Shown here: piece after piece, positions 1 through 64,000 of the stretch
How positions within the stretch are numbered: position 1 is the stretch's first letter
Layout of the letters: each line of letters begins with the position of its first letter
Origin: Candidatus Pyrohabitans jungbluthii
Lineage (GTDB): Archaea > Hydrothermarchaeota > Hydrothermarchaeia > Hydrothermarchaeales > BMS3B
Assembly (NCBI GenBank): GCA_002010065.2
Contig: MTMD02000002.1
Location: 544,001-608,000 of the forward strand
DNA length: 64,000 nucleotides
Reading direction: 5' to 3'
The notes under the pieces: model-generated
What the model was told of the DNA's origin: nothing
Databases searched by the model: none
The model's input: only the letters and a program-made list of their open reading frames with translations
Made by a program: the position numbers and the translations under genes

Positions 1-2
1 AC

Positions 3-2600
3 CCGTGGACCTGCGTTGACTGCCACACCTCTGGTGGAGCCAAGGCGGGTGCTTATGGCGCTCCAATAGTGAGCGAGCACTACCGCAATGGCAGCGAGGT
101 GAAGGCGGTTACGGACGCAGCCAGTGACGTGCTCAGCTGCATTGCGTGCCACCAGAACTCTACCACAGCAAATACCATGATAATCCCGGCAAACGACCCG
201 GATGAGGGCAGCGCTGACATGATTGATGTTGACGGCGACGGCACCAAGGGTGGTAACCTAAGCTTCTACCACTATGGTAAGAATCGTACTGATTTAATCA
301 CAGGAGGAATAACCAGCTGTGAATACTGCCACGTGGGCGGTGGCAATGAGTTTGCCTCGCTCTTCAACAATACTCTAAATACCAACATAACCAACCACAC
401 CGATAACAACAACCCCTACTGCACAGGCTGCCACGGCAGCGGAAGGATTCACGACGCAGCCATCTTCAAGACCAGCGTTACCAACAGCACCTTCTGCGTA
501 AGCTGCCACGGCAGCGATGCTGTGCCAAAGCAAGCTCACGCAACAGACACCAGCGAGAACACTCTCGGTAGCGGTGTGCCCTGCGCCGACTGTCACACCT
601 CAGTGCCCAGAGATATCCATGCAGCGAGGTACATCCTTGCAAATGGCAGCTACTCTGCGCCCTACGATAACTCTACCTATGCGGTTGCCAACTGCGTAGA
701 TTGCCACCAGCCTGGTGGGGTGCCCTCAGCCAACTCCAAGTTCTCCAGTGCACCCATAATTTCCAAGCCCATGAACCACAGCGATAGCAACCTCTCTGGT
801 CAGAAGTGGGGCAACTACTGGGCTCATGGCGATGATCAGAGCACGTGCAACTTCTGTCACGGTGACACCAGACACAACTCCTCTGGCCTGGGCAAGGCGA
901 GAGTGGTTATGGGAAGCAACTCCCTCAACCAGAGCCTTGACGCTGGCATATGGTGTGCAAATTGCCACTACAAGGTTTCGTCCGAGTACAACGAAACTAA
1001 GCTCCTTAACACCTTTGGTGTGCTTCCGCCCGAAATTACCAACTACTCCACGGGTGAGATAAACTTCAGCGATGGTTCAACTTCGCAGAACCATTCTGAG
1101 CTCAACCTGGATAGCAACTATAAGGATTCTCAGTGCGACGGCTGCCACGGCTATAACAACCCGATCAAGACCTCTGGTAGCTTTGTGCACCAGGTTGCGG
1201 TTGGTAACGTGGGTGCCGAGCCCGGCGGTCCTGACTGCGTGAGCTGCCACAAGCCAGGTGGCTATGCAGAAACCTATAACCACTCCATAGATACTGATGT
1301 TATGGAGAGCAGCAGCTACATCCACCGCTACCTCAACAAGGACGCCACCGCAAGCACTTCGCTGAGCACAACCCTCAACAAAGCCTGCTGGGCATGTCAC
1401 GATCCCAAGGGTCAGGGCGTGGAGCCGGGTGCTAAGGAGCACTACAACACCACCACAACGGCGAAGCGCTGCACCGACTGCCACCTGAGCGGTGCCTTTG
1501 GCGCTCCCGTGGTGAGCGAGCACTTCTGGAATGCTCAGGAGATAAAGCTAAATAAGACAACTGCATGTGAGGACTGCCATGCAAGAGCTGAGATGGTGCT
1601 CAACCACACCGACCCCTCACCAAGTATAGCCGAGAATGCCACAATGAACGCTTCCCACTACGGCACGAAGCGCAACGATGTCAAGGCAAAGACAGGCAAC
1701 GGCTACTGTGGCTACTGTCACCAGCAGCAGCATAGCGACTCAACCGCAGCGTTTAACGACCTCTTCAACGATCCGGCGAAGCAGCGCATACCCAGGCACA
1801 GCAACGGCACGAGGCACAACTACGATACCTGCGTGAGGTGTCACAACGCTTACAACAGGAATCTACATGATATAACAGTTATAAAGAACAATATAAACAC
1901 CATAAATTGCTATCTGTGCCATTCTGTAACAGAGGGATGGGCTTATGTCCATGGCTTTGAAAAGAGTAAAACGTTAGACTGCCAGGATTGCCACGTGGGC
2001 GACACAGGTACAATCCATCCGATATCCTACATACGCAGCGACGGTACCTATAAGAACTACTCTGTAACCACGCCGAAGAAGGCTGATTGCGTGGACTGCC
2101 ACCTTGGTTCAAATTCCGCCATAGATACTGCGATGCAGACCTACTATGGTAAGGTTCCGCCAAGATTTGCAACCTTCAAGCACAACCTCTCCACCACCTA
2201 CTGGAGCACAACAAAGCAGGCATGTCTGTACTGCCACAACCCCGTGCACTGGGAGGCGGTTGGTGTTTCCCGCATTGCTGCAGCCAAGGCTGGAACGAAG
2301 TATCGGCAGATAAGGGATGACCACAAGCCTCTCAACAACACCCTCTGGAACACCACATGGTGTGCCTCTTGCCACTACAGCGGCGATAGTGATTACGACG
2401 ACGTACAATACGTCTTAACCAAATCCAGCCTCTACGGGCGCTCACCTCTGCCACCTGTCATAAGCACACCTTCAAGCCACTATGGCGCAGATATTACTGT
2501 AAACTACACCGACGCTAAGTGTGGCGAAAGTACCTGCCATGGTGGAAGCTACACCCCGAGCGACGGGCTTACCCCATTCATGCACAACATAACCAACTGA
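3..2600 (+). CDS. Giant extracellular multiheme cytochrome c (5'-partial; frame open to the window edge)
   Basis: Frame is open upstream of the GTG at 69 (PWTCVDCHTSGG...). 21 CxxCH plus one CX4CH (CGESTCH) lie in the window. Many extra His and N-x-S/T sequons; internal repeat of about 486 aa. Confidence 0.93.
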   Translation, partial: PWTCVDCHTSGGAKAGAYGAPIVSEHYRNGSEVKAVTDAASDVLSCIACHQNSTTANTMIIPANDPDEGSADMIDVDGDGTKGGNLSFYHYGKNRTDLITGGITSCEYCHVGGGNEFASLFNNTLNTNITNHTDNNNPYCTGCHGSGRIHDAAIFKTSVTNSTFCVSCHGSDAVPKQAHATDTSENTLGSGVPCADCHTSVPRDIHAARYILANGSYSAPYDNSTYAVANCVDCHQPGGVPSANSKFSSAPIISKPMNHSDSNLSGQKWGNYWAHGDDQSTCNFCHGDTRHNSSGLGKARVVMGSNSLNQSLDAGIWCANCHYKVSSEYNETKLLNTFGVLPPEITNYSTGEINFSDGSTSQNHSELNLDSNYKDSQCDGCHGYNNPIKTSGSFVHQVAVGNVGAEPGGPDCVSCHKPGGYAETYNHSIDTDVMESSSYIHRYLNKDATASTSLSTTLNKACWACHDPKGQGVEPGAKEHYNTTTTAKRCTDCHLSGAFGAPVVSEHFWNAQEIKLNKTTACEDCHARAEMVLNHTDPSPSIAENATMNASHYGTKRNDVKAKTGNGYCGYCHQQQHSDSTAAFNDLFNDPAKQRIPRHSNGTRHNYDTCVRCHNAYNRNLHDITVIKNNINTINCYLCHSVTEGWAYVHGFEKSKTLDCQDCHVGDTGTIHPISYIRSDGTYKNYSVTTPKKADCVDCHLGSNSAIDTAMQTYYGKVPPRFATFKHNLSTTYWSTTKQACLYCHNPVHWEAVGVSRIAAAKAGTKYRQIRDDHKPLNNTLWNTTWCASCHYSGDSDYDDVQYVLTKSSLYGRSPLPPVISTPSSHYGADITVNYTDAKCGESTCHGGSYTPSDGLTPFMHNITN

Positions 2601-2666
2601 TGAGCAAAAAAGTTAAATATAAAAAAATCTAAAAAATGTTAAAAAACATTAAATATATAGGGTGAA
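2601..2666 (+). promoter_or_regulatory. AT-rich promoter region upstream of the tetraheme cytochromes
   Basis: TTAAATATA at 2613 and 2649, A-tracts starting at 2621/2631/2641, and a GGTGA RBS before the start. Confidence 0.5.
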
Positions 2667-3215
2667 GTGATGAGCGGCCTGCGTATGATGGTGCTGACGC
2701 TGGGATTGATGGCTTTGCTAACCTTAGTCATGCCCACAGCGATGGCTAAGTTCAGCGGCCAGCACCAGTTCGTGAATGGAAGTGAGGTGGATTGCGCAAA
2801 GTGCCATATTGATGTTTATGATGAGCTTACCGCTAACCCCGATGCGCCTCATGCAAACCGGAGCTGTAAGTTCTGCCATACGTGGGGTAATGAGAGTGCC
2901 CCCGGATTCTGGAAGGACCCATTGGGTTTGGATCTTAAATTTCATGCGGCTGCTACTATAGCTTGCGACAATGAATACTGCCATGGCAAGGCAGGAGCTA
3001 ACGTCACCGCTGAAATAACCAACACCTCCGCGGCGCATACGCCCTTCTACGAGAGCATGCACAACGAGCCATACCTCCAGGGCGGCAATGAAGCCTGCGT
3101 TGGCTGCCACACTCAGGTGAAGGTGAACGTCACCATATCTGAAGCCAAGGGCTTCAACATCACTGCAACGAGCAACGGTACCGACTGGAACATAACCTTC
3201 AGCATAGTACCTTAA
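2667..3215 (+). CDS. Secreted tetraheme cytochrome c, ECN (archaeal cytochrome nanowire)-like subunit 1
   Basis: Signal peptide ending AMA|KFSGQH; CAKCH, CKFCH, CDNEYCH, NEACVGCHT; beta-rich C-terminus and no membrane anchor. The ECN relation is recognition, not searched. Confidence 0.85.
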   Translation: MMSGLRMMVLTLGLMALLTLVMPTAMAKFSGQHQFVNGSEVDCAKCHIDVYDELTANPDAPHANRSCKFCHTWGNESAPGFWKDPLGLDLKFHAAATIACDNEYCHGKAGANVTAEITNTSAAHTPFYESMHNEPYLQGGNEACVGCHTQVKVNVTISEAKGFNITATSNGTDWNITFSIVP

Positions 3216-3284
3216 ATAAAATTTAAAGGTAATCGAAAAATATTTAAATAAGTATAAACAAAAACAAAATGGAGGTGAAAACAC

Positions 3285-3827
3285 ATGAGGAGAGTACTAC
3301 TCTTGGTGGGTGTGCTGGCACTGATGATGCTGGTGATGCCCACAGCGATGGCAAAATTCCAGAACCAGCACAGCTTCCTGAACGGCAGCAGCGTAGACTG
3401 TACCAAGTGCCACTCGGACGTCAACACGGAACTTCAGGGAAGTGACGTGAGTGTGCACAAAAATCTTGACTGCAAGGACTGCCACATAGCTCTGGGTCCG
3501 CAGGCAGCGGGCAAGGGATACCACGCTGCCGAGCTGGTGGAGTGTCTCTACTGCCACGATACCAACGCTGGTCAGAATACCACCTGGACTAATCGTCCGA
3601 TACCATCCAACAACGTTACCGCCGAGATAACCCAGACCACGGCAGCGCATAAGCCCTTCTATGAGGCGATGCTCACAGAGACCACGCTCCAGGGTGCCAA
3701 CGAAGCTTGTATAGGCTGCCACACCAATGTGCAGGTGGACGTTGCCATAACCGAACAGACCGGCTACAACATTAGCGCCACCTACGACGGTACCGGCTGG
3801 ACTGTGAGCCTGACAGGCACATTCTAA
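3285..3827 (+). CDS. Secreted tetraheme cytochrome c, ECN-like subunit 2 (paralog of 2667..3215)
   Basis: AMA|KFQNQH; CTKCH, CKDCH, CLYCH, NEACIGCHT; GGAGGTG RBS; colinear with the upstream paralog. Confidence 0.85.
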   Translation: MRRVLLLVGVLALMMLVMPTAMAKFQNQHSFLNGSSVDCTKCHSDVNTELQGSDVSVHKNLDCKDCHIALGPQAAGKGYHAAELVECLYCHDTNAGQNTTWTNRPIPSNNVTAEITQTTAAHKPFYEAMLTETTLQGANEACIGCHTNVQVDVAITEQTGYNISATYDGTGWTVSLTGTF

Positions 3828-3828
3828 G

Positions 3829-3876
3829 CAGGGTTAGCATAACTGCTGCTACCCTTCCCCTCTTTTTTTTATTTTC
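3829..3876 (+). terminator. Probable transcription terminator after the tetraheme pair
   Basis: Imperfect hairpin AGGGTTAGCA...TGCTACCCT followed by CTCTTTTTTTTATTTT. Confidence 0.5.
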
Positions 3877-3899
3877 GTTAAATTTTTGCGAGGGAATTG

Positions 3900-4631
3900 A
3901 TGAATGCCCTTGATATAGTTGTGCTGTTTTACCTTTTGACAATGAGTTTCACCTTCCTAGTGTTCCTGCTCAGTGATAAGTTGTCCCTCCTATTCAAACG
4001 TCTTGTTACTTATGGAAAGCAGCGCAGCTTCCAGAGAAAGGTGGAGAAAAGGTATAGGGAGATGGTGGGTCTGGATAGAATACGCAAACCCACCTTTTCA
4101 GGTGCGATGCTGATAATAATCTTCTACCTCATCTTTGGCGTTTTTGCCATGAACAAGTACCTCTACTTCGCCGCCGTTGCGTCGTACAGCATGTACCCCA
4201 CCCTTGATAAGGGAGACCTTATACTTGTGCAGAGCTTTCACCTTGAGCCCGAAGTTGGAGACATTATCCTCTTCAGCGGTATAGAGGTTGGCGATGAGGA
4301 GAGGCGCGAATTCGTGAGCCACCGGGTTAAGAAAATAGAGGGTGAGAAAATATATACGGGCGGAGATGCTAGAGGTGGTCTTGACCCGTGGGTGGTGCAC
4401 CGGGAGCAGATAGTGGGCAAGGTGGTAACTCTCTTCGGTCAGCCTGTAAAAATCCCCAAGATTGGCGAGTATCTTATTATGGAAGAGGGCAAATCCATGA
4501 GAAACATCCTCCTGCTCCAGTACTTCCTCAATATGAGCAGAATTTACGGTTTTCTGATATTTATCACCGCAATGCTGCTCTACCTCTACCTCACTGCCCG
4601 TGAAGCGAGAAGGCGGGAGGTTAGTATATGA
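3900..4631 (+). CDS. Signal peptidase I (S26, Sec11-type) embedded in the cytochrome cluster
   Basis: SYSMYPTLDKGDLILV (catalytic Ser box), FVSHRV (His), TGGD..DPW, IVGKVV; N- and C-terminal TM segments. Confidence 0.88.
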   Translation: MNALDIVVLFYLLTMSFTFLVFLLSDKLSLLFKRLVTYGKQRSFQRKVEKRYREMVGLDRIRKPTFSGAMLIIIFYLIFGVFAMNKYLYFAAVASYSMYPTLDKGDLILVQSFHLEPEVGDIILFSGIEVGDEERREFVSHRVKKIEGEKIYTGGDARGGLDPWVVHREQIVGKVVTLFGQPVKIPKIGEYLIMEEGKSMRNILLLQYFLNMSRIYGFLIFITAMLLYLYLTAREARRREVSI

Positions 4632-5776
4632 AAACAAAGCACAAGGTCTTGCTTCTTGGTATCATCGCCATAGGCTACTACATGTTCACACTCTCCGTAG
4701 CAGAATTTAGAGGTCAGCACTCCTTCATAGCGGGTGTCCAGGTAAACTGCACCTCCTGCCATGAAAACGCTGCCTCCAACCTCTCCGCCTCTGCCTACCA
4801 CTCCAGCAAGAGCTGCACCTTCTGCCACAGCGTAACCTTTGTAAACAACTCAGCCCACGGTGCCACCACCACCATCGCCTGTACAGACTCGCTCTGCCAT
4901 GCCAACGTCACCGCTAACCTAACCTCCCCCTACGAGGCGCACAGAGACCTGTACCTTAAAGCGGAGGACTACTTCACCGGCACCTACACCTATGGTCCCA
5001 ACGAAGCGTGCATCTTCTGCCATACTAAGTATCGCAAAGAGATAACATTTTACCATCCAGAGTACATCAACTTTACCATTACAACCAACCACACATCCAA
5101 CTCCTCCTGCGACAGTGGCACCGTTAAGACCTTCAACATCACCCGCTTTGTGGTTGGACCACAGGCAACCAGACCACCCGAACTGTTTACCGACACCGGG
5201 AATCTCCACTACTTTATAAACGTTACTCAGATAAGCTGTTCCGCCAGCCCGTGCCATAAACCGATTCAAGACGCTTTAACTTATAGTATACAATATAGAG
5301 CTCACATAAGCGATGTGGAGGACGAAGGTACAGACGTGGGTCACGCTACTTCAAGCTACGACGACTCCTACTGCAAGGACTGCCACTACAACACAGCCTA
5401 TGCCTTTTTATACCCAGGCTTTGTGCACGCCGACGAGGTGCATGCTGCAGAGAAAATAAAATGCACCTCCTGCCACAGCGCTAATTTGAGTGCTCCTTTT
5501 CCCGCGTCGAATCAGGACAACAACGGCACCGAGCACGGGTGCTCCACTCTATACTATGACATAGAGAAGATTCCAATACACTACCAGGCAGATGTTTGTA
5601 TTGCCTGCCACTACCGGTATGTTCACCTGGATACAAATACTGACACATCAGCCTGCGATGCTTGCCATGTCAACAGCAACAATACCGCCTTTAACCTAAC
5701 AGTAGTTTACTATTCGGAATATTCATCAGACCCAGGTTATGTCACCATATCCGTGGTCAATCTGTCAGGCCTATAA
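4628..5776 (+). CDS. Secreted 9-heme cytochrome c (tandem ECN-like domains)
   Basis: Signal peptide then EFRGQHSF; 7 CxxCH plus 2 CX4CH (CTDSLCH, CSASPCH); NEACIFCHT as in the tetraheme paralogs; 4-nt overlap with the peptidase gene. Confidence 0.87.
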   Translation: MKTKHKVLLLGIIAIGYYMFTLSVAEFRGQHSFIAGVQVNCTSCHENAASNLSASAYHSSKSCTFCHSVTFVNNSAHGATTTIACTDSLCHANVTANLTSPYEAHRDLYLKAEDYFTGTYTYGPNEACIFCHTKYRKEITFYHPEYINFTITTNHTSNSSCDSGTVKTFNITRFVVGPQATRPPELFTDTGNLHYFINVTQISCSASPCHKPIQDALTYSIQYRAHISDVEDEGTDVGHATSSYDDSYCKDCHYNTAYAFLYPGFVHADEVHAAEKIKCTSCHSANLSAPFPASNQDNNGTEHGCSTLYYDIEKIPIHYQADVCIACHYRYVHLDTNTDTSACDACHVNSNNTAFNLTVVYYSEYSSDPGYVTISVVNLSGL

Positions 5777-5853
5777 AAAGAGTAACTATTAAGCGGAATG
5801 TAACATTTATTAGACAGGTTAATTAATTAAAATTAATTAGAGGTGAAAAAAGA

Positions 5854-6696
5854 TTGTATGACATGGAAGTAAGGCTTGAGGAGAAGTTTGCCCTCAGTTT
5901 GTTATTTATCGCACCTTTGCTCATGGTTTATTTTCCACTCTATTTCTACTATCACGGCTTCAAACATGGGGACATGGATTTATCACATATAATACTCTCC
6001 GCCCTCCTGTTTTCTCTTGGATTTTATGCTCTTTCAGGCTCGTTCAGGATATATAGTAAAGTTAAAAAACATCTCCACCTTGAGGGAGCCTTTAAAACTC
6101 TAATATTACCTGCAGTGGAGCCCCTTCTCAGGCAGATAGCTCTTCAAACAGTGTCCATGCAGGAACTTGAGAATAAAATCTCGCAAGTCAACCGTTTTCT
6201 GGACAAAATTTCTCCAACTGATAAACCAGCCACATCCAGGGTGCAGTCAGCAGCTTTCCAGAGGAACTCCATAGCTCTCGGCATTTTAACCCTCGCCATT
6301 GCTACCTTCCTGCATCTTACCTCCAGCACCTTCCTCCAGGCTTACATAACCTTTCTACTCTTCTTCGGCTGGTGGCATCTAATAACCTCAGAATTCAACC
6401 TCCACTACTCCATCCGCTCCTACATCACCCTGGCGATTTTCGCCATAGGTGAACTCTTAATACTCTTCTTTCTCCCAACCAAAGGAGTATTCACCAACCT
6501 GTTCTACACCTACCTGAACCTTACCATTATTGTGTATGCCTACTATCGCCTGGCTTTCATAGACTCACCTCGGGTCATTATAGAAAGAAGTTTCATCGCC
6601 TACAGAACTGTTCGACACTTTCTCTCGTTACTTATCCGGGACTTCGTAGGTAGCCACTTTGAATATGGCAAAAAATTTTTAAATAATAAAAAATAA
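5854..6696 (+). CDS. Integral membrane protein of unknown function (paralog A)
   Basis: 2 TM, then a coiled coil, then about 4 TM; GAGGTGA RBS; similar to 6715..7608. Confidence 0.75.
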   Translation: MYDMEVRLEEKFALSLLFIAPLLMVYFPLYFYYHGFKHGDMDLSHIILSALLFSLGFYALSGSFRIYSKVKKHLHLEGAFKTLILPAVEPLLRQIALQTVSMQELENKISQVNRFLDKISPTDKPATSRVQSAAFQRNSIALGILTLAIATFLHLTSSTFLQAYITFLLFFGWWHLITSEFNLHYSIRSYITLAIFAIGELLILFFLPTKGVFTNLFYTYLNLTIIVYAYYRLAFIDSPRVIIERSFIAYRTVRHFLSLLIRDFVGSHFEYGKKFLNNKK

Positions 6697-6714
6697 TTTC
6701 ATAAAGGTGTCCTT

Positions 6715-7608
6715 ATGCGGGAGCGCATAGAACTCAACGAGAAGATTTCCCTTGCCATAGCGGGTTTTGTAGCAGTAGGTATGTTTTTACTATCCATATA
6801 TTCCCTCTTCAAGGATATCTTTATCTCCTTCTCTGCACCTGGGATTCTCTTGGACATAGCCTTTATATTCCTTTCTCTATATCTCGGAAGCGGTATACTG
6901 AAAACTTACAACAGAATTACATACTCTGCCGCTATAGACAGGGAATTCAGAGAGGCTCTTCTAAAGAGGCTTGAGCCTGCCCTCAAAGAGGTTGCAAAGA
7001 GTCATGTGTACCTCCAGGAGCTTGACAAAAAGGTGACACTTCTCTCAAAAAGGGTCTCTACTATAAGTGCCGCATACCCCGCCAGGCCTGCCCGAGCAGC
7101 GCCTGGAGAATTTTCCCCCTTCTTCCAGAGGGCGGTATTCATGAGCCTCCTCACCCTTGGGTCACTGATTTTTGTAAACCTTCGCATAAGCCAGACCGGT
7201 GCTTATGTGGTACTTGTTCTTTTCTTCCTGTGGTGGCTCATAATTACTGATGAATTTGGGCTTTTCGCAGATTTTGGTGCCTATATGTTCATAATAGGCC
7301 CTCTGCTTGTCGTTCCCATAGCTTCAATAATCCTCCTTGCCTATCTTGATGTATTTTACATGCTCATGATTCTTTATCTTGCTCTGGTAATATACGTCTT
7401 ACTTTATTACTCTGCGGCCAGCTATCAGGTTACTGGCAGAATACCCCTGCTTGAGAGAAGCAACTACAACATGTACAGAAATGGCGGTGCTAAGGGTGCA
7501 AACGCTCGCGAGAGGGATGGCGGCTCTCTAATTAACGATAACGGTAGAAAACCCTCCTTCACCAGACGTGTTGTGGAACTTTTGCTGGAAAGGTTAAAGC
7601 ATGGTTAG
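6715..7608 (+). CDS. Integral membrane protein of unknown function (paralog B)
   Basis: Same topology as paralog A; shared segments LEEKFAL/LNEKISL, VEPLLRQIA/LEPALKEVA, FQRN/FQRA, FFGWWHLITSEF/FFLWWLIITDEF. Confidence 0.78.
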   Translation: MRERIELNEKISLAIAGFVAVGMFLLSIYSLFKDIFISFSAPGILLDIAFIFLSLYLGSGILKTYNRITYSAAIDREFREALLKRLEPALKEVAKSHVYLQELDKKVTLLSKRVSTISAAYPARPARAAPGEFSPFFQRAVFMSLLTLGSLIFVNLRISQTGAYVVLVLFFLWWLIITDEFGLFADFGAYMFIIGPLLVVPIASIILLAYLDVFYMLMILYLALVIYVLLYYSAASYQVTGRIPLLERSNYNMYRNGGAKGANARERDGGSLINDNGRKPSFTRRVVELLLERLKHG

Positions 7609-7656
7609 GGCAGAAAAATCACCAGTTTTAAAATTAAAAAGAGGAGCAGGCAGTGT

Positions 7657-8322
7657 ATGAAGGGCGTAATACTTACGGTGGTGATTATGTTAATGATACT
7701 GGCAGCATCTCTGTATGCTCAGGAGGTAGTGGAGATAAGGGAGGAGCAAGCGAAGCTGCTGAAGAGATACACCGCCTTCTCAACCCACTCCGGCTGGATA
7801 TGCAATAAGTGTCATCTTCAGATAATGGGAGAACAGAGGTTCAGGGAGGTGACAGGTGGGTGTTTGTGCCATCGCAGTCCCTATGGTAAACCCGCCAAAG
7901 TTACAATAGAGAATGTCCAGAAATATGCCCACGACGCAAACCACTGCATGCTGTGCCATGCGGGGACAAAGAATGTGAATACTGATGTCTATCACAAAAT
8001 TGTACACTACAACGTATCCTGCAGCAAATGTCACGATATAAGGAAAAAAAATGATGAGTTCGATATAATAAAGCCGAAAAGTACATATTGCAGAGGATGC
8101 CATTCAGAGGATGTGCATGTGGTGCATGGTCTTAGACTGGACAGGCTCTGCGAATACTGCCATGGAAAAGAATTTGCAAGAAAGTATGTGTCCGTGGGGC
8201 TTGAACCACCTGAGGTGAAGTTAGAGAAGAATCAAACCCTGGTAAAACCAAAGGAGGAAGAGAGAGGTGGTATACCATCCATCAGCGAACTCATATTCAA
8301 GATTTTGGACATTATTTTCTGA
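7657..8322 (+). CDS. Multiheme cytochrome c (5 CxxCH plus 1 CxCH)
   Basis: N-terminal signal/anchor; CNKCH, GGCLCH, CMLCH, CSKCH, CRGCH, CEYCH; amphipathic C-terminus ISELIFKILDIIF. Confidence 0.85.
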   Translation: MKGVILTVVIMLMILAASLYAQEVVEIREEQAKLLKRYTAFSTHSGWICNKCHLQIMGEQRFREVTGGCLCHRSPYGKPAKVTIENVQKYAHDANHCMLCHAGTKNVNTDVYHKIVHYNVSCSKCHDIRKKNDEFDIIKPKSTYCRGCHSEDVHVVHGLRLDRLCEYCHGKEFARKYVSVGLEPPEVKLEKNQTLVKPKEEERGGIPSISELIFKILDIIF

Positions 8323-8764
8323 GGTAGCCGCTATTCTCGCGATAATTGCCTTGGTGGCAGGATGCACTCTACCGAAGCAGGAGGAGGTGATTGTGTATAA
8401 GGTTATCGCAGAGATAAATGAGAGTCATCAGATAACCAATGTAACCTGCTACCAGGAGAAACTACCGATAAACAAGGTAAAAATAACCACTGGTGAAGGG
8501 GAACCACCTATGGTTGGAATGAAGGTTTTTGTTGTGGACAATGTCAACAAGAAAATTCACGGCTCCAACTGGGCGCTTATTGCCTATGAAGGACCTGGCA
8601 AATATGAAGCTACATTGTATGTAGAAGACGGATACATTCCGAGTGAGGTAGATGTGGTAGGCTGTTATGTAAAATTGTTGGATAGGTATCTTAAGCCGGT
8701 TTCAATGAGTGGAGGGGAAGCAGAGATAGTATATCCAAGAGAGAAACTGGAGGAGAGCAAATGA
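8267..8764 (+). CDS. Putative lipoprotein (start uncertain)
   Basis: Hydrophobic stretch ending LVAGC (lipobox-like), followed by a beta-rich domain; overlaps both neighbours. Confidence 0.6.
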   Translation: MVYHPSANSYSRFWTLFSEVAAILAIIALVAGCTLPKQEEVIVYKVIAEINESHQITNVTCYQEKLPINKVKITTGEGEPPMVGMKVFVVDNVNKKIHGSNWALIAYEGPGKYEATLYVEDGYIPSEVDVVGCYVKLLDRYLKPVSMSGGEAEIVYPREKLEESK

Positions 8765-10470
8765 GGTATGCTCTTGCTTTCGTGGTTTTCCTAATATTAA
8801 TCTCAGGTGTTGCTCATGCTCAGTCGGAAATAGTACTCGTTGACAGTGTCTTAGGCTTGGGAAATTATGAAGCAAGATCTACCAACATCTTCAAGCCGGG
8901 GGATACCGTAAAAGTCTACATGGAAGCGGACGACGTAAACCACCGCGGCCTTGTGGCGGTGAATTTTGTGGTGTTCCTGTACAACACCTATAGTGGTCAT
9001 TATGAGCTTTGGGATTTTCAGAGGCTCAGGGTGAGGTACCTCAACTACAGGGAAAAGGATACATATGCGGTTTACGAATTCAAAATACCTGAAGACTTCA
9101 ATCCCGGGGAATATACAATAAAGATTGCAGCCTACGACGTTGCAAATGAAGAGAATTTAAACGAGGTTTTCGCACAAATGCAAAACTTTTTTGAACCTGA
9201 TTTCTCAAAACCCAACACCTATGTGAATGCTCCGCAGGGTGAGGATGCAGCGGACGCGTACTATGGAAACCTGGGATTAATTAAATCAGAGGACTGGAGA
9301 ACGCTGAAGTTCATAAAAACTCTCAGCTTTAAGGTGGTTACTTCCCCGCGGGAGGTGGAGGAGCTTGCCAGCAAGGTCAATTTTACAAATAAGATAAACA
9401 TAACTGCCACCTATCTGGGGTTGTTAAACGGCTCCCATCAAAACGGCATTTTTAAACAGGGAGGAGAAATGGCAATAAATGTCACAGCCAGAGGGATAAA
9501 CCACCAGGGGCTTGTGGCACTTGACTTTATTTTTACAATAGTGGATAAAGACCTCTTGCCTTTGGCGAAGCCTGAGACTTACAGGGTACGCTTCAAGACA
9601 TATAAGGAAAGGGACTTCACCTTTACCTACAACTTCACAGATAAAAAACTTGAACCCGGTGAATACTACCTTGATATCAAAATTTATGACAGAGCAAATC
9701 CAGATTACATTGAAGATGTGCTGAATGCATTGAAGTTCACGTCTGATTTCGACACCTCAAAGATAACCACATACCTTAACATGCCCGAAGGGGTTAATGT
9801 GAATGACAACACCTACTCATCTATTGGCGCTCTAAAGGCGATGGACTACACCACCCTTGTATTTTCCTCTAAGATACCATTTAAAGTGATTAAAGAGGAA
9901 GAGGTTCCCATAGAAGTCCTGGAGGAGCTGAAGCCAGAGATTGAGGTGCTTGAGCTTGAGACAAGCAAATATCTGCTAAAGCCAAACGAACCCTTTAGGG
10001 TGATCCTTACTGTCAAGAATCACGGAGGCAGCGGGAGGGCTTCCATAACCGTTACTCTGTCAGGCGAGACTCGTGAATATCGCCTGCCAAAAGACTTTTT
10101 ATTTGAGGCGAATGAGACCAGAAAGGTATCTTTTGAGATAAATCTGCCCATGGAGGAAGGAGTCTGGCGAGTAGGCGTTGTGAACACCACAATCATTCGC
10201 CCTGTTTTCGTCTTTGCAGGTGAGCTGGGCAAGAAGGAGGAGGTGCCTGAGGAGGAACTGGAAGAGCGGCTCAAGCCGCAAAAGAGGGAGAGGAACCCCT
10301 ACCCAATGGCCATCCTTGCAGCAGTTCTGTTGCCTCTCTTAATTCTCAAGCTGGTTATTAAGGGCTTGAAGATACCGGTGAGTGAATGGACCGGATTGGG
10401 TCTAAACTTTACAATAGCTGTTGTTCTTATCCTCTTTGCCGCTTATGCCGTCTATTATTTCATTTTATGA
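8761..10470 (+). CDS. Membrane-anchored surface protein with a duplicated beta-sandwich domain and a CARDB-like domain
   Basis: Signal peptide; two copies of NHxGLVA...PGEY...YDxAN...TYxNxPxG; CARDB-like VKNHGG; two C-terminal TM segments. Confidence 0.8.
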   Translation: MRYALAFVVFLILISGVAHAQSEIVLVDSVLGLGNYEARSTNIFKPGDTVKVYMEADDVNHRGLVAVNFVVFLYNTYSGHYELWDFQRLRVRYLNYREKDTYAVYEFKIPEDFNPGEYTIKIAAYDVANEENLNEVFAQMQNFFEPDFSKPNTYVNAPQGEDAADAYYGNLGLIKSEDWRTLKFIKTLSFKVVTSPREVEELASKVNFTNKINITATYLGLLNGSHQNGIFKQGGEMAINVTARGINHQGLVALDFIFTIVDKDLLPLAKPETYRVRFKTYKERDFTFTYNFTDKKLEPGEYYLDIKIYDRANPDYIEDVLNALKFTSDFDTSKITTYLNMPEGVNVNDNTYSSIGALKAMDYTTLVFSSKIPFKVIKEEEVPIEVLEELKPEIEVLELETSKYLLKPNEPFRVILTVKNHGGSGRASITVTLSGETREYRLPKDFLFEANETRKVSFEINLPMEEGVWRVGVVNTTIIRPVFVFAGELGKKEEVPEEELEERLKPQKRERNPYPMAILAAVLLPLLILKLVIKGLKIPVSEWTGLGLNFTIAVVLILFAAYAVYYFIL

Positions 10471-10484
10471 TAATGGGGTAAGGC

Positions 10485-10938
10485 GGTATTGGGACAAAAC
10501 TCCTCTAGGCTGGATTCTCACCCTCACCGTAAACAGGTTATGCAGCACAGCGATGACAAAGATAGCCATCTCCTGTCTATCTTCTCTTCTCTGCCTGAAA
10601 AACCAGCTTCACTCAGGTTGCGTTTGAAATACCTCTTCAGGTAGCTGAGAGGCGAGCATCTTCAGGATAATCCTGCTTAGAAATATTCTTCTTAGGGATA
10701 ACGTATACTGCCACTTCCTTTCCCAAAAGCTTAAGCACTTTCTCGAGCTATAGTATTTATCCAGTGAAATTGAATCAACCTTAGCCCCGAGTTTTTCAGC
10801 AATTTCATTGCCTTATGAAAAACCTCCATCTCAGATTTATTTGGAATAACCAGGTAGGAAACGGAGCTAAGAAGTTCCTGGTAAAAGAGCTCACGTGATA
10901 ATAGTGGATGAGTAACTATCCAATTTTGTCCCAAAGCC
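10485..10938 (-). mobile_element. Non-autonomous, internally deleted IS (ISA1214-like, ISNCY), 454 bp
   Basis: 15-bp TIRs GGTATTGGGACAAAA (10485) and TTTTGTCCCAAAGCC (10924-10938), 13/15 match; 9-bp TSD GGGTAAGGC/GGATAAGGC. Confidence 0.85.
10500..10850 (-). pseudogene. Frameshifted and deleted transposase C-terminal remnant
   Basis: Stitched minus-strand frames read NKSEMEVFHKAM / SISLDKYYSSRK / VLKLLGKEVAVYVIPKKNI / YLKRYFKRNLSEAGFS / RQRREDRQEMAIFVIAVLHNLFTVRV, resembling archaeal ISA1214-type transposases as recalled. Confidence 0.8.
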
Positions 10939-10963
10939 GGATAAGGCACAAAAATTAGGAGAG

Positions 10964-13900
10964 CTATCCAAAAATTTTTACAAATCGCCGGTTAATGTAC
11001 AATAAGATTACAGCCAGTAAAAGGATGAAGTTTGGTCCACACAGATATTTCTTATTACCAGCTTCTAAATCCTCATGGGCTATATTTTCTTTTTTCATAA
11101 TAATTCTTCCTTTTCCTTTTTGTCGTGTTTTATCCACCATTTCCGCAACCGCGAATTCTGATTCATTGAATGTGGTTTCTTTAAAAGCTTTTTCTAGGTA
11201 TTTTGAGACGAATACATTTAATGGCTTTCTTTCCACATCAAACCAGCTTTTTACAACCAGTACAAGCTCATAACTCTTATTTGCAGTAGCGCTGGTGGGT
11301 ATTGTTAGGGTGATGAGGTGTTCGCTTATTCCTGGGAGGATATACCCCCTGAAGGATGGGCTGCTCCACCCATGGGGCAGATTTTCGAGATACACTTCTA
11401 CGCCAGGTTCAGCATAGTTGCTGCTCAATTTTACCCTGATGGGCACTGAATCTCCTGGGTAGATAGTCTTCGTGGGCAGAGCTACTTCGAGAATAGTAAT
11501 TCTGTGAGACATGCCATCTCCGTCTGAAACTTCATAGGAACTGCCTGTGTTACTCTGCTTGCCCATCACACCCCAAAGGGAGAGCCCACTAACCCTTGCC
11601 CAGACATAATGTGAGGATGTATCAACTCCAGAGTCAAAGAGAGTAACATTACCCAGAGGCGCTGGGCACGCGAGAACTTCGCAATCGGCCCTTATCCAGC
11701 CTTCCTTGGTGAACCTTGCAACTCTCAGGGATTCCTCTTTTATATCCTGAGGTATATCACTCTGGTTGTAGTATATTTTTAGGATGATGTACTCCATGTC
11801 AGAAAGCCAGGTTGAGTTATCTTCAGAAAAGTTGAGGAAGATGGGCAGGGTTAGATTTTCTTCTACGCTTTCTGGTAAGGAGGTGGAAATGTTTACGGTT
11901 ATATTACCACCAGTCGTTGTGTTGCCTGCTTTGAAAACCACCTCATAGCTGCCCAGCAGAGTGTTCACCACACCAGTGCTGTAGTTCTCACCCCCAGCGA
12001 GGTGAGGAATCGTATGGTGTTTTATGAGGGTTGTGATCACTGTAAGATTTCTCACACCTGTGGAAATAACATTCTGAGCAAGGTCGTTCACTACCAACTC
12101 CCAGGTGTGGTTTCCATCAGCAAGCTGCACTTTTTTCACGACCTGGCTACCATTGGTGAAGGTGCCAAAGTACTGCTGGGCGCCACCGTCTATGATCAGC
12201 CTGTATGCCAGAGTTTCATCCACGTCATCGCCTGCTTCAAACTTAAAGGATACCTCTGCTCTGGTGGAGATGTAATTGTTTACCGGTTCAACCCCTTGCA
12301 GGTATGGCGCCTGAGAGTCCACCCTAACCTCTATGGCTTCGCTTTCATTGCTGTTGCCAGCTTTGTCATACACTTCCACAGGGAGATAATATACTCCAGA
12401 CGTTATATTCCCCACAACAACTGAGTCGTTGATGTAAAAGCCGTTGTTCTCGCTGAGGAGCACTATACCCGCTCCGATTGTGGAGGCATTTACCACCACT
12501 CTGTCTACCTTTTCATCGAAGGCGGTGATGTTAAGTGTTATGACATCCCCGGGCTTTGCGACGCTCTTTCCACTTGGATATATGGTAGGGTTCACCGTAA
12601 CGCTGGGCGGGGTGTTGTCCACGATAATTGTAAAGCTCTGAGTACTGTTCTCATTTCCTACGCGGTCTTTGGCAGAAACATTAAAGGTGTAGGAACCCTC
12701 CGGGTATTCGATGGAAAACGAAGCCCCAAAAGCCCCCGGGCTGACCTCCACCATTGTGCTAATGGGGCTTCCATTTTCATTGAGTATTTTTATGGAACTG
12801 GTGTTAACACCTGAGAGAAGGTCAGCAATGGAAGCGTTTACCCATAGTGAAGCGCCTGTGGTGAGATACTCGCTGCTAATGCTGATGTTCTCTACTCGTG
12901 GAGGTGTCACATCCAGTGCGGCAAAGCTGTGTTTTATGCTCTCTGCGTTACCTGCCCTATCCACAGAATAGTATTCTATTGTGTGGTTTCCTTCAGTATC
13001 GATAAAAATCTGGTTCCCCTCCTGCCATGAGGAGTTGTCTATCCTGTAATATGTATAATTGCAGCCCGATAGGTTATCGGTGCAGCTCAGATTTACCGTA
13101 AACTCTGACCTCTGCCATTCTGAGGGTGCATCGTCGCTGGTTGAGGGAGCGCTAAGGTCTACGGTGAAGTTCCAGGATTCTGAGCTCTTTGAGTTTCCTG
13201 CGGAATCTGTACAGTTTGCATACCAGGTATAGACACCTTCAGAAAGCTCTATGTAAGTCTGATTTGAAGAGTTGCCGGGCAGGTTAGAGAAGTTAAGCCT
13301 CAGGTTTTTCTCCCCGTTTATGTAAACATCGCAGTAGGAAAAGTTGCTCAGATTCTCCTCTATGCTCAATCTGAAGAGTATGGAGCTTATATTGAAGATT
13401 TCCTCGCTCCTGGGAGTCTCTCTGTGCAGCGTGGGTGGTGTGTTGTCCACCACAATTGTGAGCTGCTGGCTACTATTTACATTCCCGGCCACATCTCTTG
13501 CTGAGAAGTTGTAGGTGTGGAGCCCTTCGAGATAATCCACTGTAATCTCTGCCATAAAGGAACTTTGGCTTATGTTGTGCATCTGTGCCAAGACTGTGCC
13601 GTTTTCATAGAGGATGAAAACTGAGCTGTTATCCACGCCAGAAGCTGCATCGTATACCTCGACAGTGACAGTGATAGTATCGCCCGTTCTTAAGTATGTT
13701 CTGCTTGCAATGGGATTCTCAAACTTAGGGGCCTGGTTATCCAGCCTGTCCGTTAGAGGGAGATAATCTATGTTTGTTCCGCCTGAGATGTTGTAGGGTT
13801 GTTCTCCTATCCCGTCCCCATCTGTATCCCAGCCTTCGTAGCCAGAGTAGAAGTTGCCTCCTGTAGAGGAGTTCCAGTAGTTGGTGCCGCTGTCGTAGAC

Positions 13901-16411
13901 GCTGCCGTATATAAAGTTACTGTAGATGAGGTTATTAAAACACGCCAGCACTTTTAATCCATAATCCTGGTTTCCTGTGATGTTGTTTGAGCTAATGGTA
14001 TTGCCGTGGCTTTTCTCCAGTGTTATGCCAAGGTAATTTTGCTCAACCTTTATATCCTGTATGCTCGAGCCGTTGGTGTTATACAGGTAGATTCCAGAGG
14101 CACCGCTTGCGTTTGCTCCCCTTATGGTGAACCCTGAGATATTTACAGCAGAGGTGTTGCTAATTAGCAGGGCATGCGCTGAGGGATCAGCGGCTACGAT
14201 AAATGTTGAAGTGTTCCCTCCGCCGATAAGGTTTATGCTCTTGTTCACGAATACGTTTTCAGTATAGGTGCCAGGGGCTACATACACCGTCTCTGCTGGT
14301 GTGGCATAATCTATGCCCGCCTGAATTGTAGGTACTTCCTCGGGCACTCTAATAACTGAGGCGTTTACCGTGAAGCTCACCGCTGAAGCATTTAGATTGC
14401 CCCAGCTGTCGTTGGCATACACAGTTAAGTTATGGAGACCATTGCTCAGGAAAGAGAGGTTAAGTAGCAGTGTGTTGCCAGCAAAGGGGGTGCTGTTATC
14501 TCCGTCGTCCACCGAGTACCATATAAAGGTGGTGCTCTCATCGGAGATACTAACGTTGAGTAGTGGTGTGTGGTCCCCCTGTACTGAGCCATTCGCTGGG
14601 GAATGTATTTGAATCTCTGGCGGAGCTATATCCACAGGATTTACCCTTACGGTGAAGTTCTCAAAGCTTGAGGTGTAGTTCTCGTTTCCTTCAAAGGTGG
14701 CATTGAAGTAAAAGACTCCGCTGGTGTTCATTTGTATGATAACCTCAAGGGGTGATGAGCCTGAAACCAGGACTTTGTCAACGCCATCGGAGTAGTTGGT
14801 AGTAACGGTGACATTTCCTGAGTCCGGCACCACCAAGACGGCTGTAAAGTTCAGGGTATCAAACTGGTTCACAACCGCATCGCTACGGGTACCATTTATG
14901 TAGAGGTGAACCGAGGAGTCAGCCTTTAAAACCTCAAGCGCTTGGGAAACACTTCCGCTGGTGTAGTTCTGTCCGCCTGAGGTGTTGAATACGTAAATGT
15001 AAACCCCCGCAGCTAAGGTTGAGATATCAGGGTTCGCCACTGGCGTGCCATTCCTGTATAAGGTGTATGTAACGTCCTCATCGCCTAAGTTGGTTTCCAT
15101 GCCGGTTATGTTCGTCTCGCTCCCGTAGGTAACGCTCCACCCTGGCGAAGCGGTTAGGTTGAGGGTAGGCGAGGCTTTGGAAACAGTGTAATAAAAGATG
15201 TCGGTGGCGTTGACCAGACCTTCGGTGTTGTTGGCATACATTCGCCACTGATAAACCCCTGCGGCAAGGGAGGGATAGGTGTAGGAGTAGGTTGACCCGG
15301 AGTAGCTGCTCACAGTGTAGTTGACCAAGCTTCCTGTGAAGTTGTGCTCTATTAACACGGTGTCAATTGCAGAATCCGGCTCGCTCCATGTTACATTGAA
15401 CTGGTAGGTTTGGGAAAAAGAGTAGCTAACAGGCGCTGGAGGCGAAGCTGAGGGGTTGCTCCAGAGGGGAGGAGTGGTGTCTGCAGGTGCTGCTATCTCA
15501 ATCGTCCTGGTCTCACTTACGTTGAGATTCCCTGCACTGTCATTAGCCCACACGCGATAGGTGTAATTCCCATTCGCCAGGTTGGTCTTGTTTATATACC
15601 AGTTCGTCCCGCTCCCGCTCATGCTCTCGTTGGTGCCGTTCCACTCTAACCAGGCTGTTCCAGGTTCGCTCAGAGTGACGTTTATGAAAGTGTATCTGCG
15701 GTCTGTTATTGTAGCTCCATCAGGGTCAGTTGGTGGGACGAAGGTTATAGTGGGGGGTGTATTGTCGGGCGGTTGCCACGGCCAGACCACTAGAGGGTAG
15801 GGGTCCTCGTTGTTGGAATCTATGATGTAGGAACTGTCGCAGATGTTGTCCCCGTCCGAGTCAGTGCAGTCAGTGTTCTTCTCCCACTTATTGCCCACAT
15901 TGTAGCCGTCGATGGTGGAGTACCAGGTGTTTGTAACTAAAAAAGTTAGAGAAATAGTTTCGTGATAATCTTCTTGGGTATTGTTGAGGTAGTTGTTGTA
16001 GTATGTAGCACCATTCCCGGTATTTTCAATACCATAGTAATTGGAGGATATATTATTTCCTGTTATCACAGCGCTGGACCCTACTTGAATTCCTCCCTCC
16101 CAGTCGGTTATGACGCAGTTTCTTACCGTAACATTGACCAAGTCGGTGGGTATAGAAATTCCTATACTATTAGAATTATCAGTCCCATCTATTCTGTAAC
16201 CCTGACAGTCAAGCACAACGTCACTTGCGGAGATAGTTATGCAGGTGGAAGCGTAAGAGTCGATTATGTCACCTATTAGATAGTAAACACCTGAAGTGTC
16301 AATGTTAACCCCACATGAACTAATCGTCGCAGCACTACCCTCTCCAACAAGGGCAACAAAAGCTACCACCAAGCACAGGAGGAGTTGTCTTATTTTTTCC
16401 ATGGCACCCAA
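10964..16411 (-). CDS. Large cell-surface glycoprotein: two NosD/CASH beta-helix regions, many Ig-like repeats, CGP-CTERM
   Basis: Signal peptide; beta-helix repeats with DxDGDxIxD motifs; repeated D(N/T)TPP...YTxxVxAxDxAGN units; C-terminal LCGP + TM + RR. Start may be the ATG at 16402. Confidence 0.88.
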   Translation of the reverse strand: MGAMEKIRQLLLCLVVAFVALVGEGSAATISSCGVNIDTSGVYYLIGDIIDSYASTCITISASDVVLDCQGYRIDGTDNSNSIGISIPTDLVNVTVRNCVITDWEGGIQVGSSAVITGNNISSNYYGIENTGNGATYYNNYLNNTQEDYHETISLTFLVTNTWYSTIDGYNVGNKWEKNTDCTDSDGDNICDSSYIIDSNNEDPYPLVVWPWQPPDNTPPTITFVPPTDPDGATITDRRYTFINVTLSEPGTAWLEWNGTNESMSGSGTNWYINKTNLANGNYTYRVWANDSAGNLNVSETRTIEIAAPADTTPPLWSNPSASPPAPVSYSFSQTYQFNVTWSEPDSAIDTVLIEHNFTGSLVNYTVSSYSGSTYSYTYPSLAAGVYQWRMYANNTEGLVNATDIFYYTVSKASPTLNLTASPGWSVTYGSETNITGMETNLGDEDVTYTLYRNGTPVANPDISTLAAGVYIYVFNTSGGQNYTSGSVSQALEVLKADSSVHLYINGTRSDAVVNQFDTLNFTAVLVVPDSGNVTVTTNYSDGVDKVLVSGSSPLEVIIQMNTSGVFYFNATFEGNENYTSSFENFTVRVNPVDIAPPEIQIHSPANGSVQGDHTPLLNVSISDESTTFIWYSVDDGDNSTPFAGNTLLLNLSFLSNGLHNLTVYANDSWGNLNASAVSFTVNASVIRVPEEVPTIQAGIDYATPAETVYVAPGTYTENVFVNKSINLIGGGNTSTFIVAADPSAHALLISNTSAVNISGFTIRGANASGASGIYLYNTNGSSIQDIKVEQNYLGITLEKSHGNTISSNNITGNQDYGLKVLACFNNLIYSNFIYGSVYDSGTNYWNSSTGGNFYSGYEGWDTDGDGIGEQPYNISGGTNIDYLPLTDRLDNQAPKFENPIASRTYLRTGDTITVTVEVYDAASGVDNSSVFILYENGTVLAQMHNISQSSFMAEITVDYLEGLHTYNFSARDVAGNVNSSQQLTIVVDNTPPTLHRETPRSEEIFNISSILFRLSIEENLSNFSYCDVYINGEKNLRLNFSNLPGNSSNQTYIELSEGVYTWYANCTDSAGNSKSSESWNFTVDLSAPSTSDDAPSEWQRSEFTVNLSCTDNLSGCNYTYYRIDNSSWQEGNQIFIDTEGNHTIEYYSVDRAGNAESIKHSFAALDVTPPRVENISISSEYLTTGASLWVNASIADLLSGVNTSSIKILNENGSPISTMVEVSPGAFGASFSIEYPEGSYTFNVSAKDRVGNENSTQSFTIIVDNTPPSVTVNPTIYPSGKSVAKPGDVITLNITAFDEKVDRVVVNASTIGAGIVLLSENNGFYINDSVVVGNITSGVYYLPVEVYDKAGNSNESEAIEVRVDSQAPYLQGVEPVNNYISTRAEVSFKFEAGDDVDETLAYRLIIDGGAQQYFGTFTNGSQVVKKVQLADGNHTWELVVNDLAQNVISTGVRNLTVITTLIKHHTIPHLAGGENYSTGVVNTLLGSYEVVFKAGNTTTGGNITVNISTSLPESVEENLTLPIFLNFSEDNSTWLSDMEYIILKIYYNQSDIPQDIKEESLRVARFTKEGWIRADCEVLACPAPLGNVTLFDSGVDTSSHYVWARVSGLSLWGVMGKQSNTGSSYEVSDGDGMSHRITILEVALPTKTIYPGDSVPIRVKLSSNYAEPGVEVYLENLPHGWSSPSFRGYILPGISEHLITLTIPTSATANKSYELVLVVKSWFDVERKPLNVFVSKYLEKAFKETTFNESEFAVAEMVDKTRQKGKGRIIMKKENIAHEDLEAGNKKYLCGPNFILLLAVILLYINRRFVKIFG

Positions 16412-18993
16412 GCCTTAAACAGAGCTAATACTACTATAGAGATTAAAATAACCAGGTTAGGCCCGCAGATGCCCTTCTTCTCTGGTGATTCTCCTTCTTC
16501 AACGATTTCCTCTTTGACAACCTCCTCTTTTTTCTCAGGTGGTTGAGAATAATCTTTACCGGAAGAGGCGGCTTTCTTCTTTGCCTCTTTCACCTGCTTT
16601 TCGCTGAACATCATAATTCCAAACTCTTCAAATGGAACAATGCTTCGGGTTTCCTGTACACTGTAGCCAGAGTTAGGGCTGCCTGAGATTGCGAAGAAAC
16701 CAAACCTATCGGTTTTCACAATAAAGTAAACATATTCGTAATCCTCTGAATAGGGCATGGTTTCAAGCTCTATCCAGACATTATCTTCTTTTATGTAACC
16801 CTTGATAGTATTAACGCTTACATCATTATTTTCCAGCCATGACTTTGCTATTCTGAATTTTATCTCTGCACTTGCAACATATGCATCAGGTTTATCAAAG
16901 TGTATTTTATAGTACCCATATACCTTTCCAGAAGGTTCCTCAAAAATGAAAGCTGGTTTTTCTTTGTGGGTATCCACACAGATCTTCGTATAGTACATAT
17001 CCTGGGCTCCAATAATGCCTATTGAAGCCACATCCGGCACTGCTTCGGGATCGAAAATCGCAGTGCCAGTGCTCCCAGCAAGTATCTTGGGAATTTCCAT
17101 ACAGTTCTCCGCAAGCCCGCCACCTCCACCGCCGCCCGCCGCTGGTGGAGGCGTCTCGCCCGGAGGTAGAGAAATCTCAGTAACGTTAATTGTCACCTCA
17201 TCGCTCGCCACGTTCCCTGCTGTATCGCTGGCTTCCAGTTTGTAGCTCCTCAGCCCCACACTGGAGGTATCAACAGACCATTCTATTGTGCTGCCGGATG
17301 CATAGACCCCACTAACTAAGAGGGTTTCGTTTAGATATATTCTGAAGTCTTTCGGGTGCTCCTCGGTAATTGTCCAAGTGATTGTTGTGGCGGTTCCCTG
17401 TTCAACTTCTGTTCCCGGACTAACGCTTCTGGTTATCTCAGGAGCCTCCAGATCTATCTCTATTGTTCTGCTCTCGCTGCTCCCCCAGTTTCCTGCGAGG
17501 TCTCTGCCATAAACCCTGTAGGTGTGTGTGCCGTGGGTAATCCCAGACTTTGTCCCAGACCAGCTATCCCCAGAGCCGCTCATCGAGATATTTTCTACTC
17601 CATCCCACTCCAGCAACGCCTCGCTCAAATCTTCGGTGGCGGTTATGGCAACTGTAATACTGGTGTCAGAAGTTACTGCTCTGTCCTGAGGCGTGGGTGA
17701 AACAAAGCTTATACTTGGTGGAGAGGTGTCAGGAAGCTCAACAGTAAAACTCACAGAAGCCTCGGCGATGTTGTTCGCCAAGTCGACGGCTATAATTTTA
17801 ATAGTGTGGCTACCCTCTGAGGCGTTGATGGTAATGGGCGGGCTGAAGGGCAGGTAGGCACCCCCATCTAGGGAGTAGAACCACCTTGCCACACCCTCGT
17901 CGGCGCTTACGTCGAGAGAAACCTCTGTGGAGGGGTATGTTATACTCTGGGGCGAGTTAATTGTTATCTGAGGCGGAGCTAGGTCCTTAAGTTCCTCTGG
18001 CGATGAAGTGGAATAGAGGGGTAGATTGTCACTTCCCAGAAGGCGGGTATAGGCATTGTAAGCAGAGTCTCCTATTCCATCGTTGTTGTTGTCGGTGCCG
18101 GTGTAGTCCCACCAGTAGTTGCCACCTATGTACTGCCCGCCGATGATATTTTCCCCCGAAGTTTTTGCGGTATTCCAGGTATTTGATGTATCTTCGCTTG
18201 CGGTGTTGTCCACGTATACGAAATTGTTGTAGAATAAGTTGTTTGAGGAGGAGGTTATAAAGATACCAACGGCATTCTCAACAGAAGAGTAGATAACATT
18301 GCTTTTAACAGTATTGGAGTTTGAAGAACTCTCCAAGACTATGCCGCCATTTGATACCCCTCCCTTTATATCGTTGCCTTCTATTGTATTGGAAGAGGAG
18401 GAGCGCAGGTATATTCCCATGGATGAGCTTCCTATAATGCCGTTGTTTTTTACAATGTTTCCATCGGAATTCTTTATTCTTAGGGCCTCTCTGCTGTAGA
18501 TAATCAAATTGTTTTCAACCGTCACGCTTGAAGCGTCTTCTAGCAGAATTGGATATGGGACTCCTATAAAAGCTGAATTTTTAATTGAAAATCCCTGCCC
18601 TGAAACTTTTATTCCAAATTTGGCTCCCTGGAAGACAAAATTTGACACCTCTGCGTTGTCTGCGGTTACTGTAATCAGCGTGTCAGTTGTCCTGGGTAAA
18701 AGTATGGGGTTGTTTTTACCTAGAAGCTTTAGACTCTTGGATAGAAAAATCCCAGCCTCTTCCTCATATATACCATCGCACACCACAATCGCGTCATTGT
18801 TCGCAGCCTCGGCAACCGCCTTTCTAATAGGATTTGGGTACTCGGAGGATGAGTAATAGCTATCTCCGTTTTCACAGGGGGCGGTCCCCTGGTAAACTAC
18901 CAGAGTTGCTGCATTTACTAAAGAAAAACTCAGCATTACAACAGCAAGCACCCACAGTTTCTCTGAATATCTATTCATTCCACAGTCCCTCAA
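16390..18993 (-). CDS. Cell-surface protein: NosD-like beta-helix, Ig-like domains, PGF-pre-PGF-like domain, CGP-CTERM
   Basis: GGNYW..Y.G.D.N.DGIGD; Ig repeats; PPPAAGGGGGGG linker; AEIKFRIAKSWL...FGFFAISG; KKGICGP + TM. Confidence 0.87.
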   Translation of the reverse strand: MRDCGMNRYSEKLWVLAVVMLSFSLVNAATLVVYQGTAPCENGDSYYSSSEYPNPIRKAVAEAANNDAIVVCDGIYEEEAGIFLSKSLKLLGKNNPILLPRTTDTLITVTADNAEVSNFVFQGAKFGIKVSGQGFSIKNSAFIGVPYPILLEDASSVTVENNLIIYSREALRIKNSDGNIVKNNGIIGSSSMGIYLRSSSSNTIEGNDIKGGVSNGGIVLESSSNSNTVKSNVIYSSVENAVGIFITSSSNNLFYNNFVYVDNTASEDTSNTWNTAKTSGENIIGGQYIGGNYWWDYTGTDNNNDGIGDSAYNAYTRLLGSDNLPLYSTSSPEELKDLAPPQITINSPQSITYPSTEVSLDVSADEGVARWFYSLDGGAYLPFSPPITINASEGSHTIKIIAVDLANNIAEASVSFTVELPDTSPPSISFVSPTPQDRAVTSDTSITVAITATEDLSEALLEWDGVENISMSGSGDSWSGTKSGITHGTHTYRVYGRDLAGNWGSSESRTIEIDLEAPEITRSVSPGTEVEQGTATTITWTITEEHPKDFRIYLNETLLVSGVYASGSTIEWSVDTSSVGLRSYKLEASDTAGNVASDEVTINVTEISLPPGETPPPAAGGGGGGGLAENCMEIPKILAGSTGTAIFDPEAVPDVASIGIIGAQDMYYTKICVDTHKEKPAFIFEEPSGKVYGYYKIHFDKPDAYVASAEIKFRIAKSWLENNDVSVNTIKGYIKEDNVWIELETMPYSEDYEYVYFIVKTDRFGFFAISGSPNSGYSVQETRSIVPFEEFGIMMFSEKQVKEAKKKAASSGKDYSQPPEKKEEVVKEEIVEEGESPEKKGICGPNLVILISIVVLALFKAWVPWKK

Positions 18994-19101
18994 AACACTG
19001 GCACAACCTTTGAGACAAACCTAACCAGTTAAAACTTTATCTTAAAAATTTTCATCATGATTAAAATAATTTTTTATTTTGGCAGTTTGTCAATTTAACA
19101 T

Positions 19102-19716
19102 TTATCCCTTCTTTCCCAGGTTTTTCAATCGGTTAAATAACTTTTTCATCAATCTTACTTCATTTTTACCATTTGCAGCATATATATTTTGGTTTTCAGG
19201 TATTACATAATTAAAAACTTTAGCAAGGCAGTCATCACAGAAATATAGTGACTTTTTGTCTATTTCATAAACGCTGCTGGAGAACTTCATGTTGCAGTTC
19301 TCATTTGAGCAATGGTTTAATCCGAAGGTATGTCCCAGCTCATGAAGAGCCTCCTTCAGCAACCTTTCAAGGAAAATCTTAGAGTGGTATCCCCGGTAGT
19401 AACCCTCCATTAAGCGAACAGGTGAAATCACGGCGCACCTCCCTCCCAGGGAAGCTAATCCAAAAATATAGTCAAAGTTCGCAACTGTTATGTCCCTACT
19501 AATAACACCAAGCACTTTATCAGCTTTTGTGAATCGTATAGTGAGGTCGTCTAAAAGGATATCTGCAAGCACCTGCCCCCTTTCATTAAACCAAAGAGGC
19601 AGTTCTTCCGGCGGAGAAATCAAAACATTTTCAAAATACTCCTTCAACCTTAATTTCAGGTACTCAAGCCAGAACTTATTCACGTCACCAATTGGAAGAA
19701 TTTCAAGAGCTACCAC
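19102..19716 (-). CDS. amzA: Archaemetzincin (M54 zinc metalloprotease)
   Basis: KEALHELGHTFGLNHC..NCNMKFS...DKK...FCDDC. Confidence 0.92.
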   Translation of the reverse strand: MVALEILPIGDVNKFWLEYLKLRLKEYFENVLISPPEELPLWFNERGQVLADILLDDLTIRFTKADKVLGVISRDITVANFDYIFGLASLGGRCAVISPVRLMEGYYRGYHSKIFLERLLKEALHELGHTFGLNHCSNENCNMKFSSSVYEIDKKSLYFCDDCLAKVFNYVIPENQNIYAANGKNEVRLMKKLFNRLKNLGKKG

Positions 19717-19818
19717 GCCTAAACCCTGTGAGAGTAACCCGTTAAAATTTTTTTATACTAATATAAAATCAGCCCAATATATGCCCTATTGCGCCGGTCA
19801 GAGGGTAAAAATTCTAGG

Positions 19819-21117
19819 CTAAGAGAAGCCCCACTTCCTCAGCTCTGCCTTCGCTTTCCTCCTTTTACCTTCTAATCTCGCTATCTTCTCCTCTGTCAGG
19901 GCGATGTAATCCTTAAGCTGCTTCTCAAGTTTTTCCACTTTCGCCAGCTCTATGCGTGACCTCTCATCGCTGCTCTCTCCAGAGAGTGAGTCTTTAAAAT
20001 CGTAATACTTCTCCAGGCACTTCTCCATTATTCTGCGCAGACTGAAGCCGCCTAGGAGAATCATGGCATCAACGCTCTTACTCTCGGGAGAGGTGATCAA
20101 GCTGGTGTACCTCAGAATCCCTCCTCGCCCGCCTGCCAGGTGCTTCACAGCCCACTCGCGGGAGATGTCCTCTAAATCTTCCTGGGTAATCTCACCCTTC
20201 AGCACCTTCTCTTCAGGGGCGATAACTATTATGTAGGCCATTGTGGCGGTGCCCTTGTCCAGGGGTACCATTGCGTTGTTGGAAGCGCTCTCTAGGATTG
20301 CGTCCAGGCTGAGCACATCTGGGTCATTCCCAAGGCTCAGGCAAGGGGTGAAATGGATTGTCCCTAAATTGCTGGGGAGCTGATAGTAGTCTGCGATATC
20401 TATCGTTGCCTTCGAGGCATAGGTGCTGGGCGCAATCAGCATGTGTATCGCCCTTATAATCTCCTCGTTTATCCTCTGGTAGCGCTCCTCCTTCTGCCCC
20501 CGCCCTAGGTCGAGAATATGCTCCACCTGTGAGTTGTCCACAAGGATTACCAACGCAGCGTTCTGCTCGCCGTTATAGCGCAACAACCTTGAGAGGCCAC
20601 AGATGGCGTTGAAATGCCTCTGCGGAGCCTCAAAGTCATAGGGAAAGATGCCCAGCGCTATGAAGTTGTTTATCCTCTCCATGCCGAAGCCAGGGTTCCT
20701 CCTAACTCTGTGGATGATGTAGGGTAGCGACCCGTTGCCTGTGCCTCCTCCCAGGGTAGCGATACCAAGGAGCACATCGCTGCTCCGAAGCCTTAAGCTT
20801 GCGATGTATCTTCGTATGTTCTCGTAATCCTCAATTGCTTCTCTTTCGCCAAGAACCCAGTTGTTACCCGCGCCGCTTGGAGCCCTGCCAAAAATGCAAA
20901 CCCGCTCGCGTTTTATCTTCTCGTACTTTTCCCTCAGCTCGGGGCTCTGCGCAAAGATGTGCTCCAGCGGCTTCTCGGGCTTAACGTCCGCCGGCGTTGT
21001 ATTGAGGAGAAGCACTCTATCGCCGATGCTCGGATTTTTATACTTCGCGTAGTAAAGAAAGGCTATGCGGTTTGCGCCCTGTCCGCTCGCTATTATACCC
21101 CATCTTGTAGCTTGCAT
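19819..21117 (-). CDS. Divergent tubulin/FtsZ-superfamily GTPase with tubulin-like motifs
   Basis: T1 SGQGANRI; T3 SGAGNNW..G; T4 TLGGGTGNG; FNA; LVDN; INEEI; T7 TIDIAD; C-terminal helical/coiled-coil extension. Confidence 0.9.
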   Translation of the reverse strand: MQATRWGIIASGQGANRIAFLYYAKYKNPSIGDRVLLLNTTPADVKPEKPLEHIFAQSPELREKYEKIKRERVCIFGRAPSGAGNNWVLGEREAIEDYENIRRYIASLRLRSSDVLLGIATLGGGTGNGSLPYIIHRVRRNPGFGMERINNFIALGIFPYDFEAPQRHFNAICGLSRLLRYNGEQNAALVILVDNSQVEHILDLGRGQKEERYQRINEEIIRAIHMLIAPSTYASKATIDIADYYQLPSNLGTIHFTPCLSLGNDPDVLSLDAILESASNNAMVPLDKGTATMAYIIVIAPEEKVLKGEITQEDLEDISREWAVKHLAGGRGGILRYTSLITSPESKSVDAMILLGGFSLRRIMEKCLEKYYDFKDSLSGESSDERSRIELAKVEKLEKQLKDYIALTEEKIARLEGKRRKAKAELRKWGFS

Positions 21118-21121
21118 GCTT

Positions 21122-22495
21122 TCAACCTTTGAGCTTTAATGTTTTCTTCTCAAATTTAACCTCTGGATGTGTTTCGCTATAGCGTTTGAGGAAATCCTCG
21201 GCATAGCGCACCTTGAGTTCCTCTGCACTCACCTCGCCATTCTCCCTGAGCTTCTGCTCTATAATCTTTTCTATCGCCGGGTAGTTTTTAGCTATCTTCA
21301 CAGTCTTATATCTGGTGTCAAATTCGCCAGATAGGGTCTTAAGCACATCAAGCGCTTCCTTTGAAAACTTGGAGAAATCCTTTCTGGGGTCAAGCTTTGA
21401 GACGTACCTCTCAACCCCCTTCCTTCTTACCCCAGCCACCTCCAGCTTTTTCAGCTCTTCTTCTAGGGCTACAATCTCCCTTGCGAGGGCTCTAGCAACC
21501 TCAAGCGTGAGCCTCTTTGCTTCTTCCCTGAGGGTGCTTAGTTCGCTGAGGTAGCCAGGGTCATCATAGCTCAGCACCTTCTCCCTAAGGCTTAAAACTG
21601 CGCGCTCCTCCTTTACAAAGTCCTCCTTGATAAACTTGAGAAGGCGCTCCAGGTAGCTAATTATCTCCTTCTTTTCCTGCAGGAAGGGCTTTGTAAGGTA
21701 GCTTGCAGCCTCGCTTCGCACCTTCTGAAGCTTGGGTATAACCTCTACGCTATGTCGGCGCTCCTTAACTATCTCAAGCTCCTTTCTCAGGTGAACAACC
21801 TCAGCAGAGATGCTTTCGGCTGTATCTAGGAGAAACTCCGCTTCGCTGATGCACTTCTGAATTATCTTCAGATATACCTCCTCGCTTCGTCTGCGCTTTT
21901 CAAGTAGCTCTCCCAGCGTAGCGGAGGGCATCTTCACTATTCGTCTCAGCTCTTCGTACTCCTCGCCCACAGAGAATCCGCTCTCAACCAAAGCTTTCGC
22001 GGCGCTGAGCAACTCTTCCATCCTCTTCGCTGCTGCTTCACCATAGCTCGCAGCAGCCAGCGACTCCAGGCTGCGAAGCTGCTGCTCAACTTTCCTGCTC
22101 TCCAGCTCAATCGCGGTGAGCGTCACCTTTTCAATTTTCTTCTCGTTTACCTCAAAGTCCTTCGTGAAGAATCCTTTTGATATAAGCTCCTTCCTTATCC
22201 TCTTCAAATCCCTCATAAAGGGCTCAATGTCGATAAACTCAGAGGCTTCTTTTATGTTATCTTCTATCTTATCCAGCGCACTCCTAATTTTGTTCAGAAT
22301 TTCAATTTTAAGAAGCATTACGGTCTTGTCGGTCTTGCTCTTCCACCAGGTGTAAATTAGGCTAGCAATGAGCACGGATACTATTACTCCAACCGCAAGG
22401 TAGGATACAAAGTTTATTCCAAATGTGAGGAGCAGGAACAAGCCTGCACCCAGCGTGGCAAGGACTACCAGGGCGGTTATCACATATTCGTTCAT
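21122..22495 (-). CDS. Membrane-anchored long coiled-coil protein
   Basis: Two N-terminal TM helices followed by about 400 aa of E/K/L-rich helical sequence; gaps of 2-4 nt to the flanking tubulin-like genes. Confidence 0.82.
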   Translation of the reverse strand: MNEYVITALVVLATLGAGLFLLLTFGINFVSYLAVGVIVSVLIASLIYTWWKSKTDKTVMLLKIEILNKIRSALDKIEDNIKEASEFIDIEPFMRDLKRIRKELISKGFFTKDFEVNEKKIEKVTLTAIELESRKVEQQLRSLESLAAASYGEAAAKRMEELLSAAKALVESGFSVGEEYEELRRIVKMPSATLGELLEKRRRSEEVYLKIIQKCISEAEFLLDTAESISAEVVHLRKELEIVKERRHSVEVIPKLQKVRSEAASYLTKPFLQEKKEIISYLERLLKFIKEDFVKEERAVLSLREKVLSYDDPGYLSELSTLREEAKRLTLEVARALAREIVALEEELKKLEVAGVRRKGVERYVSKLDPRKDFSKFSKEALDVLKTLSGEFDTRYKTVKIAKNYPAIEKIIEQKLRENGEVSAEELKVRYAEDFLKRYSETHPEVKFEKKTLKLKG

Positions 22496-22497
22496 TT

Positions 22498-23697
22498 TTA
22501 AGCCTCGCTCTCAAGGAAATCTTTCTCGTATTCCTCAAGTACGCGCAGGGAGATATCTTTGTACTGGCTTGCAAGCTGGCTCAACGTCTTCAGGCGAGAA
22601 ATCTGATTTGGGCGGTAGGTTAGCAACACAGTCGCCGTCGCTAGGTTGCGCTTTGTCAGGGCGACGCCGAAGTGGGTCTCTCCAAGGCGAGAGTGCTCCT
22701 CCATCACCTGCTTAGCCATGCTGGTGTTTATCCTGCCGCGCTTTGTCAGGTAAACAGGGGGGATGCGCAGCAGCACAAGGTTCTTCTCCGCGTGCTCTGG
22801 TCTAACGTCGGCGAGGGTGAGCTTCATGAAGCTCCTGTAGAGCAGGGAGATGACATCTATCTCCTTATACCCGCCGAAGGGGAAGATATAGTGCAGAAAG
22901 TTTCTCGTTCTCTCAGAAGCTCTGCCTAGGGCTGCGAAGCCAGGACGAGTGCGCTTTCCAAAGGAGAAGCTTGTCGCGGCTATCATGTCCTTGAGGTCAA
23001 TCACAGGAGCGTAGCCCTCGTACTGCGATGGGTCCACACGTTCTATCACAGTGCCTATGAGAATGTCCCGTATGCTCCTAGCAACGTACTCATTGTACCT
23101 CTGGAACAAGCTCTCGGCACTTTCTGCGTACGCAAGCTTCTGGTTGTCTACCAGAATCACAGAGTCCACGTGCTCTATGATCAGGTTTAAGCTTTCCACC
23201 GCATTTTTCGCTGTAAGACCGCCCTCATGCGTTGCTGGCAGCACAACTATGGCGATAACCGGAATTCTCATCTCCTTCAAAACGCTCGCAACCACAGGTC
23301 CAGCCCCACTCCCGGTGCCACCACCCAGAGCAAAGGCAACAAAAGCCACGGGCACGCCTATACCCGAGCCCTCCTCGCTCTCGATGCTTAACCTCTCCAC
23401 AATCGCCTCCTTCAGGTTGTCCCTGAAGCGCATGGCATCTTCCTCTGCCTTTGCGCGGTTCTTCCCGTAGCCCCCGCTCACAAAGTGCTCAAAGCCGTGG
23501 AGTGTGCCCGGGATGAACCCTCTATCCCTTGACATTCCAATCCAGTGCTCTCGCTTTATGTTTTTGAGTGTCTGCAGGTCTAGGGTAGCCGAGTTTATGG
23601 CTATGGGCACGGCTATTTTGAACATTATCTCATCATAAAAAGCAGCGTCTATTATTGCTCCGCCGCACTGTCCCACACCTATAAAAGCGTATGGCAT
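22498..23697 (-). CDS. CetZ-like tubulin/FtsZ-family GTPase
   Basis: Start set at ATG 23697 (GGTGA RBS). IGVGQCGG, AINSA..DL, GGYGKN, FALGGGTGSG, LPA..EG, KNA, LVDN, VIDLKD, GFAALG. Confidence 0.9.
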   Translation of the reverse strand: MPYAFIGVGQCGGAIIDAAFYDEIMFKIAVPIAINSATLDLQTLKNIKREHWIGMSRDRGFIPGTLHGFEHFVSGGYGKNRAKAEEDAMRFRDNLKEAIVERLSIESEEGSGIGVPVAFVAFALGGGTGSGAGPVVASVLKEMRIPVIAIVVLPATHEGGLTAKNAVESLNLIIEHVDSVILVDNQKLAYAESAESLFQRYNEYVARSIRDILIGTVIERVDPSQYEGYAPVIDLKDMIAATSFSFGKRTRPGFAALGRASERTRNFLHYIFPFGGYKEIDVISLLYRSFMKLTLADVRPEHAEKNLVLLRIPPVYLTKRGRINTSMAKQVMEEHSRLGETHFGVALTKRNLATATVLLTYRPNQISRLKTLSQLASQYKDISLRVLEEYEKDFLESEA

Positions 23698-23777
23698 GAT
23701 TTCACCAGCTTGCTCTGAGGTAACCTCGCTGTTCGCTTTTATATTTATTTCAAAGGTCAAATATAAAATATTATTGC
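23698..23777. promoter_or_regulatory. 80-bp divergent promoter between the tubulin operon and the surface-protein pair
   Basis: AT-rich, with TTTATATTTATTT and AAATATAAAATA TATA-like elements between head-to-head starts. Confidence 0.55.
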
Positions 23778-24728
23778 ATGGGCTCAAGGGTGCTTCTTCT
23801 CATTCTGTTCACGATTTCGTTGATTCCCAGTGTTCATTCTCTGGACTGTGGAGATGTCCTCGCGGAGCTTCGTGGCTTCACTTCGTCAGCCTTCGCTGCC
23901 TATCCAGAGCTTAGGCAGGTGAAGCAGGATACCTTGCTTCTGCTCTACTCCCAGCAACGCACAGCATGCGACATTCAGCTTTTGAACTTTGCCTCCTCTT
24001 CCATGGAGTATCTCAAAAGCATGGATGCCGCCTACCTTCTTGTAAGCAGCGCTGAGCTGGAGTCTCAGAGGGAGGGGGTGAAGAAGGCGATAGAGGCTGA
24101 GAGGTTTATCTCTGAGATGCGCTCAGATAGCACTGAGCTGGGAATCCTCGCTCAAGATGCGGTGCAAGAGGCTGAACAGGGGAGGGAGAACTTCCTACTT
24201 TCGCAGGCTCTGACCTTCGAGAGTAGGGCTGAGAAGGCTGAGAGCACAAGGGATAAGCTGGCAAACTTTGAGCTCGCCATAGCTTGCTACGAGGCGGCAG
24301 ACGCTCTTCAGGCGAATAGCTTGAAGGTCAGAAAGCAGAGCTTAGAGGAGAAGTACATAGCTGACATAGTGGCAGCGCAGGAGTACCTGAGCGAAGCAAT
24401 AGCTTTGCTCACGCGCGCAGAAAAGCTTGAGGTCGCCTTCCTCGGCTTTGTGGACGCGTACACCTTAGCAAGGGAAGCAAAGATGAGCCTTGTCAGGGCT
24501 AAAGAACTTTACCAGCTTCATCACGAGAAGGAGAAGCTGGCGGAGGTTGAGGAGGTCTCTATTAATGCTGAAGAAGTCTACTCCTCAACCAGAAAGAGGA
24601 TTCTGATGCTATTTGCCATTGTTTCTCTAACTCTCACCTCGCTTTCGGTGTACATCCACAGCATAATTCTAAGCTGGGAAAGGGATACCTATGACTGCTA
24701 TCTTGGTAACGAGCTTGTGGGGGCATAG
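23778..24728 (+). CDS. Single-pass membrane protein with alpha-helical ectodomain and short conserved cytoplasmic tail
   Basis: Signal peptide (VHS|LDC), Ala/Glu-rich helices, C-terminal TM, tail WERDTYDCYLGNELVGA. Confidence 0.8.
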   Translation: MGSRVLLLILFTISLIPSVHSLDCGDVLAELRGFTSSAFAAYPELRQVKQDTLLLLYSQQRTACDIQLLNFASSSMEYLKSMDAAYLLVSSAELESQREGVKKAIEAERFISEMRSDSTELGILAQDAVQEAEQGRENFLLSQALTFESRAEKAESTRDKLANFELAIACYEAADALQANSLKVRKQSLEEKYIADIVAAQEYLSEAIALLTRAEKLEVAFLGFVDAYTLAREAKMSLVRAKELYQLHHEKEKLAEVEEVSINAEEVYSSTRKRILMLFAIVSLTLTSLSVYIHSIILSWERDTYDCYLGNELVGA

Positions 24729-24729
24729 C

Positions 24730-26760
24730 ATGCGCTTCTTGAGTATTCTTCTTGTTACGCTCTTACTCTTCGCCTCACCTGTGAGCGCCCAGGTTACGGC
24801 AAGCTTTGACTATGATGAGGTGGACTTTTACTTCGACAAGCCCAAAAATGAGGTCTCCTATTTTGAGGAGAACTTAACCTTGGAGTTCTTCAATGCAGAC
24901 AATGAGAGCGCAGCGATACTCTCTGGTCTTGAGGCAACGCTCTCTGGCGAGGCGAAGGATAAGGGCATGAGTGTTGTCCTCGAGAAGAGCTATCTTCGGG
25001 TTGAACCCAACGATAAATCTTACCTCACCATTTCCTTCCGTGCACCCCCAAGCGTGCCTGAGGGCAGGTATGAAGCGAAGCTTGAGGTTAAGGGCAACTA
25101 CACTTACATTACCAAGCAGGGTGTCCACACCCTACTCCATGAATTCTACATCACAGTAAATGTTGACCACCCACCTGCGACGCTTGCGGCGAGCTGGGAC
25201 CTTGCGGAATGGGGAAAGCTCAGAGCAGGGCAGAGCTTTGAGCGCACCCTCACCGTGAGGGAGGTTTATGGGTACGCTGGGGCAAGCAACGTTACGCTCT
25301 ATCTCTCAAGAACAGGACCCGTGAACCTCACCTACACCTCGAGCTTAGGGGATATACCCGCAGGAGGGTCAAAGAGCATTAAGGTTAAGGTTCAGGTACC
25401 TGAGAGGTACCTTAGGCCGGGAGACTACAAAGTTGTTCCAAAGATTGTGAAAGATTACAAAACGCAGGTGTCAACGCTTGAGCAGGCTAACTATACCATC
25501 CCAAAGCCAGAGATGGCGATTTCCACCACTAAGTTAAATTTCGGCAGGCTCACCTTTGAGGTTGGCAAGGATACAGCGACAGCAAGCATAACTGTCAGCG
25601 AGGTTGGTGGCTACACTCCAATCGAGGGTTTGAGCATCTCTCTGGTTAAGGGGGAGGAGGGGTGGGTGGGCTACACCCAGGTTAACTACATTCCCCCAGG
25701 GAGGAATGCAACAGTAAACTTTACCCTTATCCTGCCCCCGGATGCAAGCCTCGGAAAAAAAAGCTGGATTTTTGAAATAACTACTGTGCATGCCGGGAGT
25801 GTGGAGATTCTTGGGGAGGCTATAGTGTATTTCCCAGGTTTGGATGAGGCGGAGCGTTCCCTCGCTGCCCTGCCCTCGCTGCCCTCTCATCCAGAGGTCA
25901 AAGAGGCGGTGCAGAACCTGCGGGAGATGATAGCAGCCTCTAGGGATGTAACCGAACTCAGGGAGATAGCAATGGTCATGTCGGTGTACAGCGGCGTTAG
26001 CTCTTTTGTGAATATCCTAGCAGGTGCTGAAGGTAAGCCCCTTGAGGAACGCGTTGAGAGCATTATACTTGCAAAGAGGAGTCTCAACAGAGCAAAGATA
26101 GGAAGCGAGAACCTGGAGGACAGGAACTTAAAGAAGTACGCTATACCCGCGGTTGAAGCCTTAGAGAACGTGTGGAAAAGGGAGGCAGGCTCAGCAGCAG
26201 AGGCTCTTGAGGCTGTGGTAAAGCAGAAGGAGGAAAGCGATTACCGTGGCGCAGCGCTGGACTACAAGAGGCTTAAGACGCTTTATTCGCTGCTCGGTGA
26301 AGCTGAGAGTGCGAAGGAGTACGCCTCAAAGCAGGAGGAGATGGAGCGTGCCTATTTCAACTCCCTATCTGAGGCGATGTCCCTCCTCAGGCTTGCGGAG
26401 GAAAATGTAAGCGCAGCTAGAAGGCTCACCTTCAATATAAAGGAAGCCTCCTTTGTTATCAACCCCTTCCATTACGAGGCGGTTATGGCTTACTACGATG
26501 ATGCTCTCTCCAGCGTTGAGAGGGCAAGGCTTCTTCTTGACAGGGCGGGCGAAGATGAGGAGGCGAAGCTGCTTCAGAGGAGGATGAAAGAGCTCAAAGA
26601 CAGGAAGCGCACCATTGAGAGAACCTTCAGGGTCTACCTTGCCTTCCTCACCCTCTTCTTCCTGTGGTTTGTGGCGAGGGTGACTCTGGGTCTGCTGCGC
26701 TGGATTCGTGACTCGGAGGCTCTTGCAGAGGGCGACGTGCTCCTTGGGGCCGAGGGTTAA
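24730..26760 (+). CDS. Single-pass membrane protein: about 3 Ig-like domains, helical stalk, TM and conserved tail
   Basis: Start set at ATG 24730 (signal peptide VSA|Q). Ig-like repeats (PEGRY, PGDY, V.EV.GY), helical region, TM, tail WIRDSEALAEGDVLLGAEG. Confidence 0.82.
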   Translation: MRFLSILLVTLLLFASPVSAQVTASFDYDEVDFYFDKPKNEVSYFEENLTLEFFNADNESAAILSGLEATLSGEAKDKGMSVVLEKSYLRVEPNDKSYLTISFRAPPSVPEGRYEAKLEVKGNYTYITKQGVHTLLHEFYITVNVDHPPATLAASWDLAEWGKLRAGQSFERTLTVREVYGYAGASNVTLYLSRTGPVNLTYTSSLGDIPAGGSKSIKVKVQVPERYLRPGDYKVVPKIVKDYKTQVSTLEQANYTIPKPEMAISTTKLNFGRLTFEVGKDTATASITVSEVGGYTPIEGLSISLVKGEEGWVGYTQVNYIPPGRNATVNFTLILPPDASLGKKSWIFEITTVHAGSVEILGEAIVYFPGLDEAERSLAALPSLPSHPEVKEAVQNLREMIAASRDVTELREIAMVMSVYSGVSSFVNILAGAEGKPLEERVESIILAKRSLNRAKIGSENLEDRNLKKYAIPAVEALENVWKREAGSAAEALEAVVKQKEESDYRGAALDYKRLKTLYSLLGEAESAKEYASKQEEMERAYFNSLSEAMSLLRLAEENVSAARRLTFNIKEASFVINPFHYEAVMAYYDDALSSVERARLLLDRAGEDEEAKLLQRRMKELKDRKRTIERTFRVYLAFLTLFFLWFVARVTLGLLRWIRDSEALAEGDVLLGAEG

Positions 26761-29300
26761 ATTATGCTTGCTTTGAGCCTTGAGAGCACCTCATCGTTGC
26801 GAAGCATGTCCTCTATGCACAGGAGGAGGTAATGGGAAAGGGCGAAAAATGCCCGAGCTTCGAGGTGGCTCCTCCTCCCGCCCTTCTCAAAGAGCTTCCT
26901 TGAAATCTGCCAGAGGGAAGCAAGAGGATAGGTGGAAATCTCCTTTATTAGTGAGGTGATTTTCCTGTCCACTTCGAAAATCTCCCTCTCAAGCTCGTCC
27001 TTTGTCAGCTTTCCAAGAAGGAAGGCCACTGTTTCTTCTAAGGGTAGCGGAGGTGCACCGCAAGCTTCTGCTTTCTGCTTTGGCGAAGCTTGGTAGAGGG
27101 CGACATTCTTCCAGTCCTGCATGGCTTCGCAGAGCATTGGAACAGCCTTTTCTGCTGCACTTATAAGGGCATCCACGTGTGCCTTAGAATCACTAAATTC
27201 AGATGTCAGGGCAAGGACTTCGATGCCATCTATAATACCGTAGCCTATGCTTCTGAAGTAAGCTGGCAGGCATGGGTCGTGCTCGGCGACACGCTCATAG
27301 GCTTCGTCAAGGGAGCGGCGCAGCTCTTCAAGGCGCTCTTCTTCCTCCCTGCCAAGGCGAAGCGCAGGCTCAAGCTCCACCTCAAGCCTGTCTACTACGC
27401 TCTCTGGCGTGAATTTCTTGAATGCTGGTTTAAAGCCCTTCTTCTCCACAGAAATCGTCGTAGCTTCGGGCTTAATCCTGAGGGTGGCGAAGCCTTCTGC
27501 GTCGGTTGTAGCCTCAATGTTTCCGCTCTTTACCAGTGCTCCGGAGAGAGGCAGGCTGCTCTTTGAGCTTCTGACTCTTACCCGCAGGGTGCGAAGAGCC
27601 TCGCGAGGTTCTGTAACCTGTGCCTGAGGCTTAGCTGGCTTGCTCCTTTTAAGTAGGAAAAACAGTAGCGCAGCAAAAATTGCGAGGGCTGCAATCACAG
27701 CGGCTTTATTCCTGCTTGGCAGGCTTGTCCACCTCTCCTCGAAGAGAGGCACTGCCAAAATTTTTTCTCCAGATATTATGAAAATTCGGCTCGCGTCAGG
27801 GGAGATTGTGGCATACTTAACGCCCTTCTCAGGATAGTACCGCCATATAAGCCTGCCTTGTTCCGCGTCGTACAGTTCAACGCTCTCTTGAGAAGCTGCA
27901 AGCAGGTAACCCCTGGCTGAGTGGAGTGAACTCATGTTCTGCTCCAGGGTTATATTCCAGAGGTGCTCACCTTTAGCAAAGGCGTGGATCTCATCCTTGA
28001 GCAGAGCGAAGACCACATCCTCATCCATGGTGACAGCAAGAATTGTTTTTTCAAAGCTTGTATTCCACACCAAAGCGCCGTCGTAGGTGTATAGATAAAG
28101 GGTGTCGTTCCCTGCAATGGCTATGCTCTCATTGGATATCGCTAAGCTAGCTGGCTTGAACTCAAGCTGCTTTGTCCAGAGCAGCGCGCCCGCGGTGTTG
28201 AAGAGGTACAGAGTATTACCGGCAATCACGCTTGAGCCCCGAGGGGAAGCGGCGAGAAGCTCAGTATTCTTATCAATGCTCGCGTTCCACACCTTCTGAG
28301 TGCCCCTGTACATGGAGAGTAGGTTTTTCTCAGCCACTAAGGAGTACTCCTCCGAGGCTGCAATCATGGGTGAAGTTTTCAGTGTTATAGAGGCGAGCAT
28401 CTCTCCCGTGGGCTTGAGGATGTACACCTCATTTCCCGCGACGGCGATAAGGTTCTGCGAGGTGGCGTGAAGCTGGGCAGGTGAGCGTGGAAGCAGTATC
28501 TCATAGAACTCAAGCCCCGCCTGAGAGAGGTTTACAAGGCGAACCCTTCTCGAAGCCTTGAAGCTCTGATTTCCCAGCGATACCACAACCTCTATTGGAT
28601 ACTCACCAGGGGGCAAGCCCGAGGTGTTCCAGTTGTAGGGCAGAGTCTCCGCAGTCTGGGTGCCGTTGATAAGCACAGCCACTGTCGCATTCTCTGGCAC
28701 AATCGTGGCATTTATTGCAATGCTCTCGCCGGTGGTGAAAACCTCTCCAGGTTTGGGGGAAGTTATTTCCGCATAGAGCGCAGGTGTGGTGTTGAGTACC
28801 TTAACCTCTGCGAAGGCAAAGGCTACGGCACAGCGCCCAAGGGAGGAGCACTGCTGGGGTGAGCACAGGTTGCTCGCCTCGCTGTTTGAGGCAAAGCTGG
28901 TGTCGAAGGCAAACACAGCAGTGAGCCTGTAGCTTCCCGGCTTTCGTGGAGCAAAGAAGCTGAACTCCACTGAAACGCTCTGGTTGGGAAGGGCGCTACC
29001 TGAGTATAGCTTGGCTACCTCAGCTTTGCTCCAGTTTCCGAAGAGGTTGACCCTCGCTTCGCCGGTAGCGTAGTTTCCAAACTTCCATGAGAGAACACCC
29101 CTCACATGCTGCCCCGGAGCGACGCTTATGCTGCTCTGAACCCCCTTTGCATTAGGGTCAAGGTCAAAGGAGGAGAGGGTTATCACTTCGAGGTTTTTTC
29201 CAGGGGTGGCGTAGTAGACATCCTTGGGGCATAGAGAATAAGCCTGGGGAAGAGCAAAGGCTATGAGGATGAGAAGAACAACCTTCCTCAGCATGCACAT
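26757..29300 (-). CDS. Single-pass protein: Ig-like and PQQ-type beta-propeller ectodomain; cytoplasmic beta-sandwich and helical domain
   Basis: Signal peptide; PGSY/PGEY Ig units; repeated G.L.W propeller blades; TM AAVIAALAIFAALLFFLL followed by KRSK; PLSGALV...TTDAEG...KKGF; about 190-aa helical C-terminal domain. Confidence 0.8.
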   Translation of the reverse strand: MCMLRKVVLLILIAFALPQAYSLCPKDVYYATPGKNLEVITLSSFDLDPNAKGVQSSISVAPGQHVRGVLSWKFGNYATGEARVNLFGNWSKAEVAKLYSGSALPNQSVSVEFSFFAPRKPGSYRLTAVFAFDTSFASNSEASNLCSPQQCSSLGRCAVAFAFAEVKVLNTTPALYAEITSPKPGEVFTTGESIAINATIVPENATVAVLINGTQTAETLPYNWNTSGLPPGEYPIEVVVSLGNQSFKASRRVRLVNLSQAGLEFYEILLPRSPAQLHATSQNLIAVAGNEVYILKPTGEMLASITLKTSPMIAASEEYSLVAEKNLLSMYRGTQKVWNASIDKNTELLAASPRGSSVIAGNTLYLFNTAGALLWTKQLEFKPASLAISNESIAIAGNDTLYLYTYDGALVWNTSFEKTILAVTMDEDVVFALLKDEIHAFAKGEHLWNITLEQNMSSLHSARGYLLAASQESVELYDAEQGRLIWRYYPEKGVKYATISPDASRIFIISGEKILAVPLFEERWTSLPSRNKAAVIAALAIFAALLFFLLKRSKPAKPQAQVTEPREALRTLRVRVRSSKSSLPLSGALVKSGNIEATTDAEGFATLRIKPEATTISVEKKGFKPAFKKFTPESVVDRLEVELEPALRLGREEEERLEELRRSLDEAYERVAEHDPCLPAYFRSIGYGIIDGIEVLALTSEFSDSKAHVDALISAAEKAVPMLCEAMQDWKNVALYQASPKQKAEACGAPPLPLEETVAFLLGKLTKDELEREIFEVDRKITSLIKEISTYPLASLWQISRKLFEKGGRRSHLEARAFFALSHYLLLCIEDMLRNDEVLSRLKASII

Positions 29301-29326
29301 ATCTTTTACCCCCTCATTTATGAATC

Positions 29327-30124
29327 TTAGCCAGCTATCGGTTCGGCTTCAGCAAAGCCCCTCTTCAGCGCCTTAATCTTCACCTTCAGCCTCTCTCCTT
29401 TGCTGGCACCTTTAACGAATACCTTAACTCCGGCGATATACGCTATACCCTCGCCACGCCTGCTCACGTCCTGAACCACAGCCTCGTAAACCTCGCCCTT
29501 CTTCACAGGGGAGAAGCCCTTCGCAACCAGGTATATCTCTGCACTCTCGCTGCGGCTCGCCTTTGGTTTTGAGAGCTTAACGAAGGAGAAGCTTCGTTTA
29601 ACCTTTTCAACAAACTCCTTAATGAGGTCACCCTGGAACACCTTGACCAGAAAGGCGCCCCCAGGGCTGAGATGCTCCTCTGCTATGCTCAGGGCTTCCT
29701 CGCAGAGCTCAACACTTCGAGCATGGTCGATGCTCCACACACCACTTATATCCGGCGAGGCGTCGCTTATTACAGCCTCGCAGCTTGCGATAATCTCCTT
29801 CAGCTTTTCTCTTACCTCTGGGGAGGTGAAGTCACCCTTTATAAACACCACATTATCGTAGGACAGGGGCTCTATCCTCTGCAGGTCTACACCAACCACG
29901 AAACCAGAGTCGCCTACAATTTCGCGGGCAGCCTGTGTCCAGCCCCCAGGCGCTGCACCAAGCTCCAGCACGCGATCGCCAGCTTTCAAAATTTTGAAGT
30001 GCCGATTGAGCTGGAGAAGCTTGTACGCCGCTCGGGAGCGGTACTTCTCAAGCTTTGCCTTCCTGTAGTAGTAGTCCCGTCTTTTCTCAACTAGCCAACG
30101 CTTTCCCATAAACTCTTTAATCAA
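29327..30124 (-). CDS. rlmE: 23S rRNA Um2552 methyltransferase RlmE/FtsJ with TRAM domain
   Basis: YRSRAAYKL, ELGAAPGGW, SDASP, VKVFQG, KPKASRSESAEIY; C-terminal TRAM (GEGIAY..G..VFV). Start may be 30109. Confidence 0.95.
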   Translation of the reverse strand: MIKEFMGKRWLVEKRRDYYYRKAKLEKYRSRAAYKLLQLNRHFKILKAGDRVLELGAAPGGWTQAAREIVGDSGFVVGVDLQRIEPLSYDNVVFIKGDFTSPEVREKLKEIIASCEAVISDASPDISGVWSIDHARSVELCEEALSIAEEHLSPGGAFLVKVFQGDLIKEFVEKVKRSFSFVKLSKPKASRSESAEIYLVAKGFSPVKKGEVYEAVVQDVSRRGEGIAYIAGVKVFVKGASKGERLKVKIKALKRGFAEAEPIAG

Positions 30125-30155
30125 TGTTAATCATCGTGGGTATTATTGAAAGAAC

Positions 30156-30989
30156 ATGGAAAGGCTTCTCTACCTGGGATGCATGATTTACAACCGCTTT
30201 CCTGACTATGAGCTCTCAGCAAAAGCGGTGCTTTCAAAGCTTGGGGTCAAGCTCAGAGACTTTCACGAGTTTTCGTGCTGCTCCTCTACCTTCATACCTT
30301 CTGCAAGCGATGAGTGGATTTACCTCGCCGCTTACAACCTCGCCCTTGCGGAGAGACAGAACGCTGCGATAATCACCCTATGCGGAACCTGCACAAGCAC
30401 CTTCAAGCGGGCGAACCTTATGCTCCAGGACGAGAAGCTTCTGGAGAAGGTCAACTCTCGCCTGGGTGAGGTTGGACTCAGCTACTCTGGTAAGGTGAGT
30501 GTGAACCACCTGCTTGAGGTGCTGAAGGAGAAGGAGAATAAGATAAAGGTGCTTGTAAGACAACCTTTAAAGCTCAGGGTTGCGCTTCAGCACCCGTGCA
30601 ATGTCTTCCGCCCAAGCTACGTTGCTCGCTTCGACGACCCCGCGAAGCCACGAGCTATGAGGGAGATTGTCACCCTTACAGGAGCAGAGATTGTGGACTA
30701 CGCCGAGGAGTACGAATGCTGCGGCTCCACGCTGCTGCTGACCTCACAAGCCTTAGGGATTGGCGCGGGGGCAAGCAAGCTCGCCTCCGCTCAAAGGGCT
30801 GGGGCAGAGGCTATGGTGGTAGCCTGCGGCAACTGCGCCTATCTCTTTGACAGGCATAAGGAGGAGATAAAGAAGCGCAACCCAAGCGCAGAGCTTCCCA
30901 CCCTCTTTATCACGCAGCTTCTGGGGTTGGCTTTCGGGCTGAGCAGGGAGGAACTCGGCTTGGACATAAGGGGGGTTGAGCTTGGGTGA
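30156..30989 (+). CDS. HdrB-like CCG-domain protein (divergent)
   Basis: YLGC, SCCS, LCGTC, HPC, ECCG, ACGNC, FITQLLGLAFG. Confidence 0.85.
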   Translation: MERLLYLGCMIYNRFPDYELSAKAVLSKLGVKLRDFHEFSCCSSTFIPSASDEWIYLAAYNLALAERQNAAIITLCGTCTSTFKRANLMLQDEKLLEKVNSRLGEVGLSYSGKVSVNHLLEVLKEKENKIKVLVRQPLKLRVALQHPCNVFRPSYVARFDDPAKPRAMREIVTLTGAEIVDYAEEYECCGSTLLLTSQALGIGAGASKLASAQRAGAEAMVVACGNCAYLFDRHKEEIKKRNPSAELPTLFITQLLGLAFGLSREELGLDIRGVELG

Positions 30990-31350
30990 GCAGAGCAAGG
31001 TCTGCACCCGCTGCTCCGCGTGTACGCGGGTGTGCATCGCCACAAGGCTGGGCGTTCCCACGGGTGCAAGCGTGCTTGAACGCGAAGATAAATTCACCTG
31101 TGCTGGCTGTTGGAAGTGCGCTGAGATTTGCCCTCAGGGCATAGACATCTACAAATTAATGATGGAGGCTCGTCGCAAGGGTGAGCTACCGGAAAGCTTC
31201 AGAATGGGCATAAGGAACATCCTGGAAACCGGATACGCCATGCCCATGCGGGGGGTAAATGCGATACGCGAGATGTATCGTCTGCCTCCAATTGAGAGGG
31301 TTAAACCAGAGGTGGTAAAAAAACTCCTGCGCGGAGTTAGCGTAGCCTGA
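30976..31350 (+). CDS. HdrC-like 2x[4Fe-4S] protein
   Basis: CTRCSACTRVC and CAGCWKCAEICPQGI; adjacent to the HdrB-like gene. Confidence 0.82.
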   Translation: MSLGEQSKVCTRCSACTRVCIATRLGVPTGASVLEREDKFTCAGCWKCAEICPQGIDIYKLMMEARRKGELPESFRMGIRNILETGYAMPMRGVNAIREMYRLPPIERVKPEVVKKLLRGVSVA

Positions 31351-31351
31351 G

Positions 31352-31561
31352 CTAAGGCTGCTCCTCTATTAGCTTGATTGCCTCTTCAACCAGCTTTTTG
31401 TGGCGCTCCTCAGATTCTATAAGCTCTGAAATAAAATTTTTTAACTCCTCATCCTCAAGCTCATTAAAGAGTTCCCTGTACACCTCCCGTGCGTTCTTCT
31501 CTATGTCGGCGAGGTTTCGCAGGGTGCCTGGAATTACATCGCTAGAACTCATCCACATCAC
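31352..31561 (-). CDS. Small ferritin-like/rubrerythrin half-domain protein
   Basis: IEKNAREVY...L..SEERH (E...ExxH helix pair). Start may be 31552. Confidence 0.7.
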   Translation of the reverse strand: MMWMSSSDVIPGTLRNLADIEKNAREVYRELFNELEDEELKNFISELIESEERHKKLVEEAIKLIEEQP

Positions 31562-31781
31562 GCCCCTTAATCTTCTCCATCATCTGAAGTATTGCTGTTT
31601 TGTGTCCTTCCGACTCCCTCCTAATTATCTCTGCTATCTCAAGGATACGTGCCTTTTTTTCCTCGGGTAGTTCACTCCTCTCAATAAATTTTATGAGAGA
31701 ATGGGTTATAAGTGCAACCCCCTCATCCTCCAACTTAGCGATGTTTTCAAGTTTCTTAAGCAGCCTGCTCTTTTGTATCAT
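31542..31781 (-). CDS. Small ferritin-like half-domain protein
   Basis: LEDEG...I.RESEGH; AGGTGA RBS; overlaps the downstream half-domain gene. Confidence 0.68.
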   Translation of the reverse strand: MIQKSRLLKKLENIAKLEDEGVALITHSLIKFIERSELPEEKKARILEIAEIIRRESEGHKTAILQMMEKIKGRDVDEF

Positions 31782-31864
31782 GTCCTCTTCACCTAATTTA
31801 TAGTTTATAGAACCTTTAATATAACCAACCTTTATATAACCACGCCTTCCATACCATTAGCTTA

Positions 31865-33106
31865 ATGGTGGACACCGAGTTCATAAAGATGCTGTTGATC
31901 TCTGCGCTCGTTGGTGGACTTCTTGGCGTGGAGCGCGAGCTTAAGGTGCAGGTAATCGCAGGTACGCGCACCTTCATGCTGATTTCAATCACCGGAACCC
32001 TGAGTGTCTATCTTGCAACAAAGGTAGCTACGCCTTGGGTTATGAACCTCACCCTCCTAGGGGTTGTCTTTATTGTACTCCTGCTCGGTATAATAAAGAA
32101 CTTCAGAACTTTCGATATAGGCATAACCACGCCCGTGGCTTTCTTCCTTGCCTACCTAATAGGCATACTTGTTGGCTTGGGATTGTACATCGAAGCCATA
32201 AGCGCAAGCATAGTCGTTACGAGCATCCTGGTATTCAAGAAGTACACCACCATCCTCTCCGAAGCCCTGGGTCACGAGGAGATGCGCTCAGCTATGGAGT
32301 TCGGTTTAATTGCCTTTGTGCTCTATCCCGTGGCACCGGATTATCCCATTGACCCCCTGGGTTTGATAAACCCAAAAATGCTGGTGCTTGCCATAATAGT
32401 GGTCTCAACCATAGGCTTTGCGGGCTTCCTCACGCTGCGCTTGGTTGGCCTTGAGCTTGCCCTCACCCTAGTTGGAGGAATAGGCGGACTTGTGAACAGC
32501 CAGGCGACGATAAGCGCCCTTGCTGACAAGGTTAGGAAGAGCGCTGAGATTGCGCCCAACGCACTGCGGGGCATGATTTTGGCGAATGCAGTAATGCTGG
32601 TTAGAAACCTTGCGCTGGCTAGCTTGCTGAGCATTGACCTTTTAAGGCTTCTGCTTCTTCCGACGCTTGCCATGTGCCTACTCGGCGTCGCGCAGAGCTT
32701 CCTTATAAAGACCAAGAAGACCTTGCGCGAGGTTGAGCTTCCTTTAGAGTCGCCTTTCGCAATCCTGCCCTCGATTAAGTTTGCCCTCATCTTTGGGGTT
32801 ATAACCTTTCTATCCTACTATGCCCAGAACATTGGCGTGGGTGGGATTTACCTCACAGCTCTTGCCGGAGGTCTGGTCTCCAGCGCCGCTGTCGTGGCGT
32901 CGCTTGCATCACTCGTAGCCTTGGGCAAGCTCGGGACTGAGGTAGCCGCCCTTGGGGGCGTTCTCGCTATGGCTTCCAGCAGCATCAGCGGTGTATTCAT
33001 AGCCAAGGTGAGCGGCACCTCTGAGTTGGCGAAGAGATACCTGCGCGTTGTTCTTGTGAATATAGCTGCTGGCGTTACGGTGGCTGCGATTATGTTCCTC
33101 GGGTAG
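31865..33106 (+). CDS. MgtC/SapB family membrane protein with DUF4010
   Basis: GGLLGVERE...AGTRTF...GITT; GGLVNSQAT; SPF....IKFAL; about 12 TM. Confidence 0.88.
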   Translation: MVDTEFIKMLLISALVGGLLGVERELKVQVIAGTRTFMLISITGTLSVYLATKVATPWVMNLTLLGVVFIVLLLGIIKNFRTFDIGITTPVAFFLAYLIGILVGLGLYIEAISASIVVTSILVFKKYTTILSEALGHEEMRSAMEFGLIAFVLYPVAPDYPIDPLGLINPKMLVLAIIVVSTIGFAGFLTLRLVGLELALTLVGGIGGLVNSQATISALADKVRKSAEIAPNALRGMILANAVMLVRNLALASLLSIDLLRLLLLPTLAMCLLGVAQSFLIKTKKTLREVELPLESPFAILPSIKFALIFGVITFLSYYAQNIGVGGIYLTALAGGLVSSAAVVASLASLVALGKLGTEVAALGGVLAMASSSISGVFIAKVSGTSELAKRYLRVVLVNIAAGVTVAAIMFLG

Positions 33107-33166
33107 GTAACGCTGCCTTATTCCATTATTTCTATTGTTAATCTGAGCCGTCTATTTTGAAGAATA

Positions 33167-34246
33167 ATGCATGATTTGGAAAAATTGAAGGAACAGGTTA
33201 GGTATAATTGTGAAATCAGTAATGCCCAGTTCTGGGGGGTTTATTCGATTTGCGGACTCTTAATGCGGCTTCGCAGCCAGTATAGATTTGAGCACTCCCT
33301 CAAGCCCTGGCAAAAAATAGACACAGCAAAGCTGATGGAGTGGGTAGGTGAGAAAGAAAAGCTGTGGCAAAGCTTGAAGGGCAAGCTCCTGGAGCCTCTG
33401 CGCCTTGGAGGAGAGGTGATAGACCCCTTCGACGTTGAAAGCGTTGAAAGGTATCTCCCCCCTAACATGTGCTACGGCGCTGGCTACGCTACGGGGATGA
33501 AGCCCAGCTTCTTCCTGGGTGAACTCGGAGATAGCTACACTGAGCGTGGCTTCTTTGTGCGCGTGGTGGAACGCGAGTTTGTACGAGACCTATTTGTCTC
33601 GCCTGCGATGCTCAGGGGAGATACCATATACCTCCGCCTTCAGGTGTTTGAGGAGTACCTATGGGAGAAGATTGAGGAGCTTCGTCTGGGTAAGGGCAGG
33701 CAGGCGCTCTGGGATGCCTTTGAGTACTATGGTCTTCACAGGGAGGAACTCATACAAGACCCTTCGAGGTTGGAGGAGGATATCAAAAGGATAGCAAGGA
33801 AGGAGAGCTACGCGGTGGTGGCTCATGAGATGGGTGAGGCTCTGGAAAGCGGTTTTCCAGAAGAGCTTTGGCAGAGCTTTGTGCACTCCTCGCAGTTTCT
33901 TGAGCGCTTAGCTCGAGGAATACGCGACCTGCTTGCAGACACCCACGCTGAGGGTATGCTTTCAGCGATAATTAAACGCCGCAGCTTGGCTTCGCTTGCC
34001 TTCTATGTAGCAGCGTTGGACGGCTTCAGGAAGGAGCTTTTCCCAGAGATTTTCGAGGCTTACGCGGAGGCTAAGCAGGGTGACTGGGGCAGCGTGGAGA
34101 GCGCAGCTAAGCTTGCTCGCGATAGAGCGCTTGAGTGTGTGCGCACCCTCGTGGAGATAAACCGCAGGTCTCGAGGCAGGGGGGAAGCTTGGCTTCGCCG
34201 CGAGGTGAGGCGGGAGCTTCTGCAGCCTCTGGGGATAAATTTATAA
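33167..34246 (+). CDS. Conserved hypothetical protein (Sfum_1244-like family)
   Basis: QVRYNCEISNA..WG.YSICGLLMRLR, YGAGY..GMKPSFFLG, HEMGE, RDLLADT. Confidence 0.72.
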   Translation: MHDLEKLKEQVRYNCEISNAQFWGVYSICGLLMRLRSQYRFEHSLKPWQKIDTAKLMEWVGEKEKLWQSLKGKLLEPLRLGGEVIDPFDVESVERYLPPNMCYGAGYATGMKPSFFLGELGDSYTERGFFVRVVEREFVRDLFVSPAMLRGDTIYLRLQVFEEYLWEKIEELRLGKGRQALWDAFEYYGLHREELIQDPSRLEEDIKRIARKESYAVVAHEMGEALESGFPEELWQSFVHSSQFLERLARGIRDLLADTHAEGMLSAIIKRRSLASLAFYVAALDGFRKELFPEIFEAYAEAKQGDWGSVESAAKLARDRALECVRTLVEINRRSRGRGEAWLRREVRRELLQPLGINL

Positions 34247-34304
34247 ACCCCTTCGCCTAAAAATAAGATGCCCAAAAAAACCGAAAGGATGGGATCGATA
34301 AGGA

Positions 34305-34610
34305 ATGGAGATATGCTCTGTTTGCGGACTGCCAGAGGACTTGTGCATCTGTGAAGAGATTGCAAGGGAGACCCAGAAAATCACCATATCCCTAGCCAAG
34401 CGTAAGTTTGGTAAGTCGATGACCGTAGTAGAGGGTATAAGCGAGAAGTCCATAAACATCACAGACCTTGCAAAGAAGCTCAAGGGAGAACTCGCCTGCG
34501 GGGGTACTGTCAAGGACGGGAGGATAGAGCTTCAGGGCGACCATCGCCAGCGGGTGAAGGAGTTTCTCATAAAGCACGGCTACTCTGAGGACCTTATTGA
34601 GGTGAAGTAG
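34305..34610 (+). CDS. sui1: Translation initiation factor aIF1 (SUI1/YciH)
   Basis: [17 protein letters not shown] zinc knuckle; [17 protein letters not shown]. Confidence 0.96.
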
Positions 34611-34615
34611 CTGGG

Positions 34616-35116
34616 ATGCATGCCAAGCAGGTTATCGAGGCTGCGCTTTTTGTTTCTTCAGAGCCTCTGTCCGTGGATAAGCTTGCGGAGGTAAGTGGCA
34701 AAACCAGGGACGAGGTTCGTGCGATTGTTGAGGAGCTGCGTAGAGACTATGCCAACCGCGACAGCGCCATTGAGATTCGAAGCATAGGTGACGACCATTA
34801 CCTAATGCAGGCAAAGGAAGCTCTCTCTGGAATGCTCATTGAGCTGGTAAAGCCAGCGGTGGCTCAGGAGACTCTTAAAACACTCTCCCTCATAGCCCTT
34901 CGCCAGCCAATTACTCAGGCTGAAGTTGTCAAGGCTCGGGGCAGCGCTGCATACGCGCACATTAGAGAACTCATTGCCAAAGGATTCGTCTTCGCTTCGC
35001 CTGCGGGCAGAACAAAGATGCTCACCACCACAGAAAAGTTCTCTGATTATTTTGGCTTCAGCCGTGACATAGCGGAGGTGAAAAAGCAGATAGGCGAGCT
35101 TCTCATGAAGAGGTAA
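34616..35116 (+). CDS. scpB: SMC-Scp complex subunit ScpB
   Basis: IEAALFVSSEPLS, TLSLIALRQPITQAE...RG, TTEKFSDYFG. Confidence 0.92.
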   Translation: MHAKQVIEAALFVSSEPLSVDKLAEVSGKTRDEVRAIVEELRRDYANRDSAIEIRSIGDDHYLMQAKEALSGMLIELVKPAVAQETLKTLSLIALRQPITQAEVVKARGSAAYAHIRELIAKGFVFASPAGRTKMLTTTEKFSDYFGFSRDIAEVKKQIGELLMKR

Positions 35117-35279
35117 TGTCGCTCTTCAGCTTCAGCACTTGCTTCTTTATCTTCTCACTTTCTCTTCGAATGGTAAATATTTCTTTTTCAAGGGACTTGA
35201 TTTTAATGTAGTGATAGACATTCAGCAACAGCAATGCGGCAGCAATTATGTATATCACCGTTGTGATTGAATCTGTCAT
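35103..35279 (-). CDS. Small single-TM coiled-coil protein
   Basis: GAGGTG RBS before the ATG at 35279; one TM helix plus a basic helix. Confidence 0.55.
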   Translation of the reverse strand: MTDSITTVIYIIAAALLLLNVYHYIKIKSLEKEIFTIRRESEKIKKQVLKLKSDITSS

Positions 35280-35363
35280 GCATACACCTCTTCCTTTTAA
35301 CAAAAGGGGAAGCGTAACATTAAAATAGGAATTCGTCTATATTGACGGTGGCTTGGTGGTGAA

Positions 35364-36737
35364 ATGGAGTACGACGTGGCAATAATAGGCGCAGGGCCAG
35401 CGGGGCTCTTCGCAGCATATGAACTGGCGGAGAAGAGTAAACTCAGAGTGGTTATTGTAGACATGGGAAAGGATGTGAACAAGCGCATTTGTCCAATGGA
35501 GAAGACTGGCGTTTGCGTGAAGTGCAAACCGTGCAACGTGATGAGTGGTGTGGGTGGCGCCGGTGGACTGAGCGATGGTACTCTGAACCTTCGTCCTGAC
35601 ATTGGGGGTAATCTCTACGAGTTTCTGCCTGAGAATGAAGCCTGGGAGCTGGTACGCTACGTGGACAGCATCTACGTGAAGCATGGCACGCCAACGAAGC
35701 TTTACGAAGCCACGAGCGAGGAAGAGGAAGAGCTCTCGCGCAAGGCTGCGAGCGCGGGCATAGAGTTTGTGCAGATACCCCAGCGCCATATAGGCAGCGA
35801 TCACACACCAGAGGTTATAAACAGCATAGCGCAGCACCTCCGCAGAAAGGGCGTGAAATTCCTTCTTGAGACACAGGTTGAGGAGATAACCCCTGAGCTT
35901 GAGCTTGTTCTGGTGGGAGGTAGGAGAATCAAGGCTAAGTATGTGATCGCTGCACCGGGGAGGAGCGGCGCACCATGGATGGTGAAGCAGGCGCAGAGGC
36001 TGGGCTTGAAGATACGCCACGGCCCTATCGATGTAGGGGTGCGTGTTGAGGTACCTGCGGTTATAATGGAGCCTGTGTGCAGGATAAACCGCGACCCTAA
36101 GTTCCACATCATAACTAAAACCTACGACGATTTTGTGCGTACCTTCTGCGTGAACCACCGCGGCTTCATGGTAAAGGAGAGCTACAAGGGCTACGTTGGC
36201 GTCAACGGCCACTCACTGCGCGATAAGCAGAGCAACAACACCAACTTCGCCTTCCTCACGCGGATTGAGCTTACCGAGCCTGTGGAGAACTCTACTGAGT
36301 ATGGGGAGAGCATAGCTAAAACCGCTACGACGCTCGGCGGGGGTAATCCCCTGATTCAACGCCTCGGCGACCTGCGCAGAGGGAGACGCTCCACGTGGAA
36401 GCGCATTAACTCAGGCTTAGTTAAGCCCACGCTGCGTGCCGTAACCCCTGGAGATATCGCCATGGTCATGCCTCACCGTATAGTTACCAACATCCTCGAG
36501 GGATTGGAGCGCCTGGATAAGGTTATACCCGGCGTTGCCAGCGACTCAACGCTTCTCTACGCGCCTGAGATTAAGTACTACGCGATGCGCGTTGAGGTTG
36601 GCAAAACCATGGAGACCTCCATACCAAACCTCTTCGTCGCAGGCGATGGCGTTGGCGTTTCCCGCGGCATAATCATAGCCTCAGCAACTGGCGTACTCGC
36701 TGCGAGGGGGATAATGGAAAAGGAGGGTGTGCTTTAG
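35364..36737 (+). CDS. NAD(P)/FAD-dependent oxidoreductase (COG2509-like)
   Basis: IIGAGPAG, CP...CVKCKPC, GGAGGLSDG, HIGSD, VDVGVRVE-like, YAPEIKYY, AGDGVG. Confidence 0.9.
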   Translation: MEYDVAIIGAGPAGLFAAYELAEKSKLRVVIVDMGKDVNKRICPMEKTGVCVKCKPCNVMSGVGGAGGLSDGTLNLRPDIGGNLYEFLPENEAWELVRYVDSIYVKHGTPTKLYEATSEEEEELSRKAASAGIEFVQIPQRHIGSDHTPEVINSIAQHLRRKGVKFLLETQVEEITPELELVLVGGRRIKAKYVIAAPGRSGAPWMVKQAQRLGLKIRHGPIDVGVRVEVPAVIMEPVCRINRDPKFHIITKTYDDFVRTFCVNHRGFMVKESYKGYVGVNGHSLRDKQSNNTNFAFLTRIELTEPVENSTEYGESIAKTATTLGGGNPLIQRLGDLRRGRRSTWKRINSGLVKPTLRAVTPGDIAMVMPHRIVTNILEGLERLDKVIPGVASDSTLLYAPEIKYYAMRVEVGKTMETSIPNLFVAGDGVGVSRGIIIASATGVLAARGIMEKEGVL

Positions 36738-36911
36738 ATTCAGGGGAAAAACCACCTTCCAGGTGCCGTTTATTGAGACTAAATCTATGTACCTTATCCT
36801 CCAGCTCTCGCAGGTGGATTTTCCCTAACTTCTCAATGGAGCAAGAGATGAGATTGATTGATGACAAAAGTAAAATAGGGGGAGAGGAGATAGTTGGGGT
36901 TAGGTGGTTGG

Positions 36912-38279
36912 ATGGAGTACATATTTCGCGCTTACGATGTTCGCGGAGTGTTCAATGTGGATGTCACGGCGGAGGCAGCCGCGCGAATAGGCATGGCTTT
37001 TGGCACCTTCTTGGGTGGTGAAGGGCGCGTTCTTGTCGCACGAGACCCTCGGGTAACAAGCGAGATATTCGAGCGTGCCTTCTCCTCCGGGCTCGCCTCG
37101 ACCGGCATTGACGTTTACCTCACCGGGATGGTGCCTATACCTGTGGCGAACTTCGCCACCGCGAGGCACAGCTACGACGCCGGAGCTTACATCACCGCTT
37201 CACACAACCCACCAGAGTACAACGGCGTTCGCTTTCGCCATGGAGATGGCACTGGCTACACAAAGGAAAATGCCGAGGTCAAGGAGATTTTCTTTAACGG
37301 CGAGTTCAAACTTGCGAAGTGGGGTGATGTGGGTGAAATAGTAGAGCTCAGCCCGCGCCAGACTCTGCGGGAGTATGAGGATTACCTCCTCTCAAGGCTC
37401 AAGCTTGAGCGCGAGCTTAAAGTGGTTCTCGATGCGGGTAATGGCGCGGCTGGTGTAATAGCGCCCTATATATTTCGAAAGGCAGGGGCAAAGGTTACGA
37501 CGCTTAACGCTCAGCCAGATGGAACTTTTCCAGGGCGAAAAAGCGAGCCAAATGCAGAGAGCTTAGCTGACCTCGCGCGTGTGGTTTCTAGCATCGACGC
37601 CGCCTTTGGCGCTGGCTACGACGGCGACGCCGACCGCGTTGTGTTCGTTGACGATTTAGGTAGAGTGGTGCAGACGGAGAAGGTGGGCATAATTATAGCC
37701 CGGGAAATTTTACGTGAGAAGGGTGGAGGCGTGGTAATAGCTAACGTGGAGTGCTCCCAGATAGTTGAGGAGGAGATTTCAAAGCATGGGGGCGAGGTTA
37801 GGCGGGTACGCGTGGGCGATGTGTTCGTGTGCGAGGCGATAAAGCAGCATGGCGCTGTCTTTGCAATGGAAACCTCGGCGCACTACTTCTACCCCGACTT
37901 CTACCCCTTCGACGACCCTATTCTGGTAAGCCTGAAGCTGGCTTCAATTCTCTCACAGCGAGGTGAGAAGCTTTCCCAGCTTGTGGATGAGATACCCAGC
38001 TACCCCAAGCTCCACAAGAACTTTCCCTGTGACGACAGGATAAAGTTTCAGGTGATGGAGAAGATTATCCAGAGCTTGAAGGAGAAGGGCTACACCCTCG
38101 ACATGACCGACGGTGCACGTGTGGTCTTAGAGGACGGCTGGGCTCTGCTGAGACCGAGCAACACCTCGCCATTGATAAGGGCGAGCATCGAGGCTACAAG
38201 CGAGGAGCGCGTGCAGGAACTTCTCCGCCTTGTGGAGAGGGAATTTGAGGAAGCGCTGAGAAAAACGAAAAGGGATTGA
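36912..38279 (+). CDS. Alpha-D-phosphohexomutase (PGM/PMM family)
   Basis: IFRAYDVRG, TASHNPPEYNG, YDGDADR, ETSAH, RPSNT. Start set at ATG 36912. Confidence 0.93.
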   Translation: MEYIFRAYDVRGVFNVDVTAEAAARIGMAFGTFLGGEGRVLVARDPRVTSEIFERAFSSGLASTGIDVYLTGMVPIPVANFATARHSYDAGAYITASHNPPEYNGVRFRHGDGTGYTKENAEVKEIFFNGEFKLAKWGDVGEIVELSPRQTLREYEDYLLSRLKLERELKVVLDAGNGAAGVIAPYIFRKAGAKVTTLNAQPDGTFPGRKSEPNAESLADLARVVSSIDAAFGAGYDGDADRVVFVDDLGRVVQTEKVGIIIAREILREKGGGVVIANVECSQIVEEEISKHGGEVRRVRVGDVFVCEAIKQHGAVFAMETSAHYFYPDFYPFDDPILVSLKLASILSQRGEKLSQLVDEIPSYPKLHKNFPCDDRIKFQVMEKIIQSLKEKGYTLDMTDGARVVLEDGWALLRPSNTSPLIRASIEATSEERVQELLRLVEREFEEALRKTKRD

Positions 38280-38296
38280 AACGTTAGCCCCTCGCC

Positions 38297-39310
38297 ATGT
38301 TGTATATGCAGCTTGAAAGCGTGGTCAAGGAGATAAGAAGCCGCGCACTGGAAGAGCTTCGGGGAAGCGGAAAATTCGCAGCCTGGCGCGAGAGGGATTT
38401 CCTTCATGGTGAAGAAGTTGACGCAGGTGTTATTGTACTCTCTACTCGTGGCTGTGCTTGGGCGCTGCGCGGAGGCTGCACCATGTGCGGTTATGTTTAT
38501 GATTCCTCTCGCGGCGCTTCTCAGGCAGAGGTGCTGCAGCAGTTTAAAGAGGGGCTTGCCAAGGTTGGAGAGGTCGCCTACCTCAAGGTGTTCAACTCGG
38601 GCAGCTTCTTCGACGAGGGCGAGATTTCGCGAGAGACAAGGCTCAAGATATTCCAGGAGGTCAACGCTCTTGGAGTTAAACGCCTTCAAGTGGAGTCCCG
38701 CCCTGAGTACATAACCCGCGAGGTTCTAGAAGAATCAGTCAGTGTGCTGGAGCCGGAGCTTGAGGTTGGCATTGGTCTTGAAACCACAAACGACTACATA
38801 CGCGAGGTGTGCATCAACAAGGGCTTCACCCTCGCAGAGTTCACTCGCGCCTTCGATGTGTGCAAAAGCGCAGGGGTTAAAACAAAGGCGTATCTCCTCA
38901 TAAAGCCGCCCTTCATAACAGAGGCTGAGGCGATAGAAGACGCTGTTAGGAGTGGTGTGGAGGCGGCTCGCCTCGGCGTAGAGCGGCTGAGCTACAACCC
39001 CCTCAATGTGCAGCGGGGCACGCTGGTGGAGGAACTTTTTAATAAGCGGGAGTACCGCCCGCCGTGGCTGTGGAGCGTTGTAGAGATTATAAAGCGCGTG
39101 AAGGAGCGCGTGAGCATACCCGTGGTGTGCTCTCCTTCCGGAGCGGGCACAAAGCGGGGCGCTCACAACTGCGGGAAGTGCGACTCCCGCGTGCTCGCCG
39201 CTATACGCAGGTTCTCTTCTACGCAGGAGCTTCGCTACATTGAGGAGCTAACCTGTACCTGCAAGCAAAGGTGGAAGGAGGAGCTAAACCTGGAGGTATT
39301 TGAGAGGTGA
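38297..39310 (+). CDS. Archaeosine biosynthesis radical SAM protein RaSEA
   Basis: TRGC.WA..GGCTMCGY, KVFNSGSFFD, VESRPEY, GLET, YLLIKP, YRPPWLWS, RGAHNCGKCD. Confidence 0.9.
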   Translation: MLYMQLESVVKEIRSRALEELRGSGKFAAWRERDFLHGEEVDAGVIVLSTRGCAWALRGGCTMCGYVYDSSRGASQAEVLQQFKEGLAKVGEVAYLKVFNSGSFFDEGEISRETRLKIFQEVNALGVKRLQVESRPEYITREVLEESVSVLEPELEVGIGLETTNDYIREVCINKGFTLAEFTRAFDVCKSAGVKTKAYLLIKPPFITEAEAIEDAVRSGVEAARLGVERLSYNPLNVQRGTLVEELFNKREYRPPWLWSVVEIIKRVKERVSIPVVCSPSGAGTKRGAHNCGKCDSRVLAAIRRFSSTQELRYIEELTCTCKQRWKEELNLEVFER

Positions 39311-39705
39311 GGATAAAGGTCAGGAAGATTTCTGCCGGCATCGCAGAAGGTGAGGCTGTAGTAACCAGAGAGGCGATCACCTTTCTCGGCGGCGTGGATG
39401 CTAAGTGGGGCGTGGTGGTGGAGCGCGGGCATGAGCTTGAAGGCAGAAGCATAGCCGGTAAAATCCTGGTGCTTCCCCACACCAAGGGCTCGACGGTTGG
39501 GAGCTACGTGATATACCAGATGAAGAAGCTTGGCACCGCGCCTCTCGCCATAATTGCTGTTAAGGCTGACGAGATGCTCGCCACCGGGGCGATAATCTCG
39601 GGCATACCTCTGGTGGACTCCCCCAGTGAAGACGTGCTGAGCATACCCCAGGGCGCTAAGCTAAGGGTAAACGCCGACGAGGGCTACGTAGAGGTGAAAG
39701 ATTGA
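39307..39705 (+). CDS. DUF126 / aconitase X small subunit (phosphomevalonate dehydratase small subunit)
   Basis: G.AEGEA, ITFLGGVD, GKILV.P..KGSTVGSYV, IP.VD. Confidence 0.9.
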   Translation: MRIKVRKISAGIAEGEAVVTREAITFLGGVDAKWGVVVERGHELEGRSIAGKILVLPHTKGSTVGSYVIYQMKKLGTAPLAIIAVKADEMLATGAIISGIPLVDSPSEDVLSIPQGAKLRVNADEGYVEVKD

Positions 39706-40799
39706 ACGACCTTGACTCCGTCACCCGCAGCTTAGCTGCGGATAACTTTGAGGAACTCATTGCAAGAGGGTTTATTATAAAAGCGCGCTACTTTGGCAAG
39801 CTTGTAAGCTATGAAGTGGAGCCTCTCTTTGGGCATGAGCGCAGCTTTGAACTTGTGCTCCAGGGCTTCGAAGGCTCAGGCTACTATCCCCTCTACAGGG
39901 AAAAGAATGGTAGGTACTTTATCACAGTGGTTAAGAAGGATAAAAGGGGCTTCTCCCCTCCTGAGTGGGCTCACGTCCTTCTCTTCCTCGCCACGCTGGT
40001 TACTGTCACCCTCGCTGGGTACATCTGGTGGGCAGATGGTGATATCTACCTGAGTGTGCTCTTCGCAGCCTCGCTTATGCTTATCCTCGGAGGGCATGAG
40101 CTGGGGCACTACCTCGCGGCGAGGCGTCGCAATGTCGCGGCGACTCTGCCGTTCTTCATCCCCGTGCCGCCAAACATATTCCCCTTCGGTACCATGGGGG
40201 CTGTAATAACAATGCGCTCTCCCATTCCGGACAGAAAAGCGCTAATGGAGGTGGGCATCGCAGGACCTGCGATGGGCTTTCTCCTCGCGCTACCCTTCAT
40301 AGCCTACGGTTTAATGCACTCCACACCAGTGCCTATAGAAGAAGCAAAGGACGAGATAACCTTCTTCATGCCCCTTGCCATGCAGGCAATAGCAAAGCTG
40401 GTGCTCGGCGACATCGGCGAGGCGAGCCTTGACGCTCACCCCCTCGCGATGGCGGGCTGGATAGGCTTATTCGTCACCTCCCTCAACCTCCTTCCAATGG
40501 GGCAACTCGATGGCGGGCACGTGGTTCGCGCTCTGTTTCCCAGGCGATACCGTGCCGTTTACCGGGGCGTTTTTGTGCTGCTCCTTTTATCCTTTGTGGT
40601 GTGGCCGGGTTGGCTATTCTGGGCGGTGGTGGCGTATATAATAACCCGGCTGGAGCATCCAGGTCCACTCAACGACGTCTCCCCCTTAGACACAAAAAGA
40701 AAGCTCCTCGGCGTGCTGATGCTTCTGCTCCTCATCCTCACCTTCATGCCGGTGCCCTTCATCTCCACGGAGCTTCTGGTGGAGATTTCCAGAAGATGA
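39702..40799 (+). CDS. Site-2 protease (M50 family)
   Basis: HELGH, LPFFIP, GTMGA, IAGP, NLLPMGQLDGGH. Confidence 0.93.
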   Translation: MNDLDSVTRSLAADNFEELIARGFIIKARYFGKLVSYEVEPLFGHERSFELVLQGFEGSGYYPLYREKNGRYFITVVKKDKRGFSPPEWAHVLLFLATLVTVTLAGYIWWADGDIYLSVLFAASLMLILGGHELGHYLAARRRNVAATLPFFIPVPPNIFPFGTMGAVITMRSPIPDRKALMEVGIAGPAMGFLLALPFIAYGLMHSTPVPIEEAKDEITFFMPLAMQAIAKLVLGDIGEASLDAHPLAMAGWIGLFVTSLNLLPMGQLDGGHVVRALFPRRYRAVYRGVFVLLLLSFVVWPGWLFWAVVAYIITRLEHPGPLNDVSPLDTKRKLLGVLMLLLLILTFMPVPFISTELLVEISRR

Positions 40800-40903
40800 C
40801 CCTATTAGAAGGTTGCAGATGAGAGAGTCAAAGCTTGAGAAAGAGATCGAAGGGTTCAAAGCCAAAATCTGGCTGGAGTAAGGTGGTGTGTGTTATTTAA
40901 TGC

Positions 40904-41665
40904 TTACCTGCCAAACCTGCGCTGTCTCTGCTGGTAGGTGCGCAGGGCGCGCAGGAAGTCTATTTTCCGAAAACCCGGCCAGTAGGTTTCGCAGAAGTAG
41001 AGCTCAGCATAGGCACTTTGCCACAACAGAAAGCCAGAGATGCGCTCCTCGCCAGAGGTTCTGATTATTAAGTCTGGGTCGGGCATGCCGTTAGTGTACA
41101 GGTGCTGAGCTATGATTGCCTCGCTTATATCCTGGCTACTCATCTCCCCTCTCTCTATCTTCTCCGCCATCTTCTTAAAAGCGTCCACTATCTCCTGCCG
41201 TCCGCCGTAGGCGACGGCGACGTTAAGTATGAGGTTGTCGTAGTGCTTCGTCTTTTCCTCCGCGTAGGCTATCGCCTTGCGAACGCGCTCCGGGAAGCGC
41301 TCCACCTTGCCTATAGCTCTAATCCTGACGCGGTTGCGGTGTATGCGCTCGTCCTCGGCGACTTTGTAGAAGTACTCCTCGAAGATGTCGAAGAGCTTTT
41401 CCACCTCCTCCTTTGGCCTCGAGAAGTTCTCCGTAGAGAAGGCGTAGGTGGTGATGTTTTTTATTCCCAGCTGCACGCACCACTCCAGGAACTCTTCCAG
41501 CTTCTGTGCTCCAAGGCGGTGACCCACCCAGGGCGGCGAGCCCAGCTTACGAGCTAAGCGGCGGTTTCCGTCCATTATCACAGCTATGTGCTGGGGCATA
41601 GGCTTTGACTTCACCTGCCTCTCCAGCAGCCACTCGTACAGCTTATACACTGGATATAGAATCAC
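40904..41665 (-). CDS. uppS: cis-prenyltransferase (undecaprenyl/polyprenyl diphosphate synthase)
   Basis: HIAVIMDGNRR, YAFSTENF.R, YGGRQEI, PDLIIRTSGEERISGFLLWQ, RRFG. Confidence 0.96.
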   Translation of the reverse strand: MILYPVYKLYEWLLERQVKSKPMPQHIAVIMDGNRRLARKLGSPPWVGHRLGAQKLEEFLEWCVQLGIKNITTYAFSTENFSRPKEEVEKLFDIFEEYFYKVAEDERIHRNRVRIRAIGKVERFPERVRKAIAYAEEKTKHYDNLILNVAVAYGGRQEIVDAFKKMAEKIERGEMSSQDISEAIIAQHLYTNGMPDPDLIIRTSGEERISGFLLWQSAYAELYFCETYWPGFRKIDFLRALRTYQQRQRRFGR

Positions 41666-41985
41666 TCTTCAGCCACCTCCTGCACAGTAAGCGGAGCGCC
41701 GCAGGAGCCGCAGAACTTGCCCGCGCTGGCTATGGGAGCACCGCAGGAGGGGCACTCCTGGGGCAGGCTCACCTCCTGCATTGGCTCAGTCTTTTTTCGT
41801 TCTCGAGGCTTGTAAAGGAGGAGGTATAAACCTGCGCCCATTGCGACGAGACCTAAACTCCAGTATATCACTATGAACATTTCATCCTGCTCGATGTAAG
41901 CCTGGTAGAGGAGGAGTATACCCACGGCTACGCTAACAAGGCTGAGCAGAATCTTCTGAGAACTCTGTGTTTCTGCCATAGCCAC
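41662..41985 (-). CDS. Membrane protein with C-terminal zinc ribbon
   Basis: 2 TM followed by CPSCGA...KFCGSCGAPL. Confidence 0.8.
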   Translation of the reverse strand: MAMAETQSSQKILLSLVSVAVGILLLYQAYIEQDEMFIVIYWSLGLVAMGAGLYLLLYKPRERKKTEPMQEVSLPQECPSCGAPIASAGKFCGSCGAPLTVQEVAEE

Positions 41986-42028
41986 CCCTTTAGCTTTTTA
42001 TGAGCCCCTGCATTATAAATTTAACGAC

Positions 42029-42274
42029 TTACGGGCTGAGAAAAAACAGAATAACCCCTGCCAGGAGTATCGCAGCTATGTAAGCGGCAAGCACATGGCT
42101 GAGCATGTTTTCTTCGGCTGAGGTATAGCTAAGCCCGCCGAGAAAGCTCCCAAGCCCAAGGATGAGAAGCCCGCTGCTTAGAGCCGTGTTCGAAGGTAAA
42201 AGCCGCAGTCCGTGAGCAAGCAGAAAAGCGCCTGCAAACACCGCCAGGTTGCGCAGGAATACTCTGACGTGCAA
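42029..42274 (-). CDS. Small membrane protein
   Basis: About 3 hydrophobic helices; follows the phosphoesterase gene by 4 nt. Confidence 0.55.
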   Translation of the reverse strand: MHVRVFLRNLAVFAGAFLLAHGLRLLPSNTALSSGLLILGLGSFLGGLSYTSAEENMLSHVLAAYIAAILLAGVILFFLSP

Positions 42275-42278
42275 AGCG

Positions 42279-42770
42279 TTACACCTCTATTACCTCTGCC
42301 TTGAGGCTTTTTAAATCTAAGATGCACAGTGTGCGTTTCCCAGTCAGGTAGCCGCAGAGTTCCCCAGGATTAACCGCAACACAAGCGTTGCTACGGCTAA
42401 CTTCTATTTTGTGGGTATGCCCTGTAACCACCAAGTCGTAGCGCCCGCTTGCCACTAACGCAGAGGTAATCGCAGCTACGGTACCGTGGTAAACTGCAAT
42501 TTTGCGATTGGCCAGCTCGAGTTCTGCAAAATCAGCTATGCTTGCCCCCATCTCAGTGAGGCGTTTCGCAAGCAGTGCTCGCTCCCCATCGTTGTTCCCA
42601 TAGACGCATGTCAGCTTTGCTTCCAGCTTCGCAAGTTTCGACGCTGCGAAGGGCGCCACCATGTCGCCGGCATGAAGCACATGCTCCACGCCCTCGCGGT
42701 TTAGCAGCTTTACTGCCGCCTCAAGCGCAGGCAGGTTGTCATGAGAGTCGGAGATTATCCCCACAAGCAT
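42279..42770 (-). CDS. Metallophosphoesterase (MJ0936/YfcE family)
   Basis: SDSHD, HAGD, GNND, YHG, GHTH, NPG. Confidence 0.93.
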   Translation of the reverse strand: MLVGIISDSHDNLPALEAAVKLLNREGVEHVLHAGDMVAPFAASKLAKLEAKLTCVYGNNDGERALLAKRLTEMGASIADFAELELANRKIAVYHGTVAAITSALVASGRYDLVVTGHTHKIEVSRSNACVAVNPGELCGYLTGKRTLCILDLKSLKAEVIEV

Positions 42771-42837
42771 GGAGTAAATCTTTACCCCCGCCCATAAAAT
42801 TTTTTTGTCGCGATGCTGAGTAAGCGTAGTGGTTTAA

Positions 42838-43977
42838 ATGAGGTTTGCAAAGCGGTTGAGCTACATCGATATCTCCGGAATAAGGAAGATGTTTGAGCTG
42901 GCAAAGGCTGAAGGGGTTATAAACCTTGCTTTAGGAGAGCCCGACTTCGGCATACCTCCCAGCGCCAAGCAGGCGATAATCTCAGGTTTAGCCCAGGATT
43001 TCACCCACTATACGCCGAATAAGGGCATCGAGGAGCTTCGCAGCGCCATAGCCGAGAAACTGCGTAAAGAGAATGGCATAGCCTCGAGCGGCGAGGACAT
43101 AATTGTCACCTCGGGTGCGAGTGAGGCTCTTCACTTGGCGATTCTCGCCCTGATTGAGCCTGGAGACGAGGTGCTGGTGCCCAACCCGGGCTTTGTGTCC
43201 TACTCGCCCTTGGTGAGGCTCGCTGGTGGCGTGCCTGTGAGCTACGAGGTAGCCGAGAGCAATGCCTTCGAACCAAGAGTAGAGGAAATAGAGGAGAAGC
43301 TTACTAAGCGCACAAAGCTCATAATAGTCAACTCTCCAAGCAACCCCACTGGAGCGGTTTTCTCCCGACGAACAGTAAAGGAAATCGCAAAGCTTGCGGA
43401 GAGCGAAGGCTTAGCGCTGCTGAGCGATGAGGTTTATGAAAAGATAATCTACGAGGGCGAGCACCACAGCTTTGCCCGCTATTACCCCGAGACGATAACA
43501 GTGAACGGCTTCTCAAAGAGCTACGCCATGACGGGCTTGCGCCTGGGTTATGTTCACGCACCCAGTGAGGCGATAGAGGAGATGCTCAAAATCCACCAGT
43601 ACATTCAGGCAAGCACCGTCTCGCTCTCTCAGCTCGCAGCCTTAGCGGCGCTGGAGCAGGGAGAGGAGCACGTTAAGGAGATGGTGACGCGCTTTAAGCA
43701 GAGGCGGGATTTGATAATGAAGGAGCTTACGGGGCTTCCGGGCGTTACCTGCCTCTCACCGCGAGGCGCTTTCTATGCCTTCCCCAACTTCTCTACTTAT
43801 GGCTCTTCTCAGGAGCTTGCCATGGAGCTGCTGAGGCAAGCAAAGGTAGTGGTTACTCCAGGCACGGCCTTTGGAAGCGCTGGCGAGGGCTACCTGCGCT
43901 TTTCCTTCGCCACAAGCGAGGAAAATATTATAGAGGGGATGCGTAGAATTAAGCATTACCTGGAGGCGAGGCAATGA
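42838..43977 (+). CDS. Class I/II PLP aminotransferase (aspartate aminotransferase-like)
   Basis: GEPDF, NSPSNPTG, SDEVY, NGFSKSYAMTGLRLG, GAFY, YLRFS. Confidence 0.94.
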   Translation: MRFAKRLSYIDISGIRKMFELAKAEGVINLALGEPDFGIPPSAKQAIISGLAQDFTHYTPNKGIEELRSAIAEKLRKENGIASSGEDIIVTSGASEALHLAILALIEPGDEVLVPNPGFVSYSPLVRLAGGVPVSYEVAESNAFEPRVEEIEEKLTKRTKLIIVNSPSNPTGAVFSRRTVKEIAKLAESEGLALLSDEVYEKIIYEGEHHSFARYYPETITVNGFSKSYAMTGLRLGYVHAPSEAIEEMLKIHQYIQASTVSLSQLAALAALEQGEEHVKEMVTRFKQRRDLIMKELTGLPGVTCLSPRGAFYAFPNFSTYGSSQELAMELLRQAKVVVTPGTAFGSAGEGYLRFSFATSEENIIEGMRRIKHYLEARQ

Positions 43978-45008
43978 AGTTACTCAAGAAGCTTAGCGAG
44001 GCGCACGGCGTGCCCGGTCACGAGGATAAGGTGCGCAAGCTTCTGCGCGAGGAGTTAGAAAGAACCTGCGACGAGGTTTTTGTGGATAAGCTCGGCAACC
44101 TCATAGCAAGGAAGGGTGAGGGCAAGCGCAAGGTGATGCTTGACGCGCATATGGATGAGATAGGCTTAATGGTGAAGCATATAGACAAGAAGGGTTTCAT
44201 ACGCTTCACCACGCTGGGCGGCTTTTTCGATCAGACATTGCTAAACCAACGCGTGGTGGTGCACACCCGCAAGGGTGAGGTTCTTGGGGTTATAGGCTCC
44301 AAGCCCCCGCATCTGATGAAGGAGGAGGAGCGTAAGAAGGTGGTTAAGGCTGAGAACATGTTCATAGACGTCGGCGCAGGTGATGCCGAGGAGGTGAAGA
44401 AGCTCGGCGTTCGCGTGGGGGACTACATAACCTTTGACAGGAGCTTCGCTGAGCTTGCCGGCGAGCTTGTCACTGGCAAAGCCTTCGACAACCGCATAGG
44501 CTGCTATGCCATGGTCGAGATAATGCGCCGCTTAAGCGTTGATGCTGAAGTTTATGCCGTTGCCACTGTGCAGGAGGAGGTCGGGCTAAAGGGTGCGCGC
44601 ACCGCCGCATACAAGATATACCCTGACCTCGCGATTGTGCTCGACGTGACCACCACGGGCGATTACCCAGGTGTTCGAGAAGAGGAAAGCGCCACCAAGC
44701 TCAACGGCGGTCCCGCAATTACTCTAGTTGACGCAAAGGGGCGCGGGCTTATCACCCATCCTGAGGTGAAAGAGCTTTTAATCTCTACCGCAGAGGAGGA
44801 GAAGATACCCTACCAGCTCGAGGTTGGTGAAGGTGGAACCACAGATGCCACGACTATTCATTTAACCAAAGAGGGCGTGCCCGCAGGCGTCGTTTCTGTG
44901 CCCACGCGCTACATCCACTCTCCCGTAGAAGTAGCAAGCGTAAAGGACATAGAGCGCGTGGTAGAGCTTGTCGCGAAAGCGGTGGAGAGGTGGGCAGAAA
45001 AGGGTTAG
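43974..45008 (+). CDS. M42 (TET) aminopeptidase
   Basis: AHMDEIG, KPPH, KAFDNR, QEEVGLKGA, GGTTDA, RYIHS. Confidence 0.95.
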   Translation: MKLLKKLSEAHGVPGHEDKVRKLLREELERTCDEVFVDKLGNLIARKGEGKRKVMLDAHMDEIGLMVKHIDKKGFIRFTTLGGFFDQTLLNQRVVVHTRKGEVLGVIGSKPPHLMKEEERKKVVKAENMFIDVGAGDAEEVKKLGVRVGDYITFDRSFAELAGELVTGKAFDNRIGCYAMVEIMRRLSVDAEVYAVATVQEEVGLKGARTAAYKIYPDLAIVLDVTTTGDYPGVREEESATKLNGGPAITLVDAKGRGLITHPEVKELLISTAEEEKIPYQLEVGEGGTTDATTIHLTKEGVPAGVVSVPTRYIHSPVEVASVKDIERVVELVAKAVERWAEKG

Positions 45009-45634
45009 CTTCCCAAATCTCTAACTATTCCCACGCTCACAAGCGCCTTAACCGGCTTTCCACCGACCTGGCTTAAGCCTTTCTTGTCGATCATGACCAC
45101 CGCCGCAAGGGGGGTTGCACCCTTCTCGGTGAGGAAGGCTATTGTATCGCTCAGCGTTGTCCCCGTCGTAGCGATATCATCGACGATCACAACCTTCTTG
45201 CCTTCCACGCCTGCGAAGTTGGATAGGATAAAGCCCTGCTTCGCCTCACTCTGGGGTTCCCACATGTGCTTCTTTGGGCGAATAATGCACAGCTTGGCGT
45301 TGAGCTCTTCTGCGATGATCGTCGCCAGAGGCACGCCGCTCACAGCTATGCCTGCGATAACCTCTGGCTCGGGCAGCGAGTTCTCCTCCAGTATCTCCCT
45401 TATGAGTTCCGCCATGGCAAGGGCGACGTGACGCAGAACCACAGGGTTAGAGCCAACGTTGCGCCAGTCTATGTATATATCTCGAGGAGCGGCGCCGCGC
45501 TCTTCTTCGGTGTGGGTAACCAGCCAGAGCGCAGTCTCACGGCTAACGTTAAGCTCATCGGCAATCTCGCCGGTGGTTAATCCTCTCTTCTTCAGCTCTC
45601 TCGCTCGCTTTATGAGCTCTGAAATGTCGCGCAT
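45005..45634 (-). CDS. gfcR: HTH-PRT transcriptional regulator GfcR (orotate PRT-like)
   Basis: GLTTGEIADELNVSRETA.WL, DI.IDW, SNFA, VIVDDIATTG. Confidence 0.88.
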   Translation of the reverse strand: MRDISELIKRARELKKRGLTTGEIADELNVSRETALWLVTHTEEERGAAPRDIYIDWRNVGSNPVVLRHVALAMAELIREILEENSLPEPEVIAGIAVSGVPLATIIAEELNAKLCIIRPKKHMWEPQSEAKQGFILSNFAGVEGKKVVIVDDIATTGTTLSDTIAFLTEKGATPLAAVVMIDKKGLSQVGGKPVKALVSVGIVRDLGS

Positions 45635-45701
45635 GGTTAATATTCACCTCCCCTCCTATATATACTTTGTATCTATGGTTCCTGGAGGTAAACCCGGAGG
45701 A

Positions 45702-45727
45702 GTTACCCTGAACTTGTTCAGGGTGAC
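45702..45727. repeat. 26-bp palindrome
   Basis: GTTACCCTGAAC-TT-GTTCAGGGTGAC, 11/12 arm match. Confidence 0.7.
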
Positions 45728-45744
45728 GGAGGTTCCTATTATCC

Positions 45745-46245
45745 TTACCTCCTCTTTACCCTTGCTTTCACCTTAGCGCCACACACCTCGCAGGTATCGC
45801 TGGCATAACTCGCGCTGTACCTGCGCCCGCATCCCACGCAACGCTTATACCAGCGAAATCGTCGCCTTATCCCCTGCTCCATCACCGGCGAAAAGCGCAG
45901 CTTCAGAAACTTCGCCACGTTCTGCACCGCGTAGTCGTCTGTAACTATAGTGACCTTCTCTCCCTGCGAAGCGAACTCCAGGGCTAAGGCGAGCACCGCC
46001 ATGTCAGCCCGCGAAAGCAGTGCCACGTCACCAGTTTGCGTCGCCGCTTTTTTTACAAGCTGCATATACTTCTCCTGTGGGGTACGCACCTCCAGCAGGC
46101 CGCTCTCCTGCGCGAGCCTTGCCTTAAGCTGGCGGTACTCCTCCTTAAGCTCCTCCATCACCTCCGGCACTGTGTACGCGCGCTTCCGCAAAGCCAGGGG
46201 CTCCAGGCCAGCGAAGAAGGCGCTTGTATCGAGCACGAGTATCAT
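45745..46245 (-). CDS. nob1: Nob1 PIN-domain rRNA endonuclease
   Basis: VLDTSA, TGD...LSRAD, TDDYAVQN, CVGC...CEVCG zinc ribbon. Confidence 0.92.
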   Translation of the reverse strand: MILVLDTSAFFAGLEPLALRKRAYTVPEVMEELKEEYRQLKARLAQESGLLEVRTPQEKYMQLVKKAATQTGDVALLSRADMAVLALALEFASQGEKVTIVTDDYAVQNVAKFLKLRFSPVMEQGIRRRFRWYKRCVGCGRRYSASYASDTCEVCGAKVKARVKRR

Positions 46246-47063
46246 AGCCTCTCCCTTATCCTCTCGTAGAAGTCCCGCCTGAACTTTACAAGCTTTACAA
46301 CGCTGTGGGACTTTCTCAGGGTTACCTCCTGCTCCGGTTCAAGGCTGAGCACCTTCTGTCCGTCTATAACCAGAAGCGCTCTTTCCTTGGCATCTACAAC
46401 CTTAACCCTAATGGGGAGGTGCTCCGGCACGACGATGCTTCGAGCGGAGAAGCTGAAGGGGCATATTGCGGTTACCACAATCGCGGGGGTGCGGGGGTCA
46501 AGTATAGGTCCGCCGGCAGACATGGAGTAGGCGGTTGAGCCCGTGGGTGTAGCTACAATAACGCCATCGCTGCGAAGCTCCTGCGCTAAAGCTTCGTCGA
46601 TGTAGATGTGCAGGTGGAGCATCCTTACCGGCGAAGCGCTGGCTATGACTGCTTCATTGAGCGCCTCGCCCACCTTCTCACCGGCTACAAGCACAGAGAG
46701 CTTGCTCCTCTCCTCTATGAAGTACTCGCCTGCGAGCAGCTTCTCCAGCGAAGCACGCCATTCCTGCGGTCTGGCTTCTGTAAGAAACCCCATGGTGCCG
46801 AAGTTGAAGCCCAGGATGGGCGCTGTATTACCTGCACCCTTTGCGGCAGCCTTGAGAATCATACCGTCGCCGCCCAGCACCAGATAAAGGTCCACCTTCA
46901 TTGCCTCGATTTCACACCCCTCTACGCCAATATCTCGTGCACACTCCGCGTCGTACACCACATCTATGCCTTTCTGCAACAGGTAGCTCGCTATCTCCTG
47001 TGCTACGCGTTGCGCCTCTGGGGTACGCTTTACAATCAGCCCCACCTTTTCCATTTTTTTCAT
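46242..47063 (-). CDS. ppnK: NAD kinase
   Basis: LGGDG, GTMGFL, LNE, DGVIVATPTGSTAYSMSAGGP, IDG. Start set at ATG 47063 because the longer ORF runs through the tRNA. Confidence 0.94.
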   Translation of the reverse strand: MKKMEKVGLIVKRTPEAQRVAQEIASYLLQKGIDVVYDAECARDIGVEGCEIEAMKVDLYLVLGGDGMILKAAAKGAGNTAPILGFNFGTMGFLTEARPQEWRASLEKLLAGEYFIEERSKLSVLVAGEKVGEALNEAVIASASPVRMLHLHIYIDEALAQELRSDGVIVATPTGSTAYSMSAGGPILDPRTPAIVVTAICPFSFSARSIVVPEHLPIRVKVVDAKERALLVIDGQKVLSLEPEQEVTLRKSHSVVKLVKFRRDFYERIRERL

Positions 47064-47099
47064 GTTATCTCTATTTATCTCAAGTTGGTATATAATAGT

Positions 47100-47170
47100 G
47101 CGGGTGTAGTCTAGTGGCAGGACCCGAGCCTCCCAAGCTCGTGACCCGGGTTCGAATCCCGGCACCCGCA
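47100..47170 (+). tRNA. tRNA-Gly (CCC)
   Basis: Acceptor GCGGGTG/CACCCGC; anticodon arm CGAGC-CTCCCAA-GCTCG; T arm CCGGG-TTCGAAT-CCCGG; no intron and no encoded CCA. Confidence 0.96.
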
Positions 47171-47239
47171 TAACCCCCTATTTCTGTATGCACTAAATAC
47201 TGGGAAATAATTTAATACCTCTCTGACCAACCTCTATCC

Positions 47240-48523
47240 ATGCTTATAAAGAATGCGAAAATTGCTACGCCGAGTGGCATAATCTCTGGTGAGATACTCA
47301 TCGAGGGGGAAAAAATCGCTGCCGTTGGAAAAGCCATTAAGGCGAGGGGGGAAGAGAAGCTCAACCTTAAAGGAAAGCTGGTAATCCCAGGCATAGTCGA
47401 CATGCACGTGCACATGCGCGATTTTACCGAAAGGCATAAGGAAGACTTAACCAGCGGAAGCAGGGCAGCGCTCGCCGGTGGGGTTACCACCTTCTTTGAG
47501 ATGCCAAACACAAGGCCAGCGATAACCACTGCTTCAACCTACCAGCGACGCTTAGCCCTCGCTAATCGGAAATCACTGGTAGACTTCGGCATATACTTCG
47601 GTGTTACTAAGGAGAACCTTCCAGAGCTTGCCAAGCTCTCACCCAAAGCTTGCAAAATTTACCTCGACGGCACTCTTGGTGAGGTGGATTACACCACCGT
47701 AGAGGAGGCTCTTAAAATAGCAAGCTTCGTGGCGGTGCATGCTGAGGACGGCGCAACGATAGCGCGCAATATGAAGAAAATCAAAAGCGTGGGAAACGAC
47801 TTCACAAAGCACTGCGAAATTCGAAGTCCGGAGGCTGAGAGCATCGCCGTGGAGAAAGTTGCCCAGATTGCCGCGAGGTTAAAAAAGAGGGTGCACATCT
47901 GCCACATCTCAGCTGCAAAGGCTTTAGATTATCTCAATGAGCACACCACCTGTGAGGTTACCCCGCATCACCTTCTTTTAACCAGAAAAGCCCTCGCAGA
48001 AATGGGAAGCTATGCAAAGACCAATCCTCCGCTGCGCTCCACTGGCGATGTAGCAGCGCTGTGGAGTGCGCTTAAAGAGGGCAGAATCTCATGCATAGCC
48101 AGCGACCATGCTCCTCATTCGCTTGCGGACAAAGATGATAGCCCTCTCGAGGCAGCCTCAGGCATTCCCAATCTTGAGACAATGCTTCCACTCCTCCTCA
48201 CCATGGTAAACAGGGGAAGGCTGAGCGTGAGCGAGCTGGTGAAGCTCTGTTGCGAGGCGCCGGCAAAGCTCTTGGGGCTTGAGAATAAGGGTTCCATTCT
48301 TCCTGGTAAAGACGCTGACCTTGTTGTTGTGGACATGCGCCGCGAAGGTGTGGTTAGCGCCGAGGATTTCCACTCGAAGGCGAAATATTCCCCCTTCGAG
48401 GGGTGGCGTCTCCGTGGAGCCGTTGATACGGTTCTACTGCGCGGAGAAATAGCATACCAGGATGAGGACTTTCTTGTTAAGCCCGGATATGGCAAGCCTG
48501 CGCTAGGGCTCCTCTCGCACTGA
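47240..48523 (+). CDS. pyrC: Dihydroorotase
   Basis: DMHVHMR, GGVTT..EMPNT, HAED, HICHIS, EVTPHHL, NPPLR, SDHAPH. Confidence 0.9.
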   Translation: MLIKNAKIATPSGIISGEILIEGEKIAAVGKAIKARGEEKLNLKGKLVIPGIVDMHVHMRDFTERHKEDLTSGSRAALAGGVTTFFEMPNTRPAITTASTYQRRLALANRKSLVDFGIYFGVTKENLPELAKLSPKACKIYLDGTLGEVDYTTVEEALKIASFVAVHAEDGATIARNMKKIKSVGNDFTKHCEIRSPEAESIAVEKVAQIAARLKKRVHICHISAAKALDYLNEHTTCEVTPHHLLLTRKALAEMGSYAKTNPPLRSTGDVAALWSALKEGRISCIASDHAPHSLADKDDSPLEAASGIPNLETMLPLLLTMVNRGRLSVSELVKLCCEAPAKLLGLENKGSILPGKDADLVVVDMRREGVVSAEDFHSKAKYSPFEGWRLRGAVDTVLLRGEIAYQDEDFLVKPGYGKPALGLLSH

Positions 48524-49039
48524 ACCCCTCTCCCTCTCTCGCGAGACCACTTCCTTCAGCGAGGTTTTCGGCGTTACCTGCTTTCGTCTGCGCCTCTTTT
48601 TCTTCTCCTTCTTTTCTGGCTTAAAAATTGCTTTTATGTCCTCTTCATCGAGTTTGCACTCCTTGGCTCGCTCATAAATCTCGCGAACCCTCTTCTCTAC
48701 CTTGAGCACTTCGTACACTAAAATAATCGCCGCAAGTATAACCAGGATGTCGGCAGCTATACCCACGCTGGTGAATATCATTACCGCACCTATCACTGTA
48801 ATCTCAAAGAGGAGAACTACAATGCTGGCGATTATTATCTTCTGGAAGTTTCTTACGGGGTTCTCCCTTATGAGAAGGTATGAGATAGCAAAAAGGAAAA
48901 AGAAGAGAGCAAGAACCTGCGGAAAGGATATGCCTTTAATAAAGATACCTACAAAAAAGGTGACAACTAGCACTCCTATTAACATGAACAGTGCAGCGAG
49001 CACATAGCCAAGCACCTGAAAACCCTTCGACGCCTGCAT
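48503..49039 (-). CDS. Membrane protein (about 4 TM) with basic C-terminal tail
   Basis: Hydrophobic helices; GAGGTGG RBS; KKEKKKRRRRK tail. Confidence 0.7.
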   Translation of the reverse strand: MQASKGFQVLGYVLAALFMLIGVLVVTFFVGIFIKGISFPQVLALFFFLFAISYLLIRENPVRNFQKIIIASIVVLLFEITVIGAVMIFTSVGIAADILVILAAIILVYEVLKVEKRVREIYERAKECKLDEEDIKAIFKPEKKEKKKRRRRKQVTPKTSLKEVVSRERERGSVREEP

Positions 49040-49106
49040 CTACCACCTCTCCAAAAGCCAGATTTATATTGCGCTTATGTCTTTATAATTTATCAGGAGG
49101 TGTGGT

Positions 49107-49259
49107 ATGGATACCTTCGAGTATGAGGTAATTAACGTCAGGCACGCTAAAGAAAAAGGCATGCTTAGCCTGGAGAACCTTCTAAATAAAATGGGAAAAA
49201 AGGGCTGGGAGCTTGTGGGCATAGATGGAGACCACTATATATTCAAGCGTAGGGTTTGA
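49107..49259 (+). CDS. Small DUF4177-like protein (50 aa; not in the ORF track)
   Basis: AGGAGGTG RBS; MDTFEYEVI...LNKMGKKGWELV...YIFKR. Confidence 0.8.
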   Translation: MDTFEYEVINVRHAKEKGMLSLENLLNKMGKKGWELVGIDGDHYIFKRRV

Positions 49260-49268
49260 GCTTTGAGC

Positions 49269-49469
49269 CTACCTGCTCGCCAACTTGATATCACTGGCTT
49301 TGACGGTCTTCCTCTTCGCGTGTTTGGCGAGCTTTCCAGCTTCGCTCGCGATCTCAGTGCCTATCTCCTCAAGCAGTTCAGCAAGCACAACCGCAGCGTC
49401 CCTGCCCACACGCATGTTTGTCGCTTTCCTGATAATCCTACCACACGCAGCTACAGGTAATTCTCCCAT
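49269..49469 (-). CDS. Archaeal histone (HMf family)
   Basis: ELP...[22 protein letters not shown]; GAGGTGG RBS. Confidence 0.95.
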
Positions 49470-49534
49470 AAATCAACCACCTCATGATTATTTTTTAGTC
49501 TCATTCAAGATAAAGCTTTCGCTTAAAGAAATCG

Positions 49535-50437
49535 CTACTCTGCCTTTGCCTTTACCATTTTCTTTGAGTACTTTTGGACTATCTTCTCTGTGCTCACTAT
49601 GTTCTTGTCCAGTCCAAGCTCCGCATATGGCTCAAGACCTAAAGCTAAGCCTATTAGCTGGGTGATGTAGAGCACTGGTATACCCAACTCCTCACCGTAG
49701 TGCTTCTCAATCTCAGGCTGCTTGGCGTCCAAGCTCATATGGCACAGGGGACAAGCGACGATTATAGCCTGCGCTCCCGCTTCCTTCGCTTCCTTGATTA
49801 TCTCGTAGCTCAGCTTGTGCATCGCCGCTTCGTTGCTCACCATCACGGGTCCGCCGCAGCACCGTGTTTTTCGGGTAAAGGGCAGTACCGTAGCGCCCAA
49901 AGCCTGGATTATCTTGTCCATGCTGGTAGGGTTCTCCACATCGTCGAAGCTCTCCTTGCCTGGCGGACGGGTGATGTAGCACCCGTAGTAGGGCACAACC
50001 CTCAAGCCTTCCAACGGCTCAGCAACCTTCTCTGCGAGAGCCTCTATGCCCAAGTCATTGACCAGTACATCGAGAGGGTGCCTTACCTTTACCTCACCCT
50101 TTACCTCTAGACCCGTACCCTCGAGAGCCTTGTTGAGCTTTGCGCGATTCTCCTCACTTTCAAGCACGTACTCGCGAGTTTGCTTAAGGTTCTGGTAGCA
50201 CGCTGGGCAGGGTGCGACAACCTCCTTACCCTGCGCCTCAGCGCGTGCAAGGTCGCGAGCCGGAAGAGCAAGCGAGAGGAGCTTGCTCGTGGCATGCGCC
50301 GCCGAAGCTCCGCAGCAGCTCCAGTCTTCGAGCTCCTCAAACTCTAAGCCTAAAGCAGTAAAAACACTCCTGAAGCTCAGGTCATACTCCCTAGCAGTAG
50401 CCTCCAGAGAACAGCCAGGGTAGTAAGCATAGCTCAT
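49535..50437 (-). CDS. hdrB: Heterodisulfide reductase subunit B-like
   Basis: YYPGC, WSCCGA, PCPAC, YYGC, CCGG, ACPLC..LD, YITQLIGLALG. Confidence 0.9.
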   Translation of the reverse strand: MSYAYYPGCSLEATAREYDLSFRSVFTALGLEFEELEDWSCCGASAAHATSKLLSLALPARDLARAEAQGKEVVAPCPACYQNLKQTREYVLESEENRAKLNKALEGTGLEVKGEVKVRHPLDVLVNDLGIEALAEKVAEPLEGLRVVPYYGCYITRPPGKESFDDVENPTSMDKIIQALGATVLPFTRKTRCCGGPVMVSNEAAMHKLSYEIIKEAKEAGAQAIIVACPLCHMSLDAKQPEIEKHYGEELGIPVLYITQLIGLALGLEPYAELGLDKNIVSTEKIVQKYSKKMVKAKAE

Positions 50438-51066
50438 TCTCCAGCCTCCATCTTAGCCACGTTTTCGAATATCTTCTTAACCTCATCGCCACGGGCGATT
50501 TTCACCGGTTTAAAGGGCAACTTACCCTTTTTCATGAGTGTGATTCCAAAGGGGGCGTTCTTTAGAAGGTAGCCCAGCTTTGAGGCGATGCCCTCTCTGC
50601 TACCCAGTGTAGCCTTCAACAGAAGCAGAGGCTCAAATTGCCTTCCAAGATTAGCCACGATTTCGTTGAAGTTCCTGTAAAAGGACACTGCCCTTGGATT
50701 GGCAATGTTCGAGTTGTACCCCTCCTTCATGGCTATGCTCTTAAGCGCCGCCATTACCTCGGTTATCTTAACCTCTCGTGGGCATCGCACCTGACACTGA
50801 TAACACGAGGCGCACAACCAGATGGTGCGACTGCTCAGCACGCGATCGCGCATACCAAGGTTCACCATGCGGATTATTTGCCTTGGGGTATAATCCATAG
50901 CTGAGACAGTGGGGCAACCTCCACTGCAGGTACCGCACTGGTAGCATGCGGTAATGCCCTCGCCACCCGCTGCAATAACCTCACTCTTAAAGTCCACGCC
51001 AGACAAAGTGATGCCTCCTAGCAGCTTTACGAATTTATCATTATTGTTCATTATATACTTTTGCAT
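50434..51066 (-). CDS. hdrC: Heterodisulfide reductase subunit C-like (true start probably downstream of 51066)
   Basis: CYQCGTCSGGCP...TPRQIIR; IWLCASCYQCQVRCPR. Confidence 0.9.
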   Translation of the reverse strand: MQKYIMNNNDKFVKLLGGITLSGVDFKSEVIAAGGEGITACYQCGTCSGGCPTVSAMDYTPRQIIRMVNLGMRDRVLSSRTIWLCASCYQCQVRCPREVKITEVMAALKSIAMKEGYNSNIANPRAVSFYRNFNEIVANLGRQFEPLLLLKATLGSREGIASKLGYLLKNAPFGITLMKKGKLPFKPVKIARGDEVKKIFENVAKMEAGE

Positions 51067-51134
51067 AACATTAAAAAGTTTTCCATAATGAATATATTTG
51101 ATGAGGTCAAAGTAGAGGCAAAGTATGCCACCAA

Positions 51135-51206
51135 GCCGGGGTAGTCTAGAGGCGAGGCGGCGGACTGCAGATCCGCTTTACGTGAGTTCAAATCTCACCC
51201 CCGGCT
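51135..51206 (+). tRNA. tRNA-Cys (GCA)
   Basis: Acceptor GCCGGGG/CCCCGGC with U73; anticodon arm GCGGA-CTGCAGA-TCCGC; T arm GTGAG-TTCAAAT-CTCAC. Confidence 0.96.
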
Positions 51207-51231
51207 TTCACATTTTCTATTGTAATTTGTT

Positions 51232-53415
51232 ATGGTTGCAGGGAAAAATTTATTAGAGTGGGTGTTGGATTCTGAAATCACTATGGGAGAAGTTGACTGG
51301 CGGAAGCTCATGAGGTCAAAGAGATTCAAGCAGTTTTCTTTAGTTTTTGCCATCTTTCTCATCGGTTTTGCCACGCGTTACATAACAAAGCACCAGCTGC
51401 TCTTTGACCCAGACAGCTACTGGTGGTACCAGCTTGCCATGTACTTCGCAGGTATAGACGACGGGCGATTGCAGTACTTTCACAAAGTGGGTGGAAAGAC
51501 GATATATGAGCTAGCATACTACCCCACGGGTAGGGTACTGGAAAAGGAACTTCTCCTCCTTCCATTCACCATCGGCTTTTCATACAAAATTCTGGGCATT
51601 TTTGGCGCGCCTCAAACCCCAGAAGGACTTCTTAACTATATGTTTTTCTTTGGTCCCTTCTTCGGCGCCCTCACAGCTGTTTTGGCATATTTCCTTGGCA
51701 AGGAGCTTACTGGAAGTGATAAAGCGGGATTCGTTGCAGCGGTGTTCTATTCCTTTGCTCACTTTGCAATGACGAGAAACACAGCTGGCGATACTGGACA
51801 AGAGAGCTTGGGTAGTTTTTTCCTGTTTTTAATGGTCTATCTGTTCATTGTCTCCGTGAAGCAAAAGGAATTGAAGCTTAACGTTGGCTATGCAATAGCT
51901 TCTGGAATAGTATTTCTGCTTGCTGCGAATACATGGGGTGGAACGAGCTTCTACTGGGGGTTGATAGCCTCTGCAGTTTTTGTATATCTCGCAGTTAACG
52001 TAGCGCTCAACCGTCCTTTAAAGGAGTACAAAAGCGTGTGCGTTAGTTTTCCTGTATTCATCCTCATCGGCGTTTTTATACCCTCACTCTTTGGTATCGG
52101 CAACTCCTATGTTATTGGAAAGATGAGTACCCACAATGTCTTCCAAAATCTATCTTACCTTATTGTGATCATCTGCCTCTTTTTGATAGGTTATGAGGAG
52201 TTGAGAAAAAAGAAAGAACTTTCGCTTCAGCCGAGGGTTATTTTTCTTGGAACTATTGTGATTGTTGTACTTGGTCTTTTTGCCACTGGCAAGTTTGTTA
52301 TATTTGAGAGGATCTCCGATTTTATATACAGACTCATTTTTGCCCCTGAAGAGAAGGGGCTAACTGGCAAAACCGTTGCTTACTACCGCTCCACTGGTTT
52401 TACGGAATTTAAAGGTACCTTTGGCGCACTACTGCTTGCGATCCCTGCAGGCTTTCTCCTAATAGGATATGATCTCTATAAAAAGAGGGAATTCACAAGC
52501 TTATTCATGATATTTTTCATGATCCTTGGCATAGTTGCCTTCAGGTGGATGATTAGGCTGTCATACCTCATGGCTTTCATCCTGCCCCTTTTCATTGCAT
52601 TCCTGTTTGCCAGATATATAGACAAACAAAAGCCACAGTTGAAACATGCAAGACCTAAAAAGAAAAAAGATGCTCAAGAGAGCCAGGGCATGCGAAGGTT
52701 TAATATAGTAATAGGCTTCGCTGTGCTCCTCTTTCTTATCTCTCCGATACTGGTTACAAGCATCCAATCACTCAAAGCTCAGAAGTTTGCAGACCAGAGC
52801 GTCATGCCTTGGAAGGATGCTGGTGAGTGGATTAAAAAGAATACTCCAGAAAACGCCTTGCTCATCCACTGGTGGGATTACGGCTACCACCTGCAGACCT
52901 TCGCCATACGAAGAACGATCGTTGATGGTGGTAATATAGGACCGATTATAACAGGCAAACATAGAAATATCGATGTAGCCAAAGCCTTCACGTCGCCTGA
53001 AGAGGATTTTTACAAATACATAGCTCCCTACAATCCAGATAATCTGCCTATCTACGTCCTCGTAAGCGTGGAGGAATTCGGCAAAAGCGGGGCGATAAAC
53101 TTCCATGCCCAGGATGAGCTCTTCATCAGCCCTTTCCGGGTACAGAGAACTGGCGACCCAAAAAGGGACAACGCAAATATTCAGGCAATCTTACAACGCT
53201 ATGGGTTTACTACCTATGCGCTGGTTAACGCGGGCAACAGCTATATGATATGGGGGCTTCACCAGCGCGATGCTCGTGGCAACTACCACCCAGAGTGGGC
53301 GAATAAGGTCTTAGCCAAACTCCTGCCCTTCAACACAGGCATGGGCAAAGGAATGAAACATTTCAGGCTGGTTTATCATAATGGTTACGTTTATATTTAC
53401 AGGTATATCCCCTGA
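51232..53415 (+). CDS. aglB: Oligosaccharyltransferase AglB/STT3
   Basis: DPDSY, about 13 TM, WWDYG, DGG, EFGK; heads a sugar-biosynthesis locus. Confidence 0.92.
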   Translation: MVAGKNLLEWVLDSEITMGEVDWRKLMRSKRFKQFSLVFAIFLIGFATRYITKHQLLFDPDSYWWYQLAMYFAGIDDGRLQYFHKVGGKTIYELAYYPTGRVLEKELLLLPFTIGFSYKILGIFGAPQTPEGLLNYMFFFGPFFGALTAVLAYFLGKELTGSDKAGFVAAVFYSFAHFAMTRNTAGDTGQESLGSFFLFLMVYLFIVSVKQKELKLNVGYAIASGIVFLLAANTWGGTSFYWGLIASAVFVYLAVNVALNRPLKEYKSVCVSFPVFILIGVFIPSLFGIGNSYVIGKMSTHNVFQNLSYLIVIICLFLIGYEELRKKKELSLQPRVIFLGTIVIVVLGLFATGKFVIFERISDFIYRLIFAPEEKGLTGKTVAYYRSTGFTEFKGTFGALLLAIPAGFLLIGYDLYKKREFTSLFMIFFMILGIVAFRWMIRLSYLMAFILPLFIAFLFARYIDKQKPQLKHARPKKKKDAQESQGMRRFNIVIGFAVLLFLISPILVTSIQSLKAQKFADQSVMPWKDAGEWIKKNTPENALLIHWWDYGYHLQTFAIRRTIVDGGNIGPIITGKHRNIDVAKAFTSPEEDFYKYIAPYNPDNLPIYVLVSVEEFGKSGAINFHAQDELFISPFRVQRTGDPKRDNANIQAILQRYGFTTYALVNAGNSYMIWGLHQRDARGNYHPEWANKVLAKLLPFNTGMGKGMKHFRLVYHNGYVYIYRYIP

Positions 53416-53428
53416 TTGAGGTGAATCC

Positions 53429-54718
53429 ATGAATATCTCTGTTATAGGTACCGGTTATGTTGGCCTAGTAACTGGAGCATGTTTTGCAGAGCTTGGAAAT
53501 AATGTTATATGCGTGGATGTAGACGCTGAGAGAGTAAAAAAAGTAAATAAGGCAGAGGCACCGATTTATGAGCGTGGTTTGGACAAACTTCTTAAAAAAC
53601 ATGTGCCAAATGGAAAATTAAGGGCAACATTGGACATCTATGAAGCCGTTAGGGATACAGATGTTACATTTATCTGCGTTGGCACACCCTCCGGGCTAAT
53701 GGATTATATAGACCTCAAGTACGTGGAGCAGGTGAGCAGGGATATAGGGGGGGTACTAAAGGATAAGGATGATTTCCACGTGGTGGTGGTGAAGAGCACA
53801 GTAGTGCCAGGTACAACTGAGCATACAGTTACTCCTATAATAGAGGAGTACTCAGGTAAAAAAGCTGGCAATGACTTCGGCATAGCCATGAATCCTGAAT
53901 TTCTACGAGAAGGCAGCGCCGTTGAGGACTTCATGAATCCCGACAGAATCGTTCTTGGTTATACCGATGAGAAAACAGGTAAAATACTTCGAGAACTTTA
54001 TAAAGATTTTACCTGCCCAATAATGGAAACCGATCCTAAAACCGCAGAGATGATTAAGTATGCCACCAACTCCTTCCTTGCAGTGAAAATCAGCTTCATA
54101 AATGAAATAGGAAACATCTGCAAACTTCTGGGCATTGATGTATACGAAGTGGCTAAAGGTTTAGGCCTGGACCACCGTATCTCGCCTCACTTTCTTCGCG
54201 CTGGCTTGGGCTTTGGCGGAAGCTGCTTCCCTAAAGACGTTAAAGCTCTTGTGGGCAAAGCTAAGGAAGCTTACTACCGCCCAATCATCCTCAACGCAGC
54301 TCTTGAAGTTAACGAGTCTCAGCCTTTGCGCTTGATAGAACTTCTTGAAAAGCGGGCAGGAAATTTGCGAGACAAAGACGTTACGGTGCTTGGACTTGCC
54401 TTCAAGCCAGGTACAGACGACATGCGTGAAGCTCCCTCCATAAAAATTATTCATACTCTTCTTACGAAAGGAGCAAGAGTGCATGCCCATGACCCTAAGG
54501 CGATAGAGAATGCGAAGAAGATTTTTGGGACTCACGAGAGGCTGTTTTACTACAAAAAGGCAGAGGAAGCGGTGTCAAAAAGCAAGTACGTGCTTTTAGT
54601 CACTGAGTGGGACGAGTACAGAAAAAAGGAGCTTTATAAGGGCAAAGAAGTGTTCGACGGTAGGAGGGTGCTCGAAGCAAAGGAGCTGAGCGACTACTAC
54701 GAAGGGATATGCTGGTGA
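53429..54718 (+). CDS. UDP-glucose/GDP-mannose 6-dehydrogenase (AglM-like)
   Basis: IGTGYVG, VGTP, KSTVVPGT, NPEFLREG, GFGGSCFPKD, FKPGTDDMRE. Confidence 0.95.
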   Translation: MNISVIGTGYVGLVTGACFAELGNNVICVDVDAERVKKVNKAEAPIYERGLDKLLKKHVPNGKLRATLDIYEAVRDTDVTFICVGTPSGLMDYIDLKYVEQVSRDIGGVLKDKDDFHVVVVKSTVVPGTTEHTVTPIIEEYSGKKAGNDFGIAMNPEFLREGSAVEDFMNPDRIVLGYTDEKTGKILRELYKDFTCPIMETDPKTAEMIKYATNSFLAVKISFINEIGNICKLLGIDVYEVAKGLGLDHRISPHFLRAGLGFGGSCFPKDVKALVGKAKEAYYRPIILNAALEVNESQPLRLIELLEKRAGNLRDKDVTVLGLAFKPGTDDMREAPSIKIIHTLLTKGARVHAHDPKAIENAKKIFGTHERLFYYKKAEEAVSKSKYVLLVTEWDEYRKKELYKGKEVFDGRRVLEAKELSDYYEGICW

Positions 54719-54722
54719 GGTC

Positions 54723-55742
54723 ATGATCGAAGAGGACGTGGATGCTATAATCAGAGGGCTTGAGAAAGACAACATTTCTTTTGAAGATAGGAAAGTGCTT
54801 GTCACAGGCGGCGCAGGTTTTCTGGGCTCGTGGATATGCGACGTGCTTGTCAAGCAGGGTGCTGAGGTTACGTGCTTAGACAACTTCGCCAGTGGGTTGC
54901 GTTCAAATATAGAACATCTTATGGAGAAGGAGAATTTCACCTTTGTGGAGCACGACATCTCTAAGCCCATCTTTTTCGATAAGCGCTTCGACTTAGTGAT
55001 GCACCTCGCCTCTCGTGCTTCGCCCTTTGAGTTCGAAAAGTTCCCCATCCAGATATTAAAGGCAAATACTCTCGGGATATGGGTAGCCCTCGGCATTGCG
55101 AAAAAGCATCGTGCAAGATTTCTGTACGCTTCCACAAGCGAGGTTTATGGCAACCCCCCAGCGAGCTTCATCCCAACTCCTGAAACCTACAACGGCAACG
55201 TTAACCCTGTAGGACCCAGAAGCTGCTACGATGAAGCGAAGCGTGCCGGCGAAGCTTTTGTCATGGCTTATCGCTTGGAGCATGGATTGGATACCCGCAT
55301 TGCTAGAATTTTTAATACATATGGTCCCAGAATGCGTGCCGGCGATATCTATGGTAGAGTTGTTCCCCGCTTTATAGAGCAGGCACTGAACAATAAACCC
55401 ATAACAGTCTTTGGTACAGGTGAACAGACAAGGAGTTTTACTTACGTGAGTGATGAAGTGGAAGGATTGCTCAGGCTAGCTGGTATCGAGGGGCTGGGGG
55501 GAGAGGTGGTAAATATAGGGAATAATAAGGAGACGACTATTCTTGAGCTCGCCGAGCTTATAAAAAAGCTGTGTAATTCAAGCTCAGAGATAGTTTTCCT
55601 TCCTCTGCCAAAAGACGACCCTTTGCGACGCTGCCCCGACATTAGCAAGGCGAAAAAACTTTTAAAATGGAAACCAAAGGTTTCACTGGAGGAGGGATTA
55701 AAGAAAACTATAGAGTGGTTCAAATATTATAGTAGCTCTTGA
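54723..55742 (+). CDS. UDP-glucuronate decarboxylase (UDP-xylose synthase)-like
   Basis: [51 protein letters not shown]. Confidence 0.92.
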   Translation: MIEEDVDAIIRGLEKDNISFEDRKVLVTGGAGFLGSWICDVLVKQGAEVTCLDNFASGLRSNIEHLMEKENFTFVEHDISKPIFFDKRFDLVMHLASRASPFEFEKFPIQILKANTLGIWVALGIAKKHRARFLYASTSEVYGNPPASFIPTPETYNGNVNPVGPRSCYDEAKRAGEAFVMAYRLEHGLDTRIARIFNTYGPRMRAGDIYGRVVPRFIEQALNNKPITVFGTGEQTRSFTYVSDEVEGLLRLAGIEGLGGEVVNIGNNKETTILELAELIKKLCNSSSEIVFLPLPKDDPLRRCPDISKAKKLLKWKPKVSLEEGLKKTIEWFKYYSSS

Positions 55743-56664
55743 TCCACTCAATTTCCCTCTTCAGCCCCTCTTTTATATCGACGCGTGGATTATAACCAAG
55801 CTCCTTCTTGGCTTTGGAAATATCTGCATAGGTGTCTCTTACGTCGCCTTTTTGTTTTTCAATGTATTTTACTTTCGCTTTCAGTCCAGTAAGCTCTTCC
55901 AGAATCCTTATAACTTCGTTGATTGATATCCTGTTGCCACCACCAATGTTGAATACTTCACCGCTTTTTGCATATTTTACCGCAAGAATGTTTGCTTCGA
56001 CGATGTCCCGAACATATGTGAAGTCCCTCGTTTGCCTTCCATCACCATATACTACAATTTCGTCTTGCGTGAGAATCGCCTTTATGAATCTGTGAAATGC
56101 CATGTCTGGACGCTGTCTCTCACCGTAAACCGTAAAGTAGCGCAGAGATACTGTGGGCACGCCAAAGTTTTTCCAGTAAAGGTAGCAGAGGTGCTCACCT
56201 GCCAGCTTGCTCACGCCATAGGGGGAAACCGGACGTGGATTGTCGGTCTCACGCATGGGCAGAGAATCTACGTCGCCGTAAACTGAAGAGGAAGAGGCAT
56301 ATACGAACTTTTTTATATTAGCATCCTTTACAGCCTCCAGCAGCGCCTGCGTTGCAAGAATGTTGCTGTCAGTGTATATCTTAAAGTTTTCTCCCCAGCT
56401 CGCTCTCACCCCAGCCTGCGCAGCCTGGTGAAAAACGTAATCAGCGCCCTCAACTATCTCCTTAAGATTAAGGTTGTTAATGTCCTCCTCGATGAGCTGA
56501 AATCCCTCTGCTTCCAACAAATTTTCTATGTTCTTCTCCTTTATCTCTTTCGGGTAGTAATCTGAGAAGTTATCTATGCCCACGACCTCATGGCCTTCTT
56601 TTAGAAGCCTCTCAGCAAGGTGCGATCCGATAAAGCCTGCGCAGCCTGTTACTATTGATTTCAT
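55720..56664 (-). CDS. NAD-dependent sugar epimerase (UDP-glucuronate/glucose 4-epimerase-like)
   Basis: TGCAGFIGS, HQAAQAGVR, ASSSSVYG, PYGVSK, RYFTVYG.RQRPDMA. Confidence 0.92.
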   Translation of the reverse strand: MKSIVTGCAGFIGSHLAERLLKEGHEVVGIDNFSDYYPKEIKEKNIENLLEAEGFQLIEEDINNLNLKEIVEGADYVFHQAAQAGVRASWGENFKIYTDSNILATQALLEAVKDANIKKFVYASSSSVYGDVDSLPMRETDNPRPVSPYGVSKLAGEHLCYLYWKNFGVPTVSLRYFTVYGERQRPDMAFHRFIKAILTQDEIVVYGDGRQTRDFTYVRDIVEANILAVKYAKSGEVFNIGGGNRISINEVIRILEELTGLKAKVKYIEKQKGDVRDTYADISKAKKELGYNPRVDIKEGLKREIEWIKSYYNI

Positions 56665-56686
56665 GGTTATACCACAATTTGTCGTG

Positions 56687-56893
56687 CTATAGATACCCCA
56701 AACCTCTCAGCCTCTCTTTGACCTGCTCCTCTTCTTCTTCGCTGTAGACCACCTCTGCCTCTTCTTCCTCATCTTTCAGTATTTCTTCGAGGACAAAATT
56801 CACGTACTCTTCCACAGAGCTGAATTCTTCGCTTTCGTCGACACGCTTCTTTATCTCTTCATATATCTCATCCTTTATCTCGATTTTTGCCAC
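56687..56893 (-). CDS. Small RHH/CopG-like protein with ERLRGLGYL tail
   Basis: KIEIKDEIYE.I....EFSSVEEYV.FVL (RHH pattern), acidic linker, VKERLRGLGYL. Confidence 0.82.
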   Translation of the reverse strand: MAKIEIKDEIYEEIKKRVDESEEFSSVEEYVNFVLEEILKDEEEEAEVVYSEEEEEQVKERLRGLGYL

Positions 56894-56902
56894 GCTACCA
56901 CC

Positions 56903-58504
56903 TCAAATCTTTCTCTTTGCTTTAAGTCTCCTCAACTTACCTCTAATTACCTCTTTCTCATAACTTGAATATCTTATCTCTCTCTTTGCAAATTCACTAT
57001 CAGGCTTAAATATTTCTGTTAGCACGCGCCCATCCATGTATTTTGGTATTGGAAGCCCAAACATGTGGAGAATGGTTGGGGCAAGGTCCATAATACTTGC
57101 TTTCACCTCTCCATGATTTATCCCTTCTCCAGAGCAAATTAGAATGCCATATAAGCTGTGATTACCAGAACGACCTGATTTAACAGTAGAAAAAATCCTT
57201 CCCTGTATATAAGTAGAGGGTGTATAACCATTTTTAAGTAGAAAAACTAAATCTGGAGCATCTGATAGATAAGGTCCTGAATACAGCTCCTCTTTCCTGT
57301 ATACTTTTTCTACTATAGGATTACCGTTTTCTGGATCACGCACTTCTTTTAACTCCTTTTTTATCTGTTCTACAACACTATCATATTCTTCAGGGGTAAC
57401 TATACCATAAGGTTGGCGGCCTTTAAGGTTTATGAATATCCCGCCCCCAAAACCAAAAGAATAAGCTTTTGTTCTTTCCCAGTCACAATTTGAAATTCGA
57501 ATGAATTTACTGGGCAGTCTCCTCTTTACCACATCTTTTAGTTTCTGAGGCAATCTATTTTTTATATTTTCCAGACCAAGGCGAAGCATTAAATCTCTTA
57601 TACCCTCTCTACTAATAATCTTGGTTTTTACCTTTTTTGACTTTTTCAATTTGAGCATACCGATTTTAATTAAAAAATCGTTTACATTAAATGTTTTGTA
57701 ATTGCCTTTCTGGCCATGATCTGACATTATTATAGTTATAGTATCCTCGCCCGCTGTTCTGACTATGTTCCCTATGTATTTGTCCAAAGTTTGATAATAC
57801 TCCTTTATAAAACTGCCATACCTCTCATTTTCTTTGTAAGCAGGGTGATTCCTATCCATATATTTCCAGAAAAAATGTTGGATTCTGTCTGACTCTGTGA
57901 ATACAGTCATAAAAAAGTCCCAGTCGTATTTTTTCATAAGATACTTCGTTGTTCTCCATCGTTTTTCAGTTATTTCCAGTACTTCCTTTATAAACATGTC
58001 TTTGTTCTCTGCATCGTTATAAACCGCATCACTCAAATTTATAGAATAGTTGAAGCGCTTTAACAATTCCTTTTTTAGTTCCTTGGGATATGTAAATTCA
58101 ACATGCTCTCCAGGCGTAAGAAAACCGCTAACAATAAAACCATTTACTCTCTCTACGGGGTATGTTTGTGGAACATTGATTACCCCAACTTTCTTACCAT
58201 GCTCAGATAGTATTCGCCATAACGTTTTCATTTTCCTGTCAGCTGTAGTGACAACTTCTATTCCGTCAACATTTCTGCTGTCCTGTCGGAACCTGTAAAA
58301 GTCGTATATTCCATGTTTTCCGGGATTAACTCCTGTCATAAAGGAACTCCAAGCGGGACCCGAATGAGGTGGAATGGTGGAGTGTAATCTGCCATAGGAG
58401 CCACTGTCCATAAGTTTTTTAATATTTGGAAGATATCCTTCCTTAGCCCATTTGAACACAAAATCTGGTGGTGCTCCATCTATTCCAATTACTAGTATTT
58501 TCAT
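56903..58504 (-). CDS. Alkaline phosphatase superfamily / type I phosphodiesterase (AlkP-like)
   Basis: IGIDGA, STIPPHS.PAW.SFMTG.NPGKHG, DRIQH, SDHG, NLKGR, PDL, DLAPTIL, MDGR. Confidence 0.9.
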   Translation of the reverse strand: MKILVIGIDGAPPDFVFKWAKEGYLPNIKKLMDSGSYGRLHSTIPPHSGPAWSSFMTGVNPGKHGIYDFYRFRQDSRNVDGIEVVTTADRKMKTLWRILSEHGKKVGVINVPQTYPVERVNGFIVSGFLTPGEHVEFTYPKELKKELLKRFNYSINLSDAVYNDAENKDMFIKEVLEITEKRWRTTKYLMKKYDWDFFMTVFTESDRIQHFFWKYMDRNHPAYKENERYGSFIKEYYQTLDKYIGNIVRTAGEDTITIIMSDHGQKGNYKTFNVNDFLIKIGMLKLKKSKKVKTKIISREGIRDLMLRLGLENIKNRLPQKLKDVVKRRLPSKFIRISNCDWERTKAYSFGFGGGIFINLKGRQPYGIVTPEEYDSVVEQIKKELKEVRDPENGNPIVEKVYRKEELYSGPYLSDAPDLVFLLKNGYTPSTYIQGRIFSTVKSGRSGNHSLYGILICSGEGINHGEVKASIMDLAPTILHMFGLPIPKYMDGRVLTEIFKPDSEFAKREIRYSSYEKEVIRGKLRRLKAKRKI

Positions 58505-58561
58505 GGCTATCCCTCTTTTCGAATTACCATTGCATAGCTAATTCTACCTACTTTAAGAAAA

Positions 58562-59275
58562 TTATACCATCTGTGCTTCTACTAAATATCCAAATGCGAA
58601 GCGACGTTTAGATTCTTTACTTTTTAAATTCAATATTAAATCTAAAGTTATACTAATAGTAGCAATTAATAAATTGATTAATCTAAAAAAAATATTATTT
58701 GGAAATATGACATTTATCATCAAAAAAGCAACTGAAAATGGGCCCCAACCTACAGGAATCACTTTAACAACGAATCCTTCCTCTTCAAACATTTTTTTTA
58801 GTGCCATATCAGTAAATCTGTGGAAGTCCTGTGGGTCTGCGTGAAAAGGATACAAAAATGGTACATATGCATAAAATTTGCCATCCTTTTTTAAAACTCT
58901 CTTAACTTCCTTAATGACTTTTTTAGTGTTATATATATGCTCTAAAACTCTAAAAGCAACACATACATCAAATGATTCATTTTTAAAAGGCAGGAAACCT
59001 TCAGCGGTTCCAATAACATTTGGTCTTTTCTTGTTAACAATGTTCAATGATACTATTTCTAAATTAGAAAAATTTTCAAACTTCCTATAATATATATCCC
59101 TGCCGGAGCCAATATCAAGTACTCTTCCTTTAATTCTAAGACGTTTTATGGTAAGGTCTGAAGCTATTCTAGACAAACTCCTATTATTTCTAATTATCTC
59201 TATTAGTATAGAGTCCATGCAATCTTCTCCTAATGTTATCGTATATCTCTCTAATAATTTTTTTGTCATATTCAT
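58562..59275 (-). CDS. Class I SAM-dependent methyltransferase (start uncertain, perhaps 59221)
   Basis: VLDIGSG, LPF..ESFD, VLEH, RVLKKDG, PFLYPFH.DP.DF.RF. Confidence 0.85.
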   Translation of the reverse strand: MNMTKKLLERYTITLGEDCMDSILIEIIRNNRSLSRIASDLTIKRLRIKGRVLDIGSGRDIYYRKFENFSNLEIVSLNIVNKKRPNVIGTAEGFLPFKNESFDVCVAFRVLEHIYNTKKVIKEVKRVLKKDGKFYAYVPFLYPFHADPQDFHRFTDMALKKMFEEEGFVVKVIPVGWGPFSVAFLMINVIFPNNIFFRLINLLIATISITLDLILNLKSKESKRRFAFGYLVEAQMV

Positions 59276-60560
59276 CTATTTTGAAAATCTCTCTCCAAGA
59301 TATACACATATTTGGCTCGAGTCTTATTAGAAACCTATACTGCAAGACTGCAATAAATATAGTGTATAACACCCAACTTAAAGCTGAGCCAATTAAACCA
59401 AATAAATACGTTAGCACTGAGAATACTGCCACATAAAAAGGAAGAGAATAAAACAACACAGAAAATATATATCTCTGACCGCGAAGAGCGTAAAGAGAGG
59501 GGGTTACTACAACAAAAAGAGGTGACAACAAAAGGACCAAAAGAAGTATTCTCACCAAATTAACAGCTTCCATGTATTCTTTGAATGCAAGTTTGAAAAA
59601 TAGTGGCATTAAGATAAATGAAATAAGGGAAATAATAAAAGATAGAATGCCAGTATATTTCATTCCCCTCATAGCAACCATGTGTATTCTACTTCTATCT
59701 CTAGCCGAGACTTCAGAAAGCACAGGAAAGAGCACTTTATTTAGTGGCATCAAAAGCCCTCTTAAAAATGAAATCACTTTCAATGCTACTGAAAAAACTG
59801 CAACCATTTCTACTCCAAGGAAATACTGTATAATCCAAACAGGCATCTCAGCACGTACTTTTTTCAAAGGCACATTCGCTACTACAAACTTACCATGTGC
59901 TTTGTATATCCTCAATATTATCCCTTTCACTTCATGACTTGTAGGCAAAGATTGGATTATATTCAGGAAGTAGGGCGAGAATATCATCACAGCTATAAGC
60001 ATAGAAATAGGATATATTGCAATAGCAATGAGCACACCTCCTCCTAGATATAACACTAAAAAAGCAAGTACGCATTTTGCTACACCATTTAATATCTCCC
60101 TACCTTGATGGAGCTTAAACTTTGTGAAACCATAAAATGTTACTGAGAAGATATTATCTATTGCCTTTATAGCCACCATAAATGAAACAATCCATAGTAA
60201 GTTCGTAACTTCCTTGCTGTAATTGTTTTTAATCAAAAAGCTTATGATAAAGAGCACCAATGATATTGTTACTCCCAATAAAATTTGCAAAATTGCGAAT
60301 TCTCTTATAATAGATTTAGCAATTTCTGGATTTTCCTTCCTGTATCTGGCAATTTCCGATGGAATCAACACAAGACTTCCCAAATCAAGAAAAATTGTCG
60401 AAATAGTAAAGACAGAAAGAGCAAGGGTTAATAATCCATATTCGAACTTCCCAAGTGCCTTTATGAGGAAGAATGCTGTTAGAAAACCTAGAAAATTATT
60501 CAAGAAGTTTCCAATGGTATATACCGCCGTGCCTTCTGCGATTTTTCTTGTTAAGGACAA
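59190..60560 (-). CDS. Oligosaccharide flippase (Wzx/AglR-like MOP exporter)
   Basis: About 12 TM; LG..EYG; DLG; LG...VA.FS.A; VLFP.LS. Confidence 0.87.
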   Translation of the reverse strand: MSLTRKIAEGTAVYTIGNFLNNFLGFLTAFFLIKALGKFEYGLLTLALSVFTISTIFLDLGSLVLIPSEIARYRKENPEIAKSIIREFAILQILLGVTISLVLFIISFLIKNNYSKEVTNLLWIVSFMVAIKAIDNIFSVTFYGFTKFKLHQGREILNGVAKCVLAFLVLYLGGGVLIAIAIYPISMLIAVMIFSPYFLNIIQSLPTSHEVKGIILRIYKAHGKFVVANVPLKKVRAEMPVWIIQYFLGVEMVAVFSVALKVISFLRGLLMPLNKVLFPVLSEVSARDRSRIHMVAMRGMKYTGILSFIISLISFILMPLFFKLAFKEYMEAVNLVRILLLVLLLSPLFVVVTPSLYALRGQRYIFSVLFYSLPFYVAVFSVLTYLFGLIGSALSWVLYTIFIAVLQYRFLIRLEPNMCISWREIFKIDEYDKKIIREIYDNIRRRLHGLYTNRDN

Positions 60561-60588
60561 CTATAACCACCTATATTTCATTTTTAGT

Positions 60589-61275
60589 CTATCTTATTTT
60601 CTTTCCCTTATAATAAAATGTTGAAGCTAAATGCCAGAATCTTTCGTTTTTTATGAAAAAACGATCCAGAGGTTTCATTAAACTAAAAGGTAATGAGACA
60701 ATCAATAAGACGATATTATAGACTATTCGATTAGAGAAAAAAGAAGCAAAAAATCGTGGTATAATCTTTCCTAATGTGACTATGGGCCCAGAAGCCACTC
60801 CGAGTTCTATAGTTTTGAATTTCTCATTGAAAAACTCCGAAACCCCCTGATGAGAGAACCTATATAAATCATATGGATGAGGATGAAATGGTTGTAAGAA
60901 GGGGACTTCACAATATAAAATTCCCCCATTTTTCAAAACTCGATATATTTCCTCAGATGCCTGCCAAGGTTTTCTAATATGTTCAAGCACTGAAGTAAAA
61001 ATAATGAAATCAAAAGTTTCATATTTAAAAGGTAAATAATGAATATCCGCCACAATATCCGGAGATGCCTCAGGCTCTATGTCTACTCTAACAATGTTAT
61101 TTCCATATTTCCTTTTTCCTGCTCCAATATCTAAACCACAGCCTAGGTTAATTAACTCACCAATTTTCTTTTCTCTTACCCAATTAGTAGATGTTTTGAA
61201 AAAAAAGCTATAAAATTTACTCTTAAAAAAACTTTCAGAAATTTTGTATACAATATAGTGTAAAAACTTCTTCAT
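60589..61275 (-). CDS. Class I SAM-dependent methyltransferase
   Basis: LDIGAG, VDI, D...LPF, VLEH, RVLK.GG, PFLQPFH..P.DLYRF. Confidence 0.88.
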   Translation of the reverse strand: MKKFLHYIVYKISESFFKSKFYSFFFKTSTNWVREKKIGELINLGCGLDIGAGKRKYGNNIVRVDIEPEASPDIVADIHYLPFKYETFDFIIFTSVLEHIRKPWQASEEIYRVLKNGGILYCEVPFLQPFHPHPYDLYRFSHQGVSEFFNEKFKTIELGVASGPIVTLGKIIPRFFASFFSNRIVYNIVLLIVSLPFSLMKPLDRFFIKNERFWHLASTFYYKGKKIR

Positions 61276-61310
61276 TTTATCACCTTTAACTTAAAGATCA
61301 TATTCATCGG

Positions 61311-62230
61311 TTAGTCTATATATCCAAGAGCTTTAAGCCTTTCTATTATTTTTTCCTTTTCCTCTTCAGATAGCTCTTCTTCTTTCTCTATTACGCTCTC
61401 TTCTTCTTTTTTCCCTATCCATGCCAGTATTAAATCATGGAAGTCAGTTATATGTGGCATGCCAATATTCAATTTCTTATTAAGCGAGTAAAAGGCATTC
61501 TCATTATGCTTATATATGCTATTTTTATCTGGAACTCCATGGTCAGACATGAAGAGTATTATATCGAATTTTTCTCTAGCCTTTATTTTAATTTTTCTTG
61601 CAAGTTCATCCATTTCTTCATACAATTCCCTTATCTTTTTTTCATTATACTCTCCAGATCTAGCTTCAGTACCAAAAAGGTGCTGATACACATCTGGCTT
61701 CTGAAAATGGGCCATCAACAAATCATATCCTTTATCAATTTCAGTCCATAACTCACTTTTTACCCAAACAAATTCCATCTCTGTTAATTTGATTACGTCA
61801 GATATAGATCCATAGAGTTGCAGAGGTTTGAAGTATTCGCCAAACAAAGGACTCGTAGTATAAGACGGAACATTTATGGCCTTAGAATTTCTTATCTTAT
61901 CAAATAAAGTTTGCATAGTGACTTTCTGTGGTATTCTTTCAATGCCCAGAAATCTGTATATACCCCACCTCAGTCTCTTAAACCGATTCAAAGGACCAAG
62001 TTTTTCAATGAGACTCTCTAACCTTTCAATGTACCTATTATTCCATACTTTCATTTTTTGAAGACCATGAGTATCTGAAGTTTCTCCGGTTAAGAAAGAA
62101 GCAAATAACTCTGGGGTTATAATATTTTTAATGTTAGTATGGTTATCTATCCTGCCGAATTCTTTTTGCATTATATTTTTGCAATTATACTCCTTAATGA
62201 GTTCATAATCTAGTCCATCAAAGCTAATTA

Positions 62231-62246
<16 letters not shown>
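61311..62246 (-). CDS. Short alkaline phosphatase superfamily protein with ERLKALGYI tail
   Basis: ISFDGLD, T..LFASFLTG, NVPSY, D..QH, MSDHG; C-terminal EEEKEKIIERLKALGYID. Confidence 0.82.

Positions 62247-64000
<1,754 letters not shown>

Follow-up and report, generated by a model that had tools for sequence, protein, structure and literature searches.

Two divergent tubulin-superfamily GTPases and four membrane protein families form a conserved gene module in archaea

What could tie two very different members of the tubulin superfamily to a set of membrane and envelope proteins in a single compact archaeal locus? The locus in question lies in Candidatus Pyrohabitans jungbluthii, within a window (the whole stretch of DNA analysed, 64,000 nucleotides) in which the genes flanking the cluster are housekeeping genes. 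ORF calling reproduced all of the spacings in the six-gene layout claimed by a preliminary description (2, 4, 80, 1 and 4 nt; Table 1). The minus-strand operon has gaps of 4 nt (B/P0002) and 2 nt (P0002/A), P0004 and P0005 are 1 nt apart, and the convergent genes P0005 and P0006 overlap by 4 nt. Tubulin-like A starts at the ATG at 23697 (N-terminus MPYAF), and the spacer that separates it from P0004 contains two AT-rich, TATA-like boxes (~23737-23750 and ~23759-23772) and is presumably a bidirectional promoter region.

Table 1. Features of the six-gene locus, with positions counted from the first letter of the window.
Feature	Position	Strand	Length	Source
Tubulin-like B (P0001)	19819-21117	-	432 aa	ORF calling
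Membrane-hairpin/2-TM helical protein (P0002)	21122-22495	-	457 aa	ORF calling
Tubulin-like A (P0003)	22498-23697	-	399 aa	ORF calling
Divergent intergenic spacer, A/P0004	23698-23777	no strand	80 nt	read from sequence
P0004	23778-24728	+	316 aa	ORF calling
P0005	24730-26760	+	676 aa	ORF calling
P0006	26757-29300	-	847 aa	ORF calling
P0006 cytoplasmic part: transthyretin-like beta-sandwich and nine-helix domain	residues 556-847 = 26760-27635	-

Tubulin-like A is a member of the tubulin superfamily (85.3 bits to Pfam Tubulin PF00091, cut-off 33) with GQCGG (T1), GGGTGSG (T4) and IDLKD (T7) motifs and a C-terminal tail, YEKDF. Across 19 sequences of its family G125-G129, G131, D234 and D237 are invariant; by the known fold I take G125-G129 to belong to T4, and D234 and D237 to T7. 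Orthologues within the order are 67-95% identical, and those of Micrarchaeota carry an extra C-terminal beta-sandwich of the P0006 type. The closest solved structure to A is that of Haloferax volcanii CetZ1 (4b46), with a full-length alignment scoring 73.6 bits, against 369.8 bits for the canonical CetZ of the same genome.

Tubulin-like B matches the same Pfam model with a borderline score, at 32.5 bits by hmmscan (cut-off 33) and at 34.3 bits, flagged above the cut-off, for its open frame. It contains a GAGNNW-type T3, a GGGTGNGS T4 and an IDIAD T7, its C-terminal helix ends in WGF, and 15 aligned sequences share invariant G12, G14, G82, G84, N85, G123-G127, D240 and D243. Here too I assume from the known fold that G123-G127 lie in T4 and D240 and D243 in T7, and that the GAGNNW T3 and the T7-H8 stretches are tubulin-like. 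The closest solved structure to B is an FtsZ (1w5e, 36 bits), ahead of tubulins, which score 19-25 bits, and a profile-profile comparison of the B and A alignments gives a probability of 98.8% (E 6.5e-17, 286 columns). Judged by its sequence, B is a deeply divergent family within the tubulin superfamily.

Neither protein is a cell-division FtsZ, as A and B score only 79.6 and 38 bits against the FtsZ equivalog model NCBIfam TIGR00065, which requires at least 295.2 bits and to which a control, Haloarcula FtsZ, scores 421.8. In a tree built from 39 ORFs of the tubulin superfamily in 6 genomes (support given as ultrafast bootstrap/SH-aLRT), B (100/99) and A (98/99) form clades separate from CetZ (84/86), which is anchored by a Haloarcula CetZ1 orthologue (706 bits to 4b46) and by this genome's own CetZ, and from FtsZ (100/100). 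Membership of the CetZ family is thus rejected for both. The earlier label of "CetZ-like" for A is apt for its nearest solved structure but not for its place in the tree, which is not among the canonical CetZ proteins. Inner branching is identical in the A and B clades, which fits co-inheritance.

Like alpha/beta-tubulin and BtubA/B, A and B are co-inherited tubulin-superfamily paralogues in one operon, but their similarity to tubulins is weak (19-29 bits) and a membrane-protein gene, P0002, lies between them. Beta-tubulin has lost the catalytic acidic residue of T7. In the A and B families alike, the T1, T3, T4 (GGGTG) and T7 (DxxD) positions are invariant or almost so, and the two invariant aspartates in T7 of each family lead me to reject an alpha/beta-type pair with one T7-defective partner. 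Since both families have complete nucleotide-binding and T7 motifs, their sequences do not require the heteropolymer that A and B might form.

P0002 begins with two TM-like hydrophobic segments (residues 5-23 and 33-51), after which its AlphaFold2 model (mean pLDDT 89.7) predicts an all-helical cytoplasmic region of ~350 residues with a winged-helix-like domain at its C-terminus. SepF, ZipA and EzrA-type helical anchors tether FtsZ to the membrane, and P0002, a membrane-anchored helical protein encoded beside a GTPase gene, may be analogous to them. Unlike those tether systems, however, P0002 has no family match in Pfam or NCBIfam, its model found no match below E 0.3 when Foldseek was run against the PDB, and its partners A and B score far under the FtsZ cut-off. 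Among 40 relatives the P0002 profile matches the same 23 genomes that hold B and no others; the 17 without a match include 8 with a completeness of at least 95%.

In P0006 a signal peptide and an ectodomain made of an Ig-like domain and a PQQ-type beta-propeller are joined by a single transmembrane segment (532-550) to a cytoplasmic part; the Pfam matches of the protein are PQQ_2, Big_7 (Ig) and CarboxypepD_reg. N-x-S/T sequons follow this division, with 15 in the 508 ectodomain residues versus none in the 292 cytoplasmic ones. AlphaFold2 models residues 556-847 with a pLDDT of 91.3, and comparison of this model with PDB folds gave a match for the sandwich only. It is this cytoplasmic part that is kept across phyla: ectodomains vary between members of the family, and Micrarchaeota have the transmembrane segment and cytoplasmic domain without any ectodomain. 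The cytoplasmic profile matches 20 of the 23 relatives holding B, with one weak partial match among the other 17, and was not found in the remaining 3 of the 23. With ectodomains the least conserved, absent from Micrarchaeota, and P0006 itself not found in those three relatives, the emphasis that the preliminary description placed on receptors and adhesins needs correcting.

The two remaining proteins each have a single C-terminal transmembrane segment. P0004 consists of a signal-like N-terminus, a helical domain of ~250 residues and a conserved cytoplasmic tail of ~20 residues, SWERDTYDCYLGNELVGA (hydrophobic segments at 5-23 and 275-293), and has no significant Pfam family, with only DUF4730 appearing, below the cut-off, at E 0.039. 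P0005 combines a signal peptide with Ig-like beta domains (Pfam NPCBM_assoc/NEW3 and weak fn3-like matches), a helical domain homologous to that of P0004 and a conserved cytoplasmic tail, RWIRDSEALAEGDVLLGAEG. The claimed paralogy of the pair, invisible to BLASTP when P0004 is compared with the C-terminal half of P0005 (E 0.66), is clear in profile-profile comparison by hhalign (probability 98.1%, E 1.1e-13, 275 columns). A tail core of G-x-x-hydrophobic-hydrophobic is present in 22 of 34 P0004 family members and 32 of 36 P0005 family members, and the motif is common to this order and Halobacteria.

Is the locus more than a chance assembly? Supporting this, the order P0006-P0005-P0004<->A-P0002-B recurs, as far as the contigs reach, in every one of 20 loci retrieved from relatives within the order, which are labelled Hydrothermarchaeota. 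Wherever any of the genes P0002 to P0005 is missing from these loci it is at a contig end, and P0006 is present in 9 of the 11 loci with at least 1.5 kb of contig past P0005. Flanking genes are held in common by only 4 of the 20 loci, all within a genus, and B orthologues, found in 23 of 40 relatives, are spread over most families of the order. The arrangement therefore recurs far beyond chance. With HMMs built from this order alone, all six families were found clustered in 22 of the 25 Halobacteria loci listed; two of the others have every family but P0006, and the third has five, with A expected to fall upstream of the contig start. A Methanoperedens locus has all six, and all five Micrarchaeota loci combine A, P0002 and B with a stand-alone P0006 made up of the transmembrane and cytoplasmic parts. 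The synteny search thus bears out the proposal that the six genes are one real, conserved module. What is conserved across phyla, namely A, B, P0002, the beta-sandwich and helical domain of P0006 and the ~20-residue tails of P0004 and P0005, is cytoplasmic or juxtamembrane.

The reading that I prefer, at a probability of about one half, is that the module tethers tubulin-like filaments to the membrane and couples them to transmembrane proteins of the envelope. Most likely A, which is CetZ-related, and B would each form GTP-dependent filaments along the cytoplasmic membrane, on its inner face, where hairpin-anchored P0002 and the cytoplasmic beta-sandwich and helical domain of P0006 would hold them. 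The tails of P0004 and P0005 may dock onto this filament-anchor assembly, so that the filament would position or cluster proteins with helical, Ig-like and propeller parts outside the membrane.

Several observations count against this reading. The failure to find P0006 in 3 of the 23 relatives with B and its unconserved ectodomain make the "surface" half facultative. The beta-rich ectodomain of P0005 has 8 sequons in 365 residues (21-385), but the helical regions have none in 248 (P0004) and one in 240 (P0005), and basic residues flank the transmembrane helices of both proteins on both sides; the probable placement of the helical regions outside the membrane therefore rests on there being no conserved internal transmembrane segment. 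B is solitary in 23 of 24 ANME-2/Methanosarcinales loci (the other has A and P0004 matches ~7 kb downstream of B) and in 4 of 4 Altiarchaeales loci examined, so clustering is not obligatory. Five of the six families are nevertheless found, dispersed, in ANME-2 and Altarchaeum: all five genomes contain one P0002 homologue and one or more P0006 cytoplasmic domains, all away from B, all five searched with the A profile contain an A homologue, and all five searched for P0004 contain one, which in two ANME-2 genomes is divergent from A in the same arrangement as in the window. In haloarchaea the clusters have additional members, among them a third tubulin-like gene and one for a zinc-ribbon protein, which makes the unit larger and variable. 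Finally, the copies of Halobacterium, Natrinema and Halobaculum sit on large plasmids.

Of the alternatives, the one that survives best, although I consider it unlikely, is membrane remodelling or an auxiliary role in division or budding. A and B would constrict or deform the membrane, each as a homopolymer of its own or jointly, with P0002 tethering them and the single-pass proteins reshaping the envelope locally, and there would be no static surface link. In FtsZ systems, membrane-tethered tubulin-superfamily filaments drive constriction; P0002 is a long helical protein with a membrane anchor, and what Micrarchaeota retain in their small genomes is a core of cytoplasmic and membrane parts. 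Neither A nor B matched PF13809, which I take to be FtsZl-1, at E up to 0.1. In the portions available, Makarova and Koonin (2010) predict from gene context that the divergent families FtsZl-1 and FtsZl-2 act in multicomponent membrane-remodelling systems, which would be a precedent. The partners named in those portions are a protein with a von Willebrand A domain, a GTPase of a distinct kind and members of the OmpA family (Makarova and Koonin, 2010); their domains are absent from the six proteins and their neighbours, so the FtsZl-1/FtsZl-2 system itself is rejected. Moreover, this genome already encodes, away from the cluster, two FtsZ-clade proteins and a canonical CetZ; neither the cluster nor its immediate surroundings include a division gene, ESCRT and SepF among them, and the conserved cytoplasmic tails, borne by proteins whose outside domains are large, fit coupling better than constriction alone.

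The combination of a variable outside domain, a single transmembrane segment and a conserved inside domain, which is always at the extreme C-terminus in full-domain matches among the best 150 representatives listed, might instead suggest transmembrane signalling, in which propeller and Ig-like ectodomains would sense an outside cue and the inside domain of P0006 and the tails of P0004 and P0005 would switch tubulin-like assembly. I regard this as improbable, given that Pfam and NCBIfam reveal no known signalling domain in the six proteins, that none was found in the 53 scanned of 71 full-domain family members, and that Micrarchaeota versions lack any ectodomain.

A slightly poorer candidate again is horizontally spread cargo of mobile elements, serving either TubZ-like DNA segregation or a plasmid-borne apparatus for cell contact or transfer. 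A B homologue occurs on five plasmid records (Natrinema, three from Halobaculum, and PHS2 of Halobacterium salinarum R1), one of the loci from genome contigs, plasmid p1 of Natrinema sp. 74, is a plasmid as well, the distribution over phyla is patchy, and P0002 ends in a winged-helix-like domain. TubZRC likewise combines a tubulin-like GTPase with a winged-helix element, but the rest of the module consists of proteins of the membrane or envelope, the winged helix of P0002 belongs to a membrane protein rather than to a small centromere binder, and the cluster has no small DNA-binding TubR-like gene. In this order the module is chromosomal, widespread among families and set among housekeeping genes, which together with the missing TubR leads me to reject TubZRC. 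The scattered parts in ANME-2 and Altarchaeum also lie among housekeeping genes. Within the window, the genes next to the cluster include none for an integrase, for replication or for a relaxase, and all five plasmids are typed as non-mobilizable. That the genes are neighbours by descent only, kin sharing gene order and nothing further, is very improbable, as the families co-cluster at phylum-level distances despite rearranged order and strand, match in presence and absence among relatives, and co-occur even in genomes where they are dispersed.

How much of this was already known? No paper characterising the six-gene module was found in a literature search, and in this respect the preliminary description, which did not recognise a characterised system, was right; the GTPases alone have probably been noticed before. 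In the available text of Santana-Molina et al. (2023), "Halo.Tub"/CetZ-like groups are divergent tubulin-like paralogues of Halobacterota and Altiarchaeota, multi-copy and quasi-tandem, with coiled-coil-rich neighbours. Matched by description, A and B are probably the same families as "Halo.Tub" and the "non-canonical TSF proteins" of the accessible parts of Brown and Duggin (2023), and some haloarchaeal B homologues are annotated "FtsZ family protein, noncanonical". The sections available of both papers contain neither the accessory families, the six-part module or a function, nor the spread to Hydrothermarchaeota or Micrarchaeota. CetZ proteins, archaeal tubulin-superfamily GTPases as A and B are (H. 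volcanii CetZ1, PDB 4B46, and CetZ2, 4B45), have been linked to cell shape and motility, and the CetZ neighbourhoods given in the available text, cofactor and nucleotide biosynthesis, type IV pili and a sugar epimerase, differ from the context of the module (Brown and Duggin, 2023).

Thus, it seems that these archaea may possess, under the preferred reading of membrane-tethered filaments coupled to envelope proteins, a link from cytoskeleton to envelope that would serve to shape or organise the envelope. As all six families are present on plasmid PHS2 of H. salinarum R1, the module is directly testable.

ORF calling bore out every coordinate and spacing in the preliminary description of this locus, which comprises genes for two tubulin/FtsZ-superfamily GTPases (A and B), a two-TM helical hairpin protein (P0002), two paralogous single-pass proteins (P0004 and P0005) and a single-pass propeller protein with a large cytoplasmic domain (P0006 and P0006cyt). 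The minus-strand genes B, P0002 and A are separated by gaps of 4 and 2 nt, P0004 and P0005 by 1 nt, and the 3' ends of P0006 and P0005 overlap by 4 nt. Between A and the plus-strand genes lies an 80-nt spacer containing two AT-rich TATA-like boxes.

Genes of the six-gene locus, with positions in the window
Gene	Position (nt)	Strand	Basis and remarks
Tubulin-like B (P0001)	19819-21117	-	ORF calling
P0002, 457-aa protein	21122-22495	-	ORF calling
Tubulin-like A (P0003)	22498-23697	-	ORF calling
P0004	23778-24728	+	ORF calling
P0005	24730-26760	+	ORF calling
P0006	26757-29300	-	ORF calling; convergent on P0005

The six genes had been proposed to form a unit, and comparison with relatives upholds this: the arrangement P0006-P0005-P0004<->A-P0002-B (the double arrow marking divergent transcription) is identical around the B orthologues in all 20 loci fetched from the same order, Hydrothermarchaeales, and co-clustering extends beyond the order. 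Where any of P0002 to P0005 is absent from those loci, the contig ends there. P0006 is present in 9 of the 11 loci that reach at least 1.5 kb past P0005, the exceptions being L026 and L034. Flanking genes are common to only 4 of the 20 loci and are shared only within a genus, so the conserved block is bounded by the six genes themselves. Just downstream of the module (10964-18993, minus strand) are two very large predicted surface proteins (1815 and 867 aa; NosD/right-handed beta-helix and Big_13 Ig-like repeats), separated from it by a gene for an archaemetzincin-like M54 peptidase; NosD-type matches adjoin the module in 2 of the 20 related loci, both from the same genus. Further along the window, positions 56001-62000 have a G+C of 0.33-0.41, against about 0.5 elsewhere, and a strongly negative GC skew, possibly marking an island of foreign genes or of genes for surface glycans.

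Full-length B orthologues were identified in 23 of 40 relatives (one split across two contigs), and the P0002 profile found one gene in each of exactly those 23 genomes and none in the remaining 17, eight of which are at least 95% complete. The P0006cyt profile matched in 20 of the 23 B-holders, with one weak partial match among the other 17. These relatives are kin and the counts are not independent; the pattern implies a few joint losses (one same-family genus and one whole family) rather than 17 events. In three genomes of one sister genus (G006, G008 and G010) the P0006cyt matches each carry one in-frame TAG or TGA, and two ANME-2 homologues of P0004 (G047:C85:33692-34645 and G046:C79:3569-4519) each contain one in-frame TGA; these stops, in matches that are otherwise full-length, could reflect recoding, pseudogenes or split genes.

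By source name, the closest homologues of B belong to Candidatus Pyrohabitans and Hydrothermarchaeota, and remoter ones to Micrarchaeota, 'Euryarchaeota archaeon' MAGs and Halobacteria, one haloarchaeal entry being named 'FtsZ family protein, noncanonical'. Scanning species-representative genomes yielded 80 loci, and clustering across phyla was assessed with HMMs built from the proteins of this order only. Co-occurrence in other genomes, a point raised in the preliminary description, was found: the six families cluster in Halobacteria and in Methanoperedens, and the partners persist even where they are dispersed. All six lie on one strand in 22 of the 25 halobacterial loci listed, accompanied by additional genes, one of them for a third tubulin-like protein with a long branch; of the others, L113 and L115 are without a P0006 match and L119 is without A, whose place would precede the contig start. 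All five micrarchaeotal loci bring together homologues of P0002, B, P0006 and A, the P0006 version being only 285 aa (TM and cytoplasmic part) and the A homologue carrying an added P0006-type sandwich. B is solitary, with housekeeping genes as neighbours, in 23 of 24 ANME-2/Methanosarcinales loci and in all four Altiarchaeales loci, second-round HMMs included; the exception, L079, has A and P0004 matches about 7 kb from B. Whole-genome searches of five solitary-B genomes showed that each has, away from B, a single P0002 homologue and one or more complete cytoplasmic domains of the P0006 type. An A homologue was present in five of five ANME-2 and Altarchaeum genomes searched, and a P0004 homologue likewise in five of five searched. 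The divergent P0004<->A pair is retained in two ANME-2 genomes, one of which has in addition, next to P0004, a 667-aa ORF with a weaker A5-profile match that is possibly P0005.

The third haloarchaeal tubulin-like protein, of about 530 aa with an N-terminal extension, heads the cluster (L098:1589-3193 and L161:4366-5988) and is placed close to the B clade, at the end of a very long branch; in Haloarcula its gene is followed by one for a 687-aa zinc-ribbon protein. In one ANME-2 genome, a gene for a 1127-aa S-layer protein (L085:3821-7201; Pfam S-layer, E 1.3e-181, with a dockerin-like end) lies about 2.8 kb from the solitary B, with an ACS/CODH beta-subunit gene intervening.

A and B were originally described as two dissimilar tubulin homologues, and both are indeed superfamily members. 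Against Pfam Tubulin (cut-off 33 bits) A scores 85.3 bits and B is borderline, at 32.5 bits in one scan and 34.3 in another; against the FtsZ equivalog model they score 79.6 and 38 bits, both far under the 295.2 cut-off. Pairwise BLASTP between A and B gave no significant match, and their homology, which covers both domains, is visible by profile-profile comparison only (hhalign probability 98.8%, 286 columns). The closest solved structure to A is 4b46 (73.6 bits), identified in a figure legend as H. volcanii CetZ1 (Brown and Duggin, 2023), against which the canonical CetZ of the same genome scores 369.8 bits. B is roughly equidistant from FtsZ (36 bits) and tubulins (19-25 bits) among solved structures. 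Within each family the alignment shows little or no variation at the glycine-rich T1/T3/T4 positions and at two Asp residues in the T7 stretch, and on this sequence evidence A and B are likely to be active GTPases able to polymerise. A complex prediction with A, B and two GTP returned a score of 0.00 and the predictor output 'no answer', which speaks neither for nor against a complex.

A maximum-likelihood tree was built from 39 ORFs of the tubulin superfamily in six genomes, leaving out seven partial duplicates and a fused Altarchaeum ORF of 832 aa; it recovered clades for B (ultrafast bootstrap/SH-aLRT 100/99), A (98/99), CetZ (84/86) and FtsZ (100/100). The Haloarcula CetZ1 orthologue (706 bits to 4b46) falls in the CetZ clade, which neither A nor B joins. 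The earlier label 'CetZ-like' holds for A only in that its closest solved relative is CetZ1; A forms its own clade outside CetZ. The placement of A and B holds relative to CetZ and FtsZ only, not to eukaryotic tubulin, BtubA/B, TubZ or artubulin; the deeper branching among the four groups has a support of just 46/81 and gives no firm order. The six organisms branch in identical order inside the A clade and inside the B clade. Seven superfamily members are encoded in the Pyrohabitans genome, including two FtsZ-clade genes and a tight cluster of three (L003, L004 and L006; G000:C2:456030-459544) about 85 kb upstream of the window, which consists of the canonical CetZ and two divergent paralogues; Hydrothermarchaeum profundi has the same trio. 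Altarchaeum has three tandem FtsZ-domain matches (L124/L132; G044:C60:8710-11749), two of them within a single open frame about 837 aa long, an apparent double-FtsZ fusion.

P0002 begins with two hydrophobic helices, and its AlphaFold2 model (pLDDT 89.7) is helical throughout and finishes in a small part that resembles a winged helix. P0002 matched no family in the protein-family collections, and Foldseek against the PDB gave nothing below E 0.3, with TM at most 0.18. A likeness of the modelled C-terminus to SelB winged-helix domains, at low TM, may serve as a lead only; otherwise the structure comparison with a protein atlas matched unnamed archaeal clusters only. A word-indexed homologue search from the P0002 alignment returned 10 matches, all 'hypothetical protein', which tells little about how widely the family is distributed. 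P0006 consists of a signal peptide, Ig-like and PQQ-propeller domains, one TM, a cytoplasmic transthyretin-like sandwich and a nine-helix domain, with 15 N-x-S/T sequons in 508 ectodomain residues and none in 292 cytoplasmic residues. In Foldseek searches of the PDB with the model of the cytoplasmic part (pLDDT 91.3), the beta-sandwich alone found matches and the nine-helix part found none. The C-terminal half of P0005 is paralogous to P0004, a homology seen by profiles only (hhalign probability 98.1%, E 1.1e-13; BLASTP not significant), the two sharing a helical region, a single C-terminal TM and a short tail. Hhalign found no relation of P0006cyt to P0004 or of P0002 to P0006cyt. An internal TM of P0005 at 413-431, which would have put its helical domain inside, was rejected: the stretch is hydrophobic in only 2 of 18 inspected orthologues. 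This suggests that the helical regions of P0004 and P0005 lie outside, alongside the Ig domains, a soft placement given that they contain nearly no sequons.

Which parts of these proteins are conserved across phyla? In P0006 it is the cytoplasmic portion (HMM positions about 531-843). An exhaustive P0006cyt profile search was swamped by proteins with many beta-sandwich repeats, and only full-domain matches were used, 71 of which were chosen by eye from the best 150 listed and 53 of those 71 domain-scanned. Among the matches listed, the full domain is always at the extreme C-terminus, in proteins of 267 to 1163 aa; the 53 scanned contain a sandwich in 43 cases, a PQQ propeller in five and Ig-like domains in a few. 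In P0004 and P0005 it is a motif in the tail after the TM, made up of an aromatic and R/Q-D, a spacer of five to seven residues, and then a hydrophobic position, G, D/N, either F or an acidic residue, and a pair of hydrophobics. From this order to Halobacteria, the core is found in 22 of 34 tails of the P0004 family and in 32 of 36 of the P0005 family, and many of the tails without it have D where G stands. The parts are inherited together in at least five lineages of phylum or class level, and those that are invariant face the cytoplasm: two GTPases, the membrane-hairpin helical protein, the adaptor-like domain of one single-pass protein and the tail peptide shared by two others.

A contiguous cluster is also found on plasmid PHS2 of Halobacterium salinarum R1 (NC_010369.1, OE_RS12075 to OE_RS12020), whose products match the order-specific HMMs for A (1.8e-78), P0002 (6e-29), B (4.2e-82), P0006 (4.9e-11), P0004 (5.5e-13) and P0005 (2.8e-41); B and four accessory proteins are labelled 'hypothetical protein'. 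Whether it corresponds to cetZ5 (VNG6260G) is at best a tentative suggestion. Halobacterium cetZ5 is described as growth-phase regulated (Darnell et al., 2020). A strain-comparison paper makes no mention of FtsZ, CetZ or tubulin, and I found no publication describing the module in the literature on tubulin, CetZ, non-canonical homologues or Halobacterium gene names, in keeping with the original remark of not recognising it as a characterised system. The GTPases themselves are probably the same families as published groups, to judge from descriptions rather than trees: 'Halo.Tub' and CetZ-like groups in Halobacterota and Altiarchaeota, with several quasi-tandem copies and coiled-coil neighbours without known function (Santana-Molina et al., 2023), and 'non-canonical TSF proteins' of patchy occurrence (Brown and Duggin, 2023). 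As far as its accessible portion goes, an Asgard tubulin paper of 2026 leaves these groups outside its treatment.

What, then, might this module do? The most economical reading, to which I assign a probability of about 0.5, is a membrane-tethered tubulin-like filament system, in which filaments of A and B would be anchored to the membrane and would organise the envelope-spanning proteins. That the module is instead a membrane-remodelling or division-accessory machine seems unlikely. A signalling device is improbable, and an enzymatic or signalling domain was found in none of the 53 scanned P0006cyt proteins. Five haloarchaeal copies are plasmid-located, as might suit the cargo of a mobile element, for instance a system for partition or transfer, but inheritance is chromosomal and order-wide, and elsewhere the parts are dispersed among housekeeping genes, making this explanation very improbable. 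That the genes have no common function is scarcely credible.

The tethered-filament reading may be extended, tentatively and with more doubt than confidence, to an ancient, dedicated trans-envelope archaeal cytoskeleton, in which a co-evolving A/B filament would be mechanically coupled to the outside via its own transmembrane linkers (the hairpin tether, the sandwich/helical adaptor domain and the tail peptide), and which would be older than the divergence of its euryarchaeal and DPANN carriers, or have passed between them as an intact set. If true, such a system would be the prokaryotic equivalent of a linkage between cytoskeleton and matrix. Little is known so far of how tubulin-like filaments in archaea are attached to the membrane and how they affect the envelope, and the molecular mechanism of CetZ is stated to be not yet understood (Brown and Duggin, 2023). 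What the module provides is a definite inventory of components, namely two new GTPase families, a dedicated membrane tether without known fold, a new cytoplasmic adaptor domain and a conserved tail peptide. The tubulin-like motif blocks of B are relevant to the diversification of the superfamily near the tubulin and CetZ branches. Finally, because the module is found in thermophiles, whose proteins are suited to structural work, and in H. salinarum, an organism with genetics and imaging, the coupling of a prokaryotic tubulin-type cytoskeleton to the cell surface is directly testable.

Follow-up and report, generated by a model that had tools for sequence, protein, structure and literature searches.

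In the genome of Candidatus Pyrohabitans jungbluthii, a gene lying within a window of 64,000 nucleotides (the whole stretch of DNA analysed) encodes a divergent member of the tubulin/FtsZ superfamily, here called the target or FAM. For this protein we favour, with moderate confidence, the following explanation: it would be a GTP-binding and probably filament-forming protein that represents a separate deep branch of the superfamily, acting within a membrane-tethered module together with the membrane protein CC457 and a second tubulin-like protein, NB. Its gene stands in a conserved cluster whose three cytoplasm-side members are present or absent together across 38 genomes of the phylum, and the protein would seem to belong to an unstudied archaeal cytoskeleton attached to the membrane rather than to be a forerunner of true tubulin.

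Motifs and fold of the target

The initial annotation had described the product as a tubulin homolog, and rightly so. The Pfam Tubulin family (PF00091) matches it with 32.5 bits (E 1.4e-7), just below the cut-off of 33 bits, and is matched by all 55 of its aligned relatives (best E 8.3e-13); the best solved relative in a single-sequence search is the FtsZ of M. jannaschii (E 2.9e-8). In the AlphaFold2 model (pLDDT 90.2, pTM 0.91) the chain adopts a two-domain fold, in which a GTPase domain is followed by H7 and then by a C-terminal domain, and in a structure comparison against 48,161 chains the top 17 places are all occupied by tubulin-superfamily members. The target is a genuine member of the superfamily, by homology rather than by chance, with an intact GTP pocket. 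The positions of its motifs, checked by re-translation at their coordinates, are collected in Table 1.

Table 1. Genes of the module, and motifs and structural elements of the target, with their positions in the window
Feature	Position in window	Strand	Target residues	Remarks
Target (FAM)	19819..21117	minus		ATG-started ORF, 432 aa; divergent tubulin/FtsZ-superfamily GTPase
CC457	21122..22495	minus		457 aa; N-terminal two-helix membrane hairpin (residues 1-52), long helical region
NB	22498..23787	minus		CetZ-like tubulin-superfamily paralog
CC316	23778..24728	plus		316 aa; hydrophobic N-terminus, helical body, C-terminal hydrophobic helix; divergent transcription
NEW3_689	24691..26760	plus		689 aa; hydrophobic N-terminus, beta-sandwich NEW3-type domain, C-terminal hydrophobic helix
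T1, ASGQGAN			10-16	re-translated
T3 loop, GAGNNW	20857..20874	minus	82-87	re-translated
T4 signature, GGGTGNG	20731..20751	minus	123-129	re-translated
VDN			193-195	re-translated
T7 loop, TIDIAD	20389..20406	minus	238-243	acidic pair D240/D243
HFTPCLSLGNDP			255-266	re-translated
S7, S7-H9 loop and H9, HFTPCLSLGNDPDVLSLDAILESASN	20278..20355	minus	255-280	model secondary structure
VDAMILLGGFSLRRIMEKCLEKY			starts at 349	re-translated
S10 strand			349-356	AlphaFold2 model
H11-like helix	19987..20037	minus	361-377	AlphaFold2 model
H12-like long helix	19867..19947	minus	391-417	AlphaFold2 model
C-terminal tail, KAELRKWGFS	19822..19851	minus	423-432	re-translated

A homolog search returned 227 homologs of the target at E<=0.001, and the family extends over Hydrothermarchaeota, Micrarchaeota, Altiarchaeales, ANME-2/Methanosarcinales and Halobacteria; one homolog, in Natronomonas, carries the name 'FtsZ family protein, noncanonical'. 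Across 55 family sequences the invariant positions include G12 and G14 in T1, G82, G84 and N85 in T3, G123-G127, G129 and S130 in T4, N195, and finally D240 and D243 in T7, the acidic residues that had been noted at the outset as retained and whose catalytic role is presumably that of their FtsZ counterparts. In the S7-H9 region of the same alignment, H255, P258 and A278 do not vary, and D265 reaches a conservation of at least 90%.

GAGNNW is the T3 signature of true tubulins, and the initial annotation had drawn on it as such. The hexapeptide is indeed present in the target, but it is not a family trait: among the matches listed, its exact form occurs in 50 of 120 homologs (GGGTGNG in 113 of 120), and among 80 named genomic loci it is confined to the 23 of Hydrothermarchaeota type, the remaining ones carrying GAGNVW, GTGNFW, GAGNVY, GAGNFF and similar versions. 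The T3 pattern common to the whole family is G-x-G-N-x-(W/F/Y). The putative membrane-binding C-terminal tail is not a family-wide trait either, its W-G-F element being found in 18 of 23 Hydrothermarchaeota-type loci, in all four of Altiarchaeales and in one of the five of Micrarchaeota, and in none of those from ANME-2 (0/25), Methanoperedens (0/1) and Halobacteria (0/22).

The resemblance to the S10-H11 region of tubulin, also proposed earlier, is well reflected in the model, where strand S10 is followed by an H11-like helix and then by a long H12-like helix (pLDDT 96-97 across residues 391-410), both aligning to the tubulin C-terminus. Structural alignments with CetZ2 and CetZ reach residues 380-383 of the target model, in the region of the H11-like helix, and those with tubulins extend to residues 412-419 (residues 423-441 of the tubulin chains), alignment ranges which suggest that the H12-like helix would pack on the body of the protein as tubulin H12 does. 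These helices do not distinguish the target, because the NB model has a pair of C-terminal helices as well, and these too align with the C-terminal end of tubulin. The H1-S2 loop, which is long in tubulins, is short in the target (about 10 residues in the model).

A probable separate branch of the superfamily

Neither Tubulin_C (PF03953) nor CetZ_C (PF21011) matches the target at E<=1, and among its 55 relatives there is no match to Tubulin_C (at E<=0.1), CetZ_C, FtsZ_C (PF12327) or the TubZ C-terminal families; of the three families named in the initial annotation for comparison (Tubulin, Tubulin_C and FtsZ_C), only the first is represented. With TIGR00065 the target scores 38 bits, the equivalog cut-off being 295.2. 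Profile-to-profile comparison by hhalign brings the family closest to a sister group (419), followed by a CetZ-like group (278), TubZ-like proteins (248), CetZ (226), FtsZ (206) and NB (123). When solved proteins are scored with the family profile, CetZ1 (54.9 bits, E 4.6e-14) and archaeal FtsZ (50-52 bits) come before gamma-tubulin (39.4), OdinTubulin (36.5), BtubB (32.7), AtubA (30.4) and beta-tubulin (about 29).

A quick IQ-TREE search on 90 rows and 382 columns, with no tubulin sequence among the rows, unites the 28 family rows as a clade (SH-aLRT 95) and joins them to the 10-row sister group (SH-aLRT 99), which contains a Dehalococcoidia bacterial protein. Family and sister group together stand apart from FtsZ plus TubZ-like proteins (SH-aLRT 91) and from CetZ, CetZ-like proteins and NB (SH-aLRT 94). 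The family is nested in none of these, neither FtsZ, canonical CetZ, the TubZ-like proteins nor the NB family, and the placement outside CetZ, FtsZ and TubZ suggested at the outset is upheld. An origin of the target by recent duplication of NB was also considered and rejected, because their hhalign score (123-134) is lower than that of any other pair and they fall in different clades of the tree.

Structure is less discriminating. A Foldseek search with the target gave OdinTubulin (7.8e-18), M. jannaschii FtsZ (1.2e-17) and CetZ1 (3.0e-16), values that do not separate the families, and neither TubZ nor PhuZ appeared as the best structural match of the model. The nearest clusters listed in an Atlas search by features and structure are prokaryotic or viral tubulin-like groups (CetZ_C, FtsZ_C, TubZ-like), without Tubulin_C in any listed row, a result that serves as no more than a lead. 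Moreover, among the best 150 family-profile matches of 1.84 billion representatives there was no recognisable tubulin, the tubulin T3 hexapeptide plus Ala occurred in no row with a script-found T4, and Tubulin_C was absent from the 10 rows scanned with Pfam.

Could the family nevertheless be specifically related to true tubulins, as a sister or stem lineage that inherited its T3 loop and H11-H12 helices and would be informative on tubulin origins? Such a relationship was implied by the initial annotation, and several observations speak for it: throughout the family the T3 loop carries Asn as its fourth residue and an aromatic one as its sixth, a feature that CetZ- and FtsZ-type matches lack, the target model lies 6-7 Z units nearer to tubulins than the NB model, and the family falls outside the CetZ, FtsZ and TubZ-like clades of the tree. 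Nevertheless, the Z score of CetZ2 (35.8) is level with those of tubulins (36-37) and its rmsd and identity are better, the profile scores of CetZ1 and archaeal FtsZ exceed that of gamma-tubulin, the best of the tubulins, by 11-16 bits and those of the others by more, and the lack of Tubulin_C, the FtsZ-like Asp pair in T7, the restriction of exact GAGNNW to one branch and the bacterial protein in the sister group all count against it. Furthermore, the groups that appear to be the same have been put nearer to CetZ, partly from shared indels, in PMC9871819, and bona fide Asgard tubulins are now known, according to the abstract of PMC13394414 and to PDB entries 9f6v and 24rt. We regard a lineage close to true tubulins as quite unlikely, the profiles favouring CetZ1 and archaeal FtsZ and the C-terminal helices being shared with NB. 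What the comparisons describe is a conserved archaeal group that does not qualify, by the tests applied here, as FtsZ, canonical CetZ, TubZ or true tubulin.

Each of the known systems offers likenesses and differences. CetZ (4b46, CetZ1, and 4b45, CetZ2, of Haloferax volcanii; 3zid of Methanosaeta thermophila) includes the best solved relative by profile, CetZ1, and shares with the target a C-terminal helix after S10; like the proposed module it is archaeal and, according to the literature, functionally tied to the envelope. The target differs in lying outside the canonical CetZ clade without a CetZ_C domain, in having a T3 of the form G-A-G-N-x-W/F/Y where CetZ-type matches have one of the type G-H-G-V-G-x-D, in its extra long helix at residues 391-417, and in a gene neighbourhood that is not that of CetZ. 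With true tubulins (eukaryotic alpha, beta and gamma; OdinTubulin, 7ev*; AtubA/B, 9f6v; BtubA/B, 2bto/5o09) the target can be aligned over residues 4-417, both C-terminal helices included, and it shares the T3 hexapeptide and the condition of being one of two operon paralogs. Against this stand an identity of only 12-18%, tubulin profile scores (29-39 bits) below those of CetZ1 and archaeal FtsZ, no Tubulin_C, the short H1-S2 loop, an Asp-x-x-Asp in T7, and a partner gene that encodes a membrane protein. From FtsZ, which provides the best single-sequence match and has the same acidic T7 pair, the target is set apart by its TIGR00065 score and the lack of FtsZ_C, and the Pyrohabitans genome encodes two FtsZ genes of its own.

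In the published record, the family appears, by description, to be the same as the CetZ-like and 'Halo.Tub' groups of Santana-Molina, del Saz-Navarro and Devos (2023; PMC9871819), which take an unstable position there and are judged nearer to CetZ than to tubulin. The lineages named there, Halobacterota (Halobacteria, Methanosarcina) and Altiarchaeota, recall our loci from Halobacteria, ANME-2/Methanosarcinales and Altiarchaeales, and the article also mentions N-terminal blocks resembling eukaryotic tubulin, coiled-coil neighbour genes without known family, and near-tandem copies, comparable to the second family copy that 5 of 22 haloarchaeal loci contain. Another close known grouping is the 'non-canonical TSF proteins' bin of Brown and Duggin (2023; PMC9856176). 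Beyond what the consulted passages of the two articles describe are the Hydrothermarchaeota and Micrarchaeota members, the fixed five-gene module with its joint presence and absence, and the partner contact. The term 'Halo.Tub' was found in PMC9871819 only, and searches for literature on a noncanonical Halobacterium 'FtsZ family protein' and for literature joining CetZ with Hydrothermarchaeota returned nothing on the target family. In the parts available, 'noncanonical' refers only to transposons in PMC7002104, CetZ serves only as an outgroup in an Asgard preprint (10.64898/2026.02.15.705738), and PMC7439475 reports growth-phase regulation of the Halobacterium gene 'cetZ5 (VNG6260G)', which we do not equate with any gene of the cluster.

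A five-gene module with a predicted membrane adaptor

The target and NB are distinct tubulin-like proteins whose genes flank that of CC457. CC457 would be a dedicated membrane protein in which a membrane hairpin of two helices is followed by a long helical arm in the cytoplasm and by a small C-terminal domain; the latter is conserved at about residues 396-445 in an alignment of 22 orthologs. The true start of NB is likely the Met at 23697, giving 399 aa. Two divergently transcribed genes, whose products resemble surface proteins, would round off the module. The arrangement, with CC316 and then NEW3_689 read in one direction and NB, CC457 and the target in the other, recurs in all 10 fetched Hydrothermarchaeota loci, some of them cut by contig ends: CC316 orthologs adjoin the module in nine, the tenth being cut at the contig end, and NEW3_689 orthologs are found in eight, the other two being cut. 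CC457 and CC316 match no significant Pfam or NCBIfam family. NEW3_689 matches PF10633 (28.4 bits), with a sub-threshold 'choice-of-anchor D' match, and has weak relatives in haloarchaeal clusters. From their sequences and a crude hydropathy scan, CC316 and NEW3_689 are presumed to be surface proteins with outward topology. No RNA sequencing runs covering positions 19819-23787 were found in a run search.

A link between CC457 and the target is suggested by complex prediction. When CC457 residues 55-457 and the target were modelled together from alignments of our own making, three runs gave scores of 0.65, 0.63 and 0.64 (median 0.64), the best of three controls reaching 0.00. This score expresses the model's own confidence and is not a measurement; its level is attained by 58 of 80 solved complexes and by 2 of 110 mismatched pairs, counts that are only rough for this complex because of the alignments supplied. 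At least 90% of contacts are common to the runs, in which CC457 has a pLDDT of at least 84; they place residues 400-431 of CC457 against residues 264-280 of the target, on the side formed by the S7-H9 loop and H9; the C-terminal tail of the target lies outside the predicted interface. The contact residues of CC457 are above the mean conservation of the protein (0.58 against 0.45), and those of the target slightly below its own (0.49 against 0.56, in 55 sequences). CC457 is thus a candidate adaptor, supported by a model only, whose C-terminal domain would dock on the target. The arrangement predicted by this model recalls FtsZ and its tethers (archaeal SepF; bacterial FtsA and ZipA), in which a dedicated adaptor fastens a superfamily polymer to the membrane. 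Known FtsZ tethers bind the C-terminal peptide of FtsZ, whereas the contact predicted for CC457 involves the flank of the C-terminal domain of the target.

The association of these genes extends beyond the window. NB lies within 8 kb of the target in 49 of the 80 loci, namely 21 of 23 of Hydrothermarchaeota type, 5 of 5 in Micrarchaeota, the single one of Methanoperedens, 21 of 22 in Halobacteria, 1 of 25 in ANME-2 and 0 of 4 in Altiarchaeales, and CC457 relatives lie within the same distance in 47. Within the phylum, the target is present in 24 of 38 genomes and CC457 in the same 24; NB is found in 23 of these, the miss being a 70% complete genome (G024) in which the contig begins just upstream of CC457. 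All three are absent from the other 14, seven of which reach a completeness of at least 90%. Counted by genus, the figure is 13 of 21. Because of the relatedness of the genomes, this pattern represents fewer events than genomes. Tight coupling is not universal, as the target is not adjacent to CC457 or NB in ANME-2 and Altiarchaeales. In five of five such genomes with a 'solo' target (Altiarchaeum and ANME-2), both partners have counterparts elsewhere in the genome, CC457 relatives with E values of 3.5e-50 to 2.2e-35 and NB-like genes with values of 8e-133 to 6e-58; the NB-like matches reach 436-442 bits in Altiarchaeum against 195-214 bits in ANME-2, where they may be ordinary CetZ paralogs.

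Btub and Atub are paralog pairs within one operon, and it could be asked whether the target and NB form an obligate heterodimer or co-polymer like alpha/beta-tubulin, BtubA/B and AtubA/B, CC457 being accessory. Their co-encoding in four lineages and joint presence and absence in the 38 genomes are in keeping with it, as is the acidic T7 pair kept in both (D234 and D237 of NB are invariant in 30 sequences), together with the much better conservation of NB, which is 65-92% identical over the same 10 loci in which the target is 50-86% identical. Nevertheless, the great dissimilarity of the two proteins, which are no recent duplicates, and the absence of an adjacent NB in 24 of 25 ANME-2 and 4 of 4 Altiarchaeales loci argue against an obligate pair, and a positive dimer prediction would be hard to tell from mere likeness to solved tubulin dimers. 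We judge this arrangement unlikely, while pointing out that it is compatible with membrane tethering and would change the composition of the filament.

Part of the family is carried by plasmids. Five plasmid records hold a homolog (three of Halobaculum, one of Natrinema and pHS2 of Halobacterium salinarum), with the complete cluster on the Natrinema plasmid locus, and TubZ-like proteins are the third-best profile match, with viral tubulin-like clusters among the nearest in the Atlas feature search. These facts could be read as signs of a TubZ-like motor for DNA or plasmid partition, the cluster being a maintenance system of mobile elements. We hold this highly improbable, given that in Pyrohabitans the gene is located some 564 kb along a contig running past 608 kb and in Hydrothermarchaeum on a 1.9-Mb contig, that the constant partners are membrane or surface proteins and not a small DNA-binding adaptor, and that none of 55 members matches a TubZ C-terminal family. 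PADLOC reported nothing for the target, CC457, NB and CC316, and one weak match (E 0.0028) for NEW3_689, and no mobile-element signal was seen for the target, CC457 and NB.

In the explanation that we favour, that of a membrane-tethered module, the conserved residues suggest that the target would form head-to-tail polymers by way of its nucleotide pocket and T7 loop (D240, D243), and would hydrolyse GTP. CC457 would anchor such a polymer on the cytoplasmic side of the membrane by gripping, with its own C-terminal domain, the flank of the C-terminal domain of the target at the S7-H9 loop and H9, which would be the place of the M-loop in tubulin. The filaments so tethered may in turn position or shape components of the envelope. 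A bolder version, which we consider very unlikely, would make of the target and NB a two-component polymer, gripped laterally by CC457 at the M-loop position and coupled to the surface proteins. In this version the cytoskeletal machine would span the envelope and would have spread as one unit, by descent or by exchange, over at least five archaeal lineages; outside the Asgard archaea, no relative would then stand closer to the tubulin stem than the lineage of the target.

Implications for archaeal cytoskeletons

For the problem of tubulin origins the value of the family is smaller, and consists in showing tubulin-type loop and helix features spread over deep CetZ-like lineages. With bona fide Asgard tubulins now on record, the family would rather warn against inferring ancestry from single motifs.

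Its larger interest concerns the way in which tubulin-like filaments other than FtsZ are attached to the membrane and envelope in archaea. The module offers a concrete candidate, with a dedicated membrane adaptor whose gene lies between those of two tubulin-like proteins and with a predicted contact surface. Furthermore, plasmid pHS2 carries the cluster in Halobacterium salinarum R1, a laboratory archaeon amenable to genetics, so that the idea could be tested by deletion, localisation and biochemistry.

Superfamily membership and the nucleotide pocket

The motifs quoted in the initial annotation for the 432-aa protein under study (hereafter the target) were each recovered by re-translation at their own coordinates and are listed below with the other features of the window. 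Homology and not chance accounts for its likeness to the tubulin/FtsZ superfamily, because the Pfam Tubulin family PF00091 matches residues 81-202 (32.5 bits, E 1.4e-7; 0.5 bit below the cut-off) as well as 55 of 55 aligned relatives (best E 8.3e-13), Methanocaldococcus jannaschii FtsZ is its best solved relative by sequence (36.1 bits, E 2.9e-8), and the AlphaFold2 model, with 55 relatives in the alignment, reaches pLDDT 90.2 and pTM 0.91. The comparison with profile HMMs proposed earlier gives this Tubulin match but none to Tubulin_C or FtsZ_C: these two, CetZ_C and the TubZ C-terminal families are all absent from the target at E<=1 and from the 55 relatives at E<=0.1.

Across 55 sequences, the invariant residues are G12 and G14 in T1, G82, G84 and N85 in T3, G123-G127, G129 and S130 in T4, N195, D240 and D243 in T7, and H255, P258 and A278, so that both the nucleotide pocket and the acidic T7 pair are kept. 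In FtsZ this acidic pair serves hydrolysis, and we infer from sequence that the target would be an active, polymerising GTPase.

Features of the window (nucleotide positions, or residues where stated)
Feature	Position	Strand	Description
1815-aa protein	10964-16411	-	presumed surface protein
867-aa protein	16390-18993	-	presumed surface protein
Archaemetzincin-family gene	19102-19716	-	zinc metalloprotease
Target	19819..21117	-	ATG start, 432 aa
T1 ASGQGAN	target residues 10-16	-
T3 GAGNNW	target residues 82-87	-
T4 GGGTGNG	target residues 123-129	-
VDN	target residues 193-195	-
T7 TIDIAD	target residues 238-243	-
HFTPCLSLGNDP	target residues 255-266	-
VDAMILLGGFSLRRIMEKCLEKY	target, starting at residue 349	-
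Tail KAELRKWGFS	target residues 423-432	-	C-terminal
CC457	21122-22495	-	457 aa; N-terminal two-helix hydrophobic hairpin, long helical region, conserved C-terminal domain
CC457 C-terminal domain	21161-21310	-	residues 396-445
CetZ-like neighbour	22498-23787	-	likely start 23697; first of tight trio
Neighbour, from likely start	22501-23697	-	T1 GVGQCGG at residues 7-13
CC316	23778-24728	+	opposite to trio; hydrophobic N- and C-termini
NEW3_689	24691-26760	+	PF10633, 28.4 bits; hydrophobic N- and C-termini
Low-G+C stretch	56001-62000		G+C 0.33-0.41

Tubulin-like features and place in the superfamily

Ranked against all PDB sequences, the family profile scores highest with CetZ1 (see the comparison below). 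Outside the family, its best matches have loops of CetZ type (E from about 3e-17), followed by those with loops of FtsZ type (about 1e-10), and the tubulin T3 hexapeptide followed by Ala is absent from those of the best 150 profile matches in which a script detected T4; ten such matches scanned with Pfam contain Tubulin, with TubZ C-terminal domains in three and Tubulin_C in none. The T3 sequence GAGNNW, taken at first as a tubulin motif, is indeed present, but its exact form is the state of the Hydrothermarchaeota-type branch. Among the best 80 of 105 loci found in a search that took a single genome from each species, it occurs in 23/23 Hydrothermarchaeota-type loci and 0/57 others, where T3 reads GAGNVW (Altiarchaeales and Micrarchaeota), GTGNFW (ANME-2), GAGNVY (Methanoperedens) or GAGNFF and variants (Halobacteria). 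The family-wide form, G-x-G-N-x-[W/F/Y], nonetheless resembles the tubulin loop more than it does those of FtsZ or CetZ. The neighbour's T1 loop is in turn close to the tubulin T1 signature, so single motifs are scattered among lineages and tubulin-like ones are not confined to the target.

The target model was compared with cluster representatives in an unbiased search, rows within one Z unit being regarded as tied. CetZ2 then ranks level with OdinTubulin and AtubA/B; BtubA and beta-tubulin exceed it by 1.1-1.2 units.

Family profile against PDB sequences, and target model against representative structures
Protein	Profile (bits)	Z	Aligned	rmsd	Identity
CetZ1	54.9 (E 4.6e-14)
Archaeal FtsZ	50-52
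CetZ2	45.2	35.8	321 of 334	2.5	19%
M. thermophila CetZ	39.8	34.8	319	2.9	18%
Gamma-tubulin	39.4	34.9	375	3.2	14%
Phage c-st TubZ	36.6
OdinTubulin	36.5	36.0	376	3.2	17%
BtubB	32.7
AtubA	30.4
Beta-tubulin	about 29	36.9	371	3.0	14%
BtubA		37.0	360	3.0	12%
AtubA/B		35.7	367	2.9	13%
FtsZ		32.4	303	2.6	17%
TubZ		25-28
PhuZ		22-23

As a control, the neighbour's model (pLDDT 85.7) was put through the same comparison and clearly prefers CetZ (CetZ2 36.4, CetZ 35.2) to tubulins (BtubA 31.1, beta-tubulin 30.4, OdinTubulin 30.2). The claim that the target is closer to tubulins than its neighbour is therefore borne out by predicted structure, in which it stands 6-7 Z units nearer to them, while being no further from CetZ than the neighbour is. 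Helices 361-377 and 391-417 of the target model align to the tubulin C-terminus as putative equivalents of H11 and H12, as anticipated, but they are not special to it, because the neighbour's model likewise ends in two such helices.

Phylogeny was addressed with a tree of 90 rows and 382 columns (IQ-TREE, LG+C20+F+G4 PMSF, quick search, SH-aLRT support), built from 26 family members, 12 weaker matches to the family profile, 40 further profile matches, six paralogs from the same genome and six neighbour orthologs, after removal of fragments below 300 aa and rows without the T4 motif. With tubulins not among its rows, it tests only the nesting of the family in another prokaryotic family. Ten of the weaker matches form a sister group and two fell inside the family, a clade of 28 rows (SH-aLRT 95) joined to that 10-row group (99). 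Together they are separate from the FtsZ and TubZ-like clade (91) and from the clade of CetZ, CetZ-like proteins and the neighbour's family (94); the family is thus nested in none of these. Scored by hhalign against the family, the sister group reaches 419, one CetZ-like group 278, TubZ-like proteins 248, CetZ 226, FtsZ 206 and the neighbour's family 123; this last value and the separate clades rule out that the target is a recent duplicate of its neighbour.

The sister-group proteins, among them one from a Dehalococcoidia bacterium, measure about 420-460 aa. Several other matches of the same set (P0144-P0176) gave no GGGTG-type T4 signature when scanned for motifs, and judging by this they may be GTPase-dead relatives. 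Seven superfamily paralogs exist in the genome: two FtsZ, a tandem group of three, the neighbour and the target. The three near-tandem paralogs (381, 338 and 391 aa; L003, L004 and L006; contig C2, about 456,000-459,600) lie outside the window, about 105 kb from the target; in the tree one groups with canonical CetZ, the remaining two forming long branches within the CetZ clade.

Santana-Molina et al. (2023; PMC9871819) describe 'novel CetZ-like groups', including 'Halo.Tub' in Halobacterota, with coiled-coil neighbour genes and copies in 'quasi-tandem disposition'; one of their trees puts these groups between CetZ and tubulins, a second one alongside CetZ. On several of these points the published description fits the family, which may be the same. 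The second family copies seen in Halorussus and Halorubellus (L091, L098, L099, L101, L103), which precede the CetZ-like gene and lie upstream of the first copy by about 8 kb, fit the copies reported for 'Halo.Tub', a name that the literature searched contains in that paper only. Such proteins are binned as uncharacterised 'non-canonical TSF proteins' by Brown and Duggin (2023; PMC9856176). The idea of relevance to tubulin origins has thus already been put forward, and for the most part answered, in the literature, and Asgard tubulins now fill the position of tubulin ancestors. The target is a distinct, deep lineage of the superfamily; some of its features are truly tubulin-like and its predicted structure is more so than its neighbour's, but no evidence here puts it nearer to tubulin than to CetZ.

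Spread of the family and its gene module

A search of 5.8 billion proteins returned 227 relatives at E<=0.001, with identities to the target of 70-89% in Candidatus Pyrohabitans, about 55% in Hydrothermarchaeales, 45-48% in Micrarchaeota and 35-38% in haloarchaea, the Natronomonas moolapensis relative being annotated 'FtsZ family protein, noncanonical'. Against 1.84 billion representatives, the family profile matched 49 proteins at E<=1e-30, 116 at E<=1e-10 and 1254 at E<=1e-3. The best 80 of 105 loci comprise 23 from Hydrothermarchaeota-type MAGs, five from Micrarchaeota, four from Altiarchaeales, 25 from ANME-2/Methanosarcinales, one from Methanoperedens and 22 from Halobacteria (including one MAG labelled 'bacterium').

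In a tight minus-strand trio (neighbour, CC457, target; intergenic gaps of 2 and 4 bases) the target comes last. CC316 and NEW3_689, whose termini are presumed to be those of anchored surface proteins, are transcribed divergently from the trio. This five-gene order is kept in 10/10 fetched Hydrothermarchaeota loci, as far as the contigs reach. Within 8 kb, the neighbour's family is found in 49 of the best 80 of 105 loci: 21/23 of Hydrothermarchaeota type (contig ends cut both misses), 5/5 in Micrarchaeota, 1/1 in Methanoperedens, 21/22 in Halobacteria, 0/4 in Altiarchaeales and 1/25 in ANME-2 (weak, 211 bits). CC457 relatives lie within 47 of these 80 loci, and haloarchaeal clusters keep relatives of both surface proteins and encode one further protein, about 1000 aa long, that has several membrane helices. 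In 5/5 Altiarchaeum and ANME-2 genomes with a lone target gene, CC457 relatives occur elsewhere in the genome, as do neighbour-like genes (strong matches in Altiarchaeum, weaker in ANME-2).

Within the phylum, the three genes come and go together. Target and CC457 occur in the same 24 of 38 genomes and the neighbour in 23 of these, the exception being a genome of 70% completeness in which the contig begins immediately ahead of CC457. Where the target is absent (14 genomes, seven of them at least 90% complete), so are the other two. By genus, each is present in 13/21; since related genomes are not independent, the pattern reflects few gain or loss events. Five plasmid records carry a homolog, one being Halobacterium salinarum R1 pHS2, where a 'hypothetical protein' sits in the same kind of cluster and adjoins two genes annotated 'cell division protein FtsZ'.

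Downstream of the target, the 1815- and 867-aa proteins contain parallel beta-helix (NosD-like) repeats and OmpL47-type barrel domains, with PGF-pre-PGF in the smaller. Both finish with Cys-Gly-Pro-Asn, then a hydrophobic helix, then basic residues, an arrangement resembling a sorting or anchor signal; two further loci of the genus also have relatives close to the module. The archaemetzincin gene directly downstream (NF033823, 145.3 bits against a cut-off of 145) keeps its position in two same-genus loci. Elsewhere in the window G+C is about 0.50, and the low-G+C stretch may be a foreign island.

Predicted contact between CC457 and the target

Complex prediction with CC457 residues 55-457 and the target, each given as an alignment, yielded a median of 0.64 (runs 0.65, 0.63 and 0.64); the highest of three controls scored 0.00. 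The prediction's mark is reached by 58/80 solved complexes and 2/110 mismatched pairs, counts that are only approximate here as our own alignments were used. The runs share at least 90% of contacts, with partner pLDDT of at least 84, and the prediction supports binding of CC457 to the target. As we are aware of no comparable complex with a solved structure, it seems unlikely that the score reflects memorisation by the prediction model.

The predicted interface joins CC457 residues 400-431, in the conserved C-terminal domain, to target residues 264-280 (S7-H9 loop and H9), which correspond to the position of the M-loop in tubulin and adjoin the most conserved family block, HFTPC.S.GNDP. Conservation of the contacts is mixed: 0.58 in CC457 against a protein average of 0.45, and 0.49 against 0.56 in the target. 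The target's tail KAELRKWGFS, proposed at first as a possible membrane-binding element, lies outside this interface and is conserved in some lineages only. The C-terminal domain of about 50-60 residues is the most conserved part of CC457 (E409, I412, F435 and Y439 invariant), and its pattern resembles, by eye, a small winged-helix-like domain.

By gripping the target laterally, CC457 would keep the longitudinal faces of the subunit available for polymerisation. The target would probably be a filament-forming component within a cytoskeletal module that is tethered to the membrane and linked to the envelope, and that may act in cell shape, envelope patterning or surface structure. The conserved module and its candidate adaptor constitute a more interesting result than the tubulin question, and one that is testable in Halobacterium.

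Follow-up and report, generated by a model that had tools for sequence, protein, structure and literature searches.

The DNA window analysed here, a stretch of 64,000 nucleotides from Candidatus Pyrohabitans jungbluthii, contained a locus that was predicted to encode two tubulin/FtsZ-superfamily GTPases (Tub1 and Tub2), a membrane-hairpin coiled-coil protein (CC), two single-pass membrane proteins (A and B), and a propeller membrane protein (C; Table 1). The locus was situated on the largest contig of the 1.99 Mb genome. The ATG of gene B lies two bases past the stop codon of gene A, and position 24730, which gives a protein of 676 aa that matches the database copy, is more likely to be its start than the ATG at 24691. 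The start of Tub1 was placed at ATG 23697 (399 aa), and a longer TTG frame to 23787 was unmatched by the orthologues. We infer that the spacer between Tub1 and A probably holds two divergent archaeal promoters; the promoter scan of this spacer used a bacterial-type consensus, which is uninformative for an archaeon.

Table 1. Features of the locus, in positions of the window or residues of the encoded proteins.
Feature	Position	Strand	Description	Basis
Tub2	19819..21117	-	432 aa; divergent tubulin/FtsZ-superfamily GTPase	PF00091 E 1.4e-7
CC	21122..22495	-	457 aa; membrane-hairpin coiled-coil protein	hydropathy + alignment
Tub1	22498..23697	-	399 aa; CetZ-like tubulin-superfamily GTPase	PF00091 E 9.9e-24
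Spacer Tub1/A	23698..23777	no strand	80 bases, A+T-rich, between divergent genes	sequence
Gene A	23778..24728	+	316 aa; signal peptide, outside domain, membrane helix, tail	
Gene A signal peptide	residues 1-21			
Gene A membrane helix	residues 273-299, nt 24594-24674	+		hydropathy
Gene A cytoplasmic tail (predicted)	residues 300-316, nt 24675-24725; stop to 24728	+		
Gene B	24730..26760	+	676 aa; signal peptide, Ig-like domains, helical domain, membrane helix, tail	
Gene B Ig-like domains	about residues 22-370			PF10633 E 1.9e-6
Gene B helical outside domain	residues 383-632		A-paralogous	hhalign
Gene B membrane helix	residues 633-657, nt 26626-26700	+		hydropathy
Gene B cytoplasmic tail (predicted)	residues 658-676, nt 26701-26757; stop to 26760	+		
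Gene C	26757..29300	-	847 aa; propeller membrane protein	
Gene C parts			signal peptide; Ig-like domains; beta-propeller 266-518; membrane helix 529-552	
Gene C inner parts			cytoplasmic beta-sandwich 570-643; helical domain 651-844	

Hydropathy analysis indicated that A and B each contain an N-terminal signal-like segment and a single C-terminal membrane helix, followed by tails of 17-19 residues that are presumably cytoplasmic. A ends in ...SWERDTYDCYLGNELVGA and B ends in ...RWIRDSEALAEGDVLLGAEG, and the coordinates and sequences that the first-pass annotation had given for both tails were exact. Both tails carry a charge of -3, and the stretch that precedes the membrane helix has a charge of -1 in A and of +4 in B; the flanking charges in this genome oppose the positive-inside rule for tails that lie inside. 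The outside domain of A contained two cysteines (C24 and C64) that were invariant in the orthologue alignment, and its AlphaFold2 model (pLDDT 89.7) consisted entirely of helices, the last of which (251-315) spans the membrane segment and continues into the tail. Alignment of A with B by hhalign gave a probability of 97.3 and an E-value of 2.3e-11 over residues 38-313 of A and 383-671 of B, and this match extended through the membrane helix into the tail. B was also found by a broad A-family profile at E 2.2e-10 (HMMER), and, with E-values between 3.9e-9 and 7e-19, the same profile recovered B-type genes from 19 genomes of the order. These profile comparisons show that A and B are paralogues that have diverged, as had been claimed on first reading, and that their homology covers the helical outside domain, the membrane helix, and the tail. 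The two pairs of stalk segments matched at that time (KQSLEEKY with KQEEMERAY, and SLVRAKELY with SVERARLLL) were paired identically by hhalign, and a Pfam scan agreed that only B carries Ig-like domains.

The region shared by A and B matched no Pfam or NCBIfam family, and A as a whole matched no Pfam, NCBIfam, or PADLOC family; the A/B family comprised 95 representative clusters in the profile search. Comparison of the A fold with the PDB by Foldseek returned no match at E <= 0.001. The best VIA-align score was Z 12.7 (2odv_A, rmsd 3.0, 127 aligned), which is in the range of generic helical bundles, and the next scores belonged to many three-helix bundles at Z of about 10. The ESM Atlas yielded one archaeal cluster of 147 members for A, at a score of 0.87, below the 0.9 bar of the tool.

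The pairing of A and B, which the first-pass annotation had described as an integrin-like heterodimer, was addressed by complex prediction. B residues 375-676 together with A scored 0.34 in three of three runs, against 0.00 for the best of three controls, with no interface returned and in a score range where, according to the tool, wrong predictions outnumber correct ones unless a strong prior exists. The runs agreed in at least 94% of their contacts, with a partner pLDDT of at least 78. Of 157 solved complexes, 116 attained the mark of the complex tool, as did 2 of 215 mismatched pairs; among the passes at scores of 0.60 or below were 18 of the 157 solved complexes and both of the passing mismatches. 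The pass of A with B counts only because their paralogy and the two-base spacing of their genes had made pairing likely beforehand. The model lends weak support to an A/B heterodimer. On the other hand, the integrin-like part of the description holds as an analogy only, since the A model is all-helical and neither protein contains an integrin domain; an identity with integrin alpha or beta was rejected, as the Pfam scan (E <= 0.01) identified neither an alpha propeller nor a beta I-like domain in the two proteins.

Judged by their sequences, both Tub1 and Tub2 belong to the tubulin/FtsZ superfamily. Tub1 matched PF00091 with 85.1 bits, where the curated cut-off is 33 bits. Among solved structures, the best relative along the whole length of Tub1 was 4b46_A (E 2.2e-19), which its depositors labelled 'cell division protein FtsZ' and which we take to be H. 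volcanii CetZ1; Tub1 may be termed CetZ-like after this relative. Identity among the Tub1 orthologues was 50-95%, and the column identity averaged 79%; the C-terminus of Tub1 is an acidic peptide. The genome contained five tubulin-family genes besides Tub1. Tub2 scored 32.5 bits against PF00091 as a protein, just below the cut-off, and 34.3 bits in the genome search. It harbored a GGGTGNG loop, ended in W-G-[FL] in 8 of 9 orthologues, and shared 34% identity with the second of the tubulin genes in a haloarchaeal cluster. Tub2 orthologues, 46-89% identical, were present in 24 of the 35 genomes of the order.

CC matched no Pfam or NCBIfam family. It begins with two membrane helices (residues 3-52), the second of which is directly followed by a conserved basic stretch (Y-x-W-W-[KR]-x-x-x-D-K-T in the alignment) and then by a long helical cytoplasmic part; the juxtamembrane sequence differed between lineages, whereas the tail motif of A and B was kept. 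Homologues of CC adjoined Tub1 in the haloarchaeal and metagenomic lineages. C contained PQQ_2 (E 1.3e-10) and CarboxypepD_reg (E 1.8e-5) domains. The matches listed in a fold search with its AlphaFold2 model (pLDDT 83.3) were to beta-propellers and left the cytoplasmic helical domain uncovered. This domain ends in a conserved M-L...R-L motif, which is also found at the C-terminus of a C-like haloarchaeal protein (915-986 aa).

Homology and gene neighbourhood indicate that the locus is a conserved archaeal module, the core of which (Tub1, CC, A, and B) occurs in four archaeal lineages and is accompanied by Tub2 and C in three of the four. Within the order to which the genome belongs, A and B were adjacent in 11/11 genome loci, Tub1-CC-Tub2 was divergent beside A in nine of these (of the other two, one was cut by a contig end and one, L011, was unlinked), and 10 of 11 related loci had C on the downstream side of B. 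B also followed A in four genomes in which the profile search had shown A alone. Plasmids of the haloarchaea Natrinema, Halobaculum, and Halobacterium salinarum R1 (pHS2) carried an operon of Tub1-like, CC-like, Tub2-like, C-like, A-like, and B-like genes. The module genes on pHS2 include OE_RS12030 and OE_RS12025 together with OE_RS12060, OE_RS12045, and OE_RS12040. In the metagenomic lineage, which was scanned with a query of three sequences, a Tub1-like gene was divergent beside A in 19 of 26 loci, and in the other seven the available sequence upstream was shorter than 650 bases; B followed A in 19 of the 26, and the remaining seven ended soon past A. One metagenomic locus contained a 908-aa Tubulin_2 (PF13809) protein beside the module. 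The overall identity of the A proteins across the four lineages was as low as 15-30%.

Among the 35 genomes of the order, which are related and therefore not independent in such counts, both A/B and Tub1 were present in 22 and neither in 11, and the exceptions were one genome with Tub1 alone (62% complete) and one with B alone (70% complete). The 11 genomes without both gene sets may reflect two to four loss events. Genome G384 harbored all six genes, spread over six contigs, and the two operons were unlinked both in L011 and in this genome. The suspected connection of the A/B family to tubulin was supported, as the family is tied to tubulin homologues, and the finding contradicts a wide distribution of the motif without tubulin neighbours. 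A role as an anti-phage defence system was rejected, with 0 PADLOC families for 6/6 module proteins at E <= 0.001.

The tails of A and B had been proposed to share the motif W-x-R-D-x6-G-[ND]-x-L-[VL]-G-A. The R and the final G-A of this pattern were not conserved in the orthologues, but the motif was kept in a relaxed form of 14 residues, [WYF]-x-x-[DE]-x-x-[DE]-x-x-hydrophobic-G-[NDE]-x-hydrophobic. Within the order, W300, D303, and L309-G-N-E-L313 of A were invariant in 12 of 12 orthologues; D661 and G668 of B were likewise invariant in 12 of 12, and the first position of the B tail was W, Y, or F. In a gap-free stretch of an alignment of the wider A family (n=88), the successive positions were occupied by W (84/88), D (72/88), D/E (53/88), L/V (72/88), G (74/88), N/D/E (60/88), and L/V/I (83/88), and an R was found four residues before the W in 56/88 members. 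A quick tree of the same 88 sequences was used solely to choose a subgroup and carries no evolutionary claim. Haloarchaeal B tails ended in Y-[IL]-R-[ED]-x-R-E-x-x-S-G-[ND]-F-L-[LV]. In the fourth, metagenomic lineage, A ended in ...R-W-x-x-E-L-D-D-T-x-L-G-E-E-L and B in ...A-Y-x-x-D-x-x-E-R-E-x-G-D-[IV]-x-V at all 11 loci read. A loosened pattern, W.[RK][DE].{4,8}G[NDE].[LVIM][VLIM]G, had two matches only in six frames of the 1.99 Mb genome, a post hoc count; these were A and B, both of which also satisfied the strict pattern, 1-3 residues before the stop. Within A, conservation peaked in the tail, where the mean column identity was 0.77 compared with 0.53 in the outside domain; in B, the value for the tail (0.58) did not exceed those for the other parts (0.55-0.58).

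The similarity of the two tails was not significant when these were compared in isolation. BLASTP of A against B gave E 0.70 for the tail, a 20-column A-family tail profile scored the B tail at 8.7 bits (E about 1-2), and in a genome search with the tail profile the B reading frame took the 27th place among 110 rows, with an E-value of 26, not above noise. The tail alone is too short for significance, and the case for a shared motif therefore rests on the domain-wide paralogy and on the position-specific conservation in both families. It is very improbable that the resemblance is inherited without function or partly a chance match, because, despite the insignificant tail-only comparison, conservation falls on the same positions in the two paralogues and in four lineages, at A identities down to 15-30%, and within A the tail evolves at a slower pace than the other parts.

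The reading that we favour, with a probability of roughly one half, is that A and B form a heterodimer, the tails of which connect the cell surface with Tub1 filaments or with CC. A and B would then represent the envelope-spanning half of the module. The helical outside domains and the membrane helices would pair A and B side by side, which would place two alike acidic tails under the membrane, beside the basic stretch past the second membrane helix of CC. The joined tails would form a docking site for the filaments of Tub1 (and Tub2), either directly or via CC, and docking would link these filaments to the Ig-like, helical, and propeller domains outside. Because the tail has 17-19 residues, any partner that it can reach must lie against the membrane. 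Tub1 or Tub2 is the foremost, if tentative, candidate for this partner, and CC is the second possibility; a partner of another kind is rather doubtful, and contact of the tails with each other or with C is more doubtful again. The C-terminus of Tub1 is itself acidic, and direct contact with an acidic tail is therefore less obvious.

It is conceivable, although unlikely, that the tails are instead an assembly motif that holds A, B, CC, and C together and never touches a tubulin homologue, with the tails packed on each other or on juxtamembrane parts of CC or C. Conserved positions are spaced at three to four residues (R-4, W0, D+3, D/E+6, L+9, and L+13), like one face of a helix, and the AlphaFold2 model of A carries the membrane helix on through the tail. 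The weak computed support for A-B pairing is also consistent with such packing, although the same prediction returned no interface. Similarly, the basic juxtamembrane stretch of CC complements the tail charge of -3, but this sequence varies between lineages and the tail motif does not. Furthermore, the near-invariant G in the middle of the tail, followed by N/D/E, fits the end of a helix better than a continuous packed helix.

An improbable alternative is that the tail functions without a protein partner, as an amphipathic and acidic element of the membrane interface that sets topology, helix depth, or orientation, or senses lipids. The interfacial W is the best conserved residue (84/88), the R four residues earlier is frequent (56/88), and the motif begins directly where the hydrophobic segment ends. 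However, such elements rarely keep a G-[NDE]-x-hydrophobic sequence ten residues further on, in two paralogues and four lineages, and the motif is absent from the other membrane proteins of the genome. The first-pass annotation had also offered a new sorting signal, which in a broader form would be a sorting, processing, or turnover signal for an enzyme or targeting factor dedicated to it. The known C-terminal sorting signals of archaea and bacteria (PGF-CTERM, recognized by archaeosortase, and the LPXTG type) consist of a motif, a membrane helix, and then a basic cluster, and they have many substrates per genome. The tails of A and B are C-terminal and adjoin a membrane helix, and the protein stops right past the motif in several lineages. 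This suggestion is nevertheless quite improbable because the motif follows the membrane helix, in the reverse order, the tail is acidic, and only two reading frames in the genome carry the motif; in addition, the module has no protease or sortase-like gene that is kept across the lineages.

CetZ proteins control cell shape in Haloferax volcanii. The CetZ of Euryarchaeota and Tub1 have the tubulin/FtsZ GTPase domain in common, but Tub1 forms a separate, tightly conserved group (50-95% identity) that is accompanied by CC, A, and B. In the passages of a CetZ survey on gene neighbourhood, the canonical cetZ neighbours are pili, cofactor, and sugar-epimerase genes, and the Tub1/CC/A/B set is not among them (PMC9856176). 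The 'Halo.Tub' genes of Santana-Molina et al. (2023) are described, in the relevant passages, as haloarchaeal, tubulin-like, and quasi-tandem among unknown coiled-coil genes (PMC9871819). Their CetZ-like description fits the haloarchaeal cluster seen here, a likeness by description only, and the passages of that text contain no A/B membrane proteins, tail motif, or Hydrothermarchaeota module (PMC9871819). The passages of Makarova et al. (2015) on FtsZ, tubulin, CetZ, PQQ, and beta-propellers are likewise without this module (PMC5898192). No description of the A/B family was found in the open-access literature searched.

Bacterial FtsZ is tethered to the membrane by ZipA and FtsA. The tethers named for archaeal FtsZ in the passages cited are SepF and CdpA (PMC8178401, PMC12126565). 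In these systems, as proposed here, a membrane-bound protein joins a tubulin-family polymer to the membrane via a short conserved peptide; in contrast, the FtsZ C-terminus provides the peptide in those systems and the tether contributes a folded receptor domain, whereas here the peptide would be on the membrane proteins. Pfam and NCBIfam scans revealed no sequence relationship of A or B to the FtsZ tethers. FtsZl1, according to the passages on it in Makarova and Koonin (2010), is a protein of about 1000 aa in which a coiled coil is fused to the GTPase, and it is linked to vWA, another GTPase, and OmpA-family genes (PMC2875224). The description resembles the present module in its divergent tubulin-superfamily GTPase, multigene locus, predicted action at the membrane, and coiled-coil component. 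However, the coiled coil here is a separate membrane protein, CC, and membership in the FtsZl1 system was rejected given the sizes of Tub1 (399 aa) and Tub2 (432 aa), with no vWA or OmpA domain in eight neighbouring proteins. A TubZ plasmid-segregation system was rejected because the conserved partners are envelope proteins, the module is located on the largest contig, and it is widely conserved across the order.

In RodZ-MreB and in integrins, single-pass proteins connect cytoplasmic filaments to outside domains, and integrins consist of two subunits with short conserved cytoplasmic tails. The likeness of A and B to these systems is an analogy and not homology, as no integrin or RodZ domain was found, and the filament is actin-like in the known systems but tubulin-like here. 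By this analogy, it is possible, if doubtful, that A and B are an archaeal counterpart of integrins, a duplicated single-pass heterodimer whose shared tail motif would be the receptor for a CetZ-like tubulin filament. Filament dynamics would then position or move the surface domains, or surface contacts would steer the filament. If this is true, a membrane receptor motif would be described for the first time for a non-FtsZ tubulin of archaea, in an ancient module that spread between phyla and is carried on plasmids in haloarchaea.

We know of no account of how CetZ-type tubulin filaments are attached to the archaeal envelope. The passages on CetZ gene neighbourhoods do not give an envelope attachment either (PMC9856176). 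The module supplies candidates for this role, namely two paralogous single-pass proteins with a mutable 14-residue motif, CC, and a dedicated tubulin homologue. Halobacterium salinarum R1 is genetically tractable and carries the module on pHS2, and the question of attachment is therefore directly testable. As duplicated proteins with a shared conserved tail and a constant association with tubulin-like genes, A and B are good candidates for the link between tubulin-like filaments and the cell surface.

The proteins A and B, which had been proposed to carry similar tails behind a single C-terminal membrane helix, were encoded within a six-gene module (table below). The Pfam domain scan identified both Tub1 and Tub2 as tubulin/FtsZ-superfamily GTPases. 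The closest solved structure to Tub1, over its full length, was 4b46_A (E 2.2e-19), which we take to be Haloferax CetZ1. According to hydropathy and alignment, the coiled-coil protein CC consisted of two N-terminal membrane helices followed by a long helical cytoplasmic part. Hydropathy also indicated a signal-like segment at the N-terminus and a single C-terminal membrane helix in each of A and B, and B contained Ig-like domains (PF10633, E 1.9e-6). In the propeller membrane protein C, Ig-like domains and then a propeller preceded the single membrane helix, which was followed by a cytoplasmic beta-sandwich and a helical domain (domain scan, model, and fold matches). No family was found for A in Pfam and NCBIfam, or for the part of B common with A (helical domain, membrane helix, and tail), and neither protein matched the PADLOC models.

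Layout of the tubulin module in the window
Feature	Position	Strand	Remark
Tub2	19819-21117	minus	
CC	21122-22495	minus	
Tub1	22498-23697	minus	
Spacer	between Tub1 and A		80 bases, A+T-rich
A	23778-24728	plus	
B	24730-26760	plus	starts 2 bases past the stop of A
C	26757-29300	minus	convergent on B

The C-terminus of Tub2 (19819-19845, minus strand) ended, after a helix and a variable linker, in a W-G-[FL] peptide that was conserved in 8/9 orthologues, was not found in haloarchaeal Tub2-like proteins, and resembles the C-terminal docking peptides of the FtsZ family. The source genome contained seven tubulin-superfamily genes in all, including three within 3.5 kb on the same contig, about 85 kb before the window (G000:C2:456030-459544), and two FtsZ-like genes on contig C8. 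Elsewhere in the window, a low-G+C stretch at 56000-62000 (0.33-0.41 vs. about 0.5 elsewhere) is a probable surface-glycan island; it encoded a polysaccharide flippase-type protein, sugar epimerases, and two each of methyltransferases and phosphodiesterase/sulfatase-like proteins.

The shared tail of A and B is real, and its position and sequence were exactly as the first-pass annotation had described. The motif given there, W-x-R-D-x6-G-[ND]-x-L-[VL]-G-A, kept its core positions in A and B orthologues, whereas the R and the terminal G-A dropped out. Across the 12 A orthologues, whose overall identity was 27-72%, the residues W300, D303, and L-G-N-E-L (309-313) were invariant. D661 and G668 were likewise invariant in 12/12 B orthologues, in which the first motif position was W, Y, or F and position +11 was D or E. 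The conserved residues therefore point to a common consensus of [WYF]-x-x-[DE]-x-x-[DE]-x-x-hydrophobic-G-[NDE]-x-hydrophobic. A loosened pattern searched in six frames of the 1.99 Mb genome matched only the C-termini of A and B; this count was post hoc, and conservation in orthologues is the better evidence for the motif. Both tails were 17-19 residues long with a charge of -3. The tail was clearly the slowest-evolving part of A (mean column identity 0.77 vs. 0.53 for the outside domain), and that of B was no more conserved than the remainder of the protein (0.58 vs. 0.55-0.58). Compared alone, the tails were too short for a significant BLASTP match (E 0.70), and the A-family tail profile gave the B tail 8.7 bits and put B at rank 27 of 110 rows in the genome.

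The proposed paralogy of A and B was borne out by profile-profile alignment of A 38-313 with B 383-671 (probability 97.3, E 2.3e-11), which reproduced the stalk matches noted at first pass and extended past the membrane helix into the tail. In HMMER, B-type genes were likewise recovered by a broad A-family profile (E 3.9e-9 to 7e-19). On both grounds, it is well supported that A and B are duplicates of one domain (helical outside part, membrane helix, and tail), to which Ig-like domains have been added in B. The AlphaFold2 model of A was confident and all-helical (pLDDT 89.7), with a last helix that spans the outside domain and the membrane and enters the tail; structure searches with this model did not single out any solved fold family. 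The A family extends beyond the phylum Hydrothermarchaeota. Searching 1.84 billion representative proteins with a profile yielded 95 proteins at E <= 0.001, nearly all of 300-360 aa with the same layout. In an alignment of 88 family sequences, the tail columns were free of gaps, and W300 was one of only three columns at least 90% conserved. The tail positions were occupied by W in 84/88, D in 72/88, D/E in 53/88, L/V in 72/88, G in 74/88, N/D/E in 60/88, and L/V/I in 83/88, with R at -4 in 56/88.

The association of A/B with tubulin homologues is well supported. The motif might have been widespread away from tubulin genes; the reverse was found, as tubulin homologues accompany A/B. Among the relatives of the window, which are metagenome-assembled Hydrothermarchaeota genomes, A adjoined B in 11/11 loci, C came after B in 10 (the contig of the 11th stops there), and Tub1-CC-Tub2 lay divergently beside A in nine. 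One of the two exceptions was cut at a contig end; the other, locus L011, showed no match to Tub1, CC, or Tub2 in 7.6 kb upstream. Among 35 genomes of the order, 22 contained A/B together with Tub1 and 11 contained neither, including three that were 96-98% complete, but these genomes are related and not independent, and the joint absences may therefore represent only 2-4 loss events. Tub1 and Tub2 alone were present in one genome (62% complete), and B and Tub2 alone in another (70% complete); in four genomes where only A was first detected, B does come after A. One in-frame TAG occurred within the Tub1 match at G015:C67:3683-4870 and one within the Tub2 match at G019:C19:2678-4012.

The module was also present in other lineages. 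A tblastn search with one distant family member matched five plasmid records, from Halobaculum (3), Natrinema, and Halobacterium salinarum. The three haloarchaeal plasmids examined shared one operon encoding Tub1-like, a small membrane protein, a 337-352 aa protein, CC-like (690-696 aa), Tub2-like, C-like (915-986 aa), A-like, and B-like proteins, with overlapping A-like and B-like reading frames. The window Tub1 and Tub2 were 35% (E 7e-70) and 34% (E 9e-77) identical to their haloarchaeal counterparts; matches of CC, B, and C were weaker. In the Halobaculum halobium plasmid, the annotation splits Tub1-like into pieces of 250 and 122 aa, and B-like ended without the tail motif, which suggests a decaying copy. 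Convergent to the shared operon, the haloarchaeal clusters (L051:12621-16852; L049, L050) also encoded a PQQ-type propeller/CARDB protein and an AAA ATPase, the latter with an N-terminal match of CDC48 type; beside the Hydrothermarchaeota module, neither was seen. In a metagenomic lineage, a Tub1-like gene divergently adjoined A in 19/26 loci (the other seven have <650 bases upstream), B followed A in 19/26 (the other seven end soon past A), and CC followed Tub1 in 10/26; the motif stood at the very C-terminus of both tails in all 11 loci examined. One branch of this lineage encoded, two genes beyond CC, a 908-aa protein (L078:2492-5218, minus strand) that may stand in for Tub2; it begins with a Tubulin_2 domain (PF13809, E 1.3e-24), and its C-terminal part is long and helical. 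Genome G384 (loci L052-L056, L083, L085), the only match among about 365 other archaeal genomes sampled, harbored an orthologue of each module gene, but these were scattered over six different contigs and surrounded by housekeeping genes. A second, divergent cluster there (L053) comprised two tubulin-like genes, a C-like gene, and an A-like gene with a tail lacking the G. Tub1, CC, A, and B were common to all four lineages.

An A/B heterodimer, as first proposed, is plausible with weak computed support. Pairing was likely beforehand because of the paralogy, the 2-base spacing (overlapping frames in haloarchaea), and the strict co-occurrence. Complex prediction of B 375-676 with A scored 0.34 in 3/3 runs, compared with 0.00 for the best of three controls, with contact agreement of at least 94% and partner pLDDT of at least 78; no interface was reported. 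The mark used was reached by 116/157 solved complexes and 2/215 mismatched pairs, and at scores of 0.60 or under by 18/157 solved complexes and both passing mismatches. The prediction thus modestly raises the odds of pairing and is no proof.

That the tails dock a partner is put forward as a reasoned hypothesis. They are predicted to be cytoplasmic from the signal peptides and the single membrane helix of both proteins, the conserved C24/C64 pair of A, and the Ig-like domains of B, although the local charge balance around this helix was unsupportive in this genome. The alternative that the tail is a sorting signal is unlikely, since the motif comes after the membrane helix rather than before it and is confined to two proteins per genome, and since the tail is acidic, not basic. 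An 867-aa surface protein (16390-18993, minus strand) showed the classical sorting layout, from which A and B differ. It combined a NosD-type beta-helix with Ig-like domains and a PGF-pre-PGF domain (TIGR04213, E 5.4e-21), and its C-terminal hydrophobic segment terminated in K-K. For docking, tails of this length that start where the membrane helix reaches the cytoplasm would require any partner to lie against the membrane. One module-encoded candidate is a membrane-apposed Tub1/Tub2 filament: the very high conservation of Tub1 (mean column identity 79%) parallels the near-invariance of the A tail, but the C-terminus of Tub1 is itself an acidic peptide, which counts against direct contact. Other candidates are a basic stretch of CC past its second membrane helix, Y-x-W-W-[KR]-x-x-x-D-K-T, conserved among orthologues but not between lineages; the beta-sandwich of C, which directly follows the membrane helix in the model; and the tails of A and B with each other. 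On a heterodimer, two similar tails would suit a partner that is itself repetitive or two-fold, for example neighbouring subunits of a filament or a dimer of CC.

The module is proposed to work similarly to the membrane tethers of tubulin-family polymers (SepF, CdpA, ZipA, and FtsA), with reversed polarity because its conserved peptide is on the membrane protein. Its layout is similar to that of RodZ-MreB or an integrin heterodimer; the domain scan and the model placed A/B in none of the SepF, CdpA, ZipA, FtsA, RodZ, or integrin families. The FtsZl1 system, as described in PMC2875224, has another GTPase architecture and other partner genes, and was ruled out. The text of PMC9871819 reports quasi-tandem haloarchaeal tubulin-like genes among unknown coiled-coil genes, which may correspond to the haloarchaeal cluster of the module, and is silent on A/B and the tail motif. 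Passages of PMC9856176 analyse neighbourhoods of canonical cetZ genes and set "non-canonical" tubulin-superfamily proteins aside. No description of the A/B family was found in the open-access literature searched. The present analysis adds a defined motif and a protein pair to a tubulin module that is uncharacterised, is widely dispersed in archaea, and occurs in Halobacterium salinarum as well.
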